This document shows positions 1 to 64,000 of a stretch of DNA of 64,000 nt, piece after piece (positions within the stretch are counted from its first letter, which is position 1; the number at the start of each line of letters is the position of its first letter). This stretch comes from a phage, in the sequence record PV467749.1; one strand, written 5' to 3'. Under the pieces are notes generated by a model, which was not told where the DNA came from, made no database searches, and was given only the letters and a program-made list of their open reading frames with translations. The position numbers and the translations under genes are program-made.

Positions 1-1806
<1,806 letters not shown>

Positions 1807-1822
1807 TCACTTTCCCAGATTT

Positions 1823-1830
1823 GATAAATA
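1823..1830 (+). promoter_or_regulatory. late-promoter-like box GATAAATA (copy 1 of tandem TTGATAAATAATAT motif)
   Basis: TTGATAAATAATATCATA resembles the extended late promoter seen upstream of capsid gene. Confidence 0.35.
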
Positions 1831-1886
1831 ATATCATAGAGATCAGGGAATATTGCCTTAAATTTAAATGTGGTTTATATTTTTTG

Positions 1887-1894
1887 ATAAATAA
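1887..1894 (+). promoter_or_regulatory. late-promoter-like box GATAAATA (copy 2), about 45 nt upstream of structural gene 1940
   Basis: TTGATAAATAATATTAAG; spacing to ATG like other late promoters in window. Confidence 0.4.
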
Positions 1895-1939
1895 TATTAA
1901 GCAGGGTGTTCCTGCACAAAATTTGACAAGGAGATTTTT

Positions 1940-2539
1940 ATGAGTCTTAATTCTTTTAACCGTAACTATGGTATGTCTGCTACTGCTCGTGAATACTGGG
2001 GTGGTAACAATGGTTTCGTAACCATCGTTGTTGATCTACCAGCAGATGTTGAAGTTGGTACTACCGCTGTTACTTCTGACGGTTCCGAAATTCAAGATGA
2101 AGCACTACAAACTGCAATCAGCAATGCTCAATACAACCAATTCATGATTACCCAACTACTACAACAACGTGCAGTACTAGTTACTACTTCCGTACTAGCT
2201 CTAGACACCGCTGTTGTTATCCCTGCTGACTTTAAAACCGTTGGTGGTAACGTAATCGCGTTTGGTACTAGTGGTGCTGATGTTACAGGTGGTGCTGGTT
2301 CTGTTGCTCTAACCTTCATCTGTGAACGTCAAGACGTATTTGACAAACAAGAAGTTCGCCCAGGTGCTGCTTACTCTGTACCAGTTGATCCAACTGTTGA
2401 ACTAGCTAAAGCTATTGCACAAGCTAAATTCTTCCGTACCAAATCTTATGTTGCTCTAGGTACTGATGGTGTTGGTGATGCTGCTGCCGCTGACGCTGTT
2501 GCAATTAAAGTTCGTGCTGCTCTACCAGTACAACTATAA
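1940..2539 (+). CDS. putative virion structural protein, paralog A (Ala/Val/Thr/Gly-rich)
   Basis: ATG with GGAG RBS; strongly biased codon usage typical of highly expressed late genes; paralogous to next ORF (shared QQRAV..ATS and ER.NVFDK motifs). Confidence 0.7.
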   Translation: MSLNSFNRNYGMSATAREYWGGNNGFVTIVVDLPADVEVGTTAVTSDGSEIQDEALQTAISNAQYNQFMITQLLQQRAVLVTTSVLALDTAVVIPADFKTVGGNVIAFGTSGADVTGGAGSVALTFICERQDVFDKQEVRPGAAYSVPVDPTVELAKAIAQAKFFRTKSYVALGTDGVGDAAAADAVAIKVRAALPVQL

Positions 2540-2554
2540 TAGGGGGACTACAAT

Positions 2555-3244
2555 ATGTCTAATACTAATACTTCTTTTGAACGTATCAATGGTTATTCCT
2601 TTGATAAAATTCTAGGTTACTTCTGTGGCAAAAACGCCCTAGCATCTATCGCAATTAGTAAAATTGGTAATGTTAACGTGCGTGTTACTGGTGCAGTTGG
2701 TTCTTTCGCTGGTCTACAACGTTTCCTAAACACTGATGTAGCTGATGAAATCGTTGCATATCTAAACGAAAAAGGTATCATCCGTATCGATGGTACTCCA
2801 TTTGAAGCAGCAACTCTAGAAGCTGATTATAACGCTGCTTACGCTGCACAAACTAACGTTAAACGTATCGTTGATGTTGTTCAACAACGTGCAGTTATCA
2901 TCGCTACTTCCGAAATCGCTGGCAACGACGTTGAGCCATTTGCAGTTACTGGTTTTACCAACGCTGCTGACGGTATCCTAAGTGTTGGGTCTGTTGATAT
3001 CGCTAGTGCTTCAGTAGTTACTTTCCTCGTTGAACGTGCTAACGTATTTGATAAAGATATTCAATCTTTCCAAGGCGTTCCAAGTACTGAGATCGAAGAA
3101 GGCCGTCTACTAATTGATGACCTAACCGCAGTTCCACTACTCGCTAAAGATGGTGTTACTGAAGTTGTTCTACGTTCCCAAGCTGCTGATGCTGCTGGTG
3201 ACTTCGGTATCAAACTATTCAAATTCATCCCAGCGATGGTTTAA
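2555..3244 (+). CDS. putative virion structural protein, paralog B
   Basis: RBS AGGGGGA 7 nt upstream of ATG; paralog of 1940..2539; followed by strong terminator. Confidence 0.7.
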   Translation: MSNTNTSFERINGYSFDKILGYFCGKNALASIAISKIGNVNVRVTGAVGSFAGLQRFLNTDVADEIVAYLNEKGIIRIDGTPFEAATLEADYNAAYAAQTNVKRIVDVVQQRAVIIATSEIAGNDVEPFAVTGFTNAADGILSVGSVDIASASVVTFLVERANVFDKDIQSFQGVPSTEIEEGRLLIDDLTAVPLLAKDGVTEVVLRSQAADAAGDFGIKLFKFIPAMV

Positions 3245-3261
3245 TAAATTAAAGATAAAAG

Positions 3262-3291
3262 AAAAGGAGAGCTTTTGCTCTCCTTTTTTTA
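3262..3291. terminator. bidirectional intrinsic terminator between convergent genes
   Basis: AAAAGGAGAGC-TTTT-GCTCTCCTTTTTTT; A-run upstream, T-run downstream. Confidence 0.85.
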
Positions 3292-4014
3292 TTTGTATGA
3301 ACGGAACCCTTCAGGTAAACCAGGTAGATTCTCTAACCCTTCGTTCGCATTCACTAGCTTTACGTCATAATCATCACTGAAATCATCCGTAGCTAGTTTA
3401 CGCCCCATGTCTCTAACGAAGTTGTCAATAATTTCTTCTTCGTCATTACCTGGATGACCTTCCGCTTTTAACTTTTTCCAAAAGTATTCATTATAATCAA
3501 AAACAAATTCAACTTCATTTGTTTCTGGATTAAGTACTACATCCAAATCAATCCAAGGTTCTTTACGTAAAGTAAAGATTTCCTTTGAATACTCTTGTTG
3601 TGTAATCTCTTCATAACGATATGCAAACTCGATAGCTTTAAGACGTTTGTCATCACCATCAGGCATTAGTTCGATTACTTCCATATCATACTCTTTTTGA
3701 GTAATTGCACCAGTACTTAATTTAGCATCAAGTAATTTTACATTATACTCATCACGGGTAATCTTGGAATACTTCAATTGTACATCTGCCTGTGCTATTA
3801 GATAATCAAGAGTTTCTAATACATTGTATTTCTTTTTGATATCCAACTGTGCTACATCAACTTCATATGGTGTTAGATATGTAAGTTCTGCAACTAACAT
3901 ATCAGCTTCATAATCATCGTTATAGTAGTATGCTTTCGCAATCTCTTTCGCTTTACCAGAAAGTCCCCAATGAGCGGGGACCATCCAGAAAGGAATAAAC
4001 CTTTTTTTAGCCAT
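3289..4014 (-). CDS. hypothetical protein with three SHOCT-like repeats (IT.xEY...K..L)
   Basis: ORF track start is TTG at 4041; first in-frame ATG at 4014 (MAKKRF); repeats SKITRDEYNVKLL / GAITQKEYDMEV / EEITQQEYSKEI. Confidence 0.6.
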   Translation of the reverse strand: MAKKRFIPFWMVPAHWGLSGKAKEIAKAYYYNDDYEADMLVAELTYLTPYEVDVAQLDIKKKYNVLETLDYLIAQADVQLKYSKITRDEYNVKLLDAKLSTGAITQKEYDMEVIELMPDGDDKRLKAIEFAYRYEEITQQEYSKEIFTLRKEPWIDLDVVLNPETNEVEFVFDYNEYFWKKLKAEGHPGNDEEEIIDNFVRDMGRKLATDDFSDDYDVKLVNANEGLENLPGLPEGFRSYK

Positions 4015-4309
4015 TTGATTTCTTACCAAAAATTTCTTCAATTTTCATCACATAATATGTGTCTTCACCACCACCAAGATCTTCAGTGATAGGAGTGTTT
4101 AGTGATGAACGACCGAATACAACCATATCACCAACACAAATATTATGTTCTGCAATTTGCCCATTAGGTAGTACTTTACCTTCACCAACTGAAATCACCA
4201 TACCAACACATGGTGGTTCCACGTTTCCTAGGATAATACCACCAGTACTTTTATTCTGTGCTTCAATTTGACGAACCAGTACATAATCGTTAATCATTTT
4301 AATTTTCAT
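4007..4309 (-). CDS. GroES-like co-chaperonin (Cpn10; functional analogue of T4 gp31)
   Basis: INDYVLVRQIEAQNKSTGGIIL and GDMVVF align with E. coli GroES ([28 protein letters not shown]); start at in-frame ATG MKIKMINDY. Confidence 0.8.
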   Translation of the reverse strand: MKIKMINDYVLVRQIEAQNKSTGGIILGNVEPPCVGMVISVGEGKVLPNGQIAEHNICVGDMVVFGRSSLNTPITEDLGGGEDTYYVMKIEEIFGKKSNG

Positions 4310-4310
4310 A

Positions 4311-4517
4311 TCAGTAACCTCCAGTGTTTGCAAACCATTTACCACGGAAATAAAGATTAGCACCTTTATCACCAGGGGTAAAAACTTCCAACTTCATAGT
4401 CTTTTCACCATTACATTGAGGACAATCATGAGGTTCTTCACGATTGGCAATTTTTACAATCTTTTCTAAACTGTGTTTACATTCTTCTTTTTCACAACGA
4501 TATGTATATAATGGCAT
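4311..4517 (-). CDS. FmdB-family zinc-ribbon protein (68 aa)
   Basis: MPLYTYRCEKEEC...CPQC resembles FmdB-type CxxC..CxxC zinc ribbon; AAGGAAG RBS; late promoter upstream. Confidence 0.7.
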   Translation of the reverse strand: MPLYTYRCEKEECKHSLEKIVKIANREEPHDCPQCNGEKTMKLEVFTPGDKGANLYFRGKWFANTGGY

Positions 4518-4552
4518 TTTTGTCTTCCTTTACTTATTTTTAAATCAAAAAT

Positions 4553-4573
4553 TTGGGGAACTCCATGTTCCCC
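4553..4573 (-). other. stable hairpin in 5' UTR between late promoter and zinc-ribbon gene
   Basis: GGGGAAC-ATGGA-GTTCCCC on minus strand, directly downstream of TATAAATA at 4576..4583. Confidence 0.45.
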
Positions 4574-4575
4574 AT

Positions 4576-4583
4576 TATTTATA
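4576..4583 (-). promoter_or_regulatory. T4-type late promoter TATAAATA
   Basis: Exact TATAAATA on minus strand about 60 nt upstream of ATG at 4517. Confidence 0.6.
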
Positions 4584-5315
4584 TTAGCAACCAGTTACGT
4601 AAATCTTGTATACCGCAATACCAGTGTCTAGAGTTACGTTTAGCATACCAGTTTTTGTAATACCAAGGGTAACAGATTCTGCGTTAGAAACGCGGGATAG
4701 AGCTTGTAGAACACGATCAATGTTATAACCAAAACCAAGACCTAGTTCACCTTCAGTTTTAGAGAATGCTAGTGCACCAACGTGGTTACTTTTGTTCTTC
4801 TCACCAACGTGGAAGTAAAGAGTATCACCTTCAGTGTATGGAGTTACTAGAGAACTGAAAGATTTAAACACACCAGAGAAGCTTTTTAGTTCCTGAACTT
4901 TAGCTGCACTAGGTGTAACCTGTACGTCATATGGTTGTTCGTGGAAACGAGGCTGGGCTGGAATTAGTTTTTCTGGTTGAACCATGAAAGTAGTGCTTGC
5001 ATCTTCTGCTTTGAATGCTAGGCTCTTAACTGCACCATCTTTCAAATTAGAAGTGATAGTAGTTCCTTCAGTACTATAAGTTTTTAGAGACATTAGACCC
5101 TGTAGAAGACCTATGTTACCAAGACCAAAACGACCTTGAACTTCTGGTACGTCTTCTTTAGTGTGAGCACGCATAACTAGGGTGCGGTCATCGGTGTATG
5201 CTTCCATGTAAACACGCTGTCCATCACCACGGTCTTCACTGCTAACTGCGATACAAGAAAAGTCGATGCCGTTGGTAGTGTTAACTAGGTCACGTAGTAC
5301 GTTGCGTAGATCCAT
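4584..5315 (-). CDS. hypothetical protein; possible gp45-like sliding clamp (weak)
   Basis: 243 aa, ACGGAGAA RBS; N-terminal LRDLVNTTNGIDFS loosely resembles T4 gp45 LKNFATINSGIMLKSG; size and position near DNA polymerase fit a clamp; not verified. Confidence 0.55.
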   Translation of the reverse strand: MDLRNVLRDLVNTTNGIDFSCIAVSSEDRGDGQRVYMEAYTDDRTLVMRAHTKEDVPEVQGRFGLGNIGLLQGLMSLKTYSTEGTTITSNLKDGAVKSLAFKAEDASTTFMVQPEKLIPAQPRFHEQPYDVQVTPSAAKVQELKSFSGVFKSFSSLVTPYTEGDTLYFHVGEKNKSNHVGALAFSKTEGELGLGFGYNIDRVLQALSRVSNAESVTLGITKTGMLNVTLDTGIAVYKIYVTGC

Positions 5316-5382
5316 TATATAATTCTCCGTTTTATTTGTTAATCAAAAATGTTTTTGTATGCTTCAGATTACTACAAGCACC

Positions 5383-5412
5383 ATTATATCTCGTGAATGA
5401 TGCTTGTCTCAA
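5383..5412 (-). promoter_or_regulatory. sigma70-like promoter TTGAGA-N18-TATAAT
   Basis: Minus strand ttgagacaagcatcattcacgagaTATAATggtg upstream of gene 4584..5315. Confidence 0.5.
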
Positions 5413-5419
5413 TTTTTTA

Positions 5420-5722
5420 TCAGTATTTTGTGTTCCAACGTTTAAGGTACGGCTTATCAGCGTTTGCACCTGCACCAATGTTGAATTTGTAACGTAGATG
5501 TTCTAAGTCTTTTAACGTGTTAACATCTTCAACAATGACAACTTTGCGTTTCTTTTCAATAGAATAGACGTCAACAATCTCACCATCAATTTCAACAGAA
5601 CCAGTTCTGGTGAAACCAGCAGACATTAGAACAACTTCATCATCATTATTGTATGCAAGTACTGAATTTACGATAGTACTATCTTCCAGTACTGCACCAA
5701 CACGCTTATAGATATTTTCCAT
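5420..5722 (-). CDS. hypothetical protein (100 aa)
   Basis: Start moved to in-frame ATG (MENIYKR) preceded by AAGGAGAG RBS. Confidence 0.6.
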   Translation of the reverse strand: MENIYKRVGAVLEDSTIVNSVLAYNNDDEVVLMSAGFTRTGSVEIDGEIVDVYSIEKKRKVVIVEDVNTLKDLEHLRYKFNIGAGANADKPYLKRWNTKY

Positions 5723-5723
5723 A

Positions 5724-5864
5724 TTACTCTCCTTGGGATGCACTCCATAAAACGTACTGTTCCCACGCCTCGTTAACACTGTCCTCAGACAGTGCTAGTG
5801 ATTCATCAGAGAATACGTCATTTACTTCGTCATATTTTAGTTTAGTTTCGTCTGCAATAATCAT
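5724..5864 (-). CDS. small acidic hypothetical protein (46 aa)
   Basis: In-frame ATG (MIIADETK) with AAGGAAA RBS; start lies just upstream of the polymerase stop; track ORF has longer unlikely N-terminal extension. Confidence 0.4.
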   Translation of the reverse strand: MIIADETKLKYDEVNDVFSDESLALSEDSVNEAWEQYVLWSASQGE

Positions 5865-5874
5865 AATATTTTCC

Positions 5875-8800
5875 TTACCAGGTGAAGAATCCGTTATTAA
5901 CGGCTGCTGTACTTTTCTCATGAATACCAATATCCATATCCAGAATACCAAAAATGTTTTCTAATTTTTTAGTTAGAACTATTTCTTCCATTTTCTCTGT
6001 ATCAAATGGTAGTTCTAGGAACCATTCAGGTAGATATTCCACACAGTCAATTGGATAACCTACTGCTTTGATACCCATCGGGTTATCTTTTAAGTTACAT
6101 ACAATTACTTTTGTACCGTCAGTTACTTCAGGTACAGTTTTGTCATCATATACTTCACGTAGACGGTTCCATTGAATACCTGCTAATACATGACCAACTT
6201 TACATTTACCAGAAACTTCATATTCTGCTTCTAAGTTGGTATAGTTCTTAACAGTTTTCGGTGAACCCTTTTCGTGTACTGGCATGTCTTTAAATACCTC
6301 TTTAAAGTCACGTACACGCTGTTTAAGTTGAGCTTCAGACTCACCCACCAGCAATGCAATTAGAGTCTCTTCTAGGAAGTTCTGGATGTATTTTGGCGTA
6401 TCTGAACGTTTAATTTCAAGACCCATCGCTTTAATTTCACCAGGTTTACCATCAACATCTTTACGGAAACCATCTTCCCAGTACTTGAGAATTGCATAAC
6501 GCTTTTTCTTCAGGAATAGACCACGGGAACCGACCATCTCTAAGTCTGCACCAACAATCTTACCTTTCTCAATACCAGTATTGAACATTTCGTTCATGAA
6601 TGAAGGGAATGATTCACCAACTTCATCACCGATTTTGATATACATGTCAACGATTTCTTCTTTAGAAAGATTATATGGAATACCTTGTTCTTTCAGGTAA
6701 TGAGTTACACTGAAGTAAACGGAGTCAGTATCACCGTAAATCACAGAGCCACCTTGATGATTATAAACACCAGTAGTGATTTCATTGATACGGCTTGCCA
6801 TATGTTTAGTCATAGAACGACCAGTTAAGGTAACGGACTGACCTAAACGCTTATCAAAGAAACGTGAACCTTTGTTCAATAGTGCACCATATAGACTGTT
6901 TAGAAGAATCTTACGAATTTGCTGGTTCTGTTTCCAGAATGCACTTTGCTGTTTGAAGTAATTCTTATCTTCCGGTGCACAGAAAATACGACCATCTTTC
7001 AGTACTAAACCATTTTCCACAATGAGTTTTGCAACTTCTTCCCATTGACCTTTACCAATAGCAATACGTAATAGATAAACAGGATCATTGTCATGTAAGT
7101 TTGTACGGAACATTGTACCACTTGTGTAGTTAGATAGCAAAGGTTCAACCTTCTCAGAACCATTGAATTCCCACCCATCACTATACATGTGTTTGTAGTC
7201 GATTACCATTTTTTGTTGTGCTTTACGCTCAGAATACCATTGAGTAAGAATATCTGGAATTACACCATACTTAGACTTATCAAAAAGTGTTCCGTTAGCA
7301 CTTAGTACAATAGTACTGTCTTCAGCAAAGATAATATCATACAATTCTTTACCAGTTGCATTGAACGAACTACCATCTTCTAAATCAACAATCAAAGTTT
7401 TGTCAGATTTTTCATGAACCATTGTAAATTCTACAGCAGCAAATAAACCATGCCATGCAGCGGTCCAATCAGGTTCAAACGCTTTAGATTTGGATTTAGC
7501 TTTTTGCTCTTGTACTTTAGCAGCAAGATATGCATCAGTGTAGTCTTGACGAAGTTGTCCAAGAATACATTCAGTACTCATGCCAAGTGTACGTAGTACA
7601 GTTGGATACAATGAGTTAAAGTCTGTACATCCCAAATCGCTAACAAGGCCAAGAACTGGATCTTGAACCCATGCACCAGCAGCTTTTGCACTGATTTTCT
7701 CATCTTCTTCATCACCTTCTTCACCATAGTACTCCATCTCTGGATCTAACTCAAAATCATCCTTCGGTGCTTTGTTAAAAACAACTTCACCGCGTGAGTG
7801 AGCGAGGTTGATAATAGCAGTGTCGATTAGTGCAACAGAACCCATTGTGGTACTAATTAGTACACATTCTTTATGAGCAAGACGGTTATGCAGGTTGATA
7901 AAGTCACATTTAGCATCAATTTTCTTTAGAAGAATACTATCCTGCTTAGAATAACGCAAGAATGTAATGTAATCTTCTCGGTATAATTTATCCAAAGAAC
8001 CTTCATAGGATACTTTGTTTTCTTTAGTTACTTTTTCAGCAATATAATCTAGTTTGTACGACTGTTCAACTTGACCAGCATGTTTCTTATAAAGAGCAAG
8101 ATAGTCTAAGTGTACACGACCAATAAGATCATATGTTACTACAGTTTTACCAAAGTTATCAGCTTCACGAGCATTTGGTTTTTTATTCCACAAACACCAA
8201 CGAGCAGTAGTTGCTTCGTTGAAGATTTTCTTGGTACGGTTTACCATATATGGAATATCAAAGAATTCACTGTTCCAACCTGAAATTACATCAGAGTCAT
8301 CGATTAGACTAAAGAACTCCATAAACATTTCTTTCTCATCCGTATAAAGGATGACAGTACTGTTAGGGTCGTTAGTTTCTTCGTTTAACTGACGAACAAT
8401 ATCTTGTGCTTCGTACATTTCCATATCTGTTGGTGGCAAAGTAAGTACATAATCCTTACCAGTCCATGATTGATATAGAGAAATTGCAGTTACACGGTTG
8501 AATGGATCTGATGGTGGAGCATAACCAAACTTCTTATGGAAGTCGGTTTCGATATCGAAAAATGCTACGTTCAAATCCGGCGAACCTTTACCCATGTATT
8601 CTCTAGCCAACGTTTTGAAGGTAATGTTGCAATCACTTTCAAAAATACGCAGACCTTCATTTTTATGTTGCTCAACGCTTTTATTCATCTGTGATTGAGT
8701 TTCAAACTCCAAATGCTTTGCGTTAGTTCCATAAATTGTTTTGTGTTCACCAGTAGGACATTCAACATAATATTCATATACTGGGTCCAACTGACGTAGA

Positions 8801-8880
8801 ATACGTTTACCGTTTTTACGTTCTGCTACGTGCAAAATATCACCAGTACGTTTACGTTCCATATAAGCATCGATATACAT
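5875..8880 (-). CDS. DNA polymerase, family B (T4 gp43-like) with 3'-5' exonuclease domain
   Basis: Exo motif FFDIETD and polymerase motif VIYGDTDSVYF; 1001 aa; AAAGGAA RBS. Confidence 0.95.
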   Translation of the reverse strand: MYIDAYMERKRTGDILHVAERKNGKRILRQLDPVYEYYVECPTGEHKTIYGTNAKHLEFETQSQMNKSVEQHKNEGLRIFESDCNITFKTLAREYMGKGSPDLNVAFFDIETDFHKKFGYAPPSDPFNRVTAISLYQSWTGKDYVLTLPPTDMEMYEAQDIVRQLNEETNDPNSTVILYTDEKEMFMEFFSLIDDSDVISGWNSEFFDIPYMVNRTKKIFNEATTARWCLWNKKPNAREADNFGKTVVTYDLIGRVHLDYLALYKKHAGQVEQSYKLDYIAEKVTKENKVSYEGSLDKLYREDYITFLRYSKQDSILLKKIDAKCDFINLHNRLAHKECVLISTTMGSVALIDTAIINLAHSRGEVVFNKAPKDDFELDPEMEYYGEEGDEEDEKISAKAAGAWVQDPVLGLVSDLGCTDFNSLYPTVLRTLGMSTECILGQLRQDYTDAYLAAKVQEQKAKSKSKAFEPDWTAAWHGLFAAVEFTMVHEKSDKTLIVDLEDGSSFNATGKELYDIIFAEDSTIVLSANGTLFDKSKYGVIPDILTQWYSERKAQQKMVIDYKHMYSDGWEFNGSEKVEPLLSNYTSGTMFRTNLHDNDPVYLLRIAIGKGQWEEVAKLIVENGLVLKDGRIFCAPEDKNYFKQQSAFWKQNQQIRKILLNSLYGALLNKGSRFFDKRLGQSVTLTGRSMTKHMASRINEITTGVYNHQGGSVIYGDTDSVYFSVTHYLKEQGIPYNLSKEEIVDMYIKIGDEVGESFPSFMNEMFNTGIEKGKIVGADLEMVGSRGLFLKKKRYAILKYWEDGFRKDVDGKPGEIKAMGLEIKRSDTPKYIQNFLEETLIALLVGESEAQLKQRVRDFKEVFKDMPVHEKGSPKTVKNYTNLEAEYEVSGKCKVGHVLAGIQWNRLREVYDDKTVPEVTDGTKVIVCNLKDNPMGIKAVGYPIDCVEYLPEWFLELPFDTEKMEEIVLTKKLENIFGILDMDIGIHEKSTAAVNNGFFTW

Positions 8881-8903
8881 CGTTTGTATTCCTTTACGTT
8901 TAT

Positions 8904-8938
8904 TAAGTTAAAAATAAAGCCCCCATTCATTGGAGGCT
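8904..8938 (-). terminator. putative terminator between gene 8963..9268 and DNA polymerase
   Basis: Imperfect hairpin AGCCTCC-AATGAAT-GGGGGCT followed by TTTATTTTTAA on minus strand. Confidence 0.4.
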
Positions 8939-8962
8939 ATAAAGTTTAGTTTTTAGTACTTA

Positions 8963-9268
8963 TTAGTAATCGTCATCTGCTTGTGGCAAATTGTTAGTAA
9001 CACTTAGGATAGTTTCGATGTTATCGAGTTTGTTTTGTTTATCAAAGTAATCGCCTTTGTAGATACGTTGAGCGGCTTGTTTGATATCGGATGCATCAAT
9101 ACCTAGTTCATCAGAGATGGAACTAATGAAATCTGCATAGGATGCTTTGGTATCGTCAATAAAAGTAAGTTGTACTACTGCGTTGTTTAGTGCATCACCT
9201 AGACGTTTACGTTGTTCATCATTTAGGTCACGAATTTCAACTTTAACTTCTTTTTTAGCTTTTGCCAT
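8963..9268 (-). CDS. hypothetical protein (101 aa)
   Basis: ATG with GGAGAAG RBS; no recognisable motif. Confidence 0.6.
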   Translation of the reverse strand: MAKAKKEVKVEIRDLNDEQRKRLGDALNNAVVQLTFIDDTKASYADFISSISDELGIDASDIKQAAQRIYKGDYFDKQNKLDNIETILSVTNNLPQADDDY

Positions 9269-9291
9269 TTGTTTGCTTCTCCATGTGTTTT

Positions 9292-9327
9292 GAAAAAAAT
9301 GTCATCTCACAACCGCTGTAAGATGAC
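9292..9327 (-). terminator. intrinsic terminator downstream of tail fiber gene
   Basis: GTCATCT-13 nt loop-AGATGAC followed by TTTTTTT on minus strand. Confidence 0.7.
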
Positions 9328-9330
9328 TAC

Positions 9331-9360
9331 ATTGTATCACTACTTTAAAAGTTGTCTCAA
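9331..9360 (-). promoter_or_regulatory. sigma70-like promoter TTGAGA-N18-TACAAT overlapping terminator
   Basis: Minus strand ttgagacaacttttaaagtagtgaTACAAT; same TTGAGACAA -35 context as promoter at 5383..5412. Confidence 0.4.
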
Positions 9361-9367
9361 TATTTTT

Positions 9368-11077
9368 TTAATAACCAATTGTTGTCCAGTACACGCCCAG
9401 TCCACGTGGATTATCATCATTTGGGTTAGCTGCACCAACAGCAATCTGTGAGTTACTTAAAATATTACCATGTGATGCCCATGCAGCATCATTATCTGGA
9501 CGACCTGATACTCTACCAGTTACTTGTAGATTTAAACAAGCATTTGGGTATGGTATAGGTAATGTTACAGTTACATACGAGTCATCCCCTACTGCCAAGT
9601 ATCCCCACTGGGTTATCATACCAGTATTGTTATCTTTATACCAGCCATTTTGTGTCAACGACGCAGAAGTTGTTGTGGTAGATATAGTTACATTACCACT
9701 TGCATCTGCCGCAGTACCGTTAACTGAACGTACAATGTTTTTACCAGATACTGTTGCAGAGTTAGAACTAACAACCAACGATGGAGAAGTTAGTACACCA
9801 GATGAGTTAATTGTAACTTCCGAACCACCATTACTTCTCAAACGTAATGTATTGTTAGATGAACTATGATAAATTGCTGCACGTTCACCATCAGTAGCGT
9901 TACGGAAGTAAAGTACTAATGAAGTGTCATTTGAACGTATAGAAGCACTGTTAGCAATAGTCAATGAACCAGTCATTACATCACCAGTTTTAAGTACATA
10001 ACGGGTGTTTGCAACTTTTTCACTCAAAGCAACGTTGGACTCAGCAATGTTATATAAGTATGCCACATTGAAGTGTGGTACGTCAATATTACTAATTCCG
10101 TGGCTGTGTGCTTGACCACTACCAACGGTATTGGTTGAACCACTGAAACTATGCACGTGATCAGGTGCTTCGTTAATGTTATTAATTACAGTTGGGATTC
10201 CGTTGTCGTTACTGGATGTTAACGCATTAAGACCACTTCTGTCCATACCTTTTAGTGCCTGACTATGACCATGACGACCAGCAGCACCAGTAGTTCCACT
10301 GAAACTAAATGAGTGCGGTGGAAGTTGAGCAATTGATATCGCAGTACCACTAATTGATGCACTACTTGCAATCACACTATCAGTTTTAGTTACGCCTGAT
10401 GTGGTAATGCCTTTCAAGTATGCTTCTTGGTTAAGATTCGGAACTTGTTTTGTGATTGTACCATTTTCACCAACCCATTGCCACCACATTCCATCAGCAA
10501 AACACCAACCATCAGAAGTTTTCCACGGAGAACCTTGTGAACCATTACGACCACTTTGACCATTGGTTACACCAGACATCTGTTCACGAATACTAGCAAC
10601 AGTTTGTCCAGAAGTCAATGAGTACTGGGTAATTGCACCAGGCTTCATTGAAGTATAAAGACCTGTTGGGCCAGTACCGCTACTTGATGGAGTAGGGAAT
10701 ACGATATTTAAATTCGTACCACTAATGCTCGCACTTGGAACAGCACTACTACTATATGTTACAGTTTCAACTTTTAAATTCAGTTTACGGTTCACTTCAT
10801 CGAGTGAAATACGGATTGGTTCAAGAATTGTATCAGTATCGTATACTGCAATCCAACTTGTCCCGTTGTGGTATTTTAACACCAACTCATTTCTATCAAA
10901 TACCATCGCACCTTGCTCACCTGCTGGCAATGCCTGTACTGGTAAAATGACAGAAGATGAATTAAAACGAATAGGTCTTGGATTAGTTGGTGTACCACCA
11001 AGCACTATTAGTTCTAAAGATCCATTAGCACCAGTACTAGTCATAGTATCCAGTGGGTTATTAAAACTTATGCTCAT
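9368..11077 (-). CDS. tail fiber protein (Ser/Thr/Gly/Asn-rich, with HxH motifs)
   Basis: 569 aa fiber-like composition; HGHS, HVHS, HSHG motifs reminiscent of metal-binding HxH repeats in T4 gp37/gp12 fiber tips; terminator downstream. Confidence 0.8.
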   Translation of the reverse strand: MSISFNNPLDTMTSTGANGSLELIVLGGTPTNPRPIRFNSSSVILPVQALPAGEQGAMVFDRNELVLKYHNGTSWIAVYDTDTILEPIRISLDEVNRKLNLKVETVTYSSSAVPSASISGTNLNIVFPTPSSSGTGPTGLYTSMKPGAITQYSLTSGQTVASIREQMSGVTNGQSGRNGSQGSPWKTSDGWCFADGMWWQWVGENGTITKQVPNLNQEAYLKGITTSGVTKTDSVIASSASISGTAISIAQLPPHSFSFSGTTGAAGRHGHSQALKGMDRSGLNALTSSNDNGIPTVINNINEAPDHVHSFSGSTNTVGSGQAHSHGISNIDVPHFNVAYLYNIAESNVALSEKVANTRYVLKTGDVMTGSLTIANSASIRSNDTSLVLYFRNATDGERAAIYHSSSNNTLRLRSNGGSEVTINSSGVLTSPSLVVSSNSATVSGKNIVRSVNGTAADASGNVTISTTTTSASLTQNGWYKDNNTGMITQWGYLAVGDDSYVTVTLPIPYPNACLNLQVTGRVSGRPDNDAAWASHGNILSNSQIAVGAANPNDDNPRGLGVYWTTIGY

Positions 11078-11118
11078 GTATAAATCCCTTTAATGATTAA
11101 TATATACTATATTTATTA

Positions 11119-11427
11119 CTATAGCAAGTCGTTTTCCATATCGTCAAGAACAGAATCAACGATGTTCGCTGCTATCTTCTTAGGCATCTTGAACCACTCG
11201 GTGTTAGGTTGCCTTACTGCGTTCATTTGTTTTAGTCTTTTGTGAATTTCTTTCTCTGCTAAACGTGCATCTTCAAAGTGTACTTCATGGTATACCACAA
11301 AATCTCTAAAAGGTGTAGCAGTTTGATATGTCCTTAAACGTTCTGTCATTTCAGATTTACTGGTAAATCCTATCTTAACATAATCAGGCCACGCATCATT
11401 TACTATAACATAACATATCTGTGACAT
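11119..11427 (-). CDS. stand-alone GIY-YIG-like (T5orf172-type) nuclease domain protein
   Basis: ICYVIVNDAWPDYVKIGFT...R...Y fits GIY-YIG/T5orf172 pattern; start chosen at ATG with GGAGA RBS (track ORF starts 15 nt upstream). Confidence 0.65.
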   Translation of the reverse strand: MSQICYVIVNDAWPDYVKIGFTSKSEMTERLRTYQTATPFRDFVVYHEVHFEDARLAEKEIHKRLKQMNAVRQPNTEWFKMPKKIAANIVDSVLDDMENDLL

Positions 11428-11466
11428 AGAAAATATCTCCATCAGTAATATGAAGATATTTATTAA

Positions 11467-11817
11467 TCAAGTAATTCGGAAATTTACCCCAGCATCAATT
11501 AGGCGTTGGAATGGGTTTTGTGGCTCGAATTCAGAAGGAGTTTTTGAAATGTTCAGTACTGGAGCATCAGCATGTAACTTTGACATACGTTCTTTGTACT
11601 TATCTAAGTATTCTTCATATAACATATCTTCAGTGTTACTATCAAGTATGTCTTCAATAAATGAATCAATACTATAGTCCAGTCTATCATCATTATAATA
11701 CAAAGTTTCACTAGCTTCATCATAACCAACTAAAGTCCCGTATGGAACGTTAATCTCAATTTTTGAGTACTGACTCTTTAAGTACTCTTCTTTCTTAAAA
11801 ATGTATACAGTTAACAT
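11467..11817 (-). CDS. hypothetical acidic protein
   Basis: Track start is TTG; in-frame ATG (MLTVYIF) preceded by AAGGAG RBS. Confidence 0.55.
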   Translation of the reverse strand: MLTVYIFKKEEYLKSQYSKIEINVPYGTLVGYDEASETLYYNDDRLDYSIDSFIEDILDSNTEDMLYEEYLDKYKERMSKLHADAPVLNISKTPSEFEPQNPFQRLIDAGVNFRIT

Positions 11818-11840
11818 CCGTGTCAACTCCTTATGGTTGT

Positions 11841-12938
11841 TTACTTAAAAGTATTTACAATTTCTAAAACACTTTCAAGATACTTAGCATCAAAAGTTTC
11901 AGTAAATCCTGATGGCAACTCTTCAGTACTTACCACACCACTTTCAATGTATTTCTTTATGAACTTTTCCAACAGTAATGGTTGATTGCCATCTTCAAAG
12001 TAGCGTTCTATAAGTACTTCATGCTCGAACTCAGAATTGCGGCTTTGTTCGTTAACACGGCGTTTCATATCACCAGTGATCCCATATTTGTACACCGTCT
12101 TGTTATTGTTAGTTAGTTTTTGTACATAGAAATATCCAGGTTTTGATGGTTGATATCCATATTCACCACATGATGGACATCCTTTACCAGCCATATGTGC
12201 TTTTGGTTGTTGGGAGAAGACACCATGAGTCGGACATACAATATCAATATAATTCTCGCTTAAAGTATATTCAACCAAGCTATAATCATACTTATGGTTA
12301 TGGATAGGCGACACAAGTTCAATGAAACGTTCAGTGCTTCTTCCACCTTTACCAGAACATGTACCGCAGCCAGTTTTACCCTTCAATAAAGTTTGGGCTG
12401 AAACAGTCCATTCGTGTTTACCGCGTGTGCAATATACGGTAACTTCCGTTTTATTGTTAACATATTTGGTATTTGGAAATTCAAACGCACCACCATAGTT
12501 TTCTTTTACTTTTGCGATGAATGATTCAGTACTGTATGCTTCATTTTTATTACAGACAGGACATCCCCTACCAGAAAGAAATTTGTTTGGTGTAATTTCA
12601 AAGTAATCGTTATGGTCTTCATCAGTGCAAAATAGTGTTACTTTTGTTATAGCGTTAGTGTAATTTAGTTTATCAAATTTGAATTTATCTTTACCAAATT
12701 TAGTTTCTACAGTACTGATGAATGTGTCGTTGTTTGAACGCTGTGACATGTTTGAATAACATGATGCACATGTACATGCAATGTGACGAAGTGCAGACTT
12801 GGTGTTTTCTTTCCCACACTTGTTACATTTTACTGTTGTTTTACTTGCCTTGAATACTAAAGTACTGAAGTCAAATTCTCCATACTTAGCAGTCATTTGG
12901 TTAATAAACTCTTCTTTGTTGATACTTACGTTTGGCAT
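11841..12938 (-). CDS. homing-endonuclease-like protein: repeated Cys/His zinc-ribbon-like modules + C-terminal GIY-YIG-like (T5orf172) domain
   Basis: Four repeats of ...Y.....C..HG.F.Q.P..H..G.GC..C; C-terminal PGYFYV...KYGIT...R; consensus sigma70 promoter upstream. Confidence 0.8.
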   Translation of the reverse strand: MPNVSINKEEFINQMTAKYGEFDFSTLVFKASKTTVKCNKCGKENTKSALRHIACTCASCYSNMSQRSNNDTFISTVETKFGKDKFKFDKLNYTNAITKVTLFCTDEDHNDYFEITPNKFLSGRGCPVCNKNEAYSTESFIAKVKENYGGAFEFPNTKYVNNKTEVTVYCTRGKHEWTVSAQTLLKGKTGCGTCSGKGGRSTERFIELVSPIHNHKYDYSLVEYTLSENYIDIVCPTHGVFSQQPKAHMAGKGCPSCGEYGYQPSKPGYFYVQKLTNNNKTVYKYGITGDMKRRVNEQSRNSEFEHEVLIERYFEDGNQPLLLEKFIKKYIESGVVSTEELPSGFTETFDAKYLESVLEIVNTFK

Positions 12939-12970
12939 ATTTTTGTCTCTTTGATAGCGTGTATGTGCGT

Positions 12971-12999
12971 ATTATACATAACCAAAAACATCATGTCAA
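12971..12999 (-). promoter_or_regulatory. consensus sigma70 promoter TTGACA-N17-TATAAT
   Basis: Minus strand cattGACAtgatgtttttggttatgTATAATacg, just downstream of capsid terminator and upstream of endonuclease gene 11841..12938. Confidence 0.65.
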
Positions 13000-13009
13000 T
13001 GTTTTTAAT

Positions 13010-13034
13010 AAAAAAAGGGACTCCGAAGAGTCCC
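13010..13034 (-). terminator. strong intrinsic terminator downstream of major capsid gene
   Basis: GGGACTC-TTCG-GAGTCCC followed by TTTTTTT on minus strand. Confidence 0.85.
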
Positions 13035-13078
13035 TATTGTTTTTAATTTCTTGATTAAATCTTTTAAATCGATTATAA

Positions 13079-14254
13079 TTACATGAAAGTAACGTTTTTG
13101 ATAGCGATTTTGCTGTAGTAGTCAGCAGCGTTACCTAGTGAACTGGTGCTATCGGTCAACTGTACATAGCCATATCTGGTTAGAAAAGTTGTAACGAGTT
13201 CCCCAGTGTTAGGGTCCATTACAGTACCGGAAGCCATTAGTGGGATGTATGGGCAATAGAACACACCAGCATCAGTTTCAGCGTTACCTTTGTAACCAAT
13301 TAGGATATCTTCAACATCACTTGCATAGGTATCAACGAAGATACGCATGGTGCTGTTTAGAGTACCAACAAATTTAACGTTAGTTGGAGCTTCGAAAGTA
13401 CCTTCAGTAGTACGTGCAAAACTAGAAGTAGTTGCAGACTGTAGAATGGTTAGAGCGGTTGGAGAAACAACAGCCCAGTTCGCAGCACCACGTTTGGTAC
13501 GACGAGCAACTTCGTTCGCTTGACGGTTGATTAGGGTAGCTAGAGCAGCGTGCTCGTCACCAACGAAGGTCGCAACACCAGTAACTTTAGATTGGTCATA
13601 AGTTACAGCAGCAGCACCAGGTAGTGCACGTAGACGGCTTAGTAGCTCTTGGTCGATTTCAACGGTAACTTCTTGAGCGATTGCAGCCATTAGTTCAGCT
13701 TCAACGTCAATACCATGTTGGGATTGTGCATCTTGTGCAGATTCAACAGTCCAACGTGCAGATAGACGACGAGATTTCGCTTCAACAGTTTCACGTAGAA
13801 TACGGATGTTAACGCGACGACCCATAGTACCTTCTAGTTGGCTAGTAGGAGCAGCTTGTGGGTTGCTGTTGTCTGCGTTTAGGTCACCAGTATAAGACTT
13901 AGCGATTTTGTATGGAGAAAGCATTTCTTCACCAGCGATAACACCAGGAGCGTTGTCAGCATATTGAACACGTAGGGTGTGGATCTGACCAACTGGGCCA
14001 GTCATTGGCTGAACACCGATGATTTCGTTAGCGATTACGGTTGGCATAACACGACGCATAATTGGTAGAATCACTTTGTTTAGAGTAGCGATGTTACCAG
14101 CGGTGGTTGCACCAGAAGTAGCAGATTCGTTTAGCATTAGTTTACGATGGTTATCAAGTACGGTTTCCATTACGGACTTACGAGTACCTTGTAGACCTTC
14201 AACTAGTTTCTCTTTAACTGCTACCCATTTGGATTCATTTAGTAGTTGTGACAT
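13079..14254 (-). CDS. major capsid protein (T4 gp23-like)
   Basis: IIGVQPMTGPVGQ vs T4 gp23 ICGVQPMNSPTGQ; VEAKSRRL...SAQDAQSQHGIDVEAEL vs IEAKSRQL...LAQDLRAVHGMDADAEL; IGYKGNAETDAGVFYCPY vs VGYKGPNEMDAGIYYAPY; AAGGAGAT RBS, TATAAATA upstream, strong terminator downstream. Confidence 0.92.
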   Translation of the reverse strand: MSQLLNESKWVAVKEKLVEGLQGTRKSVMETVLDNHRKLMLNESATSGATTAGNIATLNKVILPIMRRVMPTVIANEIIGVQPMTGPVGQIHTLRVQYADNAPGVIAGEEMLSPYKIAKSYTGDLNADNSNPQAAPTSQLEGTMGRRVNIRILRETVEAKSRRLSARWTVESAQDAQSQHGIDVEAELMAAIAQEVTVEIDQELLSRLRALPGAAAVTYDQSKVTGVATFVGDEHAALATLINRQANEVARRTKRGAANWAVVSPTALTILQSATTSSFARTTEGTFEAPTNVKFVGTLNSTMRIFVDTYASDVEDILIGYKGNAETDAGVFYCPYIPLMASGTVMDPNTGELVTTFLTRYGYVQLTDSTSSLGNAADYYSKIAIKNVTFM

Positions 14255-14298
14255 TATTATCTCCTTAAAGATGTTATATTCGTTTTTCAGTATGATAT

Positions 14299-14306
14299 TA
14301 TTTATA
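14299..14306 (-). promoter_or_regulatory. T4-type late promoter TATAAATA for major capsid gene
   Basis: ttcagttcTATAAATAatatcatact about 45 nt upstream of ATG at 14254. Confidence 0.7.
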
Positions 14307-14344
14307 GAACTGAAAAATTTGATTATTAAAATGCTTTAAAATGT

Positions 14345-15460
14345 TTATTTTTTATTGATACCAGAAAGAACATCGAGTTCTTTTAGGAATGCCATATCGT
14401 CAGCGGTCATTTCTTCGCTTTCAACAATAGCCTGACGGTTGCCAGTGATTACTTTACCTTCTGCAAGAGTTCTCTTAGCGGAAGACTGAACTGCTTGACG
14501 AGTGGTAGCAGATTCATTTACTTTAGTACCGTTAAGTACTGACTTATGGTACTTGCTGAAATCGTCTTTAAGCTTTTCTGTAGGAGAAGTAGCTAGAAGG
14601 GATTCCATAATTTGTTTCTGTTGTGTAGTTAGTGGCTTAACTAGTTCAGACATAATCGCATTACGAGCTTGTGAATCTTCCATAATACGTAGTTTGGTTT
14701 TAGCAGCTTTAACTTCACTTACAGTTTCATTTAGTTCTTGTTTAACTTGTGCAATTTCGTCTTCTTTAGACTTAATTGATTCAGTTAGGGAACGTAGTAG
14801 TGAATTCTCATTAAATTGTTTGACATTAAACTCTTGAGCAAACGCTTCAAAGATTTTACGACCAAACATATTTTGTTTTGCTTCAACAAGATCTTCTTTC
14901 AAAGCGTATAGGTTTTTCTGAGTAGTTTCTGCAATATATTTAGCAGCACTTTCAGATGTACGTTTGATGAAGTTGTTACGTGCTTCAGCAATTTGACGGG
15001 AGCCTTCAGCTAGTAGTTTAACGCGAGTTTCAACTAGTTGACGTTTCTCGATGTGGAATTCTTTTAGCTCTTCTGCTAGGATACCGTTAGAGAAATTAAC
15101 GAATTTACCCATGCATTCTTGAAGATGCTTACGTTCTTTACGCATTTGTTTAACTTCTTCAGCCAAAACAGAGTTAGAAAACGCAGAGAAATTACTTAGG
15201 GTTTTACGGAGAGTTACACGATCTTCTACAAGACGTTTTTTCTCTTCATATACTGCACCCATTTCTTCAGCGATAACTTGAGTAACCATAGTATTTAGAC
15301 CTTCGGTTAGCTCAGACAAATCTTGTTTGTAGCGGCCTTTCATTTCTTCACGCATTTCTGCGGCAAGTGTGTTTTTTTCTTCATTCCATGCTTCCTGAAT
15401 TAGCTGTTTTGCCTCATCAGAAAGAGATGATTCTTTTAGAAGCTTTTCTAATTTAGACAT
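14345..15460 (-). CDS. prohead scaffold protein (T4 gp22-like, coiled coil)
   Basis: E/K/Q-rich coiled-coil protein between protease and capsid genes; AAAGGAGAG RBS; TATAAATA upstream. Confidence 0.8.
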   Translation of the reverse strand: MSKLEKLLKESSLSDEAKQLIQEAWNEEKNTLAAEMREEMKGRYKQDLSELTEGLNTMVTQVIAEEMGAVYEEKKRLVEDRVTLRKTLSNFSAFSNSVLAEEVKQMRKERKHLQECMGKFVNFSNGILAEELKEFHIEKRQLVETRVKLLAEGSRQIAEARNNFIKRTSESAAKYIAETTQKNLYALKEDLVEAKQNMFGRKIFEAFAQEFNVKQFNENSLLRSLTESIKSKEDEIAQVKQELNETVSEVKAAKTKLRIMEDSQARNAIMSELVKPLTTQQKQIMESLLATSPTEKLKDDFSKYHKSVLNGTKVNESATTRQAVQSSAKRTLAEGKVITGNRQAIVESEEMTADDMAFLKELDVLSGINKK

Positions 15461-15507
15461 TCGTTCTCTCCTTTAAGTACTGAAATATCTGTACTTCAAC
15501 ATACAAA

Positions 15508-15515
15508 TATTTATA
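15508..15515 (-). promoter_or_regulatory. T4-type late promoter TATAAATA for scaffold gene
   Basis: aaaaaTATAAATAtttg about 48 nt upstream of ATG at 15460. Confidence 0.65.
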
Positions 15516-15526
15516 TTTTTAAAATG

Positions 15527-16147
15527 TTAACCTTTTAATTTCTTGAAAAAATCGTAAATTTCAGAATCTACATTATTTACTGTTTTAGATTCTGTGATTT
15601 TTTTAGGACTATTACAAGGTGATCCGTACTTACTCATCAGAGATTCAAAAACCGCAGTAGGGTATGCCTCTGGAGCACTAGGTTGAGCAACAATATCAAT
15701 TGTGATAATTTCAAAATCAGAAACTATTCCATTGTAATCCACGTTACCGGAACCACGAGAACTTACACCAAGTTTCACACCAGCTTCTAGCATTTTACGA
15801 ATATTAGTACCATGAGCAGTATCAAGTAGTTTGATTTCTGCCATGCCGTTAGCACCTTCCATCCAGACCTTAGTAATCATTGCTGCTACACGGTCAAGGT
15901 TAATTGTTAGTGTTTCAGGGTGGTCACATTCAACTAGAATACTTTCACCTTTAGCCAAACGTTGAGCCATATTATTAACAGCTTTAGTAATTTCGGCTAA
16001 AGGGTAAATTCTCTCATTTAAATTTCTTTGATCGGCTTGAATAGCAATACCACGAAGATAGCAATCACGCCCACCAAGTCCATTATCACGATGTTCCAAA
16101 ACAACTTTAGAATCATTGAATGAAGACCATTCACGAATCATACTCAT
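15527..16147 (-). CDS. prohead core protease (T4 gp21-like)
   Basis: RNLNERIYPLAEITKAV vs T4 gp21 RNKRLYPKRILEKAV; GVSSRGSGNV vs GVSSRGLGSL. Confidence 0.9.
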   Translation of the reverse strand: MSMIREWSSFNDSKVVLEHRDNGLGGRDCYLRGIAIQADQRNLNERIYPLAEITKAVNNMAQRLAKGESILVECDHPETLTINLDRVAAMITKVWMEGANGMAEIKLLDTAHGTNIRKMLEAGVKLGVSSRGSGNVDYNGIVSDFEIITIDIVAQPSAPEAYPTAVFESLMSKYGSPCNSPKKITESKTVNNVDSEIYDFFKKLKG

Positions 16148-16178
16148 AATGATCTCCTTTCCTTTTCTTTATTTAGTG

Positions 16179-16994
16179 TTAGATTTTTGGTTGTGATTTT
16201 GGTAGTGGAGAACGAGATTTAGAAGCGGTATTTTTTGGCTTCGCAACATCTTTCATTTCGCCACGAGCATTTTTACCTAGGTCTTCATCAGTGTGGGACA
16301 TAGCATCTTCGTTTTCAAAATCATAATCTACTTGTTTTTCGGAAGCTTTAGCGAATTTCACTGGAGCAACACCTTGAACTGGAGATTTAGCTTCTGGTGC
16401 AACTGGGGACTTGGTATTAACGCCAGCTTTTTCTTTCTTATCAACCGCAGCAACTTGCTTAAGTTTGAAAGACTCACCAACTTTCTCATCACCGAATTGT
16501 ACATCAGCAAATTCGTCTTCAGATTCTTCACCATCAGCACCAACTTCAACTTCTTCGTCGTCAGAACCTAGGTCAACTTCATCACCACCGATTTCGTCAA
16601 ACATTTGTTGTAGGCCACGGAAAGCATCTTGAATAGATTCCCATTGGTCTTCGGAAGGAACTTCTGCACCAACTTCTGCTTCAGCGTCAACTTCTTCGCC
16701 ATCAGCATCAGCAGAGAATTCAACTTCTTCTTCTGCACTTTCATCTTCTTCACCTAGGGTGTATTCGATTTCAGCATTTAGACCAGCGTCTGGTTGAACA
16801 TCAAAGTCTTCGTCAAGTTTTTCTTCGTCTTTGACTTCAACTTCACATTCTTCTTCGTCCATGCTTTCTTCTAGTTCTTTATTGATTTCTTGAGCTTGCT
16901 CAACAAAGTACTTACGCATTTTTTTATCAGCAACATCTTGTTCGCCGTTTGCAAACGCTTCAATTGCTTCTTGTAGTAGTTTTAAATTCGCCAT
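16179..16994 (-). CDS. highly acidic prohead core protein (gp68-position)
   Basis: D/E-rich low-complexity protein between portal and protease; start chosen at ATG (MANLKLL) with GGAGGA RBS; internal ORFs on other frames are shadows. Confidence 0.65.
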   Translation of the reverse strand: MANLKLLQEAIEAFANGEQDVADKKMRKYFVEQAQEINKELEESMDEEECEVEVKDEEKLDEDFDVQPDAGLNAEIEYTLGEEDESAEEEVEFSADADGEEVDAEAEVGAEVPSEDQWESIQDAFRGLQQMFDEIGGDEVDLGSDDEEVEVGADGEESEDEFADVQFGDEKVGESFKLKQVAAVDKKEKAGVNTKSPVAPEAKSPVQGVAPVKFAKASEKQVDYDFENEDAMSHTDEDLGKNARGEMKDVAKPKNTASKSRSPLPKSQPKI

Positions 16995-17036
16995 TATATC
17001 CTCCATAGATATATTACATTCATATAAAGTATGATA

Positions 17037-17044
17037 TTATTTAG
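17037..17044 (-). promoter_or_regulatory. late-promoter-like box CTAAATAA within conserved 30-nt element
   Basis: aaatttttcagtacTAAATAATATCATACT nearly identical to capsid promoter region; about 45 nt upstream of acidic core protein ATG. Confidence 0.45.
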
Positions 17045-17094
17045 TACTGAAAAATTTCGCCATTTTTAAAAGCTTTAAAAAGTGCGATTTTTGT

Positions 17095-17322
17095 TTACAT
17101 TAATCCTGAACCATCACCGGATGGTGCTGCTGCATAAACAACAGCGACAACATTTTTGCGTCGTTGTTCTTCATTAGCTTTAAATTCACGGTACTTTCTT
17201 AAATTATTAAGTACTTGTAATGTTAGTTTTGGTTTTCTGGAATCAGTAATTTTATATACGTTCTGATCATCTTCAGGGTCGTATAAAGAATCACTGCTAG
17301 ATTCAAAGATGTCCTTTAACAT
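17095..17322 (-). CDS. small head-module protein (gp67-position), hypothetical
   Basis: 75 aa, AAAGGAGAT RBS, located between portal and acidic core protein genes. Confidence 0.6.
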   Translation of the reverse strand: MLKDIFESSSDSLYDPEDDQNVYKITDSRKPKLTLQVLNNLRKYREFKANEEQRRKNVVAVVYAAAPSGDGSGLM

Positions 17323-17346
17323 TTCATCTCCTTTGAATATGCATTA

Positions 17347-17374
17347 TAATGAGGGCAACTAATGTACCCTCATT
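17347..17374 (-). other. hairpin between portal stop and next gene, downstream of CATAAATA late-like box
   Basis: AATGAGGG-11 nt loop-CCCTCATT; no T-run. Confidence 0.35.
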
Positions 17375-17395
17375 CTTATACATTGTTATTTATGA

Positions 17396-19132
17396 TTAAA
17401 AAGAATCGCCTAAATTATTCGGGTTAAAACCTGCACTTCCTTGTTGTTCTTGGTATTCAGCATCGGCACTTTCTAAGTTACCGTCATCATCAATACCCAA
17501 ATCCATACCAGGATCGTTAGGAGCATCTATACCAACAGATTGCAACCCAGCAGCATCTTCTTCACCACTTGACGGAGCGGAACCATCTTGTGGATTTTCT
17601 TGGAGCCACATTTGCTCATTCTTAACAATATCAGCTTTAGAGAAGCCCATTTTTTCAAGAATAGTTTGTTTTGCCATATATGGCAGATCGTTAAGTGGGA
17701 GATAGGTGTTAATTAGTTTAGCATCTAGTTCCGCTTTACGATAAGAAGCCAAGTTAATAGGTGGATTCATAATTACTTCAAAAGATGAAGTACTAATGTT
17801 ATATCCATTTTTAACCATAAAACGTTTAAATTCTGCATCAAATAGTTTTGCAACTAAACGTTGATAACGCATACATTGGTTATTAAAACGTAATTCACTT
17901 GCCATTGCTTGTGTTGCACCATCACCAAATAGTGATACACCACCATCATCTGGACCTTGCGGTAGATATGAAGCTGGGATTTGCAAACCACGAATCAATT
18001 TATTGTTGAAGTAACGCAAGTCATCAATCTGACCTAAGTTATCACCACCAGGAAGTGTTTGTACATCTGAACCACGACCTTCAGAAGTTTGTGGGAAGAA
18101 GTAATCTTCTAGAATACTTAATGGATTATATGCTGCATCCATTAGTGAAGTACTGCCACCTTTATTTGAAGGAATACGTCTTTGGTGAATTTCATTTTTG
18201 AATCGTTCTACGTATGCCATTGCTTGGTGAGTTTGCATATCACCAACGTCGATTTTAAATACACGACGCTCTGGAGCACGTTGAACACGATAGATAATAA
18301 TACTATCTTCAAGTAATTCTTTTTGTTTATAGACTTTGAAAACATCTTCAAGTATACTAGTACCAAAAGGCCAAACTCCATCTTGTCCTGTATTTAGGGT
18401 TAGATGAATTACATGTTCTGCACCAACTGGAATAACATCAAGACGACCGTTAGTACTGAATGGGTCAGCAGAGTTTCCTTGGTTAGTAAAGCCAGATGCA
18501 CCACCTGCTGCTACTGAACCACCGCCACCTAATGTGGTAGGGATTGCACCAGGATATGCAGTTTTGTCAAAACCAACTTGCAAGTTACTAAACACTTTAT
18601 CTTTAAGATTCAAAGATACGTCACGGATATAATAAATTACAGGGGTTTTTCCGGTTGCTTCGTTAACGAATACTTGTTCAACGTTTTTTGGGCTTACCCA
18701 GTACCAGTCAAATGTTTCTGGGTCACGAATGAAGAATTGGTCACCGTATTTTAATAGGCCACGTACAATTTCATACATTCTGGTTTTAAAATCATTTTGT
18801 TCTGTCCATGCATCCAAACGGTCTTCAATAGTAGTTACTTCTGTATCACCAATATCATCTTTATATTTGATTTTATATGGAAGACCAAAATCTTCAGTAC
18901 TTTGTGTACAGAAGTCAGCAATGATATTAAGTGCTGTTCTAATTTCAGGATCTTGGTCCATCTGTTCATACTGACTATAACGTTCAGTACGGTTAGCTAA
19001 ACCATTGTATACTACTGGAAGATAGGAAGCGAAATTGGTTTTCGTTCCTGTTGATTTGTTGCTATTACTGGACTGATTAGGGACGACCGATAACTTCGAT
19101 CTCCCCATTGTCATATGTCGTTTCCAACTCAT
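17396..19132 (-). CDS. portal protein (T4 gp20-like)
   Basis: [21 protein letters not shown] vs T4 gp20 [39 protein letters not shown] vs DTLPGADNTGNMEDIRWF. Confidence 0.92.
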   Translation of the reverse strand: [578 protein letters not shown]

Positions 19133-19144
19133 TATTGTTCGTCC

Positions 19145-21343
19145 TTAACTGTTTCTCTCACCTTGGGTGTTTTCAGAGATAGTTCTTAGATAATTATTTG
19201 TCTGTTGTACAGCAGATAGTGATTGTTCATTAACATCGGCAAGCTTTTTGAGTATTTCTTTCATTTCATCAGAAATCGGTGCTGGTGGTCCAGTTCTCGA
19301 TGTCACTGCACTACCATTATTTATCATCTTCTTAATTGCCTCTGTATCGTCAGGTTTTGGCGGTACTGGTGGTTCACCTGGTGCCCATGCAGTTTTATCA
19401 AAATCTTTACGAGATACAGTTATTTCTGGAGCAACGTTATTGGTTTTTTCAATAACAGGACGAATACGTTCTACTCCTGGACGGTTGAATAAACTGTCAG
19501 CATAATCAGATGGTAGTGGTTTTGGTTCTTTGTAGTTACGTGAGGTGTTCCATTTGTTGAACTTATCCCACATCCCTGCAAAATAATCACTAACACTATT
19601 TACACCGTTGTCAATGATGTTGTTTACGCTTTCTGCTGGGGTTTCAGTACTGTTATTGAGTTTTATATCATTATCAGAACCACCACCGAACCAACTTTTA
19701 ACAGAATTCCATAGGTTACCAGGTAAATCCATTAAGTTATTCATAAAGGTATCAAATGCTTCTGACACTTTAGAGTAACCTGAACCGAATATATCTGCAC
19801 CCAATCCATCCAACCAAGCTGTAAATTCAGCACCAATACGATCAAGGTAAGCAATTGCATCTTTAGCAATAGGTACTAACCCAAATCCATCAAGAGCCAA
19901 TTCCCCAATAAACTCCCATGCACCATCAGTTCTGTCTGCAATGTCTGAAAGATAATCCACAATTGAATTTTGTGTATTAGCATACATTGTATTAAATGGT
20001 TCAGTGAATTCTTTACTAATCCACATATTGAAGCGGTTAGTAAATTGAGTTAATTTATCAGCGGGATTATTTTTAGGTTCATTTACGGTTGCTTCCATAT
20101 CCAATAGTTGTTGGTAGAAGGTTGCAGCAGTTGTGTTTCCTAATTGAATCTGGTTAAGCAAATCTTGCTTAATTAATTCTTTATTCTTTTTAACGAATTC
20201 TAATTGTTGGCGACGAATTTCTTGTGAATCAGTTACCCCACTACGTACAAGATTTTCACCTAAATCAGCGAACTGGTTCAGTACTGGAGTGAGTAGGTCA
20301 TCCGGTACGCCACCAATAGACAATCTGTGTGATATCAAACGGAGGAAATCTGCACCTGCATCACCCATTGCACCCGCAGCTTCGTTGAACGCCTTAGATG
20401 TTGCTACAGCAGCTTTACTGGATAGTCCAGAGTAGTTCTGCAATGCAATTTGCATAGAACGCGTATCGAGTGATTTATCTAGGTTTTGTGTTTTGTTTAG
20501 TAATGCATCTACGGATTCACCCATGCTTTTACTGAATTTAGTCATGCTCATGATGAATTGTTCAGTACTTTTAGCTTGGTCCATACTACGAAGAGCTTCA
20601 CGACCACCATATTGTTTTTGGAACTTAATGTTTCTTGCAGTTAAATCAGTTAATGTTTTTTGAGAAATACCATAAAGGCCAAGTTCATTTTGAGCTTGTT
20701 GAACAGTTCCTAATAATTTACCAAAGGTAGCAACACCATCACCATATGCACCATCCAATTGAGCTACTACAGAACTATGTGTTTGTAGAGCTTCACTGAA
20801 TGCATCCATACTCAACATAGATGCACCTGCACCTTTCAGTACTGAGCCATAACCTTCAGCCAATGCAACACCAGCACTGTTAATTCTGGTATAAACTTCC
20901 AATTGTGCATTAAGGGCATTGTATACCGCAAGACCAGCACCAGTAACGAGTTTAAACGCTGCTGCCGCTGCACCAATTGGACCTGGCATCATTGCTAATG
21001 AACCAGCAAATGATGATGCACTAACGCCTAATGAGTTTACTACAGTACTTACGTTGGTACTGGAGTTCATCATTGTTTTGCTTACATTAGAAACTTCAGA
21101 AGATAGTGATTTGAACAATTTACCAAATGCTTTCCCATCATCGGCTTGTGCACTTCCACGATTTCCACGATTACTGGAAGAACTGGAACTGGAACCATTC
21201 TTTTTACTATTTGAACCTGATTTTTTCTTATCATTCTTTATATTTTCAGCTAATAACTCACGGATAGCAGTCAAACTATCATTGTTATCTTTAGTTTGAT
21301 TAACCAACTGCTGTAGTAGGTAATCACTTGTATTGACAGCCAT
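19145..21343 (-). CDS. tape-measure-like / large internal virion protein
   Basis: Track ORF starts at GTG with implausible N-terminal extension; start moved to ATG (MAVNTS) with AAAGGGA RBS; Ala/Gly/Ser-rich with helical repeats typical of tape measure proteins; function not verified. Confidence 0.6.
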   Translation of the reverse strand: MAVNTSDYLLQQLVNQTKDNNDSLTAIRELLAENIKNDKKKSGSNSKKNGSSSSSSSNRGNRGSAQADDGKAFGKLFKSLSSEVSNVSKTMMNSSTNVSTVVNSLGVSASSFAGSLAMMPGPIGAAAAAFKLVTGAGLAVYNALNAQLEVYTRINSAGVALAEGYGSVLKGAGASMLSMDAFSEALQTHSSVVAQLDGAYGDGVATFGKLLGTVQQAQNELGLYGISQKTLTDLTARNIKFQKQYGGREALRSMDQAKSTEQFIMSMTKFSKSMGESVDALLNKTQNLDKSLDTRSMQIALQNYSGLSSKAAVATSKAFNEAAGAMGDAGADFLRLISHRLSIGGVPDDLLTPVLNQFADLGENLVRSGVTDSQEIRRQQLEFVKKNKELIKQDLLNQIQLGNTTAATFYQQLLDMEATVNEPKNNPADKLTQFTNRFNMWISKEFTEPFNTMYANTQNSIVDYLSDIADRTDGAWEFIGELALDGFGLVPIAKDAIAYLDRIGAEFTAWLDGLGADIFGSGYSKVSEAFDTFMNNLMDLPGNLWNSVKSWFGGGSDNDIKLNNSTETPAESVNNIIDNGVNSVSDYFAGMWDKFNKWNTSRNYKEPKPLPSDYADSLFNRPGVERIRPVIEKTNNVAPEITVSRKDFDKTAWAPGEPPVPPKPDDTEAIKKMINNGSAVTSRTGPPAPISDEMKEILKKLADVNEQSLSAVQQTNNYLRTISENTQGERNS

Positions 21344-21488
21344 AACATTCCCTTTTAATAGATGTATTATAGAAATATTTATGAATCTATAACGAATAAA
21401 AAAGACCCATCTATAACATTTGTCCAATTTGTCCCATTTTTTGGTAATAAATACTACAGAGACATTTATTACATGGAGATTTAATAAA

Positions 21489-22325
21489 ATGGCAATGAAC
21501 CCACTAGCTAAGTATACTAAAATTGAAGAACTTGGTACAAAATTGGTCACAAATGGCGTGATTCCTTATAAAGAAGGAGTTCTTGGCTCTAAAGGTATCA
21601 AATGTGGCATTTGTGCTCGTAGTGCACGCGATGAAATGACACTCAATACACCAGATATGCTTCTAAATGGTGATGCAATTGCTCGTGTTATTGAAAACTG
21701 CGTACCTAACGTACTTGATGCAGATGAACTTTATGTAAATGACGTAGAGCAACTACTTATCGCTATTAAAGTAGCTTCTAAAGAAGAATCATATGATATT
21801 AATGTGACATGTCCTGAATGTAACAAAGAAGGCCGTTTTGAGCGTAGCTTATCATATCTACTAGAAACAGCACATACTTTCAGTGAAGTTCCTACTGTAC
21901 AATTGGATAATGGACTAAGTTTAGAGTTTAGACCACTTACTTGGAAGGAATATTCTAACTTCGCAGAAAGAATGTTTACAGAACAACAAAAAACTAAATT
22001 CCTTGAAACTGCCGAAATGGAGCAGGAAGAAAAAGTTAAAGTGTTTGGTGAAGTATTTGAAAGTATGGCACAACTCAACTTTGATATGATCGCAGGAGTT
22101 ATTGCTAAAGTAATTACTCCTGAAGGTGATGAAGTAACTGAAAACGAATTCATTTCTGAATGGCTAGGTCAGCAGTCCAAAGGAACACTTAAAATAATTC
22201 GTGAAAAAATGGATGAAGTACTTGAAATTGGTGTTTCCCATACTATGGAAGTTGAATGCAGTGACTGTAATCATCAATGGGAAATTAATGGACTGAAATA
22301 TGACCCAAGTCATTTTTTCGCATAA
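21489..22325 (+). CDS. zinc-ribbon-containing protein (CGIC...CPEC...CSDC), hypothetical
   Basis: Start at ATG (MAMNPL) with GGAG RBS; three CxxC motifs. Confidence 0.65.
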   Translation: MAMNPLAKYTKIEELGTKLVTNGVIPYKEGVLGSKGIKCGICARSARDEMTLNTPDMLLNGDAIARVIENCVPNVLDADELYVNDVEQLLIAIKVASKEESYDINVTCPECNKEGRFERSLSYLLETAHTFSEVPTVQLDNGLSLEFRPLTWKEYSNFAERMFTEQQKTKFLETAEMEQEEKVKVFGEVFESMAQLNFDMIAGVIAKVITPEGDEVTENEFISEWLGQQSKGTLKIIREKMDEVLEIGVSHTMEVECSDCNHQWEINGLKYDPSHFFA

Positions 22326-22534
22326 TGCTTCTCCACTCATCTCCTGAAGAAATACAAGAAGTACTTAAGGAATTTGAGTTGAATAAGTCAGATATTAAAA
22401 CTGCATTAATGGAGTGTTCTGTTTATATGGAAAGTGTTGATTACGGAACACTACTTAATATGCCACTAATTGATAGAGACTTATTAGTTAAGTCTTTTAA
22501 TAAGAAAATTAAAAAACAAAACGAGAAGCACTAA
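22325..22534 (+). CDS. hypothetical protein (69 aa)
   Basis: ATG overlaps upstream stop (TAATG); followed by strong terminator. Confidence 0.5.
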   Translation: MLLHSSPEEIQEVLKEFELNKSDIKTALMECSVYMESVDYGTLLNMPLIDRDLLVKSFNKKIKKQNEKH

Positions 22535-22544
22535 CTCACAAGGA

Positions 22545-22572
22545 GCCAGCACATTGTTGCTGGTTTTTTTTT
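22545..22572 (+). terminator. intrinsic terminator after gene 22325..22534
   Basis: CCAGCA-CATTGT-TGCTGG followed by T9. Confidence 0.85.
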
Positions 22573-23372
22573 GGTTTTAAACTACAGAATTGATTGAATT
22601 GAATTATGAAAGGAATTAATTATTTTATAGTGAACTCATCTAACTCATTTCATTCGTTAGCTGAAGAATATTCGTTACTACGTAACTCATATTCATTTCT
22701 TATAATTAATTATAAAGAACTTTAAAAGATTTAATACTTGACGGGATTTGTTGAAGACATTTTCATCCCCCCGCAGGGGAATGAAGACAATAAAAAAGAG
22801 ACAATTAAGTCTCTTAATTCTTGACGCTGATGGTTTCAGCATTTATTGTATTGCGAATTTCTTAAAATTCATTAAGAACGAAAGCGGGTTGCTCTGTTTC
22901 TCTCTATCGCAGTCATGTGCAACGGTCGTCAGTCTTAATCATCCTGACACTCACCTGAAAGTCTATACAATCAAACTTCAGGCTGTTTATTAAATCACTT
23001 AATAAACTCCCTTAGCAAATCTGGTAAGGTGCGATCCTTATACATCTATCGAGGAACTCTCTGTATGCTTATCGGAGTTCTTTATTGAGCCGTGTCGCCG
23101 TGAGGGGTTCAAACTATGCCCACATCTAACGGGTTTCTTCTGCTCATCGCACTGTTGAACTGCTCATCTGCCATCTACATTTTCGATAGGATCAGGTTCT
23201 AATTTATATGCATTTCTGCATTCAACAGGATTGTCATCACTACAATTAACATTATAGCACCAAATTCAAAAGTGTCTCACTATTATGATAAAAAATTTAT
23301 AAAAAGTACATAATTCTTGAACATTGAAGTAACGCATAAATATTTTGATAAGAATTAGTTTAGTGGGGATTT

Positions 23373-23858
23373 ATGAAGAAAAGATTAAAAGATAGTAAAG
23401 AAGCTGCAAACTATCGAAATGAATTACTAAAGAAGCAAAAAGGAATTGATCCTATAATTAAGGAACCAATAACTAAGCCAGTACTTGATCACTATCACTT
23501 CGAGAATCAACATTGTCGCGGAGTACTCCAGAATGAGATAAACGCCTTTGAGGGTAAGGTTTCCAACGCATGGAACCGATATGGAAAGCATTTAACTGAT
23601 ATGCCATTACATGAAGTACTAAGAAACCTTGCAGATTATCTTGAAAAGAACAATAATATCCCACTGGAAGAACAGGTGATTCATCACACGGCACTAACTG
23701 TGGATGTAAACAAGTTTAAAAGGCTCCCTGCAACGCGTCAGAACGAGATATTGGGGTTATGCGGTATAGAGCCATTACCTAATACAAAAGAACGCTCAAA
23801 GAGAGCTAGAGAGCTTATTAAGAAAGGAATTCTCAATATAAATGAATACAAAAAATGA
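23373..23858 (+). CDS. Endonuclease VII-family protein (T4 gp49-like resolvase)
   Basis: LDHYHFENQHCRGVLQNEINAFEG aligns with T4 endo VII LDHDHELNGPKAGKVRGLLCNLCNAAEG; HEVLRNLADYLEK vs YLEWLENLLTYL; zinc-ligand cysteines apparently absent. Confidence 0.7.
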   Translation: MKKRLKDSKEAANYRNELLKKQKGIDPIIKEPITKPVLDHYHFENQHCRGVLQNEINAFEGKVSNAWNRYGKHLTDMPLHEVLRNLADYLEKNNNIPLEEQVIHHTALTVDVNKFKRLPATRQNEILGLCGIEPLPNTKERSKRARELIKKGILNINEYKK

Positions 23859-24546
23859 TATTTTTATAGATAAAGCAAATATAAAACATAACAACAAATA
23901 TGAATATACATTAGTTGAGTATGTAAATAATTACACTAAAGTTAAAATTATATGTAAGAAACATGGTATGTTTTCACAAACTCCAAATCACCATTTAAAA
24001 GGAAGTGGATGTAATGAATGTTACTTAGAAAGCAAGCACGATACTAAAGATGACTTCATAAAAAAATCCATGAAAGTTCATGGTGAATTATATGATTACT
24101 CAAATGTGATATATAAATCTTCAAAGAAAAAAGTTGAAATTATATGCAATAAACATGGTTCTTTTTATCAGAGGCCACATGAACATATATCAGGTAAAGG
24201 TTGTTCAGAATGTGGAGTTGGTGGTTACAAGAGAAGTAAACCAGGTCGTTTATATGTATATGAAGTTTTACAAGACGACAAAACTATAGCATACAAATAC
24301 GGAATAACTAATGGTACTATTAATAATAGAAAATATTACCATGAGTATCACTCTAACTTAAAATTTAATTGTGTTTATGAACTATATGATGAAGATGGTA
24401 ATGTTCCATATAATATAGAAAAAGCAATAAAAGCTGGCATGAAAAGTGTTTTTTTATCAAAAACTATTTTAGAAGTTGGGTATACCGAAACGATAGAACC
24501 GTCTTTATATGAAGATTTGATTAATATAATAAAAAAAGGGAGCTAA
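23842..24546 (+). CDS. homing-endonuclease-like protein: two zinc-ribbon-like modules + GIY-YIG-like (T5orf172) domain
   Basis: Repeats YEYTLVEYVNNYTKVKIICKKHGMFSQTPNHHLKGSGCNEC and YDYSNVIYKSSKKKVEIICNKHGSFYQRPHEHISGKGCSEC; C-terminal PGRLYVYEV...KYGIT. Confidence 0.8.
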   Translation: MNTKNDIFIDKANIKHNNKYEYTLVEYVNNYTKVKIICKKHGMFSQTPNHHLKGSGCNECYLESKHDTKDDFIKKSMKVHGELYDYSNVIYKSSKKKVEIICNKHGSFYQRPHEHISGKGCSECGVGGYKRSKPGRLYVYEVLQDDKTIAYKYGITNGTINNRKYYHEYHSNLKFNCVYELYDEDGNVPYNIEKAIKAGMKSVFLSKTILEVGYTETIEPSLYEDLINIIKKGS

Positions 24547-24562
24547 GGCTCCCTTTCCTTTT
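24531..24562. terminator. bidirectional terminator between convergent endonuclease and gp46-like genes
   Basis: A7-GGGAGC-TAAG-GCTCCC-TTTCCTTTT; stop codon of plus gene lies in the loop. Confidence 0.75.
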
Positions 24563-24564
24563 AA

Positions 24565-26712
24565 TTAGAAAACATCATCCAGAGTTGTATACTCAACAGT
24601 ACTGAAACCATCCTCTTTAACTACTTTTAGGATTTTCTCAGTCTTAGAAAGCAATTCTTCTCTGTGAGAAATGGCATATACATTCTTACCACGCACAGCA
24701 GCCATATCTTGGAAGATAGACCACACGCGAAGAACACCACTTGAATCAAGACCTTGGTCAATCATCTCATCAATGATAAGAATATTGATACTTTGATACA
24801 ATGACTCATATGTATCACGGAAAGCACAAGATAAAGCAATGTTTACCCTTGTACGCTCACCACGACTAAGCTGTTTATAGTCAAAGTACTGACCACTTTT
24901 CTCAATTTCTACACTCAAATCATTCAAGAACACAACATTATGTTCAGAACCACACATATCAATGTAATATTGAAGACGTGTATTCAGATACGAAATGTTT
25001 TGTTCAATAATACGCTTACGGACATAAGAATCCTTGTTTAACAACAATTTAACCAAGAAATCTTGGTGATTTGCCATCTTATCAAGGTTATTATAGTCAC
25101 TATAGTCGATTGGTACTAATGAATCGGTCGTAAGTGTATTAATTTGTCCAATAAATGTGTTAGTAGTTTTCAATTCACGATCTAATTGCTGTGATAATGA
25201 AGTTACTGTCATTTCTAACTCTTTTACTTCAGATTTATTCAATGTATCTGGTACTTCTTGAAGAACATGTGCGTTCAGTTCTTCATATGATGACATAAGT
25301 TCATTAGCATAGATGTTAATTTGCTCTTCTTCACTCTTTTTAATAAGTTCTTGAAGCTTATGCTCATGCATTTGTGCTTCAGTTAGTGTAGAATAGAATG
25401 TCACAGGCTTAGGTGGCATATCAAAAATCTCAATACTATCAATTTCCTGAAGTATTGTTTCAATTTCAGAAGTGGAACTATCAATTTTCGATTGAAGTTC
25501 ATTAATAGTATTTTGAATTTTATCTTTAATAGACGAAGTATGTTCATTATGTTCTAATTCGGACATACAAAGTGGACATTTACTACTCTCCACTGTTGCT
25601 AATTTGTCCACCTCAGCACGTAACGAACTCTCATGACCATTTAAAGCCACCTTTAATGCGTTAAGTTTTTGTTCTTTGAAACGTTTTTGGTTATTATTCT
25701 CTTTTAGAATACCCTCCAACTGTTTCCATATCTCCAACTCATTGTGATTTTCTAATTCAGTACTGATATCAATAGTTTTTAGCTTATCAATACTTACATT
25801 TAATGCTAATTTTGCTGTTGCTAGTTCACGGTCATATGCATCATACTTCAAAGCTAACTCTTGCACACGTCTTTCTATTTGATCACGAGCAGCATTATGA
25901 ATAAGAGCTTTCTCTTTCACTTCTGCCAAATCATAGAGATCGTTGAAGTCTAAAGTTTTGTAGATATTCAATTCTTCAGTCAACTTAGATACTCTATTAT
26001 TTTTATCAATCTCAAATTGGTTAGCTTGTTCTTGTAATGATTCAATACTTTTTTGAATACGTTCATTACTTGCAGCCACAGTTTCAATTTTGAACTTTTC
26101 TTGTTCAGCTAAACGTTTAGAATCTTTATACATATCCTTTAATAGTTCAGCTTTCTCTGTTAATTGTGTGATGCCCAGAAGTTCCTCAATCATATCACGT
26201 TGTTTCTGTGATGATAATGCAAGAAACGGCTCTACGTTAGCATTAAGTACTACAATATGTTCAAATAGTAGTTGAGAAATCCCAAGAATCTCGTTTAGAT
26301 CTTCTTGTGTATCTTTCTTCTCCCCTCTTGACTCATCTTCGACCTTATTATCTTTACCTAATGTAATAAAGTTGAAATACGTGGGACTTCTCCCACGCTC
26401 GACGAGATATTGTACACCATCTTTCTCGAACTCAACAGATACTTCACAGTTTTTAGCATTAGTTTTATTAACTAAGTTTGGAATTTTGATATCGTTACCA
26501 ATACTTTTTCCAAACAAACCAAAAACTAAACCTTGAATGATGGCACTTTTACCAACACCATTACGGCGACCGGAACTATCACCACCTTCAATAACTGCAT
26601 CATTGTTTTGACCAAGAACTAACGATATATCAGCACCAGACAAATCAATTACTTGTGGTGCATTGCCAAATGAAAAGAAGTTCCTCATTGATATACGTGT
26701 AATGTTTAGCAC
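24565..26712 (-). CDS. recombination/repair exonuclease subunit, SbcC/Rad50-like ATPase (T4 gp46-like)
   Basis: N-terminal Walker A GVGKSAI, long coiled-coil middle, C-terminal ABC signature region; N-terminus parallels T4 gp46; track start is GTG with AAGGGAAA RBS. Confidence 0.9.
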   Translation of the reverse strand: MLNITRISMRNFFSFGNAPQVIDLSGADISLVLGQNNDAVIEGGDSSGRRNGVGKSAIIQGLVFGLFGKSIGNDIKIPNLVNKTNAKNCEVSVEFEKDGVQYLVERGRSPTYFNFITLGKDNKVEDESRGEKKDTQEDLNEILGISQLLFEHIVVLNANVEPFLALSSQKQRDMIEELLGITQLTEKAELLKDMYKDSKRLAEQEKFKIETVAASNERIQKSIESLQEQANQFEIDKNNRVSKLTEELNIYKTLDFNDLYDLAEVKEKALIHNAARDQIERRVQELALKYDAYDRELATAKLALNVSIDKLKTIDISTELENHNELEIWKQLEGILKENNNQKRFKEQKLNALKVALNGHESSLRAEVDKLATVESSKCPLCMSELEHNEHTSSIKDKIQNTINELQSKIDSSTSEIETILQEIDSIEIFDMPPKPVTFYSTLTEAQMHEHKLQELIKKSEEEQINIYANELMSSYEELNAHVLQEVPDTLNKSEVKELEMTVTSLSQQLDRELKTTNTFIGQINTLTTDSLVPIDYSDYNNLDKMANHQDFLVKLLLNKDSYVRKRIIEQNISYLNTRLQYYIDMCGSEHNVVFLNDLSVEIEKSGQYFDYKQLSRGERTRVNIALSCAFRDTYESLYQSINILIIDEMIDQGLDSSGVLRVWSIFQDMAAVRGKNVYAISHREELLSKTEKILKVVKEDGFSTVEYTTLDDVF

Positions 26713-26724
26713 AATAAATTTCCC

Positions 26725-27756
26725 TTATAGTGATCTGTAAATTTGGATTAGAAGATTTTTATCGAACATAGGTGAATCAATTTCCATGATTTGTTGTAAC
26801 ACAATCTCATCAACTGACTCAGTACTTTCAAAGCTTTCACCATCTTCAATAAGTTCTTTGATACTTTGCTTGCTAGTAACAACGTTAAACTCACGAATGT
26901 TATAAAGTTTAGTAAAAGTATCACGAATAAAACTAATCTCATCAGTAGTGATAGCAATATCAACTTGAACCTTTGAAATAGTATTGTCTTGAAGATAATA
27001 ACTTGGATCTGTTAATAGTTCTGAAAGTGTAAATGTTCTATATTTTGGTGCTTCTGACCAAGAATGGAAAGTTGGTTCTTTACCATGTTCTAAAATCATC
27101 ACACCTCTTGCATCATCCCATGTATCAGAAAAGTTATGTGGGAAACAGTTACCTGTGTAAATTACACGAGTTCCTTTGGATGTTGTTTTTGCTTGTCTCT
27201 TGTGGAAATGCCCACTAAAAACATACTCACAACCACCAAAAGAACCTTCAGTCTCTTTACCATGATCTGGCATCTCAACCATTTTATTGAGCAAGTAGCC
27301 AGGTAACTCTAAGTGACCAAAAACATACTTACTTTTAAGTTGAGGTAGAACTTTGTATTCATCTTCAATCATAAATGGAATGAAAGTACAATCATCAAAT
27401 GTTGTGATTTCATTAATGAACTCGATGTTCTCATAAACTTGTGCCATATTAATACTAGTAATGTCACGTTTATTTTTATGATACATGTCATGGTTCCCAA
27501 CTAAGAAGTAAACCTTATCAAAGTTGTCATTTAGTAATTGTAGAATTTGTAAACCATAGTTTAATGTTTGAATGTTAATATTACTGCGGTTATGGAAGTA
27601 ATCTCCCATAAACACGCATACAGTAATACCATTTTTCTTAGCAAGTTCAATCATAAACTTGATGAAGTTCAAACAATCTTCGTTGTGCTGCTTGCTGTTA
27701 TTCTTTAATCCTAAATGAATATCAGTAAATGTAATTGCTTTATCAAATAGAGCCAT
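26725..27756 (-). CDS. recombination/repair nuclease subunit, SbcD/Mre11-like phosphoesterase (T4 gp47-like)
   Basis: N-terminal FTDIHLG and GDYFH, GNHD phosphoesterase motifs; start moved from TTG to ATG (MALFDK) with AAAGGAAA RBS. Confidence 0.9.
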   Translation of the reverse strand: MALFDKAITFTDIHLGLKNNSKQHNEDCLNFIKFMIELAKKNGITVCVFMGDYFHNRSNINIQTLNYGLQILQLLNDNFDKVYFLVGNHDMYHKNKRDITSINMAQVYENIEFINEITTFDDCTFIPFMIEDEYKVLPQLKSKYVFGHLELPGYLLNKMVEMPDHGKETEGSFGGCEYVFSGHFHKRQAKTTSKGTRVIYTGNCFPHNFSDTWDDARGVMILEHGKEPTFHSWSEAPKYRTFTLSELLTDPSYYLQDNTISKVQVDIAITTDEISFIRDTFTKLYNIREFNVVTSKQSIKELIEDGESFESTESVDEIVLQQIMEIDSPMFDKNLLIQIYRSL

Positions 27757-28582
27757 CTTCGTTTTTCCTTTCAATCATGTTCATTTCAATTTCGATTTGA
27801 CGAGTGTGTGATGGTGTAAAACCATGCATCTCAAGTAAATCGTCTCGGATGTTACGAACATTTTTCTCACTATTAAGAATCGAACGGAAACTATTGTTAA
27901 CGAACGAAGTATAGTAAGAGAAAGGATTCAACTGTACTGCTGGTTTATCTTTTTTGTAAAGAATACTCTCTTTAAAGAGAAGTGCGTTTTTAACTAATTG
28001 TATTCTGGCATCACCCATCATTTCATCCAAATATGTATAGTTTCTATAGTTGGATTTGTGTGAGATTTCCTCTGCCAGTTTAATGAACATTTTACCTAGT
28101 TCATTAGTGATTTTACCATGAACAGTGCTGAATTCTCCGTCTTCAAGATCACCTTTCCAGTGAGAACGAACGACTTCGTACAGAATACCTTCTTCATCTA
28201 CAATGTAATGTTTGAATGGTTCAAAATTAACTCTTGTATCTGCTGGGATATGTTCATCGGTAATTACACGAATAACCACCTCATCGATAGGTACATCAGT
28301 CAGTACTAAATTGTGCTCATCTGCGTATTCCTTCGCTTTCTTCGCACTCATACCTTCTTTTTCACGAATTGCATCAAGCATTTCATTGTTGAGACGTTTA
28401 ATACGTGCTGCTTTAGCTTTATCTAAAAGTTCTGCTGTGATTTCGGATTCATCAAAAACGATATAATCGTACATACTGTAGCACTTATCAAGTAACCAGC
28501 AATATGAGATTTTACTTTTTTGTATCTCACGAAGTAAATCAGCATTGTTAAGATACTTTTTACGCTTCGGCCTATTTGTCAT
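27743..28582 (-). CDS. late-transcription sigma factor (T4 gp55-like) with large internal insertion
   Basis: KYLNNADLLREIQKSK vs T4 gp55 KYNYVNNKELLQAIIDWK; NPFSYYTSFVNNSFRSILNSEKN vs [23 protein letters not shown]; start at ATG (MTNRPKRKK) with GGAGAG RBS. Confidence 0.8.
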   Translation of the reverse strand: MTNRPKRKKYLNNADLLREIQKSKISYCWLLDKCYSMYDYIVFDESEITAELLDKAKAARIKRLNNEMLDAIREKEGMSAKKAKEYADEHNLVLTDVPIDEVVIRVITDEHIPADTRVNFEPFKHYIVDEEGILYEVVRSHWKGDLEDGEFSTVHGKITNELGKMFIKLAEEISHKSNYRNYTYLDEMMGDARIQLVKNALLFKESILYKKDKPAVQLNPFSYYTSFVNNSFRSILNSEKNVRNIRDDLLEMHGFTPSHTRQIEIEMNMIERKNEDGSI

Positions 28583-28639
28583 TATTTCAACTCTCCATGT
28601 TTTAAATCCAATAGGTACATTCCTTGTACCATCAATGTT

Positions 28640-28668
28640 ATTATAGCACCAAAAACGTCTTTGTCCCA
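28640..28668 (-). promoter_or_regulatory. sigma70-like promoter with extended -10 (TGCTATAAT) upstream of gp55-like gene
   Basis: Minus strand gggacaaagacgtttttggTGCTATAAT; same GTGCTATAAT -10 context as rnh promoter. Confidence 0.45.
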
Positions 28669-28670
28669 CG

Positions 28671-28678
28671 TATAAATA
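28671..28678 (+). promoter_or_regulatory. T4-type late promoter TATAAATA for baseplate operon
   Basis: cacgTATAAATAcatc about 35 nt upstream of ATG 28714; divergent from gp55 promoter. Confidence 0.65.
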
Positions 28679-28713
28679 CATCAAATGTTCCCTTCTTATG
28701 GAGAATCAAAAAG

Positions 28714-29445
28714 ATGATTGATCGTAGAATCCGATTAAGACCTAAAACCGCAGGTGCTAACTATGTGTATGGTGATTTTGGCAACAGTTCAGAGCCAACA
28801 TTGCTGTCGTTTCTGCGTCCAACAAATGGTTTGGTTTGGACTGTAACCCCAACTGTAACTGAACAAAGGTCGGTTCAATATGAAACACAGTCCCCTATAC
28901 ATACTAACAGTAACTACAACAACTACAAGAATACAACAAACACAATTTTCACTATCCAAGGTGAGTTTTATGCAAACACTGCTGCTGAAGCAATGTATGC
29001 ATTGGCTTGTGTTCATTTTATTCGTTCCGTGTCCTTAATGGACTTTGGTCGTCAAGCAGCATCTGCTAATAATCCCGAACTAGCAATTGCAGGTGCACCA
29101 CCGCCAATTTTACTATTAAGTGGGTATGGTCGTTATACATATAATGATATTCCTGTTATTTTGAAAGCATATAATTTTACATATCCAAATGATGTTTCTT
29201 ACATTCAGGTTCCATTGAATAGTAGTGATAGTACTTTTAATTTATCTGATATGGATAGTCGTCAATTCTTCGAACAGCTTAGAAGTACTGGATATATGAA
29301 TCCACAAGATGAGGTATGGGTTCCACAGAAAATATCTGTAATGCTTCAACTTGAAGAACAACCAACATCTGATTACATGACTAAAAAGTTCAACCTAAAT
29401 GCATTTAAGCGTGGTGAACTATTACGTAATGGAGGATTTATCTAA
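28714..29445 (+). CDS. putative baseplate protein
   Basis: Start at ATG (MIDRRIRL); TATAAATA about 35 nt upstream; first gene of baseplate operon; family not determined. Confidence 0.6.
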   Translation: MIDRRIRLRPKTAGANYVYGDFGNSSEPTLLSFLRPTNGLVWTVTPTVTEQRSVQYETQSPIHTNSNYNNYKNTTNTIFTIQGEFYANTAAEAMYALACVHFIRSVSLMDFGRQAASANNPELAIAGAPPPILLLSGYGRYTYNDIPVILKAYNFTYPNDVSYIQVPLNSSDSTFNLSDMDSRQFFEQLRSTGYMNPQDEVWVPQKISVMLQLEEQPTSDYMTKKFNLNAFKRGELLRNGGFI

Positions 29446-29759
29446 TGTCCAATTATAGTCAATACTCTCCTTATGCAAAGGTTAAACAAACGTGGTATCT
29501 TGGTTACAATTTACCACGTGATATGGTTCCTGCTGATACTGACGACTTCTATGTAATTCCATTGAAGTATGAGCATCAACCTTGGCGTTTAGCATACGAA
29601 ATGTATGGTAATGAACGTCTGTATTATGTATTTGCCCTATTGAATCCTGATATATTAGGAGAAGACCCAATATACAATTTTAATAGTGGTATCACAATTC
29701 GTGTTCCCTCAAATCAACGAGTGCAAAACTATTTGAACGGTACTCGTAACATAGGTTAA
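29445..29759 (+). CDS. hypothetical small baseplate-operon protein
   Basis: ATG overlapping upstream stop; 104 aa. Confidence 0.55.
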   Translation: MSNYSQYSPYAKVKQTWYLGYNLPRDMVPADTDDFYVIPLKYEHQPWRLAYEMYGNERLYYVFALLNPDILGEDPIYNFNSGITIRVPSNQRVQNYLNGTRNIG

Positions 29760-29770
29760 TGGAGTAAAGT

Positions 29771-32026
29771 ATGGCAGATTTACAAAGTTCTGTTGATAAT
29801 TTTAAAAATGATATTTCAAACATCACAAGTTCTGCAAAGGCAGCAAAAGAAACTGCAACAAGTACTATTGAAAGCTTAAAAGCCACTGCTAATACTTTGC
29901 AAAATGATCTTGAAAAAGTAAAAAACAATTTTAAAGCTAAGGTTAGTAACGTACAGTCTTTACCAAAGCAAAGTGCAAGCGTTGACCAAGTGTATGAAGA
30001 CTTGGATCTAAGTGAGTTTGTTATTCCTTATGACAATAAATTGTTAAAGTATGACAATCCAACTTGGCACTTTTCCCTTTTCGCATTAGACAAGGATGAT
30101 TTCAAAAACTTCTGGCTTTACCCAGATGCTGAAGTTCAACGTCATGTCATCTCTGAAAGTGGTGTAACTGGAAAGTATAATATCACAAGTGTTCAGATGA
30201 CACAAGCTGGTCCTTCAACTCCAGGGATGACAACCAACTATTGCTTCAACACAGCAGTACTGAACCTTTCAGAAAACAATAGTATGAGTTTATATGATGA
30301 ACTAATTTCTTTAAGTAATAAACTAAGGTATCATAAGTTCATGGACTTACCTTTGATATTAGAATTGAAATTTATTGGATTCAATACTAATGGTGTACCT
30401 GAAACTATACCAGAAACAACTCGTAGATGGTCCGTGAAGATTAACAGTGTTACCGCTAGTGCATCACAAAGTGGTAGTACTATGCTGTATTCTATGAGTC
30501 TTGTTCATAACCGTGCGGCTCTAGTGGATAATGTGGAATGGACTCTTAAAGAACCATTTACCTGCACAGCAGAAAACTTTGGTGATTTTTGTTTTGATTT
30601 GGAAGATAAATTGAATCAAATGGCAGACCAGCAATATGGTTATTTGCGTTATAAATTTGGTGAGTTAGCAGAAGGGAAGTTCTTTGAATTCAAAGTTGCA
30701 CCAGATTTACAGGATTTGTTTATAAACTATGATTCTAAACAGATGGCAGAAGCTGGAGCTACAAAAAGTGGTGCACAGGGTTCTAAAAACTTTTCATGGA
30801 ATCCAAGTACTCCAATTTCTCGAATTATCGATGACGTAATAGATACCTGTACTGTACAGGCTGATGATAGTACTAGTGTTCGTCAATTTGTTAATATAAT
30901 CCCACTTAAACAGTATGTTGGATTTGATAATTACCGAAACACGTCAGTTTATAAAGTTGTTTTCTATATAGTTCGTTTTAAAATTGGTGATATTGTTCAT
31001 GAATCCGATTTACAGCCAGAAAACTTTACATTTGAGTATTTCTTTGAAAATGCCGAGAAATATGTAGACCCAAATGACCAAAAACCAAAGATTAACATGA
31101 AAACTTACAATTATCAGTTTAGTGGACTCAATAGTGAGATTCTAGACCTTGATTTGAAGTTTGATCAGCAATTCTTTGTAGCTACAACTCGTAACCCTGG
31201 TCCAATACAGGACGTTGCGAACCATGCTGGTACACACACATCACAAGAATTGAATATCCAAGGTGTTCAGTACAACAGTATACCAGATGCGTGGGCAAAA
31301 ACAAGTGATTTACGCGTCACACGTGATCTTGGTGGTATATTAACACAGGCACAAGAGCAACTTTTAAATCGAGTAGAAACTTTAGCAAGAGAACAAATGC
31401 AGGTTGGTAATGCTGAAGAACAGGATCGTTATAATAACTATCAAGTAAACGTTCTACCACAGTATATTGAAGATTATGTAACCACATATGAAGAAAATGA
31501 CGGTGGAACCGATGGAATTGGTCATCGATATGGTGAAGTATTCACAATGCCAACTGAAGCAACCAATAATGAAACAACATTATCTGCATCATTGAACGAT
31601 AACAGTAGTACATATGAAATGGACCGCCGTAAAATTCGTGACAACTATTACAATCGTCCATTCTTGTGTAAATTGGATATGCGTGTAGTTGGTGACCCAT
31701 ATTGGTTAGGTTGGAGTGATTATTCATATATCCAATATCTTGAACAGGTAATTAATGGAGAAGATATGGAAATTAATCCAGAAGATTACCATGTAGCAAA
31801 CTACATTACATCTGAAGCATATCTTTTATTGAAATTACAACCTGTAGTTTCTATAAATGATAACACTGGTGTTCTTGATATTAATACCCCAACTACATTT
31901 AACCAAACTGTTTATCGTGTAAACAAAATTGTTCATGATTTTGGTGCAGGTGGTTCATTTACACAACAAATTCAGGCTGCAATTGTAATTCGTGCACTCA
32001 AACGTCACGATAGTATAATTGAATAA
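29771..32026 (+). CDS. large structural protein with N-terminal coiled coil (baseplate hub region)
   Basis: GGAG RBS; 751 aa; lies directly upstream of gp5-like gene; no motif-level assignment. Confidence 0.7.
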   Translation: MADLQSSVDNFKNDISNITSSAKAAKETATSTIESLKATANTLQNDLEKVKNNFKAKVSNVQSLPKQSASVDQVYEDLDLSEFVIPYDNKLLKYDNPTWHFSLFALDKDDFKNFWLYPDAEVQRHVISESGVTGKYNITSVQMTQAGPSTPGMTTNYCFNTAVLNLSENNSMSLYDELISLSNKLRYHKFMDLPLILELKFIGFNTNGVPETIPETTRRWSVKINSVTASASQSGSTMLYSMSLVHNRAALVDNVEWTLKEPFTCTAENFGDFCFDLEDKLNQMADQQYGYLRYKFGELAEGKFFEFKVAPDLQDLFINYDSKQMAEAGATKSGAQGSKNFSWNPSTPISRIIDDVIDTCTVQADDSTSVRQFVNIIPLKQYVGFDNYRNTSVYKVVFYIVRFKIGDIVHESDLQPENFTFEYFFENAEKYVDPNDQKPKINMKTYNYQFSGLNSEILDLDLKFDQQFFVATTRNPGPIQDVANHAGTHTSQELNIQGVQYNSIPDAWAKTSDLRVTRDLGGILTQAQEQLLNRVETLAREQMQVGNAEEQDRYNNYQVNVLPQYIEDYVTTYEENDGGTDGIGHRYGEVFTMPTEATNNETTLSASLNDNSSTYEMDRRKIRDNYYNRPFLCKLDMRVVGDPYWLGWSDYSYIQYLEQVINGEDMEINPEDYHVANYITSEAYLLLKLQPVVSINDNTGVLDINTPTTFNQTVYRVNKIVHDFGAGGSFTQQIQAAIVIRALKRHDSIIE

Positions 32027-32039
32027 GGAATAATTTAAG

Positions 32040-34703
32040 ATGGCAGATACAAGTAAGAAATATGCCCAACAACAGTTGGGTCGTTTTGACCCTTCGTATC
32101 CACAACTAGCAACCGTGATGGATAACCGTGACCCAACTAAATCCGGTAAGCTAAAAGTGTGGATTCAAGGTTCACAAAGTGATAAAAATTCAAAAGAGTC
32201 ATGGATTGAAGCATCATACATGTCTCCATTCGCTGGTAAAACTCCAGGGATACCAAGTGCTGATGCTTATGGTCAATATCCAAAGGGATATGGTTTTTGG
32301 GCGGTTCCACCTGATGTCGGATGTACTGTTGTTGTTATATTTGCACAAGCAAGAACATTCCAAGCGTATTGGATTGGTTGTGTTTATGACCAACGTATGA
32401 ATACGATGGTTCCTGGGATGGCTACTGAAATAAGCAATTATGCAGGTACTGATATGCCATTACCCGTAACTGATTATGACCGTAATACAATTTCTACCAG
32501 TACTCAAGACAAATATGCAAACGTTCCAATTATTGCAGGTCTGAAAAAACAAAACTTACTTTATGATGAGGAAGCGGGTGTTGCTAACCGTAGTAGTACT
32601 CGCCAGACCACCAGTACTGTTTATGGTCTTTCCTCACCTCGTGGTAACAGTTTTATTATTGATGATGGTTACACAGAAGAAGAATTAACAGCACCTACAT
32701 GGGATCAAGATCCAGATGGTTATCAGGATACCCAATTCAATAACCCAGTGAACGATACTCGTGTTGGTTCTCGTAAAAATGAAGGCGTTGTAATTAAAAC
32801 ACGTAGTGGTGCACAGTTGTTGTTATCTGAAGCCTCTGGTGATGTTCTTTTAATTAACCGTGATGGTACTGCACGTATTAAATTCACTGGTGAAGGTGAT
32901 ATTGAAATGCACTGTGATAAGAATATTAACATTCGTGCAGGTCAAGATATTAACATGGTTGCTGGACGCTCATATAATATTGAAAGTGGAGCAGACTTCA
33001 ATGCTCGTGTTGGTGCAAACACTAAACTAGATTTGGTTGGTGCATTGGATGCTAAAGTTGGTGGTCAGGTTGTTATTAACGCTGGAGCAGATTTACGTTT
33101 AGTAACAGCAGCTTCATTACGTATGCAAAGTGGTAGCAGTACTGATATAACTGCTGGTTCTAATGCGTCAATCTCTGCTGCTACCAGTGCTAATCTTATT
33201 GGTTCTTCATCAGCTATTATTAGTGGTGGTGGTCAAACCCTTACTGTTAACAGTGGTGGTAATAGTGGTACTGCTGAATTTAATGCACCAAACTTCCGCA
33301 CCCCATCTGCTGGCTTGAATGATCATATACATGATATATCGGCTTGGGTTGATGCAGAGAATCACGGCAGTACTGTTGAACCTCCACGTCAAGGTGGTGG
33401 TAGTGGGAATAGTGAATCCCCAGTTCAACCTGAACCTGCTAATGATGTAGCTCCAACTTTAGCTCCAGTACAGGACACTGAAGCAATTCAATATGTAAAT
33501 TATACAACAGAAACAGAACAAGTTCAAACACAAGATTTAATGACTTCTGATCCTAGTATGACTGGTTATAGCATTACTTATGAAGGTCTTCATATGTTCA
33601 TGCCGTGTAGTGGAACCATTCGCCAATACGGTTATTGGGGGAAAGGTGTCCCGACTAGTGGTGGTGGTAAAGCTGATAGAAGTGGCTGGGAAATACAGTG
33701 CAAGGGTGATGTTGTAGCTCCAGATGGCGGTGTAGTTGTTATCACTAATGGTGCTTTATTGGTTCAACATAAGTCTGGATATAAATCTGTATTTTATAAT
33801 ATTCAATCAGATTTGCTCAATAAAGACGTTGTTCAAAAAGGTCAAGTTATCGGTAAAGCTAATGGTGTTATTCAATTTGAAATAAGAGTCACCTCTGCCA
33901 ACGTACTAGGATTTAGTGGTTCTGTTGACCCTGGATTATTCTATGCATCCCAGACTGGTACAGGTTCTGAAGCGGGAAATAAAACATTAATTGCAGGACA
34001 AGCAACGAACCAAGCAGCACCGAAAGCTGTTGTTCAACCTTCTGTTGATAGTGATGAATTAGTTGTAACAACTAAAATTAAAACTATCGGTACTGGGTAT
34101 TCTCAACGTGGTTCTCGTCATGTCCCTCGTCGTAGAAGAACACAACGTTCAGGTGGTACTCCAGCACCTACTGCACAAGAATCATACAATGTGGGTAATG
34201 TTGATAAGACTGCAATTGATTGGAAAGTTGTTCCGGGTGATTCACAATTTATTTCTGAATTGAAAGAATATGAAGGAACAATGGCGTATCAACAAGCTAA
34301 AGGATATTACCGCAATGGTAAATTTTGGAGATATTTGGATAGTCGTGGATTCCCAACTATTGGTTACGGTCACTTGATTGTTGGTGGTGAAAACTTCTCT
34401 GGTGGGATTACCGAACAGGAAGCCAATGATATGTTGGTGCGTGATAGTAGTAAGGCTATATATGACGCAAAATCCATTTACGCTTCTTATAAGATGAAAA
34501 CACCTTACATGGCACAACAAGTTCTATGTCAAATGGTATTCCAGATGGGTAAAGGTGGTGTAATGAAATTTAAGTCAATGCTATCTGAAATGGCTAAAGG
34601 TAACTACAAGCAAGCTGCTGCTCAAATTCGAAATTCAGCTTGGTATCGTCAAACTACACGCCGTGCTGAATTAATGGCACGTAGATTAGAGGCATGTCAA
34701 TAA
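32040..34703 (+). CDS. baseplate hub/puncturing protein (T4 gp5-like) with C-terminal GH24 lysozyme domain
   Basis: N-terminal OB-like region (KLKVWIQG...GCTVVVIFA) resembles gp5 N-domain; beta-helix-like Ser/Gly/Ala repeats; C-terminal CQMVFQMGKGGVMKF...SAWYRQTTRRAELM matches T4 lysozyme INMVFQMGETGVAGF...SRWYNQTPNRAKRV. Confidence 0.9.
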   Translation: MADTSKKYAQQQLGRFDPSYPQLATVMDNRDPTKSGKLKVWIQGSQSDKNSKESWIEASYMSPFAGKTPGIPSADAYGQYPKGYGFWAVPPDVGCTVVVIFAQARTFQAYWIGCVYDQRMNTMVPGMATEISNYAGTDMPLPVTDYDRNTISTSTQDKYANVPIIAGLKKQNLLYDEEAGVANRSSTRQTTSTVYGLSSPRGNSFIIDDGYTEEELTAPTWDQDPDGYQDTQFNNPVNDTRVGSRKNEGVVIKTRSGAQLLLSEASGDVLLINRDGTARIKFTGEGDIEMHCDKNINIRAGQDINMVAGRSYNIESGADFNARVGANTKLDLVGALDAKVGGQVVINAGADLRLVTAASLRMQSGSSTDITAGSNASISAATSANLIGSSSAIISGGGQTLTVNSGGNSGTAEFNAPNFRTPSAGLNDHIHDISAWVDAENHGSTVEPPRQGGGSGNSESPVQPEPANDVAPTLAPVQDTEAIQYVNYTTETEQVQTQDLMTSDPSMTGYSITYEGLHMFMPCSGTIRQYGYWGKGVPTSGGGKADRSGWEIQCKGDVVAPDGGVVVITNGALLVQHKSGYKSVFYNIQSDLLNKDVVQKGQVIGKANGVIQFEIRVTSANVLGFSGSVDPGLFYASQTGTGSEAGNKTLIAGQATNQAAPKAVVQPSVDSDELVVTTKIKTIGTGYSQRGSRHVPRRRRTQRSGGTPAPTAQESYNVGNVDKTAIDWKVVPGDSQFISELKEYEGTMAYQQAKGYYRNGKFWRYLDSRGFPTIGYGHLIVGGENFSGGITEQEANDMLVRDSSKAIYDAKSIYASYKMKTPYMAQQVLCQMVFQMGKGGVMKFKSMLSEMAKGNYKQAAAQIRNSAWYRQTTRRAELMARRLEACQ

Positions 34704-34716
34704 ATATTTCAGTACT

Positions 34717-34724
34717 ATAAATAA
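34717..34724 (+). promoter_or_regulatory. T4-type late promoter TATAAATA for endolysin
   Basis: atttcagtacTATAAATAataatgagg about 17 nt upstream of ATG 34741. Confidence 0.7.
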
Positions 34725-34740
34725 TAATGAGGAAATCTTT

Positions 34741-35229
34741 ATGAGTAAATGGGAAATCAAAAATACCGACGAACAATTTTTTAAAGAAATTAAAGAATTT
34801 GAAGGTACTATTGCGTATCAGAAAAAACTTGGTTATTTTAAAAATGATAAGTTTTGGGTATATAAAGACAGTCTAGGTCTTGATACCATTGGTTACGGTC
34901 ACCTTGTACTTAAGGGTGAAAGTTTCAAAAATGGACTCACTGAAGCAGAAGCTGATGCTCTCCTTATAAAAGATGCTCAGACCGCTTACAATGACGCAAA
35001 ATCAATCTATGATCAATTTGGAATGACTGCTCCAGTACAGGTTCAGCGTGTATTGTGGTTTATGGTGTTCCAAATGGGTAAATCAAAAGTTTTAAATTTC
35101 AAAAAAGCGATGGCTGCTCTCGGTCGTGGTGATTATAAAACTGCTGGTAAAGAAATGCGTGATAGTTCGTGGTACAAACAAACCACATCCAGAGCGGAGA
35201 AGATGGCTCGCATCGTCGAATCCGTATAA
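34741..35229 (+). CDS. endolysin, T4-lysozyme-like (GH24)
   Basis: EFEG...DTIGYGH...WFMVFQMGKSKVLNF...SSWYKQTTSRAEKM; RBS GAGGA; TATAAATA about 17 nt upstream of ATG. Confidence 0.9.
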   Translation: MSKWEIKNTDEQFFKEIKEFEGTIAYQKKLGYFKNDKFWVYKDSLGLDTIGYGHLVLKGESFKNGLTEAEADALLIKDAQTAYNDAKSIYDQFGMTAPVQVQRVLWFMVFQMGKSKVLNFKKAMAALGRGDYKTAGKEMRDSSWYKQTTSRAEKMARIVESV

Positions 35230-35244
35230 TAAAGGAAACACATA

Positions 35245-35640
35245 ATGGCAATTGTTTTTAAAGGTTTTTCAACTCCAGTAGTTGGAAGAACTGAAACATT
35301 GTATGACAGTGAATTGGTTCGTCAGGATTTAATGAATCATTTCAATACAAAAAAAGGTGAACGTGCATTTGATGCTGATTATGGGTTCATTGCGTGGGAT
35401 TTGCTATTTGAATTGGATGGTTATAATACAATCAACCTTTTGGAAGCAGATGCCCGTAGAATTATTAGCTTGGACCCACGTTTAAGCTTAAAGAAACTTC
35501 AAATATCAAGAATTGAGTACGGTTATCAGATGGATATAGTACTTGAATATGTTGTTCTCAATACTCTTGAAGAATTAACTATAGTTTTTGATGCAAGAAG
35601 TAACAACAGAATGGCTACCTATTCTGTATCATCTTTGTAA
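35245..35640 (+). CDS. baseplate wedge protein (T4 gp25-like)
   Basis: GERAFDADYGFIAWDLLFE vs T4 gp25 GSRPFDPEFGCDLSDQLFE; 131 aa; terminator downstream. Confidence 0.85.
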   Translation: MAIVFKGFSTPVVGRTETLYDSELVRQDLMNHFNTKKGERAFDADYGFIAWDLLFELDGYNTINLLEADARRIISLDPRLSLKKLQISRIEYGYQMDIVLEYVVLNTLEELTIVFDARSNNRMATYSVSSL

Positions 35641-35645
35641 ATTAT

Positions 35646-35675
35646 AAAAGCACTCTTCGGGGTGCTTTTCTTTTT
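35646..35675 (+). terminator. intrinsic terminator after gp25-like gene
   Basis: AAAAGCACTC-TTCG-GGGTGCTTTT with UUCG-type tetraloop, then T-run. Confidence 0.8.
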
Positions 35676-35712
35676 GGATAAATATTTCTATATATAATTT
35701 ATAGGATGATGT

Positions 35713-36477
35713 ATGAAATATGCAACAACCAGATCAACAAAATACAAATTTGTAACCAACGCCATTAGAGTGCATGGTATGCGTTATGATTATAGTATGG
35801 TTAAATATCATAATGCTAAAACAAAGGTGTGGATCGGATGTGAGAAGCATGGGTTTTTCCTACAAACACCAAATGACCATACATGTGGCAAAGGATGCAT
35901 GGAATGCTCGGTTGAGTATAATGCGAATCGTCAGAAAAGTCCACAGAACTTTATAAATTTTCTTAATAAGGCTAATTTAAAGTTTAGAAATAAATTTGAT
36001 TATAGCACAGTAGAATATGTTAATAATAAAACTCACATATCCATAATATGCCCAACACATGGGTCTTTTTTACAAAGACCTGATAATCATTTGTCAAGTA
36101 AGTATGGTTGTGAGAAATGTATGATTGAATCAACGCAATCAAAAGCAGTAACTGATATTGAAAAAATGATATCTTTCACTAATTATGTTAAAGAAAAGCG
36201 TTTTGATGATTGTAGAAACATATTAACTTTGCCATTTGATTTTTATATTGAAGATTTAAACTTGTGTATTGAATATGATGGTGAACAACACTTTCGATGT
36301 TCTGAACATTGGGGTGGTGACAAATCGCTAAAACAAACTCAACACAATGATAAAATTAAAAACACGTACTGTGCTGACCATGATATTAACTTACTTCGTA
36401 TCAAATACGATGAAGATCATATCATCGTACTAAAAAAGTACTTTTATGATAATTTTAACATAATATTAAAGGATTAA
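35713..36477 (+). CDS. homing-endonuclease-like protein: two zinc-ribbon-like modules + C-terminal PD-(D/E)xK (DUF559/Vsr-like) nuclease domain
   Basis: Repeats YDYSMVKYHNAKTKVWIGCEKHGFFLQTPNDHTCGKGCMEC and FDYSTVEYVNNKTHISIICPTHGSFLQRPDNHLSSKYGCEKC; C-terminal LCIEYDGEQHF...LLRIKYDE. Confidence 0.8.
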   Translation: MKYATTRSTKYKFVTNAIRVHGMRYDYSMVKYHNAKTKVWIGCEKHGFFLQTPNDHTCGKGCMECSVEYNANRQKSPQNFINFLNKANLKFRNKFDYSTVEYVNNKTHISIICPTHGSFLQRPDNHLSSKYGCEKCMIESTQSKAVTDIEKMISFTNYVKEKRFDDCRNILTLPFDFYIEDLNLCIEYDGEQHFRCSEHWGGDKSLKQTQHNDKIKNTYCADHDINLLRIKYDEDHIIVLKKYFYDNFNIILKD

Positions 36478-36481
36478 TACA

Positions 36482-39400
36482 ATGTCACAACAAAAAAGAC
36501 AGTCTAATTTATATAGTGGTGAGGATTGGACTCAAGTATATGAAAGTTTCTATAAAATCAATCTTACGGCATATGATTTTGATACCATTCGTCAAAGTAT
36601 GATTGATTATCTACGTGCTACGTACCCCGATTCTTTCAACGATTGGATCGAAAACGACCAGTTTATCTTTATTCTAGATACCATTTCTATGCTAGGCCAG
36701 AACTTAGCATTCCGCATGGACTTAAACACCCGTGAGAACTTCCTAGATACTGCTACTCGTCGTGCATCAGTACTGAAACTCGCAAAAATGATTTCTTACT
36801 CTCCACGCCGTTCATATCCAGGTCGTGCAGTTGCTAAATTAACAGAAATAAAAACCAACCAAGACGTTCGTAATAGTTTTAACGAATCACTTAAGGATAA
36901 AATCATTCGTTGGAATGACCCAATGGACACAAACTGGTATGAGAACTTCATTCTAGTTATGAACAGTTCATTTGTCAGTACTAACCAGTTTGGTAATCCG
37001 GTTAAACGTATCGATATCAATGGTGTTTCTCGTCAGCTATATCGTATGAATACAATTCCAATGTCAGCACCAAGTCTTCCATTCACAGCTACAGTTAATG
37101 GTGAATCGATGACATTTGAAGTTGTCAACCCTGATATTACCGCAGTTGGTGTTGAAGAGCGTCACCCTGAACCACAAGAGCAAAAATATATCGTTTATCA
37201 GAATGATGGTAACGGATTTAGTTCTCCAAATACTGGTTTCTTCGTTTATTTTGTTCAAGGGACATTGACATACCAAGATTACCAATATAATATTCGTGAA
37301 GAAAACCGTATCCAAGACATCAACGTAGATAATATCAACGAAACTGATGTTTGGGTTCAGGAAATCAACGAAGATGGTATTGTACGTACTAAATGGACCA
37401 AAGTTCCATCTATGGAAAGTATCGCATACAATACTGTTAACCGTCAACTAAAAACAATCTTTGCTGTCACAACTCGTGATAAAGACCAGATTACTATTAA
37501 GTATCCTGATTCTCGTAGTGGTGTTGTTCCTCGTGGGACATATCGTGTATGGTATCGTGTTAGTAATGGTGAAACATACAACATTAAAACGTCTGAAATC
37601 CAGAACAAAAGTGTAAAATACACCTATAGAACCAAAACACAATCAAGCTACGAATCCAGTACTTTGGATATTCGTTTCACATTGCAATATGAATCAGATC
37701 GTGCACAAAGTGCAGAAACAATTGAACAAATTAAGGCTCGTGCTCCACAAATGTATTACACTCAAAACCGTTTTGTTAACGGCGAAGACTATAACATTGC
37801 TCCGTTGAGTTTGGGTAACACAGTTCTTAAATCTAAAGCAATTAACCGTTTATATAGTGGACAGTCACGATTCATTGATATTAATGATCCAACTGGTAAG
37901 TATCAAAACACTGATGTGTTTAGTGATGATGGATCAATGTATCAAGAAAACACACAATTTAATAAATCTTTACAATTACCAACTACCAAAACAAATGCTA
38001 GTATTGTAATTGATAATATTCAGCCATTGATTGGTGAGAATGCTGTAATCCAACGTTATCAAGCATATCCACCGAATACAATTGGTATTGAAATTCAACA
38101 AAAATGGACACCTGAATACAATTCTAATTACGCAACTAATACGTATGGTCGTATTATGGGGGCAACAGGTAACGTATTCGGAAATTATCAAGTTGGTACG
38201 TTGATTAAGTTTTCAAATGCCGGAACTACTGTGTGGGCTAGTATTGTTAGTGTTCTTGATAATGGATATTACGTTCTAAGTACTTCAGTTTCATCAAATA
38301 TGCAAGCACAAGAGTACATTTTACAATACAGAACACGTTTTAATAGTGTCGAAGTGCAAGCAATCGCCGCAATGCTTGATAAAAAGACAGATTTTGTTAT
38401 TATTCATGATAAAGAAACAACTTCTTGGATTCCATTAGAAATCAGTACTGATGAAGATACTATTTCTTATAATGGAAATGAAGTTCTTGTTATGATTAAC
38501 ATCAAATATACTGCTGAAACATGGGAATTTGATGCGAATGGCGTTGAATATGTGTTCGTTGGTGGTGATAAAGTTCGTTTTTACTTCGTTTCTTCTAAAA
38601 AGATAACTGATATTAGTACTGGTAGTGTTCAAAGTGACAAAATTGAAATTTTATCATCAAATACCACAAGCAATAGTAATGCTGGGTTGACAAGTAACAT
38701 AGATTTCCAAATTTATGACACAATTCAACAAGAAAACGGGTATCTTGATGGTTCTCGTGTGGTTATCACCTCTGAAAACGTTGATAGTAATGGAATCCCA
38801 CTAGAACCTAATCAATTCAGAGAAATTGTACCAAATTGGACTGGTGAAGATTCAGTTAAATATGGTGGTATATTGGTTTTCCAAGAAAACGATGATTTCA
38901 CTATATCAGTACTGTCATTACCGAACGATACTTTCACTATTCTTGATTCTTCATGGGCTTATACAATGGATCAGGCACTTGCAGAAACTAATGCGTATAA
39001 GAGAAGTGAATTTGTTCGCAACAATGCTATTCGCTCAACAACATTGAGTGGTATCTATAGTAAAGGTTCAGGCTTTATGGTTGGCTTTAAATATGATGGT
39101 AAATATTACTTCATTGAACAAACTGTTGGTAATAATAATGACCGTTTAAACCAATTAATTGAGAACTTGACCTATTCTGATGATACAACTGCTGCAACTC
39201 CTGAACTTGCGTTTTATCGTGCTATTGTTAATATCGGTACTAATGCTGATGTTAACCAAAAGTTAGATTATTATGGTTATAAAGATGTAACTTCACAATA
39301 TACCGTAAAAACGAATGCAAGAACTGGTATTGATTTCCACTGGAAACATTATGCACCAGATGATAATCGCATTGACCCAAGTAGAACAAACTTGATTGAC

Positions 39401-39943
39401 ATGTATGTATTAACCAATTCATACAAAACTGAAGTTGATGTATGGTTGAAGAATGGAACACAAGGTAATATGCCTAAACCGCCAACATCTGTTGAATTGA
39501 AAGACATTTTTAAAGAAGTTGAACAAAAAATAGTCATCAGTGACAGTATTATTTGGCATAGTGCAGAATATCTACCATTATTTGGTGCGAGTGCTGCTGA
39601 AGATTATAAAGCAGATTTCAAAGTCGTCAAATTGCCTAACAGTACAATGAGTGATGATGAAATTCGTCAAAATGTCGTAGCACTAACTAACGAGTATTTT
39701 AATGTTGACAACTGGGATTTTGGTGAAAGTTTCTATTACACAGACTTGTGTACATACATTCACTCCCAATTAGGACGACATATTAGTACTATTGTTATCG
39801 TAGCTCAAAACCCTAACTCTAAATTTGGTTCACTATTTGAAATACCTTCACGTTCTGACCAGATTTTCTTAAGTACTGCATCAGTTGATAACGTACAGAT
39901 AGTCAATTCCTTGGCTAAGAGTAACATTAACATTGGTTCATAA
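36482..39943 (+). CDS. baseplate wedge protein (T4 gp6-like N-terminus), 1153 aa
   Basis: N-terminal YDFDTIRQSMIDYL region resembles T4 gp6 YDFEGSRLNVLCDLL; follows gp25-like gene; terminator downstream. Confidence 0.8.
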   Translation: MSQQKRQSNLYSGEDWTQVYESFYKINLTAYDFDTIRQSMIDYLRATYPDSFNDWIENDQFIFILDTISMLGQNLAFRMDLNTRENFLDTATRRASVLKLAKMISYSPRRSYPGRAVAKLTEIKTNQDVRNSFNESLKDKIIRWNDPMDTNWYENFILVMNSSFVSTNQFGNPVKRIDINGVSRQLYRMNTIPMSAPSLPFTATVNGESMTFEVVNPDITAVGVEERHPEPQEQKYIVYQNDGNGFSSPNTGFFVYFVQGTLTYQDYQYNIREENRIQDINVDNINETDVWVQEINEDGIVRTKWTKVPSMESIAYNTVNRQLKTIFAVTTRDKDQITIKYPDSRSGVVPRGTYRVWYRVSNGETYNIKTSEIQNKSVKYTYRTKTQSSYESSTLDIRFTLQYESDRAQSAETIEQIKARAPQMYYTQNRFVNGEDYNIAPLSLGNTVLKSKAINRLYSGQSRFIDINDPTGKYQNTDVFSDDGSMYQENTQFNKSLQLPTTKTNASIVIDNIQPLIGENAVIQRYQAYPPNTIGIEIQQKWTPEYNSNYATNTYGRIMGATGNVFGNYQVGTLIKFSNAGTTVWASIVSVLDNGYYVLSTSVSSNMQAQEYILQYRTRFNSVEVQAIAAMLDKKTDFVIIHDKETTSWIPLEISTDEDTISYNGNEVLVMINIKYTAETWEFDANGVEYVFVGGDKVRFYFVSSKKITDISTGSVQSDKIEILSSNTTSNSNAGLTSNIDFQIYDTIQQENGYLDGSRVVITSENVDSNGIPLEPNQFREIVPNWTGEDSVKYGGILVFQENDDFTISVLSLPNDTFTILDSSWAYTMDQALAETNAYKRSEFVRNNAIRSTTLSGIYSKGSGFMVGFKYDGKYYFIEQTVGNNNDRLNQLIENLTYSDDTTAATPELAFYRAIVNIGTNADVNQKLDYYGYKDVTSQYTVKTNARTGIDFHWKHYAPDDNRIDPSRTNLIDMYVLTNSYKTEVDVWLKNGTQGNMPKPPTSVELKDIFKEVEQKIVISDSIIWHSAEYLPLFGASAAEDYKADFKVVKLPNSTMSDDEIRQNVVALTNEYFNVDNWDFGESFYYTDLCTYIHSQLGRHISTIVIVAQNPNSKFGSLFEIPSRSDQIFLSTASVDNVQIVNSLAKSNINIGS

Positions 39944-39949
39944 CACATT

Positions 39950-39976
39950 AAGGCGTTCTTCGGAACGTCTTTTTTA
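39950..39976 (+). terminator. intrinsic terminator after gp6-like gene
   Basis: AAGGCGTTC-TTCG-GAACGTCTT followed by TTTTT. Confidence 0.8.
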
Positions 39977-39979
39977 TAT

Positions 39980-39987
39980 CATAAATA
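39980..39987 (+). promoter_or_regulatory. late-promoter-like box CATAAATA upstream of giant ORF
   Basis: atatCATAAATAaatc about 36 nt upstream of ATG 40024. Confidence 0.4.
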
Positions 39988-40023
39988 AATCAAATGAATG
40001 AACGAATTATATGGAGTCCAAAA

Positions 40024-43000
40024 ATGACTAATAATTTTAAGTTTCAACCTACACAGATGGCTGAAGCAGTACAGAAGAAGCTTTTCATAAAAAGATTGCC
40101 TGAGTGGATGCAAGGCTTAGAAGATATTCAGAAAGTCAGTGATGATGTTATCCAACAATGGTTTAATCCGGCTGAAAACGAATTAGTTGACGGCTACATT
40201 GGTGACATGGGTTCTCCGGCAGCAGCAGGGAACATCTTCTTACACGAGTCAACAGTCGCACGTCAACTATATCAGTTGTCCACTGCGTATGTCTCAAGAA
40301 ATGATGACTCCAGCATTCGTTCAATTCAATTTTATGATGATCTAGTTGGCTATATGAATCATTACGGGGCACTAACCGAAAATGAAAGCCGTTTGTTTAA
40401 TGGTAAGTTCTATTCATGGACCCCACCAATTAACCCTAACAAAATGAACAACTACAGTTCATATCTATGGGATTCCAAGAATAGCTATAATATCGCAACT
40501 CCAGATTATATTGTAATGGAACGTGGTGCAGAAAATGGAAACACTTGGTCACTACAAAACTTCTGGTACACATTAGGTGAAACTTTAGAAGATGGTACAA
40601 TCCTAACTGAAGAACTAATGCAAGATTCCCGTTTTGTTCGTGCTCGTGCTCCAATTATCGAATACAATAAAAATATCGAACTAATGAACTACGGTACTAA
40701 ATTCCGTGGGACAGTTGATTTGTTCTCTGATATTATTAAACCTGAAGATATCGTACAAAAAGATATTAACAGCGGTATACGTATTGATGGTATTATTCCA
40801 CAAGATGGTATGCGTATTCTTTTCACCAGTATTGGTAACAATGGTGAAAACAACCGAATTTATAAAGTATATGTTAAACGTATGCAAGATGGAACACGTG
40901 TGTATGGTCTAGCATTAGACCCAGACGAAGAATCTGAAAGCCGTCCGAGTGGTGAACCACAAGATGGTGACGTAGTTCTTATTATCAAAGGTAATGAATT
41001 TGGTAACAGTTCCATGTATTGGGACGGTTCTCATTGGATTCAAGCACAGTCTAAAACTTCTGTGAACGTATTTCCACAATTCCAATTGTATGACCGTAAT
41101 GGTGTTAAACTAAACAACACTACTACCTATCCATCAAGTACTTTTACTGGTTCTTCATTATTTGGTTTTAAAATTAACTATAATTATGCAACCGATAGCG
41201 TTTATGGTTATAACATTGAACTGGGTGATTACAATTATTACACCTATGAGAATTTCCTACAATCAACTCGTTATACCTACGAGCATTTGGGTGTGGAAGT
41301 TGAAATTGATGGACTATATTACTATAACGTAATTGGTGAAGGTAATACAATGAACCTAGAAACTGATTGGGTTCGTAGTACTGAATACTCCAAACAATAT
41401 GTTAAACAAACTCCACAGGTTGAACGTACAGTAATGTTCCGCGTGTTCAGTACTGTTTATGACATGGAAAGTTTCAAAGATCCAGTTGAAGGAATGTATG
41501 CTTATGTAATTGAAGTTGACAGAACTTATCAATATTACAAAGCAGAACGTGAAACATATCTTGATTGGCATGTTATCGTTGGTGATGGGGTACAAAGCGT
41601 TAAGTACAATCATACATTTGAATTGGCACAAAAAGTACTAGATAATTCTGATGATATTATCGAACTAGTTGTTGATGGTGTGGAAATAAAAGAATACACC
41701 AAAACTGTAGTTAATAATCAAGTACAAAGTATTACAATTGATAGCTCTGTTGATTTGGATGAAGATTCTGTTGTACAAATAAGAACTTATAGTAGCACTA
41801 TCACTCCTAATAAAGAGTTGGGTGCATATGAAGTTCCAATTAACCTACAAAATAACCCATATAATTCAAACATTGAATACATCAATCAAGGTGATTACAC
41901 CCTGCACTTCCAAGATATTATTCAAAAGAATATTACATCTGGTTCTGCTGATGACTTTAACAATTACGAAGAACGTTTGGCTGCTGGTTTGGTTAATAAT
42001 GGTGTAGGCACTAAAATTATTCAAAACGAAGCGTCCATGTTACCACTAATGGCACATACCGCTAATGAAGATATTGATTTGTTTGAATCAATCATGTTTA
42101 TGCAAGCAGAATACTTCCGCTTCATTAACAAGTTCAACACTCAAATGCTTCGTTTGTATGAAGAAGACCCAAGTGCTTTTCTTGGTAATAGTGCATCAAA
42201 CATCGTAGATGCGATTCTAACAGCTATTAATATGGGACGTGATAGTTCATTCCCATTCTACTATGACAACGTTGCAAGCACTGCTGGGTTTATTCGTGCA
42301 TTTGTCCCACCAACTCCACAGTTCTTGGGTATTTTGCAAGCTTATACACCACAAAAAGCAACATTCTTAACTGCTGGTAGTAAATCTAGCTGTTATAATA
42401 TCAGTCATACTGGTGTTATTTCAAAAGCATACCGTGTTATCAATGGTGTTGATAAAATGGATGACGTAGTTTTTGAATTGGAAAATCGTATCTTTAATAG
42501 TATTGACCTTACTTTCAAGGATATTGATTATAAACCAGTACTAAACAGTGAAGACCTATTCCCAACTCCATATTTCACTGGTACTGATTATAGTGCAGAA
42601 GAAAAGAAAACTCTATTACTACGTGGTTACATTAACTTCACAGCAACCAATGGTATTAGTAACAGTACTCATGATTATGATGCAAATAACTGGAGAACTT
42701 GGAACTATACTGGTAGTTATTATGTTGTTGATGGTCAACGTACTGAAATTCCTGCTCGTGGTTCATGGCGTGCAATCTATACTGACCAATATGGCACATA
42801 TCGTCCAGCAACCCATCCGTGGGAAATGATGGGCTTCTCTCAACGTCCTACTTGGTGGAACCAAGAATACGAACCAACCGCAGTTCAAGTTGGTGAACGT
42901 GAGGGTGATGTTGTTTATGTGTATGAAGCACTAGTAATGAATGAAAATGGTGATTTGGTCCCAAGTGGATTGTGGGATATTGATGGTACTATCGGTGACA

Positions 43001-46000
43001 GCAGCACTGGTACTATTTTGTCCGGTGAACGCCGTGGTCAATATGACAAATACAAGCGTTTCGGTGTACAGCCATTTAAAATCACTAAGACTGGCGAGAA
43101 AACCAGTACTGGTATTGATATTTGTGAAGTTGAGTATATTGCACCTGAAGTTTTAGGTCTTGTTAGTGGTAATTTAGATCATCGTGCAGAACCGTGGGCT
43201 TATGGTGACATGGGTGACATGGAATTCACTTACATGAACACTGCGATGTTTGCTTATGACCAAATGCTTCTTCTATACAAAGCAAAACCAGCACAGTTTG
43301 CAAACTATTACTGGGATACCCGTAATGATAACCTTAAACCAGTTTATACTGATGGTTCACAGTTCCTTTATGGTGAAACCCGTAAGCGTCTAAACTTTGA
43401 CAGTGCTACATTAGTACATGGTGAGAAAAATACCCGTACTATCGGTTATCAAATGTTTGTTAGTGACTATTTGATGTATCAGAATAAGAACATTACCACC
43501 AAATACGGTGACGTTGTTCGTTCTTCTTATGTCAATGTCGCTCACAAAATTGGTGGCTTTACTAAAGCAGACCAATTGACATTCACTGCTAAATCTTTCG
43601 GTTTGATTTCACAAGAAAACCAAACTATCGGTCTAGTTCGTTCCAATAACATTCGCGATGAGCAAATGAGTGCAGTAAAAATTACTTGGAATGGTAGTGC
43701 ATATCAAATTGATGGTTATGATTTAGTTGGTGCTAAATTTAAATATAAAATTCCAGTTAAAAATGGAAGAAAAGTAACTCTTAAATTGGAAGACAGAACT
43801 GTTGTTCATTACAATGAATGGAAATCTGAAGGTACATTAGAATATGGTAAAATATTCAATACATACCAAGAAGTTTATACTTTCATTTGTGGATATGGTG
43901 AATATCTAAAAGAACATGGCTGGATTTTTGAAGATGTAAATGATAGTGGTGCTCAACAAGACTGGACAACTATTGCTAAAGACTTTGTTATTTGGAGTCA
44001 GAATAATTTAAGTACTGGTGAGTTCATCTCCTGTACTCCAAGTGCAGCTAATGCTAAATTTGGTGCAGATTTTGGTTCAGTTCAATCTGTTACACAGAAC
44101 AGTGGTGGTGTTTGGTCACTACTCGATGATGAAAACCAAGGTATCCGTCAATATGAAATCGAAACTTCGCGTATCGGTAACGTATTCACAGTGAGAACTA
44201 CATCTGAATCACAAAAACGTATGGCGTTGATTCGTTTGAGCCTAAGTTCATATGAACACGCAGTTGTTTTTGATGATAAAACTATCTTTGGTGATTACAT
44301 TTACCAACCAACTTATGGTGCTATTCAAGAATTGATTAAAATGTATGGTTACATTACTGGGGCATGGACTGGTCGCCTACAAGCACCTGGTTTCATTATC
44401 CTAGAAGCAGGAACTTTACCATCATTTGAAAAATTAGTAACTGATTTTGAATTATATTATAATAGTGAAACTCCTGTGAGTGATGTTCAGCTTCAAGAGT
44501 TATCAAATCACTTGATTGGCTATCAAACTCGTGATTATCTACAACGTATGATTAGTAGTGATGTTAGTCGTGTTGATTTCTATAAAGGATTCATTCATGA
44601 CAAAGGTACTAACCAAGTAATGGAAAAAGTACTACGCGTTTCTAAATCTTACGACACTGATGAATATAAAGCACTACAGGAATGGGCATTTAAGATTGGC
44701 ACTTATGGTAATATCAATGGTAAGAAAAATCTACAATTTAAACTAATCAATGACCAATTTAAACAACAACCACAGATGGTTTCGTTTGATGTTAATGCTA
44801 CATCAAATGGTACTGGTAATGGTATTGTTTATTACGGTGAACAAGGGGTTGACTCACGCTGGATTACTCGTCCAAATGGTAAGTTTTCATTCCCAATGCG
44901 TAGTGGAAGAAGTGAGAATATCCAACTTCCAGACATTGGCCCAGTAACACTAGATGAAATTTCATACGTTACTAAAGATTTCAGTACTGCATATAATGAT
45001 CGTATCAATTATATGAATAACAGTGGTGAAATACCAGATTCTGTATGGATGTTTAAAGATGGTAATGATTTGTGGAATATTTTCGAACTAGTAGACACTG
45101 AAGTTGAGATGCTCTCTATCGTTCCAATTGAAAATACCGATGTATATGCAGAACAATTCTGTAAAGTAACTCTAAGTGATGATATCCCACTAAATGATGG
45201 TGATTATTATTACTTTGTTGATGAAACTAACTTTATGCCAGATACATTGACTATAGAAAGTCAATATTATACTGCGGGTAATGACCCTAGAGTTATGGTA
45301 GTTCCGTTTGACACTTCAATAACTATTGACTTCACTGATCCTGATACTCGCCCACGCTTGTATCGTTATGTTTCACGATTCAGTACTGAAGAGATGCGTC
45401 AGGAATACATTGACAGAAAATATAGTTTTAAAGCTCCACAAAGTACTTTGTTTGACCGCCCAACCACATATGATGAGCGTACTAACATTACTGCGTTGTA
45501 CCTAAACGTGTTTGACCCAATCAACGGTGTTATTCCTGGTGCAGCGATGCAGAACGTTACCTACACATCTCCAGTTGACCCAGCACAATACAACAGCAAT
45601 GGTGAATTGATTCAAGCATGGGGTGCTGATAAAGTTGGTCAGGTTTGGTGGAACACCAGCACTGCTTTCTACTTAGATTACACTCGTGCAATCTATGATG
45701 CTGATGGTAATGTGGATGTTGATGCAACAAATGAATATAAACGTTATAACTGGGGCAGATTGCTACCGCACAGTACTGTTGATGTTCTTGAATGGGTATG
45801 TTCGCCAGTGGAACCATATAACTGGGACAAATACTGTAAAGACGTTGCTAACAAAAATAAAAACAATACTATGTACCTACCAAGCGGAACCGCATTGGAA
45901 GATAATTATAGTACGTTCTTAGAATATGATAGCACAACTGATACTTATGTTACAAAATACTATTTCTGGGTTCGTGATACAATCTATGTACCACCATTGC

Positions 46001-49000
46001 ATTCCAGAACTAAATCTTGTACTGATATTGCTCGTATTATTAAAGAACCAGCACAGCTTAACATTCCTTGGTTTGCACCAATCAATGAAAGCTCGTTCAT
46101 TCTAAGTAATATGCAATTTGAAGTCAACGATGACACAAGTATTTTAACTGTTTCTTATTACATGGATAATACTGAAGTTATTAAACATGACCAGTATCAA
46201 TTATGTAAAGAAGGTGATAGCTATAACTTCAATCCATCAATCTGGACTTCTATGTGGAATTCTATGATTGGTCAAGAAACTACTGAATCAGGAACTGTTA
46301 TTGATTTACTATATCCTTTAGTACCAAACGGTTTAGGTTCTAATAAGACTTGGTTCCAAGATGTAATTGAAGCTCGTAGAAACTTTGTAGAAAGTGCAAA
46401 TAACTATTATCGCTCACAGAATATAACAACTAACACTGTTCTAATGGACGAAGTGTTTAATGTTAAAACTACTGAAGTTAACCCGAATGAAGTATCATAT
46501 CGTGTACTAACTTACAATAGTGAATTAGTCATTGCACCTGAAAGTGACAAGTTCAAAGAAAACGACGCAGTACTAGTAAGTACTAGTGGTGTATTACCTA
46601 ACCCACTATCAACTAGCTCTGTATATTTTGTGCATATTGATGCTAATGGTTATATTCATCTAATGAATAGTCCATCAAGTGCTGGTAGTGTGGTTACCAT
46701 TACATTGGAAAACCGTGGTGAAGGTCAACAGAAAATGATTAAACAATCAGACTATGTTGAAGCACTAGGAACTTCATTGGACATGACCCAGTACTGGTCA
46801 CTAGCAGATTGGTATGATATTGGTTACGATAAAAATACTGCATATACACAAGAATCCAGCCTAGAAGATGCAAACACTAAGAACTATCAAGTTGGTGACA
46901 TTATCAGAATTACAGATGTTGATGGCATCTGGACATTGTACATTAAAGCACAATCACGTGATTCAGTTTACTGGAAAGCAATTGGTCGTGAAAATAGTAC
47001 AGTTGAATTGAATGATATGTTATACGCTGACTATACAGTTCGTGATGCTAATGGTTCGTTGAGTAATCGTGAGATTAACGTTCGTAAAGCACTAGCTTTA
47101 TTGAAGAACTCATTCGACTTACATCAGAGTGAAATTGTGTTTGATATGGTTAAGTATGTTCACGTAGAACAAAGCGTTGTTGATTGGGTATTCAAAACAT
47201 CTTACATTTATATTGTAGGTTTAGAACAATCATTAGTACAGAACTATTCCAACGACAACTTGATTAATCAAATCGTTGAGTACTTTGAAGAAGTTAAACC
47301 ATATAGAACTAAGATTCGTTCCCAGATTGAACAGAAAACATCAGATGATGATTTAATTAAAGGTTTGTGTAATGATTTAGATCCTAATGGCTATATATTT
47401 GCAGATGGGACTTGGGTTAAAACGGAAAAAGACATTTGGGATTATGAATATGCTCAATTCAATGAGGTAACTCAACGTTGGGAGCAAGTTGGTGAATTGC
47501 CAAGTGATTTCGTAACACCTAATCGCCGTTTCCAAGAAATTGATGTTATCATGCACTACGACAACACTCAATGTAAACCAAATGATAATTTGGCAAGTGT
47601 TGATGTATTGGAAGAAGTGAATAAGAAATATCAATCTAATGCACAAGATGTTGTTAGTAATTTTGAATTACAACGTTACAAATATACATTCCCAGAATAC
47701 AGTGATGAAGATTTCGACCTATTGGTTGCTTATCAGATGCAATTGTATTACCCAGAATTGAACGTAACTCTAGGGATTGCTTACGGTGTTAACCAATGGT
47801 ATGCAGACCATGCAGATGATTTGGTAGCAACCGCAGAATTCACAGAAACGTTGAATCGTGTATATAAAGAATCAACACAAAATGAAATGTTTAATGACGT
47901 AAATCATTACGTTCAGTATAACACACTCTCTAACCGTTTGAAATTGTACACAGGTGCAGATGATGAAGTAATTCATGATGAAGTTGGATGTGGATTTAGT
48001 GGGTTAACCTATGATGATAATCCAAGCACCAGACTACCGTTTGGTTATGCATCCAGTACTGATTATAACTTTGGTTACTTTGAAGTTAGTAGTGAGTTGT
48101 ATAAAAAGTATGTTTCTTTAATTAAAGAAAACAATACTACTGCAACTGATGATGAAGTTAGAATTATACTTGAAGTTGAATATGGTGTTTATTCATATCG
48201 CCATGTAGATGAAGATGGAAATCAACGATTCTACAATGACGCAATTCATGTATTGTCCGGTATGCGTGGTTTGTATGACAAAGATGCTACCGACCATTAT
48301 GAAAAGGCTGAAGAAATACTAAGTAGAATGCCTATTGATATTCATGCATTTACTATGATGCCACGAAAATATGTTTATGTTAATGTTAATGGTGTATACG
48401 AGAGTATCCCAGATGACCAAAGCATTGATGATTTCATGGAAGACAAATTCATAACTGACGGTCAACTAGTTCAATTGGCAGAAATAAATCTTGATGACTT
48501 ACCTCTTGATAGAAATAACCCAATGTACAGTGATTATCAGCACATCCTAGATAGCATCACCGATGCTAAGTACTACGATGATATGAATGCATTTGATAAC
48601 CTAGCACTTGAATCACAAACTTCCGAGTTAAAATGGGAAGTTGAAGGTGACGAAGTAGATCCGTACATAATCGACATTTCTGATATTAACCCATCAGGAA
48701 GAAAGATTGGTCAGATTCGCTTCACAGTTGATGGTTATGGATTCAATAGTGTTTCACTAGTTCAATTGAGAGACAATAGTAGATATAAAACTGAAGGTAT
48801 GGTTATTATCAACCCTTATAAAACAACAGAAGCAATTGTTAGTATTCCTTCTTACGCTAAGATTGAAAATGATATTAGTAAATCATACAGTAAGTATGAT
48901 GAAAAATACTTCTATAAAATTAAATCAATTGTTAGTGATACAGAAGCTGAAGTAATTGACAATACCCTATCTGATGGTGATAAGGTTATGATATTCACAA

Positions 49001-49995
49001 CTGATGGTGAAGATTATGTGAGATACCAAAACAATGCATGGGAAACCATCTTGAGTGTATCAAAAATCAAAACTGACACCACACCAACCTTGTACACAGT
49101 AAGAAACACTGCGAACGGAACTGTAGAACTACTAGATAGTACTGGAGTTGTACTTCGTTATGATAACATCACTAAACAACAACAAAATGAACCAGCAATA
49201 CCTCTAGCATTGAACATCGTTCGTATTAGAACCTTTGCTGATCCAGAATTCTTGGTTGATGGTGTTAAGTTGTATGAAACAAATAGAAACTATGCTATCG
49301 ACGCAATGAACTATGAAGTATTCTACGACACAACACTATACGGTGGTTCTTATAATGATGGAATTACACCAGATGACGTTGATGTTTGGGTAGTGTCTAA
49401 CGAGATATTTGAAGTTGATGGTGTTACCATTGATAACGGATATAACTTACCAATTACTGGTGCAGGTGTTCTTAGTGAGTTAGTGAGAACCAAAATGACT
49501 GATAGTGTGGAAATTAACGTGTTCGAGTATGATGTTGGTATTATTCAACCAGTACTGAATACTGAAGGGGTATGGGAATATGCATATCCACTAGTTAGTG
49601 ATACATATATTGGTGTAGTTGGTGGAACAGTAACTAACATTACTGCTATCAGTGAAGAAAATGCTACTTATGTTTCACAACCAGATTCAGTTAGTCCATA
49701 TAGTGTTACTAATAATGTTCTATCTGGTGCTGGTGCAAGTATGAATGATATTATTTCTCTTGGTTTTGAAAAAGTTGAAGTACGATTTGCAAATAACTTA
49801 CTCCGTGGGGTAATGTATAGTGCAGAACACGACTTTAAAGAGAATGTGACATATTCATTTAATGGCTTGAACTTAGGTAAAGTTAATTTACTAAAACGTT
49901 ATAGTGTTAACAGTTATCCAATCGAACTATCTGTTTACTCCGATAGTTTGCAAATAAGTGGTAATGACATTAAAAATCTATTAGAAGTTAAATAA
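40024..49995 (+). CDS. giant virion-associated protein (~3,320 aa), probable baseplate/tail component
   Basis: Uninterrupted ~10-kb ORF; start chosen at ATG (MTNNFKF) with GGAG RBS and CATAAATA late-like box about 36 nt upstream; track ORF starts 30 nt earlier without RBS. Confidence 0.85.
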   Translation: MTNNFKFQPTQMAEAVQKKLFIKRLPEWMQGLEDIQKVSDDVIQQWFNPAENELVDGYIGDMGSPAAAGNIFLHESTVARQLYQLSTAYVSRNDDSSIRSIQFYDDLVGYMNHYGALTENESRLFNGKFYSWTPPINPNKMNNYSSYLWDSKNSYNIATPDYIVMERGAENGNTWSLQNFWYTLGETLEDGTILTEELMQDSRFVRARAPIIEYNKNIELMNYGTKFRGTVDLFSDIIKPEDIVQKDINSGIRIDGIIPQDGMRILFTSIGNNGENNRIYKVYVKRMQDGTRVYGLALDPDEESESRPSGEPQDGDVVLIIKGNEFGNSSMYWDGSHWIQAQSKTSVNVFPQFQLYDRNGVKLNNTTTYPSSTFTGSSLFGFKINYNYATDSVYGYNIELGDYNYYTYENFLQSTRYTYEHLGVEVEIDGLYYYNVIGEGNTMNLETDWVRSTEYSKQYVKQTPQVERTVMFRVFSTVYDMESFKDPVEGMYAYVIEVDRTYQYYKAERETYLDWHVIVGDGVQSVKYNHTFELAQKVLDNSDDIIELVVDGVEIKEYTKTVVNNQVQSITIDSSVDLDEDSVVQIRTYSSTITPNKELGAYEVPINLQNNPYNSNIEYINQGDYTLHFQDIIQKNITSGSADDFNNYEERLAAGLVNNGVGTKIIQNEASMLPLMAHTANEDIDLFESIMFMQAEYFRFINKFNTQMLRLYEEDPSAFLGNSASNIVDAILTAINMGRDSSFPFYYDNVASTAGFIRAFVPPTPQFLGILQAYTPQKATFLTAGSKSSCYNISHTGVISKAYRVINGVDKMDDVVFELENRIFNSIDLTFKDIDYKPVLNSEDLFPTPYFTGTDYSAEEKKTLLLRGYINFTATNGISNSTHDYDANNWRTWNYTGSYYVVDGQRTEIPARGSWRAIYTDQYGTYRPATHPWEMMGFSQRPTWWNQEYEPTAVQVGEREGDVVYVYEALVMNENGDLVPSGLWDIDGTIGDSSTGTILSGERRGQYDKYKRFGVQPFKITKTGEKTSTGIDICEVEYIAPEVLGLVSGNLDHRAEPWAYGDMGDMEFTYMNTAMFAYDQMLLLYKAKPAQFANYYWDTRNDNLKPVYTDGSQFLYGETRKRLNFDSATLVHGEKNTRTIGYQMFVSDYLMYQNKNITTKYGDVVRSSYVNVAHKIGGFTKADQLTFTAKSFGLISQENQTIGLVRSNNIRDEQMSAVKITWNGSAYQIDGYDLVGAKFKYKIPVKNGRKVTLKLEDRTVVHYNEWKSEGTLEYGKIFNTYQEVYTFICGYGEYLKEHGWIFEDVNDSGAQQDWTTIAKDFVIWSQNNLSTGEFISCTPSAANAKFGADFGSVQSVTQNSGGVWSLLDDENQGIRQYEIETSRIGNVFTVRTTSESQKRMALIRLSLSSYEHAVVFDDKTIFGDYIYQPTYGAIQELIKMYGYITGAWTGRLQAPGFIILEAGTLPSFEKLVTDFELYYNSETPVSDVQLQELSNHLIGYQTRDYLQRMISSDVSRVDFYKGFIHDKGTNQVMEKVLRVSKSYDTDEYKALQEWAFKIGTYGNINGKKNLQFKLINDQFKQQPQMVSFDVNATSNGTGNGIVYYGEQGVDSRWITRPNGKFSFPMRSGRSENIQLPDIGPVTLDEISYVTKDFSTAYNDRINYMNNSGEIPDSVWMFKDGNDLWNIFELVDTEVEMLSIVPIENTDVYAEQFCKVTLSDDIPLNDGDYYYFVDETNFMPDTLTIESQYYTAGNDPRVMVVPFDTSITIDFTDPDTRPRLYRYVSRFSTEEMRQEYIDRKYSFKAPQSTLFDRPTTYDERTNITALYLNVFDPINGVIPGAAMQNVTYTSPVDPAQYNSNGELIQAWGADKVGQVWWNTSTAFYLDYTRAIYDADGNVDVDATNEYKRYNWGRLLPHSTVDVLEWVCSPVEPYNWDKYCKDVANKNKNNTMYLPSGTALEDNYSTFLEYDSTTDTYVTKYYFWVRDTIYVPPLHSRTKSCTDIARIIKEPAQLNIPWFAPINESSFILSNMQFEVNDDTSILTVSYYMDNTEVIKHDQYQLCKEGDSYNFNPSIWTSMWNSMIGQETTESGTVIDLLYPLVPNGLGSNKTWFQDVIEARRNFVESANNYYRSQNITTNTVLMDEVFNVKTTEVNPNEVSYRVLTYNSELVIAPESDKFKENDAVLVSTSGVLPNPLSTSSVYFVHIDANGYIHLMNSPSSAGSVVTITLENRGEGQQKMIKQSDYVEALGTSLDMTQYWSLADWYDIGYDKNTAYTQESSLEDANTKNYQVGDIIRITDVDGIWTLYIKAQSRDSVYWKAIGRENSTVELNDMLYADYTVRDANGSLSNREINVRKALALLKNSFDLHQSEIVFDMVKYVHVEQSVVDWVFKTSYIYIVGLEQSLVQNYSNDNLINQIVEYFEEVKPYRTKIRSQIEQKTSDDDLIKGLCNDLDPNGYIFADGTWVKTEKDIWDYEYAQFNEVTQRWEQVGELPSDFVTPNRRFQEIDVIMHYDNTQCKPNDNLASVDVLEEVNKKYQSNAQDVVSNFELQRYKYTFPEYSDEDFDLLVAYQMQLYYPELNVTLGIAYGVNQWYADHADDLVATAEFTETLNRVYKESTQNEMFNDVNHYVQYNTLSNRLKLYTGADDEVIHDEVGCGFSGLTYDDNPSTRLPFGYASSTDYNFGYFEVSSELYKKYVSLIKENNTTATDDEVRIILEVEYGVYSYRHVDEDGNQRFYNDAIHVLSGMRGLYDKDATDHYEKAEEILSRMPIDIHAFTMMPRKYVYVNVNGVYESIPDDQSIDDFMEDKFITDGQLVQLAEINLDDLPLDRNNPMYSDYQHILDSITDAKYYDDMNAFDNLALESQTSELKWEVEGDEVDPYIIDISDINPSGRKIGQIRFTVDGYGFNSVSLVQLRDNSRYKTEGMVIINPYKTTEAIVSIPSYAKIENDISKSYSKYDEKYFYKIKSIVSDTEAEVIDNTLSDGDKVMIFTTDGEDYVRYQNNAWETILSVSKIKTDTTPTLYTVRNTANGTVELLDSTGVVLRYDNITKQQQNEPAIPLALNIVRIRTFADPEFLVDGVKLYETNRNYAIDAMNYEVFYDTTLYGGSYNDGITPDDVDVWVVSNEIFEVDGVTIDNGYNLPITGAGVLSELVRTKMTDSVEINVFEYDVGIIQPVLNTEGVWEYAYPLVSDTYIGVVGGTVTNITAISEENATYVSQPDSVSPYSVTNNVLSGAGASMNDIISLGFEKVEVRFANNLLRGVMYSAEHDFKENVTYSFNGLNLGKVNLLKRYSVNSYPIELSVYSDSLQISGNDIKNLLEVK

Positions 49996-49996
49996 C

Positions 49997-50030
49997 AAAA
50001 AGGAGAGCATTTGCTCTCCTTTTCTTTTTT
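49997..50030. terminator. bidirectional terminator between giant ORF and ClpA gene
   Basis: AAAAAGGAGAGC-ATTT-GCTCTCCTTTTCTTTTTT; near-identical stem to terminator at 3262. Confidence 0.8.
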
Positions 50031-52317
50031 ACGCAATAACTTTTTCTACTGCTTTAGTTCGTTTAGGTTTGATAGCCAATTTACCATCAATCACATCAAA
50101 CGTTACGTTACCACCATTAACCAGAGAACCACACAACATCTCTTTAGCTAGTGGAACACGGATGTTTTGCTCAATAGTGCGTTTCATTGGACGTGCACCC
50201 ATCCCAACTTTAACACCATTTGTTGCCAACCACTCACGTGCCGCTTTGGTTAGTGAAACTTTAACTTTGCGGTCTTTGATTTGTTCATTCAAACTTCCCA
50301 TGAACTTATCAATGATGCTGTCAATCGCTTCGCTGCTTAGGTCTTTGAATGTCACAATACTATCGATGCGGTTGATGAATTCAGGTGGCAAGAATGCTTT
50401 AATCGCTTTATCTTGTGCTGTATCACTACCGCTCATCCCAATACTACGCTTGGTTGAATCTGCTGCACCAAGGTTAGTTGTCATAATAACAGTTACGTTA
50501 TTGAAGTAAACAGTTTTACCTTGTGAACCAGTCAAACGTCCTTCGTCCAGAACCTGTAGGAAGGTTAGTAGTACTTTACGATCAGCTTTTTCGATTTCAT
50601 CAAGCAACAGTACTGCATTCGGGAACTGCTCAATCTTGTCGAGTAGCAGACCGTTACCGGAATCGTGACCAACATAGCCTGGAGGTGAACCAATCAGTTT
50701 AGCAACAGTATGTTCCTGTGAAAACTCGGACATATCGAAACGAATCAGTTCAGAGCCAGTTGCATCAGCCAGTGCTTTGGTAATTTCAGTTTTACCAGTA
50801 CCAGATGGCCCAACAAACATGAATGCACCTTGAACACTTGATTTATCACGCAGACCAGCACGAGCTACCATCACGTTATCAACCAGTTTCTGTACTGCTT
50901 CTTCTTGACCGTATACACGAGAACGTAGTGCATCTGGTAGATTACGCATACGCTCACTTTCAGTGCAAGCAACCACGTTAATATCTAGGTTTGCGATACC
51001 TGCAACAACTTCTTGAATCAGTGCAACAGTGATGATGTTATCATCAGTTTCACGAGAACGTACTTTCGCTGCCGCCGCATCCATTAGGTCGATTGCTTTG
51101 TCAGGGAAGTGTTTGTTCTTCAGGAACTTATCACTTAGTGTAATAACTGCATCCATTGCTTCAGTACTGAACTCTACGTTATGGAAAGTTTCATAAGTAG
51201 ATTTCAAACCATTCACAATCGCACGGGTTTCATCAATTGTTGGCTCAACTACATCAATTTTCATGAAACGGCGAGTTAGTGCACTATCTTTTTCGATGTT
51301 TTTACGATATTCATCGTAAGTTGTTGCACCGATTACACGAATCTCACCACGAGATAGTGCAGGTTTGAGCATGTTACTCATATCCATAGAACCGTTGCTT
51401 GCTGAACCAGCACCAACCATAATATGGATTTCATCGATGAACACAATAGTGTTTTCACGTTTCTTCAGTTCTTTGAGTAGGTTATCGATACGTTCTTCGA
51501 ACTCACCACGGTACTTAGTACCAGCAGTCAGTGCACCTACGTTCAGAGACAGAATTTCAACATCTTTAAGATGCTCTGGTACTTCACCATCAGCGATTGC
51601 CTGTGCTAGACCATCAATGATTTGAGTTTTACCAACACCAGCTTCACCAGTCAGGATGGCATTCTTCTTAGTCTTACGGGCCAGAGTTTCAATCAGTGCA
51701 GAAAGCTCTTTCTGGCGACCAATCATTGGGTCAAGTTTACCTTCTTTTGCAAGTGCGGTTAGGTTAGTGGTGTAATCTTCTAAACCTTTTTGTTTGGACG
51801 ATGGTTGCTGTTGTGCCACTTTTTTCTCCCCAGTTGGCTCATCACTAATGCTTTGAAGGTTGATTCCGTTGTCGATTGCTTCTACGTGCTTCTGTAGAGT
51901 TCGTGCTGCTTCAGTACAAGTGATACCCTCTTCACGCAATGCTGCTTCTAGTGCAGTATTTGGGAAGGACAAACACTCAAACAGTACAAAATAAGCATCA
52001 ATTGAGAAATCATCACGTTTAAGTTGCTCAATTACTGATTTCTTAGAAAGTTCCTGAACTACACGGTTCACGAGAAGTGATGTGCGGTTCGCTTCATCAC
52101 CATCAGCACTTTTAGGTGCATGTGGGAATGTTGTATTCTTCAGATATGCAATCAAACGACTGTGTAGGTTGTCTGCATCGATGTTCATATCTTCAAATAC
52201 TGCTTTGATGCTATCGATTGTCAGTACTGTAGCACTTAGATGGTCAATAGTCAAGAATGTATGACCCAGAGAAGTTGCCAGTTCGTCGCTTTTTTTGAAT
52301 AATTGGGTAAGATTCAT
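50029..52317 (-). CDS. clpA: ClpA-family AAA+ unfoldase (two ATPase domains plus N-domain)
   Basis: Walker A GEAGVGKT and GPSGTGKT; SIGM loop at the position of the ClpA IGL ClpP-docking loop; C-terminal MGARPMKRTIEQNIRVPLAKEMLCGSLVNGG matches E. coli ClpA; start at ATG (MNLTQLF) with AGGAGA RBS; consensus sigma70 promoter upstream. Confidence 0.9.
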   Translation of the reverse strand: MNLTQLFKKSDELATSLGHTFLTIDHLSATVLTIDSIKAVFEDMNIDADNLHSRLIAYLKNTTFPHAPKSADGDEANRTSLLVNRVVQELSKKSVIEQLKRDDFSIDAYFVLFECLSFPNTALEAALREEGITCTEAARTLQKHVEAIDNGINLQSISDEPTGEKKVAQQQPSSKQKGLEDYTTNLTALAKEGKLDPMIGRQKELSALIETLARKTKKNAILTGEAGVGKTQIIDGLAQAIADGEVPEHLKDVEILSLNVGALTAGTKYRGEFEERIDNLLKELKKRENTIVFIDEIHIMVGAGSASNGSMDMSNMLKPALSRGEIRVIGATTYDEYRKNIEKDSALTRRFMKIDVVEPTIDETRAIVNGLKSTYETFHNVEFSTEAMDAVITLSDKFLKNKHFPDKAIDLMDAAAAKVRSRETDDNIITVALIQEVVAGIANLDINVVACTESERMRNLPDALRSRVYGQEEAVQKLVDNVMVARAGLRDKSSVQGAFMFVGPSGTGKTEITKALADATGSELIRFDMSEFSQEHTVAKLIGSPPGYVGHDSGNGLLLDKIEQFPNAVLLLDEIEKADRKVLLTFLQVLDEGRLTGSQGKTVYFNNVTVIMTTNLGAADSTKRSIGMSGSDTAQDKAIKAFLPPEFINRIDSIVTFKDLSSEAIDSIIDKFMGSLNEQIKDRKVKVSLTKAAREWLATNGVKVGMGARPMKRTIEQNIRVPLAKEMLCGSLVNGGNVTFDVIDGKLAIKPKRTKAVEKVIA

Positions 52318-52355
52318 GTATTCTCCTAAATGAGTAGTCACTCTAATTAATAAAC

Positions 52356-52383
52356 ATTATATCACATTCTTTGCGTTTGTCAA
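52356..52383 (-). promoter_or_regulatory. consensus sigma70 promoter TTGACA-N16-TGTGATATAAT for ClpA gene
   Basis: Minus strand ccTTGACAaacgcaaagaatgTGaTATAATgtt about 40 nt upstream of ATG 52317. Confidence 0.65.
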
Positions 52384-52425
52384 CAAGGTAAATAAAGATA
52401 TACCCGATTTATTTTGGAGACAAAC

Positions 52426-53922
52426 ATGGCATATAGAATGTGGAAAAAAGGTAGAACCAATGATTACAAGTTCATTGACTCTGCCATAGCAGAACAATAC
52501 AACATCGGTGGTGTTGACATGTGGCTTTATGCCTATGTCGGACCAAAACAAGTCGCTGATAACACTGATTTATCATACGGCGGTGATTATTATGGATCAG
52601 ATAGTACCGTTGTGTCAAGCATTGGTGATTTAATTTTTGGTGACACTCCAAGTCGTAACTATAATCTCGAAGCTATCACCTTAAGTTGCGTCTACCAAGT
52701 CCAAGAAGCAACTCCTGACTTGAAAATCCCAGGATTGTTCTTCAATTTTAACACAATGGACATCACAATTCATTATAACACAATGATTCAGCGTTTGGGA
52801 AGAAAAATTATGCCAGGTGACGTAATCGAACTTCCTAACTTACGTGATTTTGATGTACTTGGTAAAGATTCTGGTTTAAACCGCTTCTATGTAGTACAAG
52901 ATGGGTTTAGAACGTCAGAAGGTTACTCAGTTACATGGCAACATCACATTTACAAACTCCGTGTTAAACCTCTTACTGATTCACCAGAGTACTCTGACCT
53001 TCTAGGTAACAATAACTACCCTGATGACCCAGATGATCCAAACAACGGCAATGGTAATACTGATGATGGCTCTTCAGAGAACAGCAGTTATGGTAATGAA
53101 ATGGATATTATGAACCGTATCATTATGCAAGCTGATGATGAAGTACCATACATTCATTTTACTAACGAACACTTGTTCGATGACAGACCAGATACTGTTG
53201 ATTTGTCTAAGTATATGCTAAATGGATACGAATTACCAGAGGAACCGGCAAATAAAATGTATTTCCTCAAGAAAACTTACCCAGTACTGAAAGAACTATC
53301 TAATGATACATGGATTTCTGTAGAAGTCAAGCGTGGAACAATCTTTCCTCGCAAACCGATGGATGGTGACTTCTTCTTTAAAGAAAACGAGGCTGATGTC
53401 ACTGGCTTCTCATTGTATCAATACGATAAATCTGCCAAAAAGTGGCTAAATTGTGATGTTGAGTATACTACAGAAAGCACACCACCACAAGGGGTTGATG
53501 ATTTTTATATTGAATACAAAGAACCACACATTTATCAGTACTTAAATGGTAAATGGGGAGAACCAGAAGTAACTTACGTTAATGACCCATTCACTTCTAA
53601 TAGTGTTTATGGAAATATCGATTCACAACAAGATTATCGTCCTAAGATTCCTCCAGCACGAGGTACAGTTCCTGAAGGTAACATGTTCCCAAGTGATGCA
53701 GTTGATGGTGATTACTACTATCGTACCGATTATACACCAGTAACCCTATGGGAATACAGTGCGTCCAAGAATTCTTGGGTGATTTTCGATTACGGTGGTA
53801 GAAAACCGTGGGAAGGTGCAGATCTTGCTCTAACAGAATTTGTTAATAGCCCGAACCGTGTGCCATTACATGATGCAGTTAAACCTAATACAGTGTATCG
53901 TATACATAAGGATTCAGAATGA
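52426..53922 (+). CDS. putative neck/tail-completion structural protein (position of gp13/gp14)
   Basis: Start at ATG (MAYRMWKK) with GGAGA RBS; track start is an upstream TTG; immediately precedes gp15-like gene. Confidence 0.65.
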   Translation: MAYRMWKKGRTNDYKFIDSAIAEQYNIGGVDMWLYAYVGPKQVADNTDLSYGGDYYGSDSTVVSSIGDLIFGDTPSRNYNLEAITLSCVYQVQEATPDLKIPGLFFNFNTMDITIHYNTMIQRLGRKIMPGDVIELPNLRDFDVLGKDSGLNRFYVVQDGFRTSEGYSVTWQHHIYKLRVKPLTDSPEYSDLLGNNNYPDDPDDPNNGNGNTDDGSSENSSYGNEMDIMNRIIMQADDEVPYIHFTNEHLFDDRPDTVDLSKYMLNGYELPEEPANKMYFLKKTYPVLKELSNDTWISVEVKRGTIFPRKPMDGDFFFKENEADVTGFSLYQYDKSAKKWLNCDVEYTTESTPPQGVDDFYIEYKEPHIYQYLNGKWGEPEVTYVNDPFTSNSVYGNIDSQQDYRPKIPPARGTVPEGNMFPSDAVDGDYYYRTDYTPVTLWEYSASKNSWVIFDYGGRKPWEGADLALTEFVNSPNRVPLHDAVKPNTVYRIHKDSE

Positions 53923-55262
53923 AAATAGATTATTATTATGATGGTCAATTTCGTCGAGTACTGAAACATCTTATCAGAGTGTTTGGTGAATTTCAAGTAC
54001 AAAATGGTGTTGATGCTGACGGAAAACCAAAATATAAGAAAGTTCCTTGCCGCTATGCAGATATTTCACGTATGGCAGCAGCAATTATTAATGGTAACAG
54101 TGAGAACGTGCTTCCAACAGCACCAATCATGACCATTAGTGTAAACCAACTTAAACTAGATCGCAAGTCAGTTCGTTCAAACGCAAATGAAACATTGGTT
54201 ATGGGGACTAACAAGTCCCCTGGAATTAACGAATATACTAAAGACTTAGATAAACAGTATAAAGTAACTCGTCATAACCCAGTACCTTGGACATTTACTT
54301 TTGATGTTAATATTTGGGTTACACAAACACAAACCAAAATGGAACTATTTGAGCAAATTTCAACATTGTTTGCTCCTAGTATTCAATTACAACTCTCCGA
54401 GAACCCATTGGATTGGACATCATTGAGTGATGTGGAGTTAATTGACTGTCAATTTACTACTCGTGGTTTCCCACAAGGAACCGATAGTGATTTGGATATA
54501 ATGGTTTTGACATTTGAAACAACAATTTGGTTCTCTTTGCCAGCTATTGTTGAGAAACCAAAACTTATTCAACAAATTACCACCAATATTAAAGGTGCTC
54601 GTGATGAACTTGATTTTGAAATTGGTAATTACTCGGATATCATTACTGATGTATTCACACCAAAGAACTTATGTATTAAAGTTGATGAAATAACAAACTC
54701 TGAACTTAATATTCCAGATACTTACCAACTCACTCTTGTTAGTCAATCACTATCAGAAACATCACCAAATGGTGGAATTTATTCATGGGAAAAATACCTT
54801 AAGTACTTGGACCCAGAATATGAAGACAAGACGGTTGGTATCAAATTCCAACAAGCTATAGAAGAGGACAACCCACTAAAAGGACACATCTCTTCATTTG
54901 GTGAAGGTGCTGAATCTAACAAGATTGTAGTTCAGCTTGATAATAGTAATTATACTGTTGATTATACAATACATGGATTCATTAGTAAAAGCTCTTTGTT
55001 ATATAACGCACTGCCTGAACAATATTATGTAAATAATAGCATACATAACATCATTTACAAAGAGACTGAAATCCCAGCGAACTATTTGTTTAAAATTACC
55101 AATGATGGAGCAGAACTTATTGAGCCATCACTAGTACACAACTATGTTTATAATATGGAAGATAGTGGGTATTATAGATATAATGACAAATTCAAATGGC
55201 ATAAGAGTATTATGTCAGTATATCGTCAGGGGTATTGGAAAATAACTTTCACTGACAAATAA
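53919..55262 (+). CDS. tail sheath stabiliser / tail completion protein (T4 gp15-like)
   Basis: YYYDGQFRRVLKHLIRVFGEFQVQ vs T4 gp15 YFYNSSFRRYATLMGDLFSNIQIK; ATGA start/stop overlap with upstream gene. Confidence 0.8.
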   Translation: MKIDYYYDGQFRRVLKHLIRVFGEFQVQNGVDADGKPKYKKVPCRYADISRMAAAIINGNSENVLPTAPIMTISVNQLKLDRKSVRSNANETLVMGTNKSPGINEYTKDLDKQYKVTRHNPVPWTFTFDVNIWVTQTQTKMELFEQISTLFAPSIQLQLSENPLDWTSLSDVELIDCQFTTRGFPQGTDSDLDIMVLTFETTIWFSLPAIVEKPKLIQQITTNIKGARDELDFEIGNYSDIITDVFTPKNLCIKVDEITNSELNIPDTYQLTLVSQSLSETSPNGGIYSWEKYLKYLDPEYEDKTVGIKFQQAIEEDNPLKGHISSFGEGAESNKIVVQLDNSNYTVDYTIHGFISKSSLLYNALPEQYYVNNSIHNIIYKETEIPANYLFKITNDGAELIEPSLVHNYVYNMEDSGYYRYNDKFKWHKSIMSVYRQGYWKITFTDK

Positions 55263-55274
55263 GGAGGTGTTGTT

Positions 55275-55739
55275 ATGAATGAAGCAGTAGGTGCTATATT
55301 TTTATCTAAAAGTACTGGACACATGATGTTAAACTTGAGATCAGAAAGAAGTACGTATTCTAACAACTGGGCATTTGTTGGTGGGAAGCTTGAGTATAAT
55401 GAAACTCCTTTACAGGGTCTTATGCGTGAGATTAAAGAAGAACTAGGTGATTCTATTCCAACGATAATAGATATTATACCATTTGATGTGTTCTGCACTA
55501 AGAATGGTAAATTTAAATACTATTCATTTGTCATTGTAGTTGAAAATGAATTCGTACCTACTTTAAATCATGAGAGTTCTGGTTATGCATGGGTTAAGAT
55601 TGGCTCATGGCCTAAACCGTTACATCCTGGTGCAAAAAACACATTACTCAACGCAAATTTAATGAAGGATTTTTATTCATTGTGGGAAAGTATACGACAA
55701 GGTACACAGTTTGTCAACAGCTTACCATATCGATATTAA
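55275..55739 (+). CDS. NUDIX hydrolase
   Basis: Nudix box GGKLEYNETPLQGLMREIKEELGD; RBS AAGGAGG. Confidence 0.85.
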   Translation: MNEAVGAIFLSKSTGHMMLNLRSERSTYSNNWAFVGGKLEYNETPLQGLMREIKEELGDSIPTIIDIIPFDVFCTKNGKFKYYSFVIVVENEFVPTLNHESSGYAWVKIGSWPKPLHPGAKNTLLNANLMKDFYSLWESIRQGTQFVNSLPYRY

Positions 55740-55741
55740 TA

Positions 55742-55775
55742 AAAAAAGGAGCCATTGGCTCCTTTTTTCTTTTTA
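55742..55775. terminator. bidirectional terminator between NUDIX gene and minus-strand tail cluster
   Basis: AAAAAAAGGAGCC-ATTG-GCTCCTTTTTTCTTTTT. Confidence 0.8.
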
Positions 55776-56873
55776 TACCCCAATCAGTGGGATACCTGTT
55801 ATATTAAGTAGAACAGATGCTTGAAGCTTAACTGACTCACCTGCCGAAAGGTTGTTTACTATACCATCGACGCGGAACCCTAAGTTTTTATTAGAGTTGA
55901 GAGAGTTAATCACCCAGTTTTCGTAATCCGCTTTTGTAATACCATTCGGATTTGGGAGAGTTGGGTCAACATCATTAATTACCATAGAAACATCCCAATT
56001 CGGGCGACTACTTGTAATTACATCCTTGATTGATTCTAGTTGTGTAATGCGACGTGGATCTGGAATCTGACTTGCACCAATTGAACCAGGAACAAATGTA
56101 CCTTGATTATCAACATAGAACTGACCTTTAATGAAAAATGTTTTTGAATTATACGGAAGAGAAACAATTTCACCTGATGAATCACTAACTTCACGAATCA
56201 TAATTTTCAATTCATAAAAATAGTTACTACCAAATTCAAACACACCAGTACCATTTGTGAATGTTGTCCAGTTATTTGAATCAACCTGTGAAGTACCACC
56301 CATATTGAAGTACGCTAATGGCTTAGTACTGTTACTTTGTGTAAATTCAATATATTTCTTACCTGTATCATAGTTGATATCAAGTAGTGTGGAGTACTCT
56401 TTATTTTCTGGACGAGATGTTTGAATTTCACGCCATTCTTTATTTTTCATTAGGACACGAAGGGAATCACCATTACTGGTAAGAACCATACGACCCATAA
56501 TACTATTTTCACCATCTGGTACTGTGTTGAAAATTGAAATCATTGGGATAGATGCCCAGTCAGCTTCAGATGCAGTATCTACTGGCTGACGAGCATTATC
56601 AACTAATGCAAGAAGTAGTTCGCCAGTGTTGCCAGTATTTCTGTACCAAATCTGACCATTAACGTTACCACGAGGTGCAGTAGCTCCACTGAAGTTCTCA
56701 ACCAAGTGGAGGAAGTTTTCGTTCCATGCTTGACCGTAACCAACTTTATTTCGACCTGCAAAGTTTAACGGTACTGGGTTACTACCAGGTTGGTTTGGTC
56801 CTAATATTACGTTATTTGGAATGGTAGCATAAACGCTACCATTACTTCTATAAATTGTATAACTTACACTCAT
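55773..56873 (-). CDS. putative baseplate/tail fiber-associated structural protein (366 aa)
   Basis: Complete ORF with RBS; in minus-strand three-gene tail cluster; no motif-level assignment. Confidence 0.7.
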   Translation of the reverse strand: MSVSYTIYRSNGSVYATIPNNVILGPNQPGSNPVPLNFAGRNKVGYGQAWNENFLHLVENFSGATAPRGNVNGQIWYRNTGNTGELLLALVDNARQPVDTASEADWASIPMISIFNTVPDGENSIMGRMVLTSNGDSLRVLMKNKEWREIQTSRPENKEYSTLLDINYDTGKKYIEFTQSNSTKPLAYFNMGGTSQVDSNNWTTFTNGTGVFEFGSNYFYELKIMIREVSDSSGEIVSLPYNSKTFFIKGQFYVDNQGTFVPGSIGASQIPDPRRITQLESIKDVITSSRPNWDVSMVINDVDPTLPNPNGITKADYENWVINSLNSNKNLGFRVDGIVNNLSAGESVKLQASVLLNITGIPLIGV

Positions 56874-56885
56874 ATCATCACCTTA

Positions 56886-57494
56886 TTATTGTAGTTGGAC
56901 ACGAACTGTGTATTTGATTTGCAAAACACGGTTAGCACTTTTCTCAACTGGGTGAAAAATAATATGGGTAAGTGGAATACCGCTATCACCATTTGTATAT
57001 AAACCCAATTCGTCAAATACATATGTCCCATCCATGCTAGTACCAGAGCTAACACCTTGGTCAGATGGCTCACCTAAACCTAATGTACAAATACAGACGA
57101 TATCAGTGTAAGCTTGACCTGGAATGTGAACAGTTGTAATGTTGTTATATTGTGAATCAATACCAGCAGAGATACGTGGGTTGATTTTTTTCAGATAAGT
57201 CTGAGAATATAGACCACCGAAAGAAGTAACGCGTGGTTTCTTGTATGTGATACGACCAGTACTCAAAACTACTGTTCCACCATTACCAAAACGCATCTCA
57301 CTAATAGATCCAATAGGAATACCAGTACTATCTTGATTATAAGCCAACGCATTAGCAATAGCAGTACTCATATTTTCAGGGTGAATTGCGTTTGATTTAT
57401 CCAAAACGATTTTTTGGTTAGATGGATCAGTAACGTCAGTAATTAGTACATGACCCTTAACAAATAGTTTTGGTTGTTCTGTTTCTAATTTCAT
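56886..57494 (-). CDS. putative tail structural protein (202 aa)
   Basis: ATG with AAGGA RBS; co-oriented with flanking tail genes. Confidence 0.7.
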   Translation of the reverse strand: MKLETEQPKLFVKGHVLITDVTDPSNQKIVLDKSNAIHPENMSTAIANALAYNQDSTGIPIGSISEMRFGNGGTVVLSTGRITYKKPRVTSFGGLYSQTYLKKINPRISAGIDSQYNNITTVHIPGQAYTDIVCICTLGLGEPSDQGVSSGTSMDGTYVFDELGLYTNGDSGIPLTHIIFHPVEKSANRVLQIKYTVRVQLQ

Positions 57495-57503
57495 TTCTAA
57501 TCC

Positions 57504-58001
57504 TTAGTAGTTAATTAAAATTTGTTCTAACTTACCAGCTAAACTTTTTTGTACATCAGATGGATACTTGCTAATGTAATCACGGTCAATACCAACTTTC
57601 AGATAGGTAAAGTTTCCGGTTAAGGTTTCAGCGAATGTACCAGTTGTACCTTGTTCTCTAATAAGGTCGCCGCCATTTGGGTTAAGAATGACATTATCAG
57701 TAAATTCAAGATAGAAGTTGCAGCTTTCGGTAAATTTAATTGGGAACCAATCATCGTCAGATGGATTACTTGCCAGTGTAGCGAGTACGTAAATTCTACC
57801 AATGAAGTTACGTAGGGTAAAGGATATTGTATGTAATCCTGTAGTACTACCATAATAGCCGCCACTAGCTAATGGTAATGTTTGTTCGTTCCAATGATAA
57901 TCTAAGTTAGCAGGATACCAGCTATCTGATTCAGGAAATTCTTGCCATGAACCATCTTTAGTTTTTCTTTTGAAGAGGAAGTCTTTTGATCTTAATGCCA
58001 T
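57504..58001 (-). CDS. putative tail structural protein (165 aa)
   Basis: ATG with AAAAGGG RBS; first gene of minus-strand tail cluster. Confidence 0.7.
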   Translation of the reverse strand: MALRSKDFLFKRKTKDGSWQEFPESDSWYPANLDYHWNEQTLPLASGGYYGSTTGLHTISFTLRNFIGRIYVLATLASNPSDDDWFPIKFTESCNFYLEFTDNVILNPNGGDLIREQGTTGTFAETLTGNFTYLKVGIDRDYISKYPSDVQKSLAGKLEQILINY

Positions 58002-58110
58002 TGTTAAGCCCTTTTAGTAGTGAACTTTCATTTATTTATTAATGGCAACGAAATGTATTTTGTACTGATAAATATTGGTATATGACATTAACTCATACAA
58101 GGGAAATATT

Positions 58111-59238
58111 ATGACAATTTCATTCAACAATGGGTCAGGTGGTTCATGTAATAATTCTGGCATCAAAAGTTTAGTTATTAACGCTGCTGGACATTTAATT
58201 GTAACCTATTCCGACAATACAATCCAAGACCTAGGTCTAGTGGTTGGACAAAATGGTGCTAACGGTAGAAACTTTTATCCAAATGAGATAGGTTTTGAAG
58301 TTCCTAATGAACTCTTCCGTGTTGGTGAAGAACTAGGGTGGTGTTATCTTAGTCTTGCAAACGGCACTAGTACTTTATATTTTAAATCAAACGATGCCCA
58401 AGAAACAATTAGTACTTGGAACCGTGTAGAGTTTGGTAAAGGTGATACTGGTGAAGCTGGTAAACCATTCCACATTGACAGTTCTGGTACGGCGTTTCCA
58501 ACAACTGGTCTTTTCGATAATTACACATTCTATAATACTGAAGATGGTAAATTATATTTCTATCAAAGCGTAACTGCAACATGGAGTGATGGTATTCCTT
58601 TCCGTGGTGAACAAGGTCTACGTGGTCGTTTCCATATTGATAGTACTGGTAGTCAATTCCCAAGCATTGATAATCTACCACAAGATTATTGCTTCTATAA
58701 CACGACAGATGGTAATTTGTATTATGTCGATATCGTAACTACATCATCAACCCCAACTAAAGAGTGGAGTGCTGGTATCTTATTCCGTGGAAAAGACGGT
58801 GAAGAAGGTAAGCAAGGTGAACAAGGTATTCAGGGTGAACCAGGTAAAGATACAGTTGTTATTATCAACACTATTGATCATTCATGGACTAACGCATTGT
58901 TAGTTATTGGTACATGCCCTGCTGGATACCTAGTAACTAATATCGAAGTTGATATTAACCAAGCATATGATGAACCAGTAAATGAAATGTTTGTACGTTT
59001 CGGTGGTGAAGCACAAGAAGATATTGGTGGTACTGTAATTGCACCTGTTGATTATTTCGATATCAACCGCAAAATGCGTTACATTGTTAACGAAACCAAC
59101 CACGAAGTATCAAGTAAAGATGAAATCATTTCTTGTGTATTCAATGATTCCGTAAACAACAGTTCATTTGGTGAAATGAAGATCGTTTGTACTTTATCAT
59201 GGCAAGCACCTATTCAGCCTATTCAAGATAACATTTAA
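58111..59238 (+). CDS. tail fiber protein with collagen-like Gly-X-Y repeats
   Basis: Start at ATG (MTISFNNG) with AAGGGAAA RBS; GEAGKPF, GEQGLRGRF, GKDGEEGKQGEQGIQGEPGKD repeats. Confidence 0.8.
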   Translation: MTISFNNGSGGSCNNSGIKSLVINAAGHLIVTYSDNTIQDLGLVVGQNGANGRNFYPNEIGFEVPNELFRVGEELGWCYLSLANGTSTLYFKSNDAQETISTWNRVEFGKGDTGEAGKPFHIDSSGTAFPTTGLFDNYTFYNTEDGKLYFYQSVTATWSDGIPFRGEQGLRGRFHIDSTGSQFPSIDNLPQDYCFYNTTDGNLYYVDIVTTSSTPTKEWSAGILFRGKDGEEGKQGEQGIQGEPGKDTVVIINTIDHSWTNALLVIGTCPAGYLVTNIEVDINQAYDEPVNEMFVRFGGEAQEDIGGTVIAPVDYFDINRKMRYIVNETNHEVSSKDEIISCVFNDSVNNSSFGEMKIVCTLSWQAPIQPIQDNI

Positions 59239-59252
59239 AAGAGGGTTGATAA

Positions 59253-59288
59253 ATGGCAGTTTTTTCCAATTTAGAAGGGACCATGATG
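59253..59288 (+). repeat. direct repeat (copy 1) covering start of tailspike gene
   Basis: atggcagttttttccaatttagaagggaccatga; about 32/34 identical to copy at 61409. Confidence 0.75.
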
Positions 59289-61394
59289 CCAACATTCAAG
59301 TTGGGTAAACGTGGTGCTTCTATTAATTTTGTAAACGATTCTGTCGCAATCAAAGACTTTTTAGGCGAAACGTTCCTACCTGTTAAGGTGGGAACTCCTA
59401 ATGACGATGATTCCGCAGTAAACGTTAGGTATCTTGAAGATAACCCAAATGCTTTATTTGGCGTACTTCCACCAACAAATGACATTGGTAAAAATAACAA
59501 CACTTATTTTCAAGTTGATTCTGAGGGTATTGTTGATATCTTTGCAAAAACAAATGATGTTTGGGTAAAATCATTATACATTAATAAAAATGTCCTTTCC
59601 AGTGTTAACGGTGCTGATTATATCGGACTTATTACTGGAGGAACACTTCAACAGGCACAGTTTTACATAACTCCAGAAGAGTTTGGTGCAAAAGGTGATG
59701 GCATCACTGATGACACGGCGGCGGTTAACGCATGTGCAGTTTATGCTAAAGAACACAAAATCCAAATTCAAGCTGGTGGTAATTATCGTATCAGAACTGC
59801 TGTTTATTTGAATGATATTCAATGGTTTGGTGGTACAATCACTGGTAACGGTGGCACAATGGTATCGGTACTGAATAGTACAATCCAACAAGCAACATTA
59901 ACAGGATGTTATTTAAAATTCTTTGGTGGTAATGGTAAATTTTATTTTAATAAATTTATTAATATTACAAGTACTGCTGCATTTCTAATGCAAGGTATGA
60001 CTGAATCAGGTACTATCGACTTCTGCTTTAATGAAATGACACAATGTAAGTACGGTGTTCTTCAGCAAGGCACTGGTGAGAAAATGACCGTTGGGCGTTA
60101 TTCATACAACCACATCCATGATATATATGGTGATGCAATTGAATTGAACGTAGTCAACTCACATTACCCAGACGGATTTGTAATAGAAGGTAACTTGATT
60201 GAAAACGTAGATGGTACAAATGCACCAATTCCTCTTTCAAACTGGGGTATTGGTATCGGTGTTGCAGGTTCTGGTCCTTATGATGTGAATGCTGATGATT
60301 CACAATATGTAAAAAAATTCGTTATAAAAAATAACCGCTTGTACAATGTCCGTCAATGTATTCACGTTGAGTTGGGTAAAGACTTTAAAATTCTCAATAA
60401 TGAAGTTTATCCATCAACGTTGGTATCAATTGGTACTGGTTTGACAACCGCTGGTGTAATTACTTATGGTTCTGTTGATTTTATTATTGATGGCCTATCT
60501 GGGCATCTATTAAATGATCCATCAGTAACTAACCGTATGGTTTCTATTAACTGGGGCGTAACATCTGGTAAATTTGCTGGTCCACCACGAAACTTTAAAT
60601 TATGTAATCTCCACATTCCTGAGTCGTCTATTATTGTGTATACTTCAGGCTCTGATAATTGGCTAAATACTACTGAACTTTCTAATATTACATGTAGTAG
60701 AATTCAATGGCGTGGATTGCCGTCATCTTCCAAGTTTAATAATATCAGTACTAAAGAACTTGATGTTATTGGACAACACCTTGCAACTGAAGGTGAAGGA
60801 GGGGGCTTATATACTCGCTCTAAATATACATATACCAACTGGACTAATTGTGTTGTTCAAGATGATTGTAACATATCAAAATATAGTTTCTCAAGAATGT
60901 ATGTTGACCGTATTGACCAATCATCTAATAACTTTAAAGTAACCACTGCAATTGATGGAACGGGTCATCGTGGACCTGTAGTAATACCTGTAGTTGAACA
61001 GTATTACGTGCCTTATGATGTTTTTCCTGGTGGGAGATATTTCCCAGCAGGAACAATTATCCATAAACAATCAGGTGGAAAATTTATTGTTACAGTAGGT
61101 GGTTCTTTCTTTGGTCGATATGACACAATTAGACAAACAGTTGCAGGACAAACTTATATCGAAGCATTGGGTGTATCATGGGGTGATAATCAATATGCTA
61201 AAGCTGCTGGAACCGAAATCCTAATCACAGGAGCAGGGGAAAATGGCGAAGATTTAAAAACATATATCACTAGAGCAGTTTATGTTGTTAATAATGCGTA
61301 TCGTATCGATATTGCCGATCCGATTGTTACTGCTACCGCAGCAGGGGCATTATTGAAAGCTGCTCAACCAATAACATATATCACCCTATCTTAA
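59253..61394 (+). CDS. tailspike with pectate-lyase-like beta-helix (putative polysaccharide depolymerase)
   Basis: FGAKGDGITDDTAAVNA motif typical of pectate lyase superfamily tailspikes; conserved N-terminal anchor MAVFSNLEGTM shared with next gene. Confidence 0.8.
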   Translation: MAVFSNLEGTMMPTFKLGKRGASINFVNDSVAIKDFLGETFLPVKVGTPNDDDSAVNVRYLEDNPNALFGVLPPTNDIGKNNNTYFQVDSEGIVDIFAKTNDVWVKSLYINKNVLSSVNGADYIGLITGGTLQQAQFYITPEEFGAKGDGITDDTAAVNACAVYAKEHKIQIQAGGNYRIRTAVYLNDIQWFGGTITGNGGTMVSVLNSTIQQATLTGCYLKFFGGNGKFYFNKFINITSTAAFLMQGMTESGTIDFCFNEMTQCKYGVLQQGTGEKMTVGRYSYNHIHDIYGDAIELNVVNSHYPDGFVIEGNLIENVDGTNAPIPLSNWGIGIGVAGSGPYDVNADDSQYVKKFVIKNNRLYNVRQCIHVELGKDFKILNNEVYPSTLVSIGTGLTTAGVITYGSVDFIIDGLSGHLLNDPSVTNRMVSINWGVTSGKFAGPPRNFKLCNLHIPESSIIVYTSGSDNWLNTTELSNITCSRIQWRGLPSSSKFNNISTKELDVIGQHLATEGEGGGLYTRSKYTYTNWTNCVVQDDCNISKYSFSRMYVDRIDQSSNNFKVTTAIDGTGHRGPVVIPVVEQYYVPYDVFPGGRYFPAGTIIHKQSGGKFIVTVGGSFFGRYDTIRQTVAGQTYIEALGVSWGDNQYAKAAGTEILITGAGENGEDLKTYITRAVYVVNNAYRIDIADPIVTATAAGALLKAAQPITYITLS

Positions 61395-61408
61395 AGGAGA
61401 TTATAAAA

Positions 61409-61444
61409 ATGGCAGTTTTTTCTAATTTAGAAGGAACCATGAAG
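61409..61444 (+). repeat. direct repeat (copy 2) covering start of next fiber gene
   Basis: atggcagttttttctaatttagaaggaaccatga. Confidence 0.75.
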
Positions 61445-62308
61445 AAGACCTTCATACTTGGTAAAAATGGTGCACAAATTGCCACTAATGGTAATGTTGT
61501 TCAAATCCAGAACTACACGGGTACACAACTTCTTCCTGTTTCAGCAGGTGACCCAACCGCAAATACACACTTGGTTACATTGGGTTATTTGAATACACAT
61601 AGCGGTGGCGGTGGTGGTTCCGGTATTTTACGTGGAACTATTGCACCATCTGAATCAATCGGTGTAGATGGTGACGCTTACTTCTTAGTTGACAGTACTA
61701 ATATTATTCAGATCTATATTAAAGACCTTGGTGTTTGGAAGCCTCTCCAAAGCACAACTCCAGGTACTGATAGTTCTTACGTTACTACTGAAATCGTTCC
61801 TGTATCGGCATTTACATTAGTTCCTGGAACAACTGATCAATATACTTATTCTTTACCTGAATCAGTACATGGTCGTGGACCAGATATTATGGTTCAGCTA
61901 CAGGGTGATCCTGGTAACATCCCACTTGACACTGTATTCCAAACTAACGTCACTGTGAGTGGTATTGGTGACATTACGATTGATGTTATTGGTCAAATCA
62001 CTGAATATACAAGTGTCAAAGTCAACATCATAGGAGCAACAACAATGACAGTACCTTATAGTAAATTAATTAATATAGCAGATTGGGTAGCATCTGGTGA
62101 TGATTACACCATTACTGTTCCAGCGTCAGAACATAACCAAACACCTGACAATTTGTATATTTCTATATATTCAAATAAAACACCAGGCAGTACAGCAGCA
62201 TCACCATTTGAACTGGTAATAACCGAAACTCAAATTGATGCAAGTGGTAATGTTACATTTACTTCTGACGAAGCGTTTAGTGGTAAAATAGTAATTTCCG
62301 GTAAATAA
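61409..62308 (+). CDS. tail fiber/spike protein sharing the N-terminal anchor module
   Basis: N-terminus MAVFSNLEGTMKKTFILGKNGA near-identical to 59253 gene at DNA level for about 34 nt; AAGGAG RBS; terminator downstream. Confidence 0.8.
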   Translation: MAVFSNLEGTMKKTFILGKNGAQIATNGNVVQIQNYTGTQLLPVSAGDPTANTHLVTLGYLNTHSGGGGGSGILRGTIAPSESIGVDGDAYFLVDSTNIIQIYIKDLGVWKPLQSTTPGTDSSYVTTEIVPVSAFTLVPGTTDQYTYSLPESVHGRGPDIMVQLQGDPGNIPLDTVFQTNVTVSGIGDITIDVIGQITEYTSVKVNIIGATTMTVPYSKLINIADWVASGDDYTITVPASEHNQTPDNLYISIYSNKTPGSTAASPFELVITETQIDASGNVTFTSDEAFSGKIVISGK

Positions 62309-62315
62309 AAAAAAT

Positions 62316-62350
62316 AGTCCAGACTATGATTCATCTAGTCTGGATTTTTT
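62316..62350 (+). terminator. intrinsic terminator after fiber gene 61409..62308
   Basis: TCCAGACTA-TGATTCATC-TAGTCTGGA followed by TTTTTT. Confidence 0.8.
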
Positions 62351-62426
62351 ATATCAATAACTAAATATATGTATATTAACAAGGTCAAATGTATTTTATG
62401 CTTTTTGCCTATTTGGAGGGAACTAA

Positions 62427-64000
62427 ATGTACTCGATTAAAACAGATCTCGATATAACTGGTGGTGCAACGGTTGCTAAAGATCTTCTTGTGAAAGGCGA
62501 TGCAGTATTCAATAAAAATCTAACAGTTAATGGAACTGTAACTTTTGCTGACGCTGTATTCACTGCAATTGAAGCAGAAACTGTAGACATTTCATCTACA
62601 CTAGATGTTGCTGGTAAAGCATCATTGAATGGTGGAATTGAAGTTCATGGTAATTCCGTAATTGGTAATTTGCCTGTTGGTTCTGATACTGCAACGATTA
62701 ATTCCAATGCACAATTCCAAAGCCCAGTATCAATGGCAGGTAACCTAACACAAACCGCTGGCACTGCTGTACTAAAAGATACCCAAGTGGCATCAATGGA
62801 TGTTCTTGGAACTTCTTCATTTAAAGGTAATATTACTGCTGAAACTGGCACTACCGCAGCATTTGACAAAATAACTGCAACTGATGCAACATTCACAAAC
62901 ACTGCAACTACTGATATCACATCAACTGGAACTGCAAACTTTAAAGATGTGAATATTTCCGGTACACTAGGTGGAACATTTAGTCTATCTGATGTTAATG
63001 CAACAACTCTAACTGTTTCTGGTTTAACCAGTCTACAAGGTGGTGTTACATTAGGTTCCAACATTACTGGTGTGAATAGTAGTGCAAACTTCCGTGATAT
63101 TAAAATTGGTTCCAATGCTGCAAACACTAACTACCGTTTGAGCTTTAACTATTCTGCTCCAAGTCTTCGTCCAACTGTAATTCTACAGAACGAAATCCAA
63201 TCAGAATTGATGTCTCCAGCTACCCTAAGTGTATTGAAAACTGCATCTTTTGGTGATTCGTCACTATCCACTTTTGGTATTACTGGTAATGGTCTAAACA
63301 AACTAGATTACCTAACAGTATCTGGTAACTCTGTTCAAGATCCAACAACTCCACTATTACAAGTAACTTCAGGTAAAACTAAAGTTCATGATTTCGAAGT
63401 AACAGGAACTGCAACTATTCCTAACATTGAAAGTACTGGTACTGCTAATTTTAATAACATCAACGTATCTGGTACACTCGGTGGTACTTTCAGTCTTGAT
63501 GATATTGAAGCAAACACTCTAACTGTTTCTGGATTAACTAGCCTTGTTGGTGGTGTAACTTTAGGTGCTGATATTTCCGGTGCTAATAGTACTGCTAATT
63601 TTAAAGCAGTAAGTTTAGGACAAAACGCAGCCGATGCTAACGTTAAGTATGGTTTTGCTTATTCTGCCCCTGGTGCTCGCCCAACTGTAATTCTACAAAA
63701 TGAAATTCAGTCTGAGCTAGTATCTCCAGCAGTACTTAATGTACAAAAAACTGCAACCTTTGGTGATGCATCTCTTGCAACCTATGGTATCACAGGTAAC
63801 GGTCTAAACAAACTAGATTATCTATCTATTACTGGTAATGGTACACAAAGTCCAGCTACCCCACAACTACAAGTTGCTGGTAAATCAGTACTAAATGATG
63901 TTGAATTCACTGGTACTGTAACTGGTCTAACTGTTGATGTAAGTGGGCAAGACCTAACTCCTAAATCAGTAGTTGCTGCTGAAGCAATCAAAGGTCAAAC
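62427..64000 (+). CDS. long repetitive tail fiber protein (3'-truncated by window end)
   Basis: ATG with GGAGGG RBS; open to window end; Thr/Gly/Asn/Val-rich with two ~150-aa internal tandem repeats; absent from ORF track because incomplete. Confidence 0.7.
   Translation, partial: MYSIKTDLDITGGATVAKDLLVKGDAVFNKNLTVNGTVTFADAVFTAIEAETVDISSTLDVAGKASLNGGIEVHGNSVIGNLPVGSDTATINSNAQFQSPVSMAGNLTQTAGTAVLKDTQVASMDVLGTSSFKGNITAETGTTAAFDKITATDATFTNTATTDITSTGTANFKDVNISGTLGGTFSLSDVNATTLTVSGLTSLQGGVTLGSNITGVNSSANFRDIKIGSNAANTNYRLSFNYSAPSLRPTVILQNEIQSELMSPATLSVLKTASFGDSSLSTFGITGNGLNKLDYLTVSGNSVQDPTTPLLQVTSGKTKVHDFEVTGTATIPNIESTGTANFNNINVSGTLGGTFSLDDIEANTLTVSGLTSLVGGVTLGADISGANSTANFKAVSLGQNAADANVKYGFAYSAPGARPTVILQNEIQSELVSPAVLNVQKTATFGDASLATYGITGNGLNKLDYLSITGNGTQSPATPQLQVAGKSVLNDVEFTGTVTGLTVDVSGQDLTPKSVVAAEAIKGQ
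62931..63890 (+). repeat. in-frame tandem duplication (two units of about 450-510 nt) inside the terminal fiber gene
   Basis: Protein repeats TGTANFKDVNISGTLGGTFSLSDVNATTLTVSGLTSL... and TGTANFNNINVSGTLGGTFSLDDIEANTLTVSGLTSL...; DNA segment ggtctaaacaaactagatta recurs about 510 nt apart. Confidence 0.75.

Follow-up and report, generated by a model that had tools for sequence, protein, structure and literature searches.

Predicted T4-type late promoters and a candidate hairpin around the capsid promoter box of an Asteriusvirus-type jumbo coliphage

The late promoters of bacteriophage T4, as Geiduschek and Kassavetis reportedly described in 2010, consist of the sequence TATAAATA at -10 and are read by gp55-associated RNA polymerase together with gp33 and the gp45 clamp. 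T4 gp55 has a length of about 185 amino acids. Promoters of coliphage N4 that are used by its virion RNA polymerase, a phage single-subunit polymerase, are hairpins with stems of 5 to 7 bp and loops of 3 nt. Chi, KOPS and DNA uptake sequences, in turn, are over-represented genomic words with a function at the level of the DNA. For Pectobacterium phage CBB and Cronobacter phage GAP32, an (A/C)TAAATA late motif was predicted ahead of structural genes, with 35 sites in CBB, and homologs of gp33 and gp45 were not found in CBB (PMC5259590). The motifs reported there are 14 nt long, and neither an upstream element nor an inverted repeat at the capsid gene nor a bias for the word AGTACT is mentioned (PMC5259590, Table S7). 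The late-promoter motif and its relaxed variants are thus already in print as predictions, and this part of the present analysis is routine.

The DNA analyzed here, referred to as the window, is a stretch of 64,000 nucleotides (sequence record PV467749.1), which contains a cluster of head, tail and baseplate genes in the orientation opposite to that of the record of Escherichia phage vB_Ec-M-J. A 6-kb stretch around the capsid promoter is 98.8% identical to vB_Ec-M-J and 90-99% identical to the Asteriusvirus jumbo phages 121Q, PBECO4, phAPEC6 and fEgEco12; judged by this identity, the source is an Asteriusvirus-type (121Q/PBECO4, RaK2-like) jumbo coliphage. The gene for the major capsid protein (gp23-like) is located on the minus strand at 13079..14254. 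The window also encodes a gp55-family late sigma factor (27743..28582, minus strand; phrog_12791, E 9e-153; phrog_234, E 1e-16), whose orthologs carry the late sigma annotation in the relatives. The match to the phrog_234 late sigma family spans residues 128-262 of the 279 amino acids, leaving an N-terminal extension of about 125 residues, and searches with this sequence against Pfam and PDB returned no matches.

The sequence-only reading of this DNA had described exact copies of TATAAATA before the capsid, scaffold, zinc-ribbon/GroES, baseplate and lysozyme (endolysin) genes. All five were found, on the minus strand at 4576, 14299 and 15508 (scaffold gene, 15508..15515) and on the plus strand at 28671 and 34716. 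The relaxed variants GATAAATA and CATAAATA are likewise present at the positions given for them, and variants of the types (N)ATAAATA and CTAAATA appear to be in use. Besides that of the scaffold gene, late boxes are located at 1824, 1887, 21447, 23336, 28672, 35678, 39981 and 58068 on the plus strand and at 4576, 11110, 11457, 16170 (CTAAATA), 17387, 21376 and 58033 on the minus strand; CTAAATA and GTAAATA boxes were found at 16170 (minus), 62361 (plus) and 52388 (plus), and four further spacers are served by one or the other of these variants. The raw counts in the window do not exceed chance (five copies of TATAAATA versus 7.5 expected, 19 copies of ATAAATA versus 28 expected); the placement of ATAAATA, however, is highly non-random. 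Eighteen of the 19 copies lie in spacers between genes and face the start of a gene, the approximately 60 kb of coding DNA of the window contain a single copy, and the early region of vB_Ec-M-J (50 kb, both strands) contains one where about 39 are expected. The base preceding ATAAATA is not conserved in the window (T in five, A in five, G in four to five and C in four copies). This placement, the purging of the box elsewhere and the gp55-family sigma factor encoded in the window support the earlier assignment of the boxes as late promoters, and on these grounds the (T/N)ATAAATA boxes are probable T4-type late promoters that are read by the host RNA polymerase with the gp55-family sigma factor.

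A set of 80 candidate late promoters, in which ATAAATA precedes a Shine-Dalgarno sequence and a start codon, was collected from six lineages, namely from the window, 7t3, EJP2, GAP32, Serratia BF, RaK2 and a second region of vB_Ec-M-J. In 71% of these candidates, an A occupies position +6 after the box, and the working consensus of the late promoters is ATAAATA followed by five variable bases and an A, with neither a -35 element nor a general upstream element. At the 1887 promoter, a 5'-terminal hairpin begins at +8. Mapped late transcription starts for this clade were not found in the literature.

A block of about 30 nt had been reported as nearly identical at three genes, and all three copies are present as located: AAATTTTTCAGTTCTATAAATAATATCATACTGAAAAA on the minus strand at 14283-14320 upstream of the capsid gene, AAATTTTTCAGTACTAAATAATATCATACTTT on the minus strand at 17029-17058 upstream of a gene for an acidic virion protein, and ATATTTCAGTACTATAAATAATAATGAGG on the plus strand at 34704-34732 upstream of the lysozyme gene. 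A repeat search of the window aligned the capsid and lysozyme blocks over 25 nt at 92%, and the capsid and acidic-protein blocks share 12 and 16 identical nt, which flank an indel of 2 nt. The latter two have AAATTTTTCAGT and TAAATAATATCATACT in common and both contain a conserved CATAC; the downstream sequence ATATCATACT is missing from the lysozyme copy. Four exact copies exist of the 11-mer TTTCAGTWCTA, three of them at the capsid, acidic-protein and lysozyme promoters. BLAST searches placed the 43-nt capsid block at only three sites in each whole genome of the closest relatives and at two in 121Q-type phages, and a promoter "subclass" would therefore have three members at most.

It had been suggested that the upstream piece of this block, TTTCAGT(A/T)C, may be a phage-specific enhancer or mark a subclass of strong promoters. 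The piece is indeed conserved at the capsid promoter, but a conserved enhancer that defines such a subclass is unsupported. The 20 nt upstream of the 80 candidate late promoters contain no conserved position beyond T-richness, and GTAC is found within 14 nt upstream of the box in four of the 80, which is about the background rate. The distance from the upstream piece to the box varies between 0 and 2 nt at the three sites in the window and between 1 and 4 nt among the capsid orthologs. An upstream enhancer class is not supported, given its three places per genome, the missing conservation among the 80 promoters, its absence from orthologous promoters and the variable spacing; the piece has neither a fixed distance to the box nor conservation among orthologs nor specificity for promoters. 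The sequence-only reading had itself named occurrence of the motif in coding DNA in both orientations as evidence against such an element, and this is what was found: CAGTAC occurs 173 times on both strands of the window versus 32 expected, mostly in coding DNA, throughout which it is approximately 5-fold over-represented in both orientations (only three of 86 plus-strand copies of CAGTAC and seven of 87 copies of GTACTG are intergenic). The downstream half of the block is not specific to this phage either, as TCTATAAATAATATCATA recurs in RB43, a true T4-like phage, at the late promoter of gene 22.

At the acidic virion structural protein gene (16179..16994, minus strand; phrog_15696), the block at 17029..17058 on the minus strand contains a CTAAATA box (17038-17044), AGTACT (17043-17048) and a T-tract, which is the tail of an upstream terminator hairpin (approximately 17057-17087). 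The true start of this gene is likely the ATG at 16994, which lies behind GGAGG, and the phrog_15696 match begins at residue 5 of the longest open reading frame. The corresponding promoters of 7t3, EJP2, GAP32, CBB, BF, XbC2 and XaC1 do not contain CAGTAC, and the other genera have TATAAATAATGACATAC(T/C) behind the terminator hairpin. At this promoter, CAGTAC-TAAATAATATCATACT is found in Asteriusvirus only and equals the capsid version minus two bases, so that the resemblance is likely to have arisen by copying from promoter to promoter, over a distance of 2.7 kb, or by convergence.

The small phage lysozyme gene (34741..35229, plus strand; PF00959, E 4e-9) is preceded by two boxes. The first one, the P1 box ATAAATA (34700..34706, plus strand), overlaps the stop codon of the upstream gene and is the lysozyme-gene box that is conserved across the clade. 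It is followed on the plus strand at 34707..34723 by TTTCAGTAC, with AGTACT at 34711-34716, and by the P2 box TATAAATA at 34716-34723, which is located only 17 nt from the lysozyme ATG. P2 and TTTCAGTAC are confined to Asteriusvirus, P2 being absent in EJP2, GAP32 and BF, and in 121Q, CAGTAC is replaced and the site reads TTTTAGCAC. The CAGTAC of the lysozyme site is located at the predicted start of the P1 transcripts; it is part of an unconserved AGTACT, which would lie in the leader of the conserved P1 box.

The 30-nt similarity between the three sites appears to be a composite of the box with its initiation region, a T-tract, and a CAGT(A/T)C whose origin differs from site to site. The box and the strong initiation region ATAAATAATATCATA, which is also present at the RB43 late promoter, would form one part, and the T-tract would be the remnant of a preceding terminator or an AT-rich spacer. 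The abundance of AGTACT explains how a CAGTAC may come to lie beside a box. Three exact 11-mers at three late promoters, however, exceed what the density of AGTACT alone predicts, and the acidic-protein and lysozyme sites may share a function or may have been copied recently.

Of the three sites, the capsid promoter is the only one at which the upstream piece is conserved. In gene orientation it reads TTTTTCAGT-TC-TATAAATA-ATATCAT-ACTGAAAAA, and the upstream piece of the block is the left arm TTTTTCAGT (14309..14317, minus strand) of an inverted repeat, which pairs with the right arm ACTGAAAAA at 14283..14291 on the same strand. The arms of 8-9 bp bracket the box (14299..14306, minus strand; core ATAAATA at 14299-14305), which is kept in all 12 relatives examined, and the loop comprises 15-18 nt across the relatives. 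Between the box and the right arm lies ATATCAT (14292..14298, minus strand), the probable initiation region, with the A at position +6 located at 14293. In all relatives, the right arm has the same register, with its start 8 nt downstream of the box. The left arm stops 1-4 nt short of the box, and the spacer between the two reads G, C, TCT, AAG, GTG or ACTG. At least six lineages have retained both arms, whereas the spacer and the surrounding intergenic DNA have diverged. Variable spacing combined with a co-varying downstream partner fits a stem arm rather than a contact of the polymerase at a fixed distance.

The arms are TTTTTCAG(T)/(A)CTGAAAAA in Asteriusvirus, 7t3, fENko-Kae01, EJP2, Hallingskeid and RaK2, TTTTCTG(T)/(A)CAGAAAA in GAP32, CBB, BF and XbC2, and TTATTGT/ACAAAAAA in XaC1; the left arm reads TTTTCTGT in GAP32, CBB and BF, with matching changes in the right arm. 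Two compensatory changes separate these types, CAGT/ACTG to CTGT/ACAG in GAP32, CBB, BF and XbC2, and C:G to T:A in XaC1. In a register-adjusted alignment of the nine pairs, 93.7% of the cells are paired, a percentage that is inflated, as the register of the left arm was set by hand to maximize pairing; two pairs are altered on both sides. Controls in which the partner was shifted by one to three columns gave 46-70% paired cells and no covariation, and the observed covariation score, which rests on two events among seven distinct sequences, was reached by four of 500 shuffles. RNAalifold applied to the unedited MAFFT alignment of the capsid upstream regions, in which the left arms are misaligned, returned no structure. 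Folded as DNA, either strand of the capsid repeat reaches -5.7 kcal/mol (z -3.2), which one of 200 shuffles matched, and GAP32, RaK2 and XaC1 form this stem as well; as RNA, the capsid repeat gives the same stem with -7.0 kcal/mol (z -2.9). Wherever the stem departs from Watson-Crick pairing, the sense strand has G-T and never A-C, which mildly favors folding of the sense strand.

A terminator-like site was not predicted at 14283-14317, where the stem has two G:C pairs and is followed by AAAAACG. The repeat is also absent from the Vibrio relative, and PA5oct is without any capsid promoter. A scan for other TTCAG-N12-24-CTGAA brackets left the capsid site as the sole one at a promoter. A second bracketed promoter, CCCAGAT...ATCAGGG around the 1824 box, is not conserved in 121Q and was taken as chance. 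RNA folding of the whole spacer also suggested a long-range helix between UUUUAAAG and the Shine-Dalgarno sequence of the capsid gene, which was discarded since the partner is absent, by eye, in 7t3 and GAP32. What is new here is a capsid-specific, co-varying inverted repeat whose arms enclose a late box in the loop. To our knowledge, a conserved inverted repeat of this type around a promoter has not been described for T4.

The abundance of CAGTAC, mentioned above, is part of a genome-wide phenomenon. AGTACT is the top hexamer of the window (132 copies versus 21.7 expected, about six times) and CAGTACTG the top octamer (30 versus 0.7 expected). Codon usage or Ser-Thr content can be ruled out as the source of this excess, since shuffling of synonymous codons within genes yielded 30.7 copies where 117 are observed (z 17.5) and the word is enriched in all three frames. 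A very-short-patch-like conversion was rejected as well, as none of the one-mismatch neighbors of AGTACT is depleted. The word is preferentially preceded by C (45% at -1), is spaced more evenly than by a Poisson process (CV 0.82, variance/mean 0.45 per 4 kb) and is conserved above the average hexamer, at 66% versus 43% of the sites in 121Q and 35% versus 18% in RaK2. The excess is also found in 7t3, EJP2, GAP32, CBB, BF, XbC2 and RaK2 and amounts to 6- to 20-fold in the lineage, with a density of approximately 2-7 copies per kb, whereas PA5oct (41 kb) has none versus 14 expected, the Vibrio relative is neutral and a 50-kb sample of E. coli K-12 has three versus 11.6 expected (approximately 0.06 per kb). 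Other palindromes are purged from the same genomes: GCGC occurs 0 times versus 71 expected, and at least 14 palindromes of six bases are missing altogether. Palindromes resembling TTCAGTACTGAA with up to two mismatches, in contrast, number 42 versus 5 expected. The density of AGTACT rises to about 7 copies per kb in the terminal repeat of vB_Ec-M-J, where the word abuts the -35 hexamer in 13 of 14 early promoters of the type TTGCAA-N16-18-TATAAT and the -10 hexamer in 12-15, and the 1.76 kb of non-coding DNA at the left genome end contain a cluster of 16 copies.

We know of no protein that reads AGTACT. The annotated methyltransferase, considered as a reader, is a C5-cytosine methylase, and AGTACT contains no CpG; the RaK2 authors report CpG methylation, and fEgEco12 DNA was cut normally by ten enzymes. 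A search of the phage literature for AGTACT, CAGTACTG or the early-promoter strings yielded nothing relevant. The excess of AGTACT across enterobacterial clade members is the more novel observation. A lineage that strips its DNA of nearly all short palindromes and keeps this one points to a function at the DNA level, such as self-marking, priming, packaging or binding of a global protein. It is tempting to speculate, albeit at a low probability, that (C)AGTACT(G) is under positive selection and serves the RaK2-like jumbo phages of enterobacteria as a "self" word, which would be read by a phage factor. If so, the CAGTAC noticed beside the boxes would be a local trace of a genome-wide recognition system and not a promoter element, and the capsid stem-loop promoter would be part of a mode of late transcription without gp33 and gp45 of T4. 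The word could possibly also serve as a compact sequence signature of the clade. The capsid arms of GAP32-type phages are CTGT/ACAG, yet the word of their genomes stays CAGTACTG, which argues that arms and word are separate phenomena.

Taken together, it is, with slightly better than even confidence, our reading that the boxes are ordinary T4-type late promoters, that the capsid box lies in a conserved hairpin and that a general upstream element does not exist. For the capsid repeat, we infer an opening aid that acts on DNA. The arms would pair on the sense (non-template) strand, or would form a small extruded cruciform where the AT-rich DNA is supercoiled; the stem-loop would then display the box single-stranded to the sigma factor, and pairing of the arms would cut the cost of opening the presumably busiest late promoter, that of the capsid protein. 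An opening aid is called into question by the short, AT-rich stem and the long loop, which make spontaneous extrusion energetically marginal, and by the fact that a dimeric DNA-binding protein would likewise lead to symmetric co-variation of half-sites. The stem could also act in RNA, as a processing or stability element in read-through transcripts of the scaffold gene that has nothing to do with promoter function. This is unlikely, but it has the most in its favor among the rival explanations: the scaffold gene with its own box at 15508 is located directly upstream, an intrinsic terminator was not predicted between the two genes, the stem also folds as RNA, its wobbles are of the G-U type only if the sense strand is the one that folds, and the cluster has other intergenic hairpins with compensatory changes. 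However, the stem is weak, transcripts from the capsid promoter would carry only its right arm, and the loop consists of exactly the promoter box in every genus, which would have to be coincidental if stem and promoter had nothing to do with each other. That the arms and the three-site similarity are products of chance and common descent in AT-rich intergenic DNA, with no function beyond the box, is the least probable explanation and may be regarded as very unlikely. In its favor are the shortness and AT-richness of the sequences, the number of only two covariation events and the unconserved bracket at 1824, which illustrates that such repeats do arise randomly; yet the capsid arms persist in every lineage examined while spacer and flanks diverge, the slid controls fall short of the observed pairing, and few shuffles equal the covariation score or the fold.

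The symmetry of the repeat, a dyad centered on the box whose half-sites change symmetrically between genera, would also suit an operator for a dimeric phage regulator, which covers the box and times or boosts the expression of the capsid gene and for which (C)AGTACT(G) would represent the same half-sites without the spacer. Indeed, CAGT|ACTG joins the ends of both arms, and the enrichment of TTCAGTACTGAA-like palindromes and the AGTACT cluster at the non-coding left end would fit binding sites of such a protein. A gap that varies between 15 and 18 nt, however, would turn rigid half-sites relative to each other by over 100 degrees; the variable spacing and the loop length thus argue against rigid dimer half-sites and are harmless for a stem-loop. 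Furthermore, GAP32, CBB and BF have CTGT/ACAG arms, yet their word is CAGTACTG and not CTGTACAG, TGTACA is not enriched, and no candidate protein was found, which makes an operator improbable, somewhat more so than an RNA element. More doubtful still is the proposal that TTTCAGT(A/T)C is a UP-like or extended -10-like element that is contacted by the late machinery, for instance through the N-terminal extension that the gp55-like sigma factor carries, and marks a subclass of strong promoters. Three of the four exact TTTCAGTWCTA copies adjoin late boxes, the genes served encode abundant virion or lysis proteins, the sigma factor has about 125 additional N-terminal residues, and AGTACT also adjoins the -35 and -10 hexamers of the early promoters in the terminal repeat. 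This is outweighed by the restriction to three places per genome (two in 121Q-type phages), by the absence of the element from orthologous promoters in other genera and its loss at the lysozyme site of 121Q, by the missing conservation and variable spacing upstream of the boxes, and by the excess of CAGTAC in coding DNA in both orientations. For the capsid repeat, an opening aid that acts on the DNA remains the preferred reading. The repeat makes it testable how gp55-type promoters open without gp33 and gp45, homologs of which are unreported in the relative CBB, and both the co-varying repeat and the retention of AGTACT deserve the attention of specialists.

Compared with the systems described above, the promoters of the window resemble the T4 late promoters in that a single A/T-rich box upstream of virion genes is the only conserved element and a -35 element is absent, in that a gp55-family sigma factor is encoded, and in sharing 18 identical nt with the late promoter of gene 22 in RB43. 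Unlike in T4, the first T of the box is not conserved, the core being ATAAATA with CTAAATA tolerated, and the sigma factor is approximately 95 amino acids longer (279 versus about 185 amino acids for T4 gp55). The boxes also resemble the motif of CBB and GAP32, which belong to the same clade and have the same (A/C)TAAATA, an A/T-rich downstream region and structural genes behind it (PMC5259590). AGTACT behaves like Chi, KOPS and the uptake words in its excess after control for codon usage, its fairly even spread and its conservation above background; it differs from them in being palindromic, which leaves it without orientation, and in residing in a phage that otherwise purges palindromes. The capsid promoter is reminiscent of the N4 hairpin promoters, as an inverted repeat is conserved in which compensatory change keeps the pairing rather than the sequence, and as its proposed role is to offer promoter bases single-stranded in supercoiled DNA. 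In contrast to N4, the loop comprises 15-18 nt, the enzyme would be the host RNA polymerase with a phage sigma factor, and one promoter only has the repeat; a virion RNA polymerase was not seen in the annotated regions examined. The likeness to N4 is thus a working analogy and not membership in that class.

The most over-represented word in the window is (C)AGTACT(G), found for instance at 45379-45390 and 51160-51171 and noted likewise in the sequence records of relatives L001-L008, L010, L016 and L017. In the window, AGTACT is present 132 times, while 21.7 copies are expected, and for the longer form CAGTACTG the numbers are 30 and 0.7. The excess persists in a synonymous shuffling control (117 observed versus 30.7 expected), with enrichment in all reading frames. 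Spacing between the sites is even, and their conservation exceeds the background level. An excess of AGTACT was detected in every enterobacterial RaK2-like genus sampled; in 41 kb of PA5oct, the word is absent where 14 copies are expected, and its frequency is neutral in Vibrio phage 2.275.O. Short palindromes, by comparison with their expected numbers, are extremely purged throughout the window and in all enterobacterial relatives: GCGC is absent (71 copies expected), and GGTACC, CGTACG, AGCGCT, AGGCCT, CAGCTG, CCATGG, CTGCAG, GAGCTC and CTCGAG are among the other words with a count of zero. This purging is consistent with mostly unmodified DNA facing restriction pressure, and it may explain why RaK2 DNA is cut by few enzymes, as reported by the authors of the RaK2 study.

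AGTACT is also a component of the early promoters, which were inspected in the direct terminal repeat of vB_Ec-M-J (L016, positions 1-21525). The early σ70-type promoters of this repeat have the form AAAAAGTACTTGCAA-N9-AGTACTGTATAAT, in which both hexamers are adjoined by AGTACT; 13 of the 14 TTGCAA-N16-18-TATAAT sites carry the word beside both hexamers. In the non-coding left end of the vB_Ec-M-J genome, 1.76 kb in length, AGTACT occurs 16 times, in many cases in the form TTCAGTACTGAA.

The hairpin GCAGG-gtgtt-CCTGC (1901-1915, + strand) begins 8 nt past the proximal ATAAATA (1887) of the structural gene at 1940 and is kept with compensatory changes in GAP32 (GCAGGT/ACCTGC) and RaK2 (GTAAG/CTTAC). 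It is probably a 5'-terminal stem-loop of the mRNA, and its position supports a transcription start around 6 to 7 nt past the 1887 box. The DNA between a 75-aa gene and the promoter of the acidic-protein gene contains a terminator-like hairpin with a T-tract after it (~17057-17087, - strand); the sequence of the stem varies from genus to genus, while complementarity is kept. AAATTTTT, which the sequence-only reading had counted as part of a block shared by the capsid, acidic-protein and lysozyme promoters, comes from the T-tract of this hairpin. Downstream of the scaffold-gene box (15470-15500, - strand; GAP32 counterpart, L003 ~18906-18930), relatives possess an inverted repeat just 2 nt past the box (CTGTAC-atcaaga-GTACAG in GAP32), and the window contains TGTA...TACA as well as TTTCAGTACT immediately 5' of the Shine-Dalgarno sequence.

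Near-identical bidirectional terminator hairpins of the form AAAAGGAGAGC-nnnn-GCTCTCCTTTT recur at several convergent gene ends (3257-3288, 49997-50028, 55742-55774 and 24527-24556). An 84-nt coding repeat encoding a Cys/His-rich motif is found on the + strand, twice in a 234-aa gene after endonuclease VII (23938-24021 and 24130-24213) and once in a 254-aa gene that follows those of the baseplate wedge (35824-35907), the copies being 64-71% identical. A 167-nt and a 215-nt direct repeat are located near the right end (62925-63874); the copies of each are 510 nt apart with 73-74% identity and probably reflect duplication of small genes or domains.

The late boxes at 21376 (-) and 21447 (+), which lie on opposite strands 70 nt apart, serve a tape-measure-like gene and a baseplate-hub gene. 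The opposed boxes of 7t3, EJP2, GAP32 and RaK2 point towards each other inside a stretch of 20-40 nt (ATAAATA-N12-25-TATTTAT; L002 12969-12996, L006 12973-12999, L003 13020-13058 and L008 13008-13033). The match of the late sigma factor (27743-28582, - strand) to the gp55-family profile is confined to residues 128-262, and its first ~125 residues matched nothing in Pfam or among PDB sequences. The late promoter of gene 22 in the T4-like phage RB43, located at the gene 21/22 junction (L019 1505-1522), reads TCTATAAATAATATCATA, and these 18 nt are identical to the core of the capsid promoter in the window.

Follow-up and report, generated by a model that had tools for sequence, protein, structure and literature searches.

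A probable minus-strand gene for a large, multi-pseudoknotted non-coding RNA in an ORF-free island of an Asteriusvirus jumbo phage

The ORF-free island

The window analysed here, a stretch of 64,000 nt from sequence record PV467749.1, is part of an Asteriusvirus (121Q/PBECO4-like) jumbo phage. Positions 22573-23372 had originally been described as lacking a credible ORF, and a six-frame scan bears this out, with only three ORFs of at least 30 aa in the region and none in any of the six frames between 22993 and 23373. The strong terminator said to precede the island was also recovered.

22540-22569, plus strand: terminator with 12 pairs followed by a T-run
22606-22725, plus strand: ORF of 39 aa
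22693-22842, minus strand: ORF of 49 aa
22748-22993, plus strand: ORF of 81 aa with a TTG start

The centre of the island is richer in GC than its surroundings, as had been observed by eye (0.42-0.45 in 200-nt windows that begin at 22900 and 23000, compared with 0.25-0.29 in the flanks). Terminator-like sites are in excess in the region (four observed, 0.4 expected from shuffles), and folding is better than that of shuffled sequences on both strands (z = -3.4 and -2.8). The absence of tRNA genes was reproduced with ARAGORN, which finds none in the whole window, and that of a group I intron core by the lack of an Rfam match to any intron family. Both TTGACG boxes of the original prediction lie in the context given for them (tttaataCTTGACGgg at 22737-22743 and cttaattCTTGACGct at 22820-22826); on the other strand, they correspond to two conserved CGUCA(A/G) motifs belonging to a putative minus-strand element.

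Copies in phages and bacterial islands

Phages of other genera carry sequence with 68-76% nucleotide identity over positions 22730-23214, at four to five places per genome. The window element is one of four paralogues in its genome, which are 72-80% identical and all on the same strand; the other three lie elsewhere in the genome, and no repeat or second copy was found within the window. In TH47 the four copies share one orientation and are located at 49, 146, 262 and 345 kb. Rak2-like jumbo phages have 2-5 copies each, with five loci in fHe-Yen9-04, CBB, GAP32 and Serratia phage BF, four in 121Q and two in RaK2. The same syntenic slot is occupied in CBB, and the paralogues are old and syntenic across genera. 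Bacterial copies were detected with nhmmer at E-values of 1e-78 to 1e-127. At full length these occur singly, in rare and unrelated enterobacterial integrated elements or islands, where the neighbours are large serine recombinases (adjoining the element in three bacterial loci), CI-like repressors or candidate defence genes. Some copies are located between an integrase and cI, and another in a candidate defence island without replication genes. One island copy belongs to E. coli LR-29-1 (NZ_AP027515, about 3478975-3479563). No copies were found on plasmids. No gene consistently adjoins both phage and bacterial copies, and the neighbours differ in every context, so that no protein partner emerges from the neighbourhood. 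The original prediction had missed that the element belongs to the minus strand, that the genome contains four paralogous copies of it and that the same element is present in bacterial islands.

The predicted transcription unit

The minus strand is the only one to carry both a promoter and a terminator. The predicted unit runs from the promoter (23280-23251) through an RNA body of ~450 nt to a terminator (22815-22792), a G-rich hairpin and a second CGUCAAG motif (to 22737).

23251-23280, minus strand: promoter with extended -10, from a consensus scan (10/12 matches plus TG)
23280-23273, minus strand: -35-like element GTGAGA/GAGACA
23256-23251, minus strand: TATAAT of the extended -10 (TGcTATAAT)
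22792-23246, minus strand: predicted RNA body, ~450 nt between the start and the U-run of the terminator
22820-22826, minus strand: first CGUCAAG motif, on the plus strand the CTTGACG box originally placed near 22818
22792-22815, minus strand: intrinsic terminator T1, stem AGAGAC/GUCUCU (22814-22809 with 22802-22797), U-run to 22792
22762-22785, minus strand: hairpin H2, UUCAUUCCCC UGC GGGGGGAUGAA, conserved and downstream of T1
22737-22743, minus strand: second CGUCAAG motif, on the plus strand the box originally placed near 22737
22640-22736, minus strand: downstream flank outside the RNA, from the aligned flanks of 16 representative copies

The promoter, of the sigma-70 type, is conserved: TGnTATAAT with a TG(A/G)(A/G)AC box ~17 nt upstream is kept in all 46 correctly trimmed A2 copies (the 47th A2 row, L005, was mis-trimmed and left out of this count), and bacterial copies also keep both parts. 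It is of the same type as the motif called a divergent RpoD-like promoter in the CBB genome paper, with TGAAACG as -35 and TATA as -10 in CBB and GAP32 (PMC5259590). That paper, however, assigns the motif to protein genes and describes no RNA gene behind it, and the bacterial copies use this promoter type outside phages. Transcription would start at about 23246-23243, giving an RNA of about 450 nt to the terminator, or about 510 nt counting the conserved tail; expression of the RNA, its ends and its abundance are predictions made from sequence.

The terminator hairpin, which was picked up by a terminator scan, is present in 27 of the 47 copies, where its stem is 97.5% paired and five of six pairs have changed on both sides. 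Some copies have no T1 hairpin, or a different hairpin ahead of the U-tract, and some have a hairpin and U-run right behind the promoter that is expected to stop transcription early. No alternative pairing of the terminator stem is conserved. Upstream of T1, the CGUCA of the first motif is unchanged in 47 of 47 copies. Downstream, the 3' arm of H2, GGGGGGAUG(A/G)AA, is near-invariant and the 5' arm changes only between C-G and U-G pairs, which fits folding of the minus-sense strand. The second CGUCAAG motif marks the 3' limit of conservation, since phage and bacterial copies become unalignable right after it. The direct CGUCAG boxes are ~83 bp apart, or ~53 bp in copies without T1, and in a divergent subfamily both CGUCAAG motifs are swapped together for ACGAAG. 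A simple promoter-to-terminator RNA does not account for H2 and the second CGUCAG box, which are located beyond the terminator. In the flank that follows them, AACGAAUAUUCUUCAGC may be what is left of an early promoter's UP-element and -35; the intact promoter (AAAUUCUUUGACA) is found behind other copies. No support was obtained for a helix closing the 5' leader on the 3' tail, in which cognate pairs were no better than non-cognate ones.

A fold conserved by compensatory changes

Because the first RNAalifold runs on the raw MAFFT alignment gave noisy long-range pairs, the fold was built by hand; the model has 21 helices and four pseudoknots and was scored on 47 copies. Paired cells amount to 84.4% in these copies, compared with 39-43% when the partners are slid, and compensatory cells, in which both sides have changed, to 756 compared with 94-173. 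The observed values were reached in none of 500 shuffles, a control that ignores the relatedness of the sequences. Changes on both sides affect 82 of 113 pairs, and in 27 independent sequences pairing of the core helices is 86-100%. RNAalifold independently finds nine helices of the hand-built fold and adds one more, with compensatory changes in 32 of 54 pairs. Base pairs are kept across homologues by compensatory substitutions, as is characteristic of a structured RNA.

On the first MAFFT alignment, crude tests that treat both strands alike could not tell them apart. Stem counting was biased by the T-rich plus strand and was therefore replaced by directional evidence, namely the promoter, the terminator, tetraloops and the numbers of G-U and A-C cells. 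In one subgroup CCG-UUCG-CGG takes the place of the P5 extension, and in RaK2 a stem with a GAAA cap does so; the cleanly aligned helices of the independent set contain 37 G-U cells but only 3 A-C cells. No reading frame is conserved, with the median longest ATG ORF per frame at 15-27 aa and indels that are not multiples of three.

The 5' domain comprises the following features:

23007-23228, minus strand: 5' domain, helices P1-P9
23228-23221 with 23159-23152, minus strand: P1
23220-23209, minus strand: P2 hairpin with GAAA loop
23195-23168, minus strand: P3 with conserved loop GAAAAUGUA
23149-23163, minus strand: extra closing pairs G-C, N-N' and A-U around the 3' strand of P1, a fifth pseudoknot from RNAalifold
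23146-23142 with 23090-23086, minus strand: P4
23132-23129 with 23101-23098, minus strand: P5
23042-23095, minus strand: pseudoknot PKa, ACA (23095-23093) with UGU (23044-23042)
23080-23075 with 23059-23054, minus strand: P7
23014-23069, minus strand: pseudoknot PKb, P7 loop AGCA (23069-23066) with UGCU (23017-23014)
23040-23025, minus strand: P8
23014-23007, minus strand: invariant UAAGGGAG

P4 and P5 are 100% paired, and three of the five P4 pairs vary, each swapping two Watson-Crick types. P7 is 97% paired and all six of its pairs have changed on both sides; P4, P5, P7 and P8 are all independently recovered by RNAalifold. PKa is 100% paired in the 47 copies and 94.7% in the independent set, with covariation in two of three pairs (UA to CG and GC to AU). 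In PKb, pairing reaches 87% and both sides have changed in three of the four pairs; its pairings read by eye include AGCA:UGCU, AUCG:CGAU, UACAU:AUGUA and AACA:UGUU. In the fifth pseudoknot, the pair at RNAalifold columns 142/155 occurs as UA 20, AU 15 and CG 12 times, with no broken cell.

The 3' domain is the most conserved part of the element and is also common to the divergent metagenomic subfamily:

22826-22982, minus strand: 3' domain
22982-22975 with 22962-22954, minus strand: P10
22845-22971, minus strand: pseudoknot PKc, P10 loop AUUGUAU (22971-22965) with AUACAAU (22851-22845)
22948-22928, minus strand: P11
Within the 3' domain, minus strand: invariant CGACCGUUGC
22888-22923, minus strand: pseudoknot PKd, GUUGC (22923-22919) with GCAAC (22892-22888) inside the P12a loop
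22911-22907 with 22856-22852, minus strand: P12
22904-22900 with 22884-22880, minus strand: P12a
22878-22859, minus strand: P14
22840-22826, minus strand: P15

P12 and P12a are 100% paired, with four of five pairs covarying in each, and remain 95-100% paired in the independent set. The seven pairs of PKc, which RNAalifold also finds, are 94.5% paired and five have changed on both sides. PKd pairs in all 47 copies and in all 27 independent sequences, its fifth pair occurring as CG 28, UA 17, AU 1 and GC 1 times.

Comparison with known RNAs

Searches of Rfam 15 with cmscan returned only weak terminator-like or chance matches for the window copy (E <=10) and eight other copies (E <=5), none of them in the core and none recurring between copies. 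Group I and II introns, RNase P, 6S, GOLLD, ROOL, OLE, raiA, HEARO/omega-RNA and riboswitches were rejected, with no score near a gathering threshold. No description of such an RNA was found in the literature, jumbo-phage reviews included.

The closest likeness is to GOLLD, ROOL, OLE and raiA, which are longer than 400 nt and combine many helices with covarying pseudoknots (PMC12286853, PMC5737381). They share with the element conserved junction nucleotides, optional peripheral hairpins, the lack of an obligatory neighbouring protein gene and carriage by phages, prophage-like elements and bacterial chromosomes. By resemblance, the element falls among the large, ornate phage-associated RNAs, being over 400 nt long with helices and pseudoknots and present in phages, prophages and bacteria. 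However, neither sequence nor covariance models link it to these families, it has 2-5 paralogous copies per phage genome, and its hosts are Enterobacterales and their jumbo phages. RNAs of the GOLLD/ROOL kind, which form homo-oligomeric RNA-only assemblies, are frequently found near tRNA genes, whereas the 64 kb window contains none.

As a mid-sized, stable RNA that is largely a series of H-type pseudoknots, tmRNA (SsrA) offers another parallel, and the plus strand carries GACGGGAUUUG, which we take to resemble the tmRNA 5' region. However, the functional strand is the opposite one, and the element has no tRNA-like domain, tag reading frame or CCA end; tmRNA was rejected, as ARAGORN predicts none on either strand and no Rfam tmRNA match was obtained. 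Four 'lncRNAs' defined by RNA-seq have been reported in the Pseudomonas jumbo phage PA5oct, which is distantly related to the Rak2-like group (PMC7318152, Table 1). These are likewise ORF-free, highly transcribed regions of 236-619 nt, with ncRNA002 at 451 nt, but at the sequence level nhmmer with the family profile detected no homology to ncRNA001 or ncRNA002.

Interpretation and alternative explanations

The island probably contains a minus-strand gene for a large, highly structured non-coding RNA that stands alone and represents a previously undescribed RNA family. A structured non-coding RNA was one of the options originally put forward for the region, and it is now strongly supported by covariation, by conservation across genera and by the element's own promoter and terminator. 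The other option, a decayed mobile element or intron associated with the nuclease genes, is not supported: the element occupies the same syntenic place in another genus (CBB), lacks terminal inverted repeats, shows no ORF, whether conserved or in decay, and matches no intron or other family of Rfam. A frameshifted known protein gene, named in advance as a contrary outcome, is likewise not seen in the ORF scans, which reveal neither a conserved nor a decayed frame.

Several features would suit an origin of replication whose transcript serves as a primer or R-loop, as in ColE1 RNA II or T4 oriF/oriG, in which the dispersed copies would be multiple origins and the G-run hairpin and CGUCAG boxes transition or initiator sites. 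Four or five copies are spread round the 350 kb genome of a T4-superfamily phage, recalling the several promoter-containing elements of T4-type genomes. Like RNA II, the element is a promoter-driven structured RNA of ~0.5 kb with a G-rich segment near its 3' end; conservation runs past the terminator through a G6 run and two direct CGUCAG boxes, which change jointly in the divergent subfamily, and AACGAA repeats lie downstream. We nevertheless regard an origin as unlikely, because the pseudoknots, tetraloop swaps and invariant junctions exceed the needs of known primer transcripts, RNA II and oriF/oriG not being known for multiple covarying pseudoknots, and because copies are also found between an integrase and cI, and in islands that lack replication functions. 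Moreover, GC skew has no inflection at the copies, all copies point in the same direction, and the terminator precedes the supposed transition site. The chances are similarly poor for a cis-acting leader (a processive antiterminator, attenuator or insulator) governing transcription that reads through into the early genes behind most copies. In TH47, the copies at 146 and 345 kb do head arrays of small same-strand genes, the 3' end carries a terminator and some copies have another right after the promoter. A cis role is possible for many copies because an early-type promoter and same-strand genes follow them. However, these downstream genes have their own promoter, no alternative pairing of the terminator stem is conserved, and the window copy, in an arrangement kept in CBB, converges on plus-strand genes, just as the L059 and L060 island copies run into a convergent CI-like repressor gene. 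None of these copies is the 5' part of a controlled unit, as a leader, HK022 put or a riboswitch would be, and the window copy and the two island copies have no downstream gene in the same orientation.

An RNA of or for a selfish element, either a guide or partner of homing-endonuclease-like genes or serine recombinases or itself a mobile non-autonomous element, is less likely still. It would account for the occurrence of the element in unrelated genomic contexts, for the serine recombinases beside bacterial copies and for the HNH-endonuclease-like ORFs that adjoin three of the four Asteriusvirus copies. Homing endonuclease genes, however, often settle next to any conserved sequence, and no one protein family accompanies all copies. 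A MITE or other non-autonomous transposable element was rejected, as no terminal inverted repeats join the ends at ~22737 and ~23280, there are no target duplications, and the paralogues are old (72-80% identical) and syntenic across genera. There is also no obvious variable single-stranded guide segment, and neither HEARO/omega-RNA nor any other Rfam family is matched. It is hardly credible that the region is what remains of a gene, intron or mobile element, or simply a regulatory region for the plus strand in which the two TTGACG boxes act as promoters. Such a reading would fit an ORF-free gap beside nuclease genes and the single plus-strand promoter-like match (TTGACG, 17 nt, TATTGT). Against it stand purifying selection on base pairing, conservation across genera and in bacteria, and the lack of any ORF trace; as -35 boxes the TTGACG sequences were rejected, as most relatives, distant ones included, read CTGACG, and promoter-like matches in the region number 5, compared with 5.4 in shuffles.

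If the island does encode a stand-alone RNA, it would be a product of the host RNA polymerase, made at high dosage in the early phase of infection, and would act in trans as a free-standing molecule and not as a leader, origin or coding region. On indirect grounds, the RNA would most likely bind or trap a conserved host factor, or else form an RNA-only machine such as a ribozyme or RNA assembly. A host factor is suggested because jumbo-phage infection, prophage-like elements and a defence island have no partners in common other than host components. In this way, the RNA may benefit mobile elements in phage-host or phage-phage conflict. More tentatively, it may belong to an unrecognised RNA class, comparable in scale to GOLLD, ROOL and OLE and rich in pseudoknots, whose biochemical role, as a ribozyme, RNA-only assembly or host-factor trap, is unlike that of known RNAs. 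Giant lytic phages would then produce it from their 2-5 gene copies, and integrated elements and defence islands of their hosts would have taken it up as a shared weapon or decoy.

Significance

To our knowledge, few large RNAs of bacteria or phages have many conserved pseudoknots, and among those with a known function most are ribozymes or core machines. A new one would therefore be a strong lead towards novel RNA biochemistry. That jumbo phages carry several copies, and that prophage-like elements and a candidate defence island have captured the element, suggests a dosage-dependent role in infection or in conflict between elements. The element is easy to study, as it has defined boundaries and is present in the culturable E. 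coli phages 121Q, PBECO4, phAPEC6 and G17, more than 70 diverse sequences have already been aligned, and minimal variants occur naturally. Several of the 'hypothetical proteins' annotated across the element in public jumbo-phage records, such as ORF245 of RaK2, are probably not genes.

A predicted RNA gene in an ORF-free gap

The window comes from an Asteriusvirus jumbo phage (121Q/PBECO4 group). Over positions 22400-23500 it shares 99.9% identity with phages EC.P1, BF17 and Turkey3 and ~92% with 121Q, PBECO4 and G17. The gap originally noticed between a strong terminator and an Endonuclease VII-like gene is real. It is bounded by a plus-strand terminator at 22540-22569 and the gene at 23373-23858, holds no convincing ORF (just three short ones of 39, 49 and 81 aa) and is GC-richer at its centre (0.42-0.45, against 0.25-0.29 in the flanks). 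Among well-annotated relatives the gap is empty in G17 and contains only a 'repeat_region' in UE-S1. The interpretation of this gap as a structured non-coding RNA was also right, as covariation analysis shows compensatory pairing across copies. The element is conserved, independently promoted, highly structured and without a constant protein neighbour, and the same layout is found in all alignments when it is read on the minus strand of the window.

Features of the window copy and the adjacent gene
23280-23273 and 23259-23251, minus strand: promoter, TG(A/G)(A/G)AC box and extended -10 TGnTATAAT (consensus scan 10/12 plus TG)
~450 nt, minus strand: RNA body, invariant stretches alternating with sequence-variable hairpins
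22815-22792, minus strand: terminator, hairpin then U-run (terminator scan agrees)
22785-22762, minus strand: G-rich tail hairpin H2, 3' arm GGGGGGAUG(A/G)AA almost invariant
22743-22737, minus strand: second CGUCA(A/G) box, after H2
23373-23858: endonuclease VII gene (PHROG 'endonuclease VII' match)

The TG(A/G)(A/G)AC box lies ~17 nt upstream of the extended -10, a motif of the type reported as a 'divergent RpoD-like' promoter for CBB and GAP32 (PMC5259590). A hairpin with a covarying stem followed by U6-7 is found at the terminator position in 27 of 47 aligned copies. H2 and the second CGUCAG box sit past this terminator, which no model accounts for, and phage and bacterial copies can be aligned up to the second CGUCA(A/G) box and no further. 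The two CTTGACG boxes noticed in the plus strand do share an identical context (22737-22743 and 22820-22826) and are the complements of the two minus-strand CGUCAAG motifs. A role as -35 boxes was ruled out because most relatives read CTGACG.

Two further hairpins vary between copies. In several paralogues a perfect hairpin with U6-7 directly follows the -10 box (columns 10-45 of the MAFFT alignment A2; L025:1874-2402 (-), L021:2830-3376 (+), L047 and L050). A terminator at this site would abort the RNA at ~35 nt, for which no model accounts; the hairpin may serve as an attenuator, protect the 5' end or terminate the operon upstream. An optional hairpin module of ~35-45 nt with conserved UACAAUAUAG(A/U)U(C/G)CGUCC occurs at one or both of two sites in many copies, including bacterial ones (A2 columns ~346-390 and 524-556; for example L019:4306-4888 and L002:3334-3872), and is absent from the window copy. 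The 'repeat_region' of UE-S1 may correspond to this module.

Tests for coding capacity and known elements

No conserved reading frame was found among the copies; depending on the frame, the longest ATG ORF has a median length of 15-27 aa, and indel lengths do not fall in multiples of three. Short hypothetical proteins are annotated across the element in several public records (RaK2 ORF245, L150:2488-2694, covers the 3' part), and these calls are probably spurious. ARAGORN finds no tRNA or tmRNA gene across the whole window, and a search of nine diverse copies against Rfam 15 at permissive thresholds gave no match in the core. The element has no terminal inverted repeats. The distant relative PA5oct has lncRNAs defined by RNA-seq (PMC7318152), and nhmmer detected no similarity between these and the element.

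Covariation and fold

Compensatory changes spotted by eye defined the helices, and A2 (47 copies) was used to test them. The tested structure comprises 113 pairs in 21 helices, among them four pseudoknots.

Pseudoknots of the window copy
23095-23093 with 23044-23042, minus strand: PKa
23069-23066 with 23017-23014, minus strand: PKb
22971-22965 with 22851-22845, minus strand: PKc
22923-22919 with 22892-22888, minus strand: PKd

When compared with a control in which the 3' partners were slid by 1-3 columns, cells in a standard pair amounted to 84.4% (slid, 39-43%), cells changed on both sides to 756 (94-173) and pairs with a change on both sides to 82 (27-44). For three of five whole-structure measures the observed values were reached by 0/500 column shuffles; as shuffling ignores relatedness, the slid control was given more weight. 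Pairing is complete (100%) in helices P4, P5, PKa, PKd, P12 and P12a, most of which alternate among two to four kinds of pair. An independent test used 27 extra sequences from metagenomes, bacterial genomes, E. coli and RaK2, which had no part in deriving the fold and have <95% identity to any of the 47. In this set pairing is 86-100% for P3, P4, P5, PKa, PKc, PKd, P12 and P12a (slid control, 0-56%). Four hairpins of variable length, P1, P2, P10 and P15, scored poorly in the fixed-column alignment of this set; since inspection by eye shows every copy forming a hairpin of its own at these places, the low scores are put down to the alignment. RNAalifold independently recovers P4, P5, P7, P8, P12, P12a, P14, PKc and H2, and adds a strongly covarying pair (UA 20, AU 15, CG 12) that encloses the P1 3' strand, making a fifth pseudoknot. 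Covariation of this kind contradicts the suggestion that the gap is the decayed remnant of a mobile element or intron.

Generic stem counting does not discriminate between the strands, and both fold better than shuffles. Four directional observations identify the minus strand as the functional one: promoter and terminator are found on this strand only; the peripheral extension of P5 gives way to CCG-UUCG-CGG in one subgroup and, in RaK2, to a GAAA-capped stem, both caps being stable RNA tetraloops in the minus sense only; the cleanly aligned helices in the 27 added sequences contain 37 G-U cells against 3 A-C cells; and the variable arm of H2 shows C-G to U-G changes (in either direction) only.

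Copies in phages and bacteria

A sensitive blastn search with an 800-base query matched 22730-23214 in other genera at 68-76% nucleotide identity, with relatives including Salmonella phage Munch, Cronobacter GAP32, Pectobacterium CBB, Yersinia fHe-Yen9-04, Serratia BF, the Erwinia pEa_SNUABM phages, Xanthomonas XbC2/XaC1 and, in part, Klebsiella RaK2/K64-1, each with 4-5 separate matching places. No second copy was found within the window. TH47, an unannotated and near-identical genome, has three further copies at ~49.4, 146.0 and 345.4 kb, all in one orientation and 72-80% identical to the window copy. Five loci are present in fHe-Yen9-04, CBB, GAP32 and Serratia BF, four in 121Q and two in RaK2; within the phage collection copies occur in Rak2-like phages only. 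In IMG/VR, exact-pattern scans and a subsequent nhmmer search yielded 46 distinct full-length copies, which fall into 16 clusters at 80% identity. A less specific pattern brought up 86 loci in metagenomes and 5 in bacteria; all IMG/VR matches are on jumbo-phage contigs or fragments of such. CBB carries a copy in the same slot as the window, between CBB_249 and the endonuclease VII gene CBB_248, which argues that the copies are old and individually maintained.

A divergent subfamily on metagenome contigs (L083, L088, L094, L118, L121, L123, L133 and L134) retains the promoter (TGTTATAAT), the 3' domain and the G-rich hairpin, and has a different 5' domain and further conserved sequence downstream. 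ACGAAG here replaces both CGUCAG boxes together, a joint change for which no model accounts.

Full-length homologues with the same promoter are found in the Serratia fonticola GTA-SR07 chromosome, Serratia sp. 2723, Silvania hatchlandensis and an Enterobacteriaceae MAG, and 2 of 5,426 complete E. coli genomes carry a full-length homologue (nhmmer E = 8.5e-127); no plasmid copies were found. Their surroundings vary: a large serine recombinase adjoins three bacterial copies, a CI-like repressor (HTH and S24 peptidase) two, and the S. fonticola copy has two ParB/RepB-like genes and a duplicated rof gene alongside. This last region (L062:61-5490), with its large serine recombinase, two ParB_N/RepB proteins, the RNA element and two tandem rof genes (98% identical) beside tilS, looks like an element integrated at rof. 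In E. coli LR-29-1 (NZ_AP027515) the copy is in a ~10 kb island inserted beside the SRP RNA gene ffs (L149:9999-20343), together with integrase fragments, IS3, a small serine recombinase and the candidate defence system PDC-M45 (DuOB, DUF488, mSLOG/DUF4326); the RNA copy is full-length and unannotated (13993-14581).

Phage neighbours likewise differ between copies. The 146 kb TH47 copy and the examined RaK2 copy are just downstream of a phage sigma factor gene of the sigma-70 family, which may be the ancestral location, and other phage copies are among small early-type genes. ORFs matching PHROG HNH or other endonuclease families adjoin 3 of 4 Asteriusvirus copies, and the two in TH47 are paralogues (46% identity). 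One possibility is that these ORFs encode free-standing homing endonucleases and settled next to a conserved sequence.

Genes beside phage copies
L005:47281-48246, minus strand: sigma-70-family gene, TH47 146 kb copy (Pfam Sigma70_r2 and r3)
L150:3064-3960, minus strand: sigma-70-family gene, RaK2 (Pfam Sigma70_r2 and r3)
23842-24546 of the window, plus strand: endonuclease-like ORF (PHROG)
L005:46553-47197, minus strand: endonuclease-like ORF, TH47 (PHROG)
L008:41324-41965, minus strand: endonuclease-like ORF, TH47 (PHROG)

Possible function

The element has its own promoter and structure, no constant protein neighbour and, in several contexts (the window, CBB and the island copies L059 and L060), no downstream gene on the same strand, from which we infer that the RNA stands alone and acts in trans. 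Host RNA polymerase would transcribe it, because the promoter is of the sigma-70 extended -10 type and is used in bacterial copies too. Jumbo phages would make it from several gene copies, suggesting that the amount of RNA matters. Host components are all that jumbo-phage infection, prophage-like elements and a defence island share, and the most economical guess, a conjecture, is that in conflicts of mobile elements with hosts the RNA interacts with a conserved host factor or acts alone, either as a ribozyme or as an RNA assembly.

Other functions would explain some of these observations. An origin or primer transcript would fit in part, namely the dispersed copy number and conserved tail, but not the elaborate fold or the island contexts, and no skew signal was seen. 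Some copies fit a cis leader, which the window copy does not. The neighbouring genes suggest a link to homing endonucleases or recombinases, although no one family is constant among them. The literature searched, a part of all journals with jumbo-phage reviews included, does not describe such an RNA, and the element, whose expression is predicted from sequence, apparently belongs to an undescribed family of large multi-pseudoknot RNAs.

The flank 3' of the RNA (22640-22736, minus strand) carries AACGAAUAUUCUUCAGC, apparently a decayed form of an early-promoter UP-element and -35. Other copies are followed by the intact early promoter (AAAUUCUUUGACA), which points to loss of a downstream operon from the window copy by rearrangement.

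Follow-up and report, generated by a model that had tools for sequence, protein, structure and literature searches.

Endonuclease VII (Endo VII) of phage T4 is the textbook phage junction resolvase. Its Cys4 zinc site links the N-terminal loop with the beginning of the finger helix and is reported to be required for folding and DNA binding. The gene described here was identified in genome papers as a homolog of T4 Endo VII and the Holliday junction resolvase of Rak2-like/T4-related jumbo phages (PMC5259590; PMC7824862), and Iyer et al. found the distribution of Endo VII-like resolvases in T4-related jumbo phages to be nearly complementary to that of RuvC (PMC5259590). A 'DHHRN' signature was defined by Fang et al. 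2018 (PMC6083498), and according to the T4 mutagenesis cited in that paper, the enzyme was inactive with either C23S or C61S and tolerated C26S or C58S as a single change. His-Me finger nucleases which naturally have no zinc knuckle, such as colicin DNases, have been reviewed (PMC5714182) and provide a precedent for a finger that is stable without structural zinc; however, they belong to other families with a different supporting structure and are homologous to the protein described below in the finger alone. No description of Cys-less Endo VII proteins, or of missing zinc ligands in this family, was found in the open-access literature searched. The Endo VII identity of the gene was already recognized in annotations and genome papers.

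The window analyzed in this work, a stretch of 64,000 nucleotides (PV467749.1), is derived from an Asteriusvirus-like jumbo phage (121Q/PBECO4/Rak2 type). Its region 20000-28000 was 98.7–98.8% identical to WPEC3, EC.P1, fEgEco12 and other phages, save one block that is absent there. The Endo VII-like gene (23373..23858, plus strand) codes for 161 amino acids. A GGGGA sequence is located 4–8 nt ahead of its ATG, and an in-frame TAG at 23361-23363, just 5' of this ATG, fixes the N-terminus and rules out cysteines in any upstream extension. In related jumbo phages, the syntenic gene is annotated as "endonuclease VII". It was present as a single copy adjoining SbcCD in every related jumbo phage examined, with or without the homing gene discussed below, and is a syntenic core gene of 121Q/Rak2-type jumbo phages.

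The neighborhood was as the first-pass annotation had described it, with a homing-endonuclease-like ORF (23842..24546) followed by gp46-like, gp47-like and gp55-like genes. The SbcC-like (gp46-like; 24565..26712) and SbcD-like (gp47-like; 26725..27774) genes, both on the minus strand, were assigned from ORF calls and the annotation of the syntenic fEgEco12 genes, and orthologs of this pair match Metallophos and AAA_23. The gene for a gp55-like sigma factor lies beyond the pair, likewise in the relatives examined. The analogy which had been drawn with the placement of T4 gene 49 holds for the regional neighborhood of recombination genes but not for the exact position: the gene directly adjoins the gp46 homolog here, whereas T4 gene 49 is ~11 kb away from its gp46 gene (gene 49, 46382-46855, and gene 46, 33302-34984, are separated by ~11.4 kb on the T4 map, an interval that contains 47, a-gt, 55 and nrd genes). 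The ORFs in the intergenic stretch of ~840 bp (22535-23372) upstream of the Endo VII-like gene were all short; its fEgEco12 counterpart is annotated with two small hypothetical genes, and the last 373 bp (23000-23372) were 100% identical to that phage. Terminator-like hairpins were observed in this upstream region at 22540-22569 and 22796-22840. A scan of 22300-24700 for sigma-70-like promoters returned 9 sites compared to 12.4 expected by chance, and the T4 late-promoter motif TATAAATA had 5 matches in the window compared to 7.5 expected, none of them upstream of the Endo VII-like gene. No promoter signal exceeded the chance level.

The similarity to T4 Endo VII was borderline at the level of the single sequence (phmmer against PDB, E=0.17), and the homology is secured by profile and structure methods. 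Pfam PF02945 (Endonuclease_7), which had been suggested as a check, did match residues 12-92 (E=0.0032), but with 17.8 bits the score was under the gathering score of 23.6. With an E-value cutoff of 0.01, this model detected 64 of 118 scanned family members, the 161-aa protein included, with a best value of 1.1e-11. No NCBIfam family was matched by either the Endo VII-like protein or the 234-aa homing protein encoded next to it. The PHROG profile phrog_423, 'endonuclease VII', matched the 161-aa protein with E=5.4e-35. We built a family alignment of 118 sequences (A2) and used it for hhalign, an HMM search and an AlphaFold2 model. Comparison of this alignment with T4 Endo VII by hhalign gave a probability of 98% (E=2e-13), and the family profile searched against PDB (hmmsearch) hit T4 Endo VII chains only (E=6e-17, T4 residues 10-143). 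The model had a mean pLDDT of 95.2, and 98 across residues 21-30 and 51-60, a confidence which is no proof of stability without metal. From the N-terminus, it comprises a helix, a beta-beta-alpha-Me finger, two long helices and a helical C-terminal domain.

Superposition, another check that had been suggested, matched the model to the T4 Endo VII fold (Foldseek, E=5.5e-7, TM 0.70/0.72, 161 columns). T4 Endo VII was the sole strong structural match, a full-length one in which the C-terminal domain took part. No HNH-family model (PF01844 and relatives) matched better than Endo VII. The earlier observation of a match across the catalytic core was upheld by phrog_423, hhalign, hmmsearch and Foldseek alike; judged from these profiles and the predicted structure, the 161-aa protein is a full-length T4 Endo VII homolog with the whole body beyond the nuclease finger. 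The two proteins are of a similar size class (161 and 157 aa) and, in structure-based alignments with T4 Endo VII (PDB 1en7, 1e7d, 1e7l, 2qnc and 2qnf; PF02945), are ~21–24% identical. Conserved residues were found in helices 54-70 and 79-94 and would be in line with a domain-swapped homodimer, as in T4 Endo VII. The long helices are presumably dimerization helices, as we assume from the T4 structure; L83, L86 and Y89, conserved in the putative dimerization helix, are shared with T4 Endo VII, and H104, which is invariant in the family, corresponds to T4 H105.

Alignments with T4 placed D39, H40, H42, R49, N57 and E60 at T4 D40, H41, H43, R54, N62 and E65. The DHxH motif (D39-H40-Y41-H42; 23487..23498, plus strand) and the codon for R49, the invariant Arg of 'DHHRN' (23517..23519, plus strand), are followed by the segment Q53-N-E-I56-N57-A-F-E60 (23529..23552, plus strand). 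This segment, located at the start of the finger helix in the predicted model, contains the former second zinc knuckle (T4 C58..C61) together with the catalytic Asn and Glu. D39, H40, H42, R49, N57 and E60 would, with a catalytic divalent cation, form a beta-beta-alpha-Me (His-Me finger) active site. Glu was present in the E60 column (23550-23552; T4 E65) in 75 of 150 representatives of the family, and the others had Leu, Ile, Val or Met. A catalytic Glu at this position is therefore not general in the family, and the 161-aa protein has it.

Loss of all four zinc ligands, by analogy with T4 Endo VII, could in principle disable the enzyme. A catalytically dead or structurally compromised relic, kept as a DNA-binding or scaffolding protein, would be in line with the disappearance of ligands that are essential in T4 and with Pfam scores under the threshold, but we consider such a relic very improbable. 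The DHHRN signature was invariant in 117 close homolog clusters and intact in 149 of 150 representative clusters, the fold was predicted with the high confidence given above, and the Cys-less form is the prevailing state of a family that numbers 740 clusters at E<=1e-10. Selection on the gene also argues against a relic. For codons 48-120, dN/dS was 0.014 between the window and TH47 and 0.088 between fEgEco12 and TH47, values limited to comparisons including TH47 as dS was saturated for the window against fEgEco12. The Endo VII-like gene is under strong purifying selection (dN/dS 0.01–0.09).

The T4 zinc ligands C23, C26, C58 and C61 aligned with D26, I29, Q53 and I56, both by hmmalign and by MAFFT. 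The first-pass annotation was right that the ligand cysteines are missing and that QNEIN stands in place of CNLCN; in the alignments made here, the four columns were likewise Cys-less. However, the N-terminal CLICQ segment, which had been described as absent, is present as G24-I-D-P-I-I29 with its cysteines replaced, and the former first zinc knuckle is D26-P27-I28-I29 (T4 C23-L-I-C26; 23448..23459, plus strand). The CX2-4C ... CX2C structural-zinc motif is absent from the 161-aa protein, which has only two cysteines. One of them, C48, aligned with T4 V53 in a column that is Val, Ile or Cys across the family, and the other, C129, sits in the C-terminal domain. An alternative zinc site was also sought among conserved residues, including C48 (which alternates with Val/Ile) and H104 (also present in T4, as H105), and a four-ligand cluster was not evident. 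The protein falls outside two formal definitions of the T4 Endo VII family, one set by the Pfam gathering score and the other by the Cys4 motif for zinc.

We further examined the occurrence of these cysteines in the family. A profile search of 1.84 billion representatives detected 1704 clusters at E<=1e-3, of which 740 reached E<=1e-10, and the ligand columns were scored in the 150 best representatives of clusters at 50% identity. No ligand Cys was present in 72 of these sequences, one in 55, two in 4, three in 5 and all four in 14. A lone surviving Cys was the first ligand 49 times and the last ligand 6 times, and, among these 150 representatives, the C58-equivalent Cys was never retained alone. 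This pattern, with the first Cys kept and the C58 equivalent never alone, parallels the T4 mutagenesis as it is cited in PMC6083498. In the Cys-less representatives, position 26, which corresponds to the first ligand, was Asp in 69 of 72 sequences, position 29 was mostly Thr, position 53 was Asp, His, Gln or Ser, and position 56 was Val, Ser, Thr or Ile. When the closest 105 clusters were scored (P0001-P0111, with the fragment P0104 left out), three of the four ligand columns were free of Cys throughout, and 15 clusters had Cys in the fourth column alone (C61 equivalent). Of the seven clusters at the greatest distance, P0115 had all four ligand cysteines and four others kept the first only.

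Cultured phages displayed the same range of states: rV5_ev158 and Ralstonia phage RsoP1IDN had none of the four ligands and phiTE had the first only. The relatives in PHROG 423 are annotated as endonuclease VII or as packaging/recombination endonuclease. 'Endonuclease VII' proteins of Rak2/121Q jumbo phages (55–87% identity to the 161-aa protein) and of rV5-like phages (~47% identity) belong to this same family, and the Cys4 site is likewise missing in Vequintavirinae (rV5, phiTE, PVP-SE1) and in some Autographiviridae members. The loss of the Cys ligands is therefore family-wide and graded, and not peculiar to this gene. A neighbor-joining tree of 152 catalytic domains contained at least 29 changes between Cys-less and Cys-bearing states, but with ~90 columns it is too noisy for reliable counts of events.

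These data suggest how the finger might be held together in the Cys-less proteins. The near-invariant Asp26, in place of the first Cys, would tether the N-terminal loop to the finger helix without zinc. It would do so by hydrogen bonding to the N-terminus of this helix, at residue 54 of the predicted model, or by capping it. The polar residue 53 (Gln in this protein, and Asp, His or Ser in others) would be its partner, and positions 29 and 56 would turn into packing residues. Alternatively, a structural metal may still be bound at the same place via a non-Cys site composed of Asp26 and residue 53 with water or backbone ligands, in which case the scaffold would be 'cysteine-independent' rather than metal-independent. 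Column 26 was indeed either Asp (75) or Cys (72), and the two exchanged many times (at least 24 changes on the rough tree). Column 53 was rich in metal-capable residues (His 44, Asp 33, Cys 14, Glu 8), and the commonest 26/53 pair was Asp/Asp (29 cases); such pairs often go with a bound cation. However, the Asp/Gln pair of the protein described here, with Ile at both other positions, would leave at most two weak ligands and no recognizable zinc site. Moreover, position 53 is commonly occupied by Ser, Gln or Asn, and positions 29 and 56 often have Thr, Val or Ala, which fits hydrogen bonding and packing better. We regard a non-Cys metal site as unlikely.

An extended form of the tether model is that Cys-less Endo VII is a naturally evolved, truly zinc-free scaffold with the near-invariant Asp as the tether, and that a stepwise path of loss is preserved in the family. 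Along this path, four cysteines would have given way to the first only and then to Asp, in the order that T4 mutagenesis predicts, and the loss may have occurred repeatedly. We put this scaffold model forward tentatively.

The locus itself is mosaic. Compared to fEgEco12, which has no homing gene, the window was essentially identical up to 23512, ~70% identical to 23732 and without alignable sequence to 24528; identity resumed at 24529, and the flanks were 99.6–100% identical. These breakpoints in identity delimit a horizontally transferred cassette (23514..24528, plus strand) which comprises Endo VII codons 48-161 and the homing-endonuclease gene. Its left junction separates H47 from C48, within the nuclease finger. 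The cassette was 99.4–99.9% identical in three public contigs (L007-L009) whose SbcC was just 85–90% identical, and therefore it moved as a unit between phage backgrounds. This is the pattern expected of homing with co-conversion of flanks, and the 3' two-thirds of the Endo VII gene came in along with the homing gene. Because the cassette imported codons 48-161, the protein is only 77% identical to the Endo VII of near-isogenic phages. Compared to the Endo VII relatives of other jumbo phages, the protein described here is a chimera, ending in ...NINEYKK where they have ...DIKKGS. A copy joined within the nuclease finger, at codons 47/48, is a point against a working resolvase; this concern is eased by the observations that both parental alleles are Cys-less and that the chimera is present in many assemblies.

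The free-standing homing-endonuclease-like gene (23842..24546, plus strand) has a 17-nt overlap with the Endo VII stop and codes for 234 amino acids. In the protein, two DUF723/DUF4379 treble-clef zinc modules are followed by a GIY-YIG/T5orf172-like domain at the C-terminus (LYVYEV..YKYGITNG..GYTETI), and it matched phrog_681, 'endonuclease'. Its last codons (24529-24546) correspond to the ancestral C-terminus of Endo VII (...KKGS*). A bidirectional terminator-like hairpin (24531..24560), with a 13-pair stem on the minus strand and a 9-pair stem on the plus strand, is located between the convergent Endo VII/homing unit and SbcC, at the right boundary of the cassette. As the KKGS* end is within this hairpin, the insertion kept the terminator, and the Endo VII gene gained the new C-terminus NINEYKK*. 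An identical 234-aa protein was found on 21 public contigs, and its family occupies up to 14 places per jumbo-phage genome. Most relatives of this protein had the same N-terminal modules but were fused with a Vsr-like nuclease domain instead, and this exchange of C-terminal domains suggests domain shuffling. In TH47 (L001, ~4860-6300), a larger and different homing-endonuclease-like gene occupied the site equivalent to 23842, having only its 3' end in common with the homing gene of the window. The junction between Endo VII and SbcC appears, from these sequences, to be a recurrent landing site.

The first-pass annotation had also offered a diverged mobile nuclease as a possible identity of the 161-aa protein. 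We considered it as a homing-type enzyme of the Endo VII-motif 'DHHRN' class similar to F-CphI rather than a housekeeping resolvase. Homing endonucleases of this class do exist (PMC6083498) and, like the restriction enzyme Hpy99I, have the DHHRN signature and the beta-beta-alpha-Me fold in common with the 161-aa protein. Its gene copy is mosaic and within a mobile cassette, and the protein is divergent from that of fEgEco12 (77% identity) in spite of flanks that are ~99–100% identical. Nevertheless, the impression of mobility arises because mobility belongs to the neighboring homing gene, which accounts for the mosaicism with its cassette boundaries at 23514 and 24528. Every related genome examined had one copy of the Endo VII-like gene next to SbcCD, even where the homing gene was absent, its dN/dS was low, and the entire T4 Endo VII body was kept, including the long helices and the C-terminal domain. 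In F-CphI, by comparison, the Endo VII motif is at the C-terminus of a different protein. For a single-copy, syntenic gene with the full Endo VII body, a mobile nuclease is extremely improbable and we did not retain this identity. Membership in the F-CphI type of homing endonucleases, which are sporadic free-standing genes with the motif in another architecture, was rejected on the basis of synteny in the relatives examined and the full Endo VII architecture.

Our preferred explanation is that the 161-aa protein is probably a working junction resolvase in which the His-Me finger is held without the Cys4 zinc site. As far as comparative analysis can indicate, it is most likely the Endo VII-type junction-resolving enzyme of this phage and the counterpart of T4 gp49. 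The zinc-independent resolvase that had been suggested for this gene is the best-supported reading, on the strength of the full architecture, the catalytic set, the lack of Cys4, synteny and purifying selection. Its zinc independence is inferred, and so are enzymatic activity, a dimeric state, the lack of any bound structural metal and the Asp-cap mechanism. By analogy with T4, the predicted resolvase would cut branched recombination or replication intermediates before or during packaging.

The practical impact of these observations is modest, as the Endo VII identity was already recognized and other families also have His-Me fingers without zinc. However, a large conserved branch of Endo VII has none of the four cysteines, and its members include the resolvase candidates of Rak2/121Q-type, rV5-like and some T7-like phages. 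Pfam, NCBIfam and similar curated models under-detect these proteins, and a "zinc-binding" annotation should not be carried over to them. The family also offers a graded natural series, with four, one or no Cys, for studying how a structural metal site is replaced. If the zinc-free reading is true, Cys-less Endo VII would be a ready-made system for the loss of a metal site without loss of function.

Follow-up and report, generated by a model that had tools for sequence, protein, structure and literature searches.

The gp55 protein of phage T4 is the textbook minimal sigma factor, having no region other than region 2, and the way in which a DNA-loaded sliding clamp activates it is a classic example of transcription being tied to replication. 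In the T4 open complex, N13 and H95 form a pocket for the adenine at -9, Y97 stacks on the adenine at -12, and T99 hydrogen-bonds to the adenine at -8 (PMC7892883). The pockets are lined by L54, R57, and F86, the template strand is contacted by R114, and the beta-prime clamp helices of RNA polymerase (RNAP) are bound through E70, D74, and E77 (PMC7892883). Geiduschek and Kassavetis gave the name segment 1 to a conserved stretch of gp55. Two further proteins, CBB_244 of the Rak2-like phage CBB and gp694 of Atu_ph07, have already been called gp55-like late sigma factors (PMC5259590, PMC6102473).

Here, we analyze a gp55-like gene in 64,000 nucleotides of DNA (PV467749.1; the whole stretch is called the window) from a Rak2/121Q-like jumbo coliphage. 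Our reading is that the gene is an orthologue of T4 gene 55, that its product carries an inserted domain that splits segment 1, that it reads late promoters as T4 gp55 does, and that it works by the mechanism proposed below; taken as a whole, we give this reading a probability of about 0.75. The gp55-like identity is already known. The inserted domain appears to be undescribed so far: a literature search turned up no account or analysis of it, and neither PMC5259590 and PMC6102473 nor the existing annotations mention it.

Identity of the gene and its reading frame

The features of the locus are collected in Table 1. The encoded protein matches PHROG 12791 ("sigma factor for late transcription") over its full length with an E value of 9e-153, and its match to the T4-type PHROG 234 is limited to residues 128-262 (E 1e-16). 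When a profile built from 26 diverse homologues was compared with the PDB, T4 gp55 (7d7c_F) was matched with an E value of 7e-7 in two pieces, profile positions 3-26 to gp55 3-26 and profile positions 151-245 to gp55 23-116. Alignment of long-form gp55 with T4 gp55 by hhalign gives a probability of 98% and an E value of 3e-13. The sigma region-2-like four-helix core and the extended H4-H5 helix-loop-helix are both present. Baseplate genes diverge upstream of the gene, and gp47-like and gp46-like nuclease subunits follow it in that order, an arrangement that echoes the order 55-47-46 of T4 and is found unchanged in phage Hallingskeid and around a 44%-identical metagenomic member of the family. 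Given the PHROG and profile matches together with this gene order, the gene is orthologous to T4 gene 55 and encodes a region-2-only late sigma factor. Sigma-70 family features were not recognized: there is no match to Pfam region 2 (Sigma70_r2), and regions 3 and 4 are absent. Pfam gave no meaningful match for either the whole protein or the insertion by itself. A phmmer match of the single sequence to PTS enzyme I in the PDB (E 0.05) was at chance level and was discarded.

Table 1. Features of the gp55-like locus and late-promoter-like motifs in the window
Feature	Coordinates	Strand	Residues	Basis or remark
Complete CDS, long-form gp55-like late sigma factor	27743..28582	-	279 aa + stop	
Last helix, H5 of the T4 gp55 helix-loop-helix	27758..27808	-	259-275	AF2 secondary structure
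Sigma region-2-like core	27827..28159	-	142-252	Starts at W142 (T4 W23)
Inserted block, 119 aa	28166..28522	-	21-139	Absent from T4-type gp55
Variable helical hairpin inside the insertion	28316..28435	-	50-89	Secondary structure, conservation, P0251/P0239 sequences
N-terminal motif KKYLNNADLLREIQ	28520..28561	-	8-21	MAFFT, motif HMM against shuffles, residue mapping
Putative sigma-70-type promoter-like site, extended -10	28640..28667	-		Promoter scan, consensus match only
TATAAATA motif, divergent intergenic region	28671..28678	+		Lies 36 nt ahead of the structural gene that begins at 28714
Other TATAAATA motif	4576-4583	-		
Other TATAAATA motif	14299-14306	-		
Other TATAAATA motif	15508-15515	-		
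Other TATAAATA motif	34716-34723	+		

The protein is 100% identical to one from Escherichia phage EC.P1 and ~95% identical to that of SP27, and its Erwinia and Klebsiella relatives share 70-80% identity. The family numbers 3377 representatives at E<1e-3, and the stricter cutoff of E<1e-30 leaves 333 long-form clusters. The insertion is therefore not peculiar to the source phage; it defines a large, catalogued subfamily (PHROG 12791), and the long form is common to hundreds of related phages.

The possibility that the extra length is an artefact of a wrong start codon, of fused or overlapping genes, or of a sequencing error was raised by the behavior of gene callers, some of which choose an upstream start (P0001, 312 aa). 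In the list of open reading frames, too, the same frame runs up to a TTG at 28684, giving 313 aa, and BFVD holds a truncated entry of 134 aa. The data refute an artefact. The ATG at 28582 opens 279 codons that close with a stop at 27743-27745 on the minus strand, and a Shine-Dalgarno sequence, GGAG, lies ten nucleotides 5' of it. Translation starts at or near the equivalent position in 24 of 25 aligned homologues, which were drawn from 333 matches at E<=0.001, and the frame is conserved among these at 45-82% identity. The extra residues lie inside the protein, an uninterrupted reading frame runs through them, and the segment that they form is predicted to fold with a pLDDT of 93.

The site upstream of the gene that resembles a sigma-70-type promoter consists of GGGACA, a 16-nt spacer, and TATAAT, with TG before the -10 element, and agrees with the consensus at 10 of 12 positions. 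Such a site would fit expression by the host RNAP ahead of the late phase, and the gene is probably transcribed earlier, from this putative extended -10 promoter.

Position, conservation, and fold of the inserted block

The N-terminal motif KKYLNNADLLREIQ, in which Y10 and N13 lie, corresponds to the first half of segment 1 in T4 gp55. In all three MAFFT modes used (E-INS-i, L-INS-i, and G-INS-i), T4 NYVNNKELLQAI is aligned to KYLNNADLLREI of the window protein, and each mode opens a single gap of ~119 residues in the short forms. In the two iterative pair modes, the alignment resumes with T4 IDWK against SHWK. The T4 residues Y10 and N13 correspond to Y10 and N13 of the window protein, at equal distance from the start, and T4 W23 corresponds to W142. 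Both Y10 and N13 are invariant in the short family and near-invariant in the long family, and W142 is invariant. The tyrosine and the tryptophan are 13 residues apart in 91 of 120 short forms; in the long forms, their spacing is 90-240 residues (mode 130-150). The two aromatic residues of segment 1, at positions 10 and 23, are thus both conserved with a 119-residue block between them, so that the block, which T4 gp55 lacks, splits segment 1 and falls between T4 residues I20 and I21. The net gain in length over T4 gp55 is only 94 residues because the window protein lacks the C-terminal linker and clamp-binding motif of T4 gp55.

An N-terminal extension would give a different picture. In that case, the T4 motif would have its counterpart in KHYIVDEEGILYEVVRSHWKG, a strand that spans residues 124-144, and the domain formed by residues 1-123 would be an addition in front of it. 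The only alignment reported by hhalign is indeed contiguous, pairing residues 124-247 with T4 8-121 and placing the T4 N-terminal motif on residues 124-143, and the match to PHROG 234 likewise begins at residue 128. However, a gap of 119 residues is beyond what local aligners can open, and all three MAFFT modes put the T4 motif at the N-terminus of the long form. An HMM of long-form residues 2-28 matches the N-terminus in 26 of 28 short gp55s and scores T4 gp55 at 11.6 bits, as compared to a best score of 9.2 among 5600 shuffled sequences. Moreover, Y10 and N13 coincide in the two families, whereas on the contiguous path N13 meets unconserved positions. We therefore consider an extension distinctly unlikely.

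These results bear on a preliminary description of the gene, made from the sequence, as a late sigma factor of the gp55 type into which a large internal stretch is inserted; this description is upheld by sequence, profile, fold, synteny, and functional residues. Its claim that the N-terminal motif and the core align with T4 gp55 is likewise confirmed by MAFFT, the motif HMM, and residue mapping, and the possibility it named of a misannotated start or an overlapping gene is contradicted by the internal position of the extra residues, their continuous and conserved frame, the Shine-Dalgarno sequence before the ATG, and the predicted fold. The extra block does separate motif and core as had been described, and it measures 119 residues (about 130 in that description).

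Whether the block was gained by long forms or lost by short ones is a separate matter. The long form could be ancestral, with the gp55 of T4-like phages and cyanophages having lost the domain and segment 1 being its remnant. In favor of a loss, short forms conserve both flanks of the block, namely the helix with Y10 and N13 and the tryptophan W23. Long forms are widespread and varied, and there is a gradation of lengths, medium forms lacking the hairpin only. The GC content is uniform across the gene, with nothing pointing to recent acquisition. Against a loss, ECF and other sigma region-2 domains have no such domain, and the direct role of N13 in T4 explains its retention without any remnant. 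On balance, an ancestral long form is a serious contender, if somewhat less probable than a gain. The functional reading is unaffected by this polarity.

Modeled alone, residues 1-158 reach a pLDDT of 93 and a pTM of 0.82. In this model, the N-terminal helix and the insertion fold as one compact alpha+beta domain, which passes directly, with no linker, into helix H1 of the sigma-2-like core. Its predicted secondary structure comprises a helix (13-25), strands at 40-42, 104-107, 123-128, and 134-139, and a helical hairpin formed by residues 50-76 and 80-89. The hairpin is the least conserved part of the insertion (0.49 vs 0.67 for the beta part), and it is missing in "medium" homologues of 216-222 aa (P0251, P0239), which keep the beta core. 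Invariant residues are D39, I41, R60, R63, R105, F120, K124, S140, H141, W142, G144, G149, F151, and G156; the near-invariant residues include C28, Y38, K81, H111, and P113. A metal site was considered for the conserved C28, H111, and H141 and was rejected, there being no CxxC or fourth ligand. The insertion has a net charge of -8, and its beta part one of -9.

Comparison of the inserted domain with solved structures returned no structural neighbor, and none among the sigma non-conserved region, sigma 1.1, and gp33. A homology search that used only the insertion yielded one fragment and is uninformative on its occurrence outside gp55. The structure prediction called for in the preliminary description yields a conserved, confidently folded segment, and because the block is both, it is reasonable to consider it a candidate for a regulatory or interaction domain added to the factor.

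Promoter recognition and the C-terminus

On the mapping to T4, the core holds the pocket residues F203, F221, Y223, and T225 (T4 F86, H95, Y97, and T99), the template-strand contact K240 (T4 R114), and the RNAP contact E187 (T4 E70). Each of these is invariant in the long forms, and the phenylalanine at the position of H95 also occurs in 9 of 28 short forms. N13, the counterpart of T4 N13, is present in 24 of 26 long forms. By sequence correspondence, the window protein retains the residues with which T4 gp55 holds the flipped non-template bases or has conservative substitutions in their place, and the same applies to R114. The contacts to RNAP are less uniform. T4 D74 corresponds to D191, with aspartate in 13 of 26 long forms, and T4 E77 corresponds to I194, a position that is hydrophobic in nearly all long forms. 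Given the hydrophobic residue at the E77 position and the loss of D74 from half of the long forms, the RNAP interface of these proteins may differ from that of T4 gp55. In the T4 structures (PDB 7D7C/7D7D), the residues are E77 and H95; the window protein has a hydrophobic residue and a phenylalanine in these places.

The raw count of TATAAATA in the window is not above expectation (5 vs 7.5 expected), and its placement alone is informative. All five copies are intergenic, as are 15 of 19 ATAAATA motifs, with non-coding DNA making up 7.4% of the window. Four of the TATAAATA copies are found 18-48 nt ahead of genes on their own strand, including the major-head-like gene and a baseplate cluster, and most (T)ATAAATA motifs lie within ~50 nt upstream of a same-strand gene, mostly a structural one. 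The ATAAATA motif has also been reported for phages CBB and GAP32 (PMC5259590). The TATAAATA site in the divergent intergenic region beside the gene is presumed to be a target of the gp55-like sigma factor. Since the contact residues are conserved and the motifs are intergenic and ahead of same-strand genes, late-promoter recognition looks T4-like rather than altered. The link that had been drawn from the insertion to an altered late-promoter architecture is, for the same two reasons, not sustained.

The C-terminus, in contrast, departs from that of T4 gp55, which carries a linker and an (S/T)LDFL-type clamp-binding motif, both missing from the window protein. Only four residues (DGSI) follow the last helix, and the chain ends in RKNEDGSI, 18 residues past the conserved PSxTR motif. 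An HMM of the T4-family clamp-binding motif found no match in 267 long-form proteins. A survey of long-form tails shows that they vary, from none to acidic-aromatic ends (LFPFDD, MFDWGGE) and the AT-hook-like KRGRKPK. Membership in the gp55 family stands despite the missing motif because that motif defines T4-style activation and not the sigma fold.

Partners equivalent to T4 gp33 and gp45 were sought in the window and in ~105 kb of a relative, Hallingskeid. No homologue of either was found among the window ORFs scanned with PHROG or among 14 candidate ORFs around the clamp loader and polymerase of Hallingskeid, and the authors of the CBB report likewise detected no gp33 or gp45 in that phage (PMC5259590). 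A 243-aa ORF near the polymerase had no PDB match. Two candidates were rejected: a 106-aa ORF ending in KDLFLGY is a GroES/gp31-like co-chaperonin, and a 101-aa ORF at 8963-9268 has a weak match to PHROG 639 ("transcriptional regulator") and no link to gp33. A divergent sliding clamp probably exists, given that Hallingskeid has a clamp loader and that the C-terminus of the window DNA polymerase, NNGFFTW, resembles a clamp-binding peptide.

These observations raise the question of whether the inserted domain replaces gp33 and gp45. It would then act as a built-in activation module that binds RNAP or another partner and takes over their job, so that late transcription would no longer need a sliding clamp loaded onto DNA. 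The absence of a clamp-binding motif from the C-terminus and the absence of recognizable gp33 and gp45 homologues from the window, the Hallingskeid ORFs, and CBB would agree with such a module. However, some distant long forms keep acidic-aromatic tails of the kind given above that resemble the clamp motif, so that insertion and clamp-like tail can coexist, a divergent clamp is probable, and the domain has no fold similarity to gp33. Such a replacement is thus improbable. If it were true, late transcription in Rak2-like jumbo phages would be wired unlike that of T4 despite the shared promoter motif.

Proposed mechanism and comparison with known systems

Our analysis allows us to propose how the protein might act. 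The gp55-like sigma factor would bind the host RNAP at the beta-prime clamp helices and read (T)ATAAATA as T4 gp55 does. The N-terminal helix would fold back on the core and complete the -9 pocket, playing the part of sigma region 1.2, since N13 must reach this pocket beside F221. The chain would then leave the core, build the 119-residue domain, and re-enter at W142. With this exit and re-entry, the inserted domain would sit where primary sigma factors have their non-conserved region, between regions 1.2 and 2.1, and from the topology it would point away from the clamp on its outer side. The lack of a linker into H1 and a predicted pTM of 0.78 for the whole protein suggest that the N-terminal domain probably has a fixed orientation to the core. 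Because the domain is net acidic, it is more likely to be a protein-contact module than a DNA-binding one, with RNAP or a co-activator as candidate contacts. In the clade of the source phage, it may make up for the absence of a clamp-binding tail.

The same acidity could be read in another way, with the domain being autoinhibitory or regulatory, like sigma 1.1, or serving as a docking site for an anti-sigma factor, so that the protein would be inactive until a signal such as replication. In addition to the net negative charge of the insertion and its beta part, the predicted rigid attachment of the domain beside the DNA-binding pockets would suit such a role, and a relation between segment 1 and sigma 1.1 was once speculated upon by Geiduschek and Kassavetis. 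The charge, however, is modest as compared to that of sigma 1.1, to which the domain has no structural similarity, and there is no candidate partner. An autoinhibitory or anti-sigma docking role is therefore improbable, and a protein-contact module is the role that we favor.

Long-form gp55 bears on the timing of late genes in jumbo phages, many of which are of therapeutic interest. On the practical side, the gene is misnamed or "hypothetical" in many GenBank records, and many of the records of relatives of the window protein carry the latter label. The protein does not differ in kind from the PHROG 12791 and Rak2-like gp55-like proteins (CBB_244, Atu_ph07 gp694), which belong to the same family.

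In T4, gp55 acts with gp33 and gp45, for which no counterparts are recognizable in the window or in the 14 ORFs of the relative. As an accessory module of gp55-directed transcription, gp33 invites comparison with the inserted domain, to which it shows no similarity in fold or sequence. Furthermore, gp33 binds the beta flap, far from the expected place of an N-terminal domain attached to region 2. A closer parallel is one of position. Primary sigma factors carry, between the N-terminal pocket-forming helix and the first helix of region 2, a non-conserved region that is a lineage-specific domain of variable length. The inserted domain would share this topological position with the non-conserved region of sigma-70, a likeness that is positional and not one of homology. 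As compared to T4 gp55, this widespread subfamily preserves the residues that read the promoter as well as the TATAAATA motif; in the clade of the source phage, it adds a probably rigid domain of no recognizable fold and has lost the clamp-binding tail. Long-form gp55 thus provides a natural test case for the ways in which a minimal sigma factor can acquire regulatory inputs.

Late-promoter candidates and surroundings of the gp55-like gene

Late-type promoter motifs in the window lie largely between genes. None of the five exact TATAAATA motifs falls within a gene, and 15 of the 19 ATAAATA motifs are likewise intergenic. Same-strand gene starts lie 18-48 nt downstream of four of the TATAAATA motifs; for the fifth, the next start listed is 204 nt away. 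The intergenic copies of both motifs are candidates for T4-type late promoters.

The gp55-like gene itself is preceded by a sigma-70-type, extended -10 promoter-like site; beyond this site, the presumed 5' leader contains a small hairpin. At its other end, the gp47-like ORF starts at TTG 27774 or ATG 27756, ahead of the gp55-like stop codon (27743-27745). The resulting overlap of about 14-32 nt (27743-27774) suggests that the two genes are translationally coupled.

Features of the window discussed in this part
Feature	Position	Strand	Details
Paralogous gene	1940-2539	+	matches PHROG 9326 (virion structural protein)
Paralogous gene, adjacent	2555-3244	+	matches PHROG 9326 (virion structural protein)
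TATAAATA motif	4576-4583	-	exact match
DNA polymerase	5875-8880	-	1001 aa
ORF, 101 aa	8963-9268	-	adjoins DNA polymerase gene; annotated hypothetical
ORF, 107 aa	11119-11442	-	T5orf172/MUG113 domain, nuclease-like, Pfam E 3e-13
TATAAATA motif	14299-14306	-	exact match
TATAAATA motif	15508-15515	-	exact match
Hairpin	28614-28630	-	small
Promoter-like site	28640-28667	-	GGGACA, 16 nt, TGcTATAAT
TATAAATA motif	28671-28678	+	exact match
TATAAATA motif	34716-34723	+	exact match
ORF, 3333 aa	39994-49995	+	single ORF; downstream of baseplate genes

DNA polymerase and other genes of the window

The DNA polymerase ends in the aromatic peptide NNGFFTW (NNGFFSW in the relative phage Hallingskeid), which looks like a sliding-clamp-binding motif. 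Despite this tail, no clamp gene was recognizable by sequence. The adjoining 101-aa ORF matches PHROG 639 ('transcriptional regulator') weakly (E 1.6e-7), whereas neither PDB nor Pfam gives a match for it; it is kept in 74 phage records, nearly all of them from Rak2-like phages.

The 107-aa ORF, whose neighbors are structural and replication genes, may be a mobile element remnant. The two adjacent paralogues that match PHROG 9326 form a tandem duplication. For the 3333-aa ORF, the annotation in the relative reads virion structural protein.

Inserted segments and C-terminal tails in the long-form family

When the inserted block alone (137 aa) was used to query the 5.8-billion-protein collection, one protein was retrieved versus 333 with the full-length query; the word-index step seems to have dropped the family, and the result is uninformative on the presence of the domain elsewhere. 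Intein-like insertions in the sigma core bring about 30 of the 150 top-ranking family representatives to a length of 445-889 aa (homologues P0126, P0143, P0206, P0225, P0243, and about 25 others, none in the window). The insertions occupy two sites, both among the most conserved of the core. The first, in the RNAP-binding region (...NWRGY/C....GN/TYLDEM), corresponds to window residues Y182/T183, and the second, within the DNA-reading helix (KN/C...RN/C), to N230/S231. Some of the insertions contain a LAGLIDADG-like domain, and their matches to Pfam intein models are weak, falling under the curated cut-off.

Several long-form members terminate in AT-hook-like basic motifs (KRGRKPK, RRGRPPK), and others in acidic-aromatic motifs (LFPFDD, MFDWGGE); examples of these C-termini, all outside the window, are homologues P0212, P0240, P0219, P0134, and P0258. 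The family's C-terminal tail looks like an exchangeable tethering module. Where T4 gp55 carries its clamp-binding tail, several long-form homologues instead have an AT-hook-like basic end.
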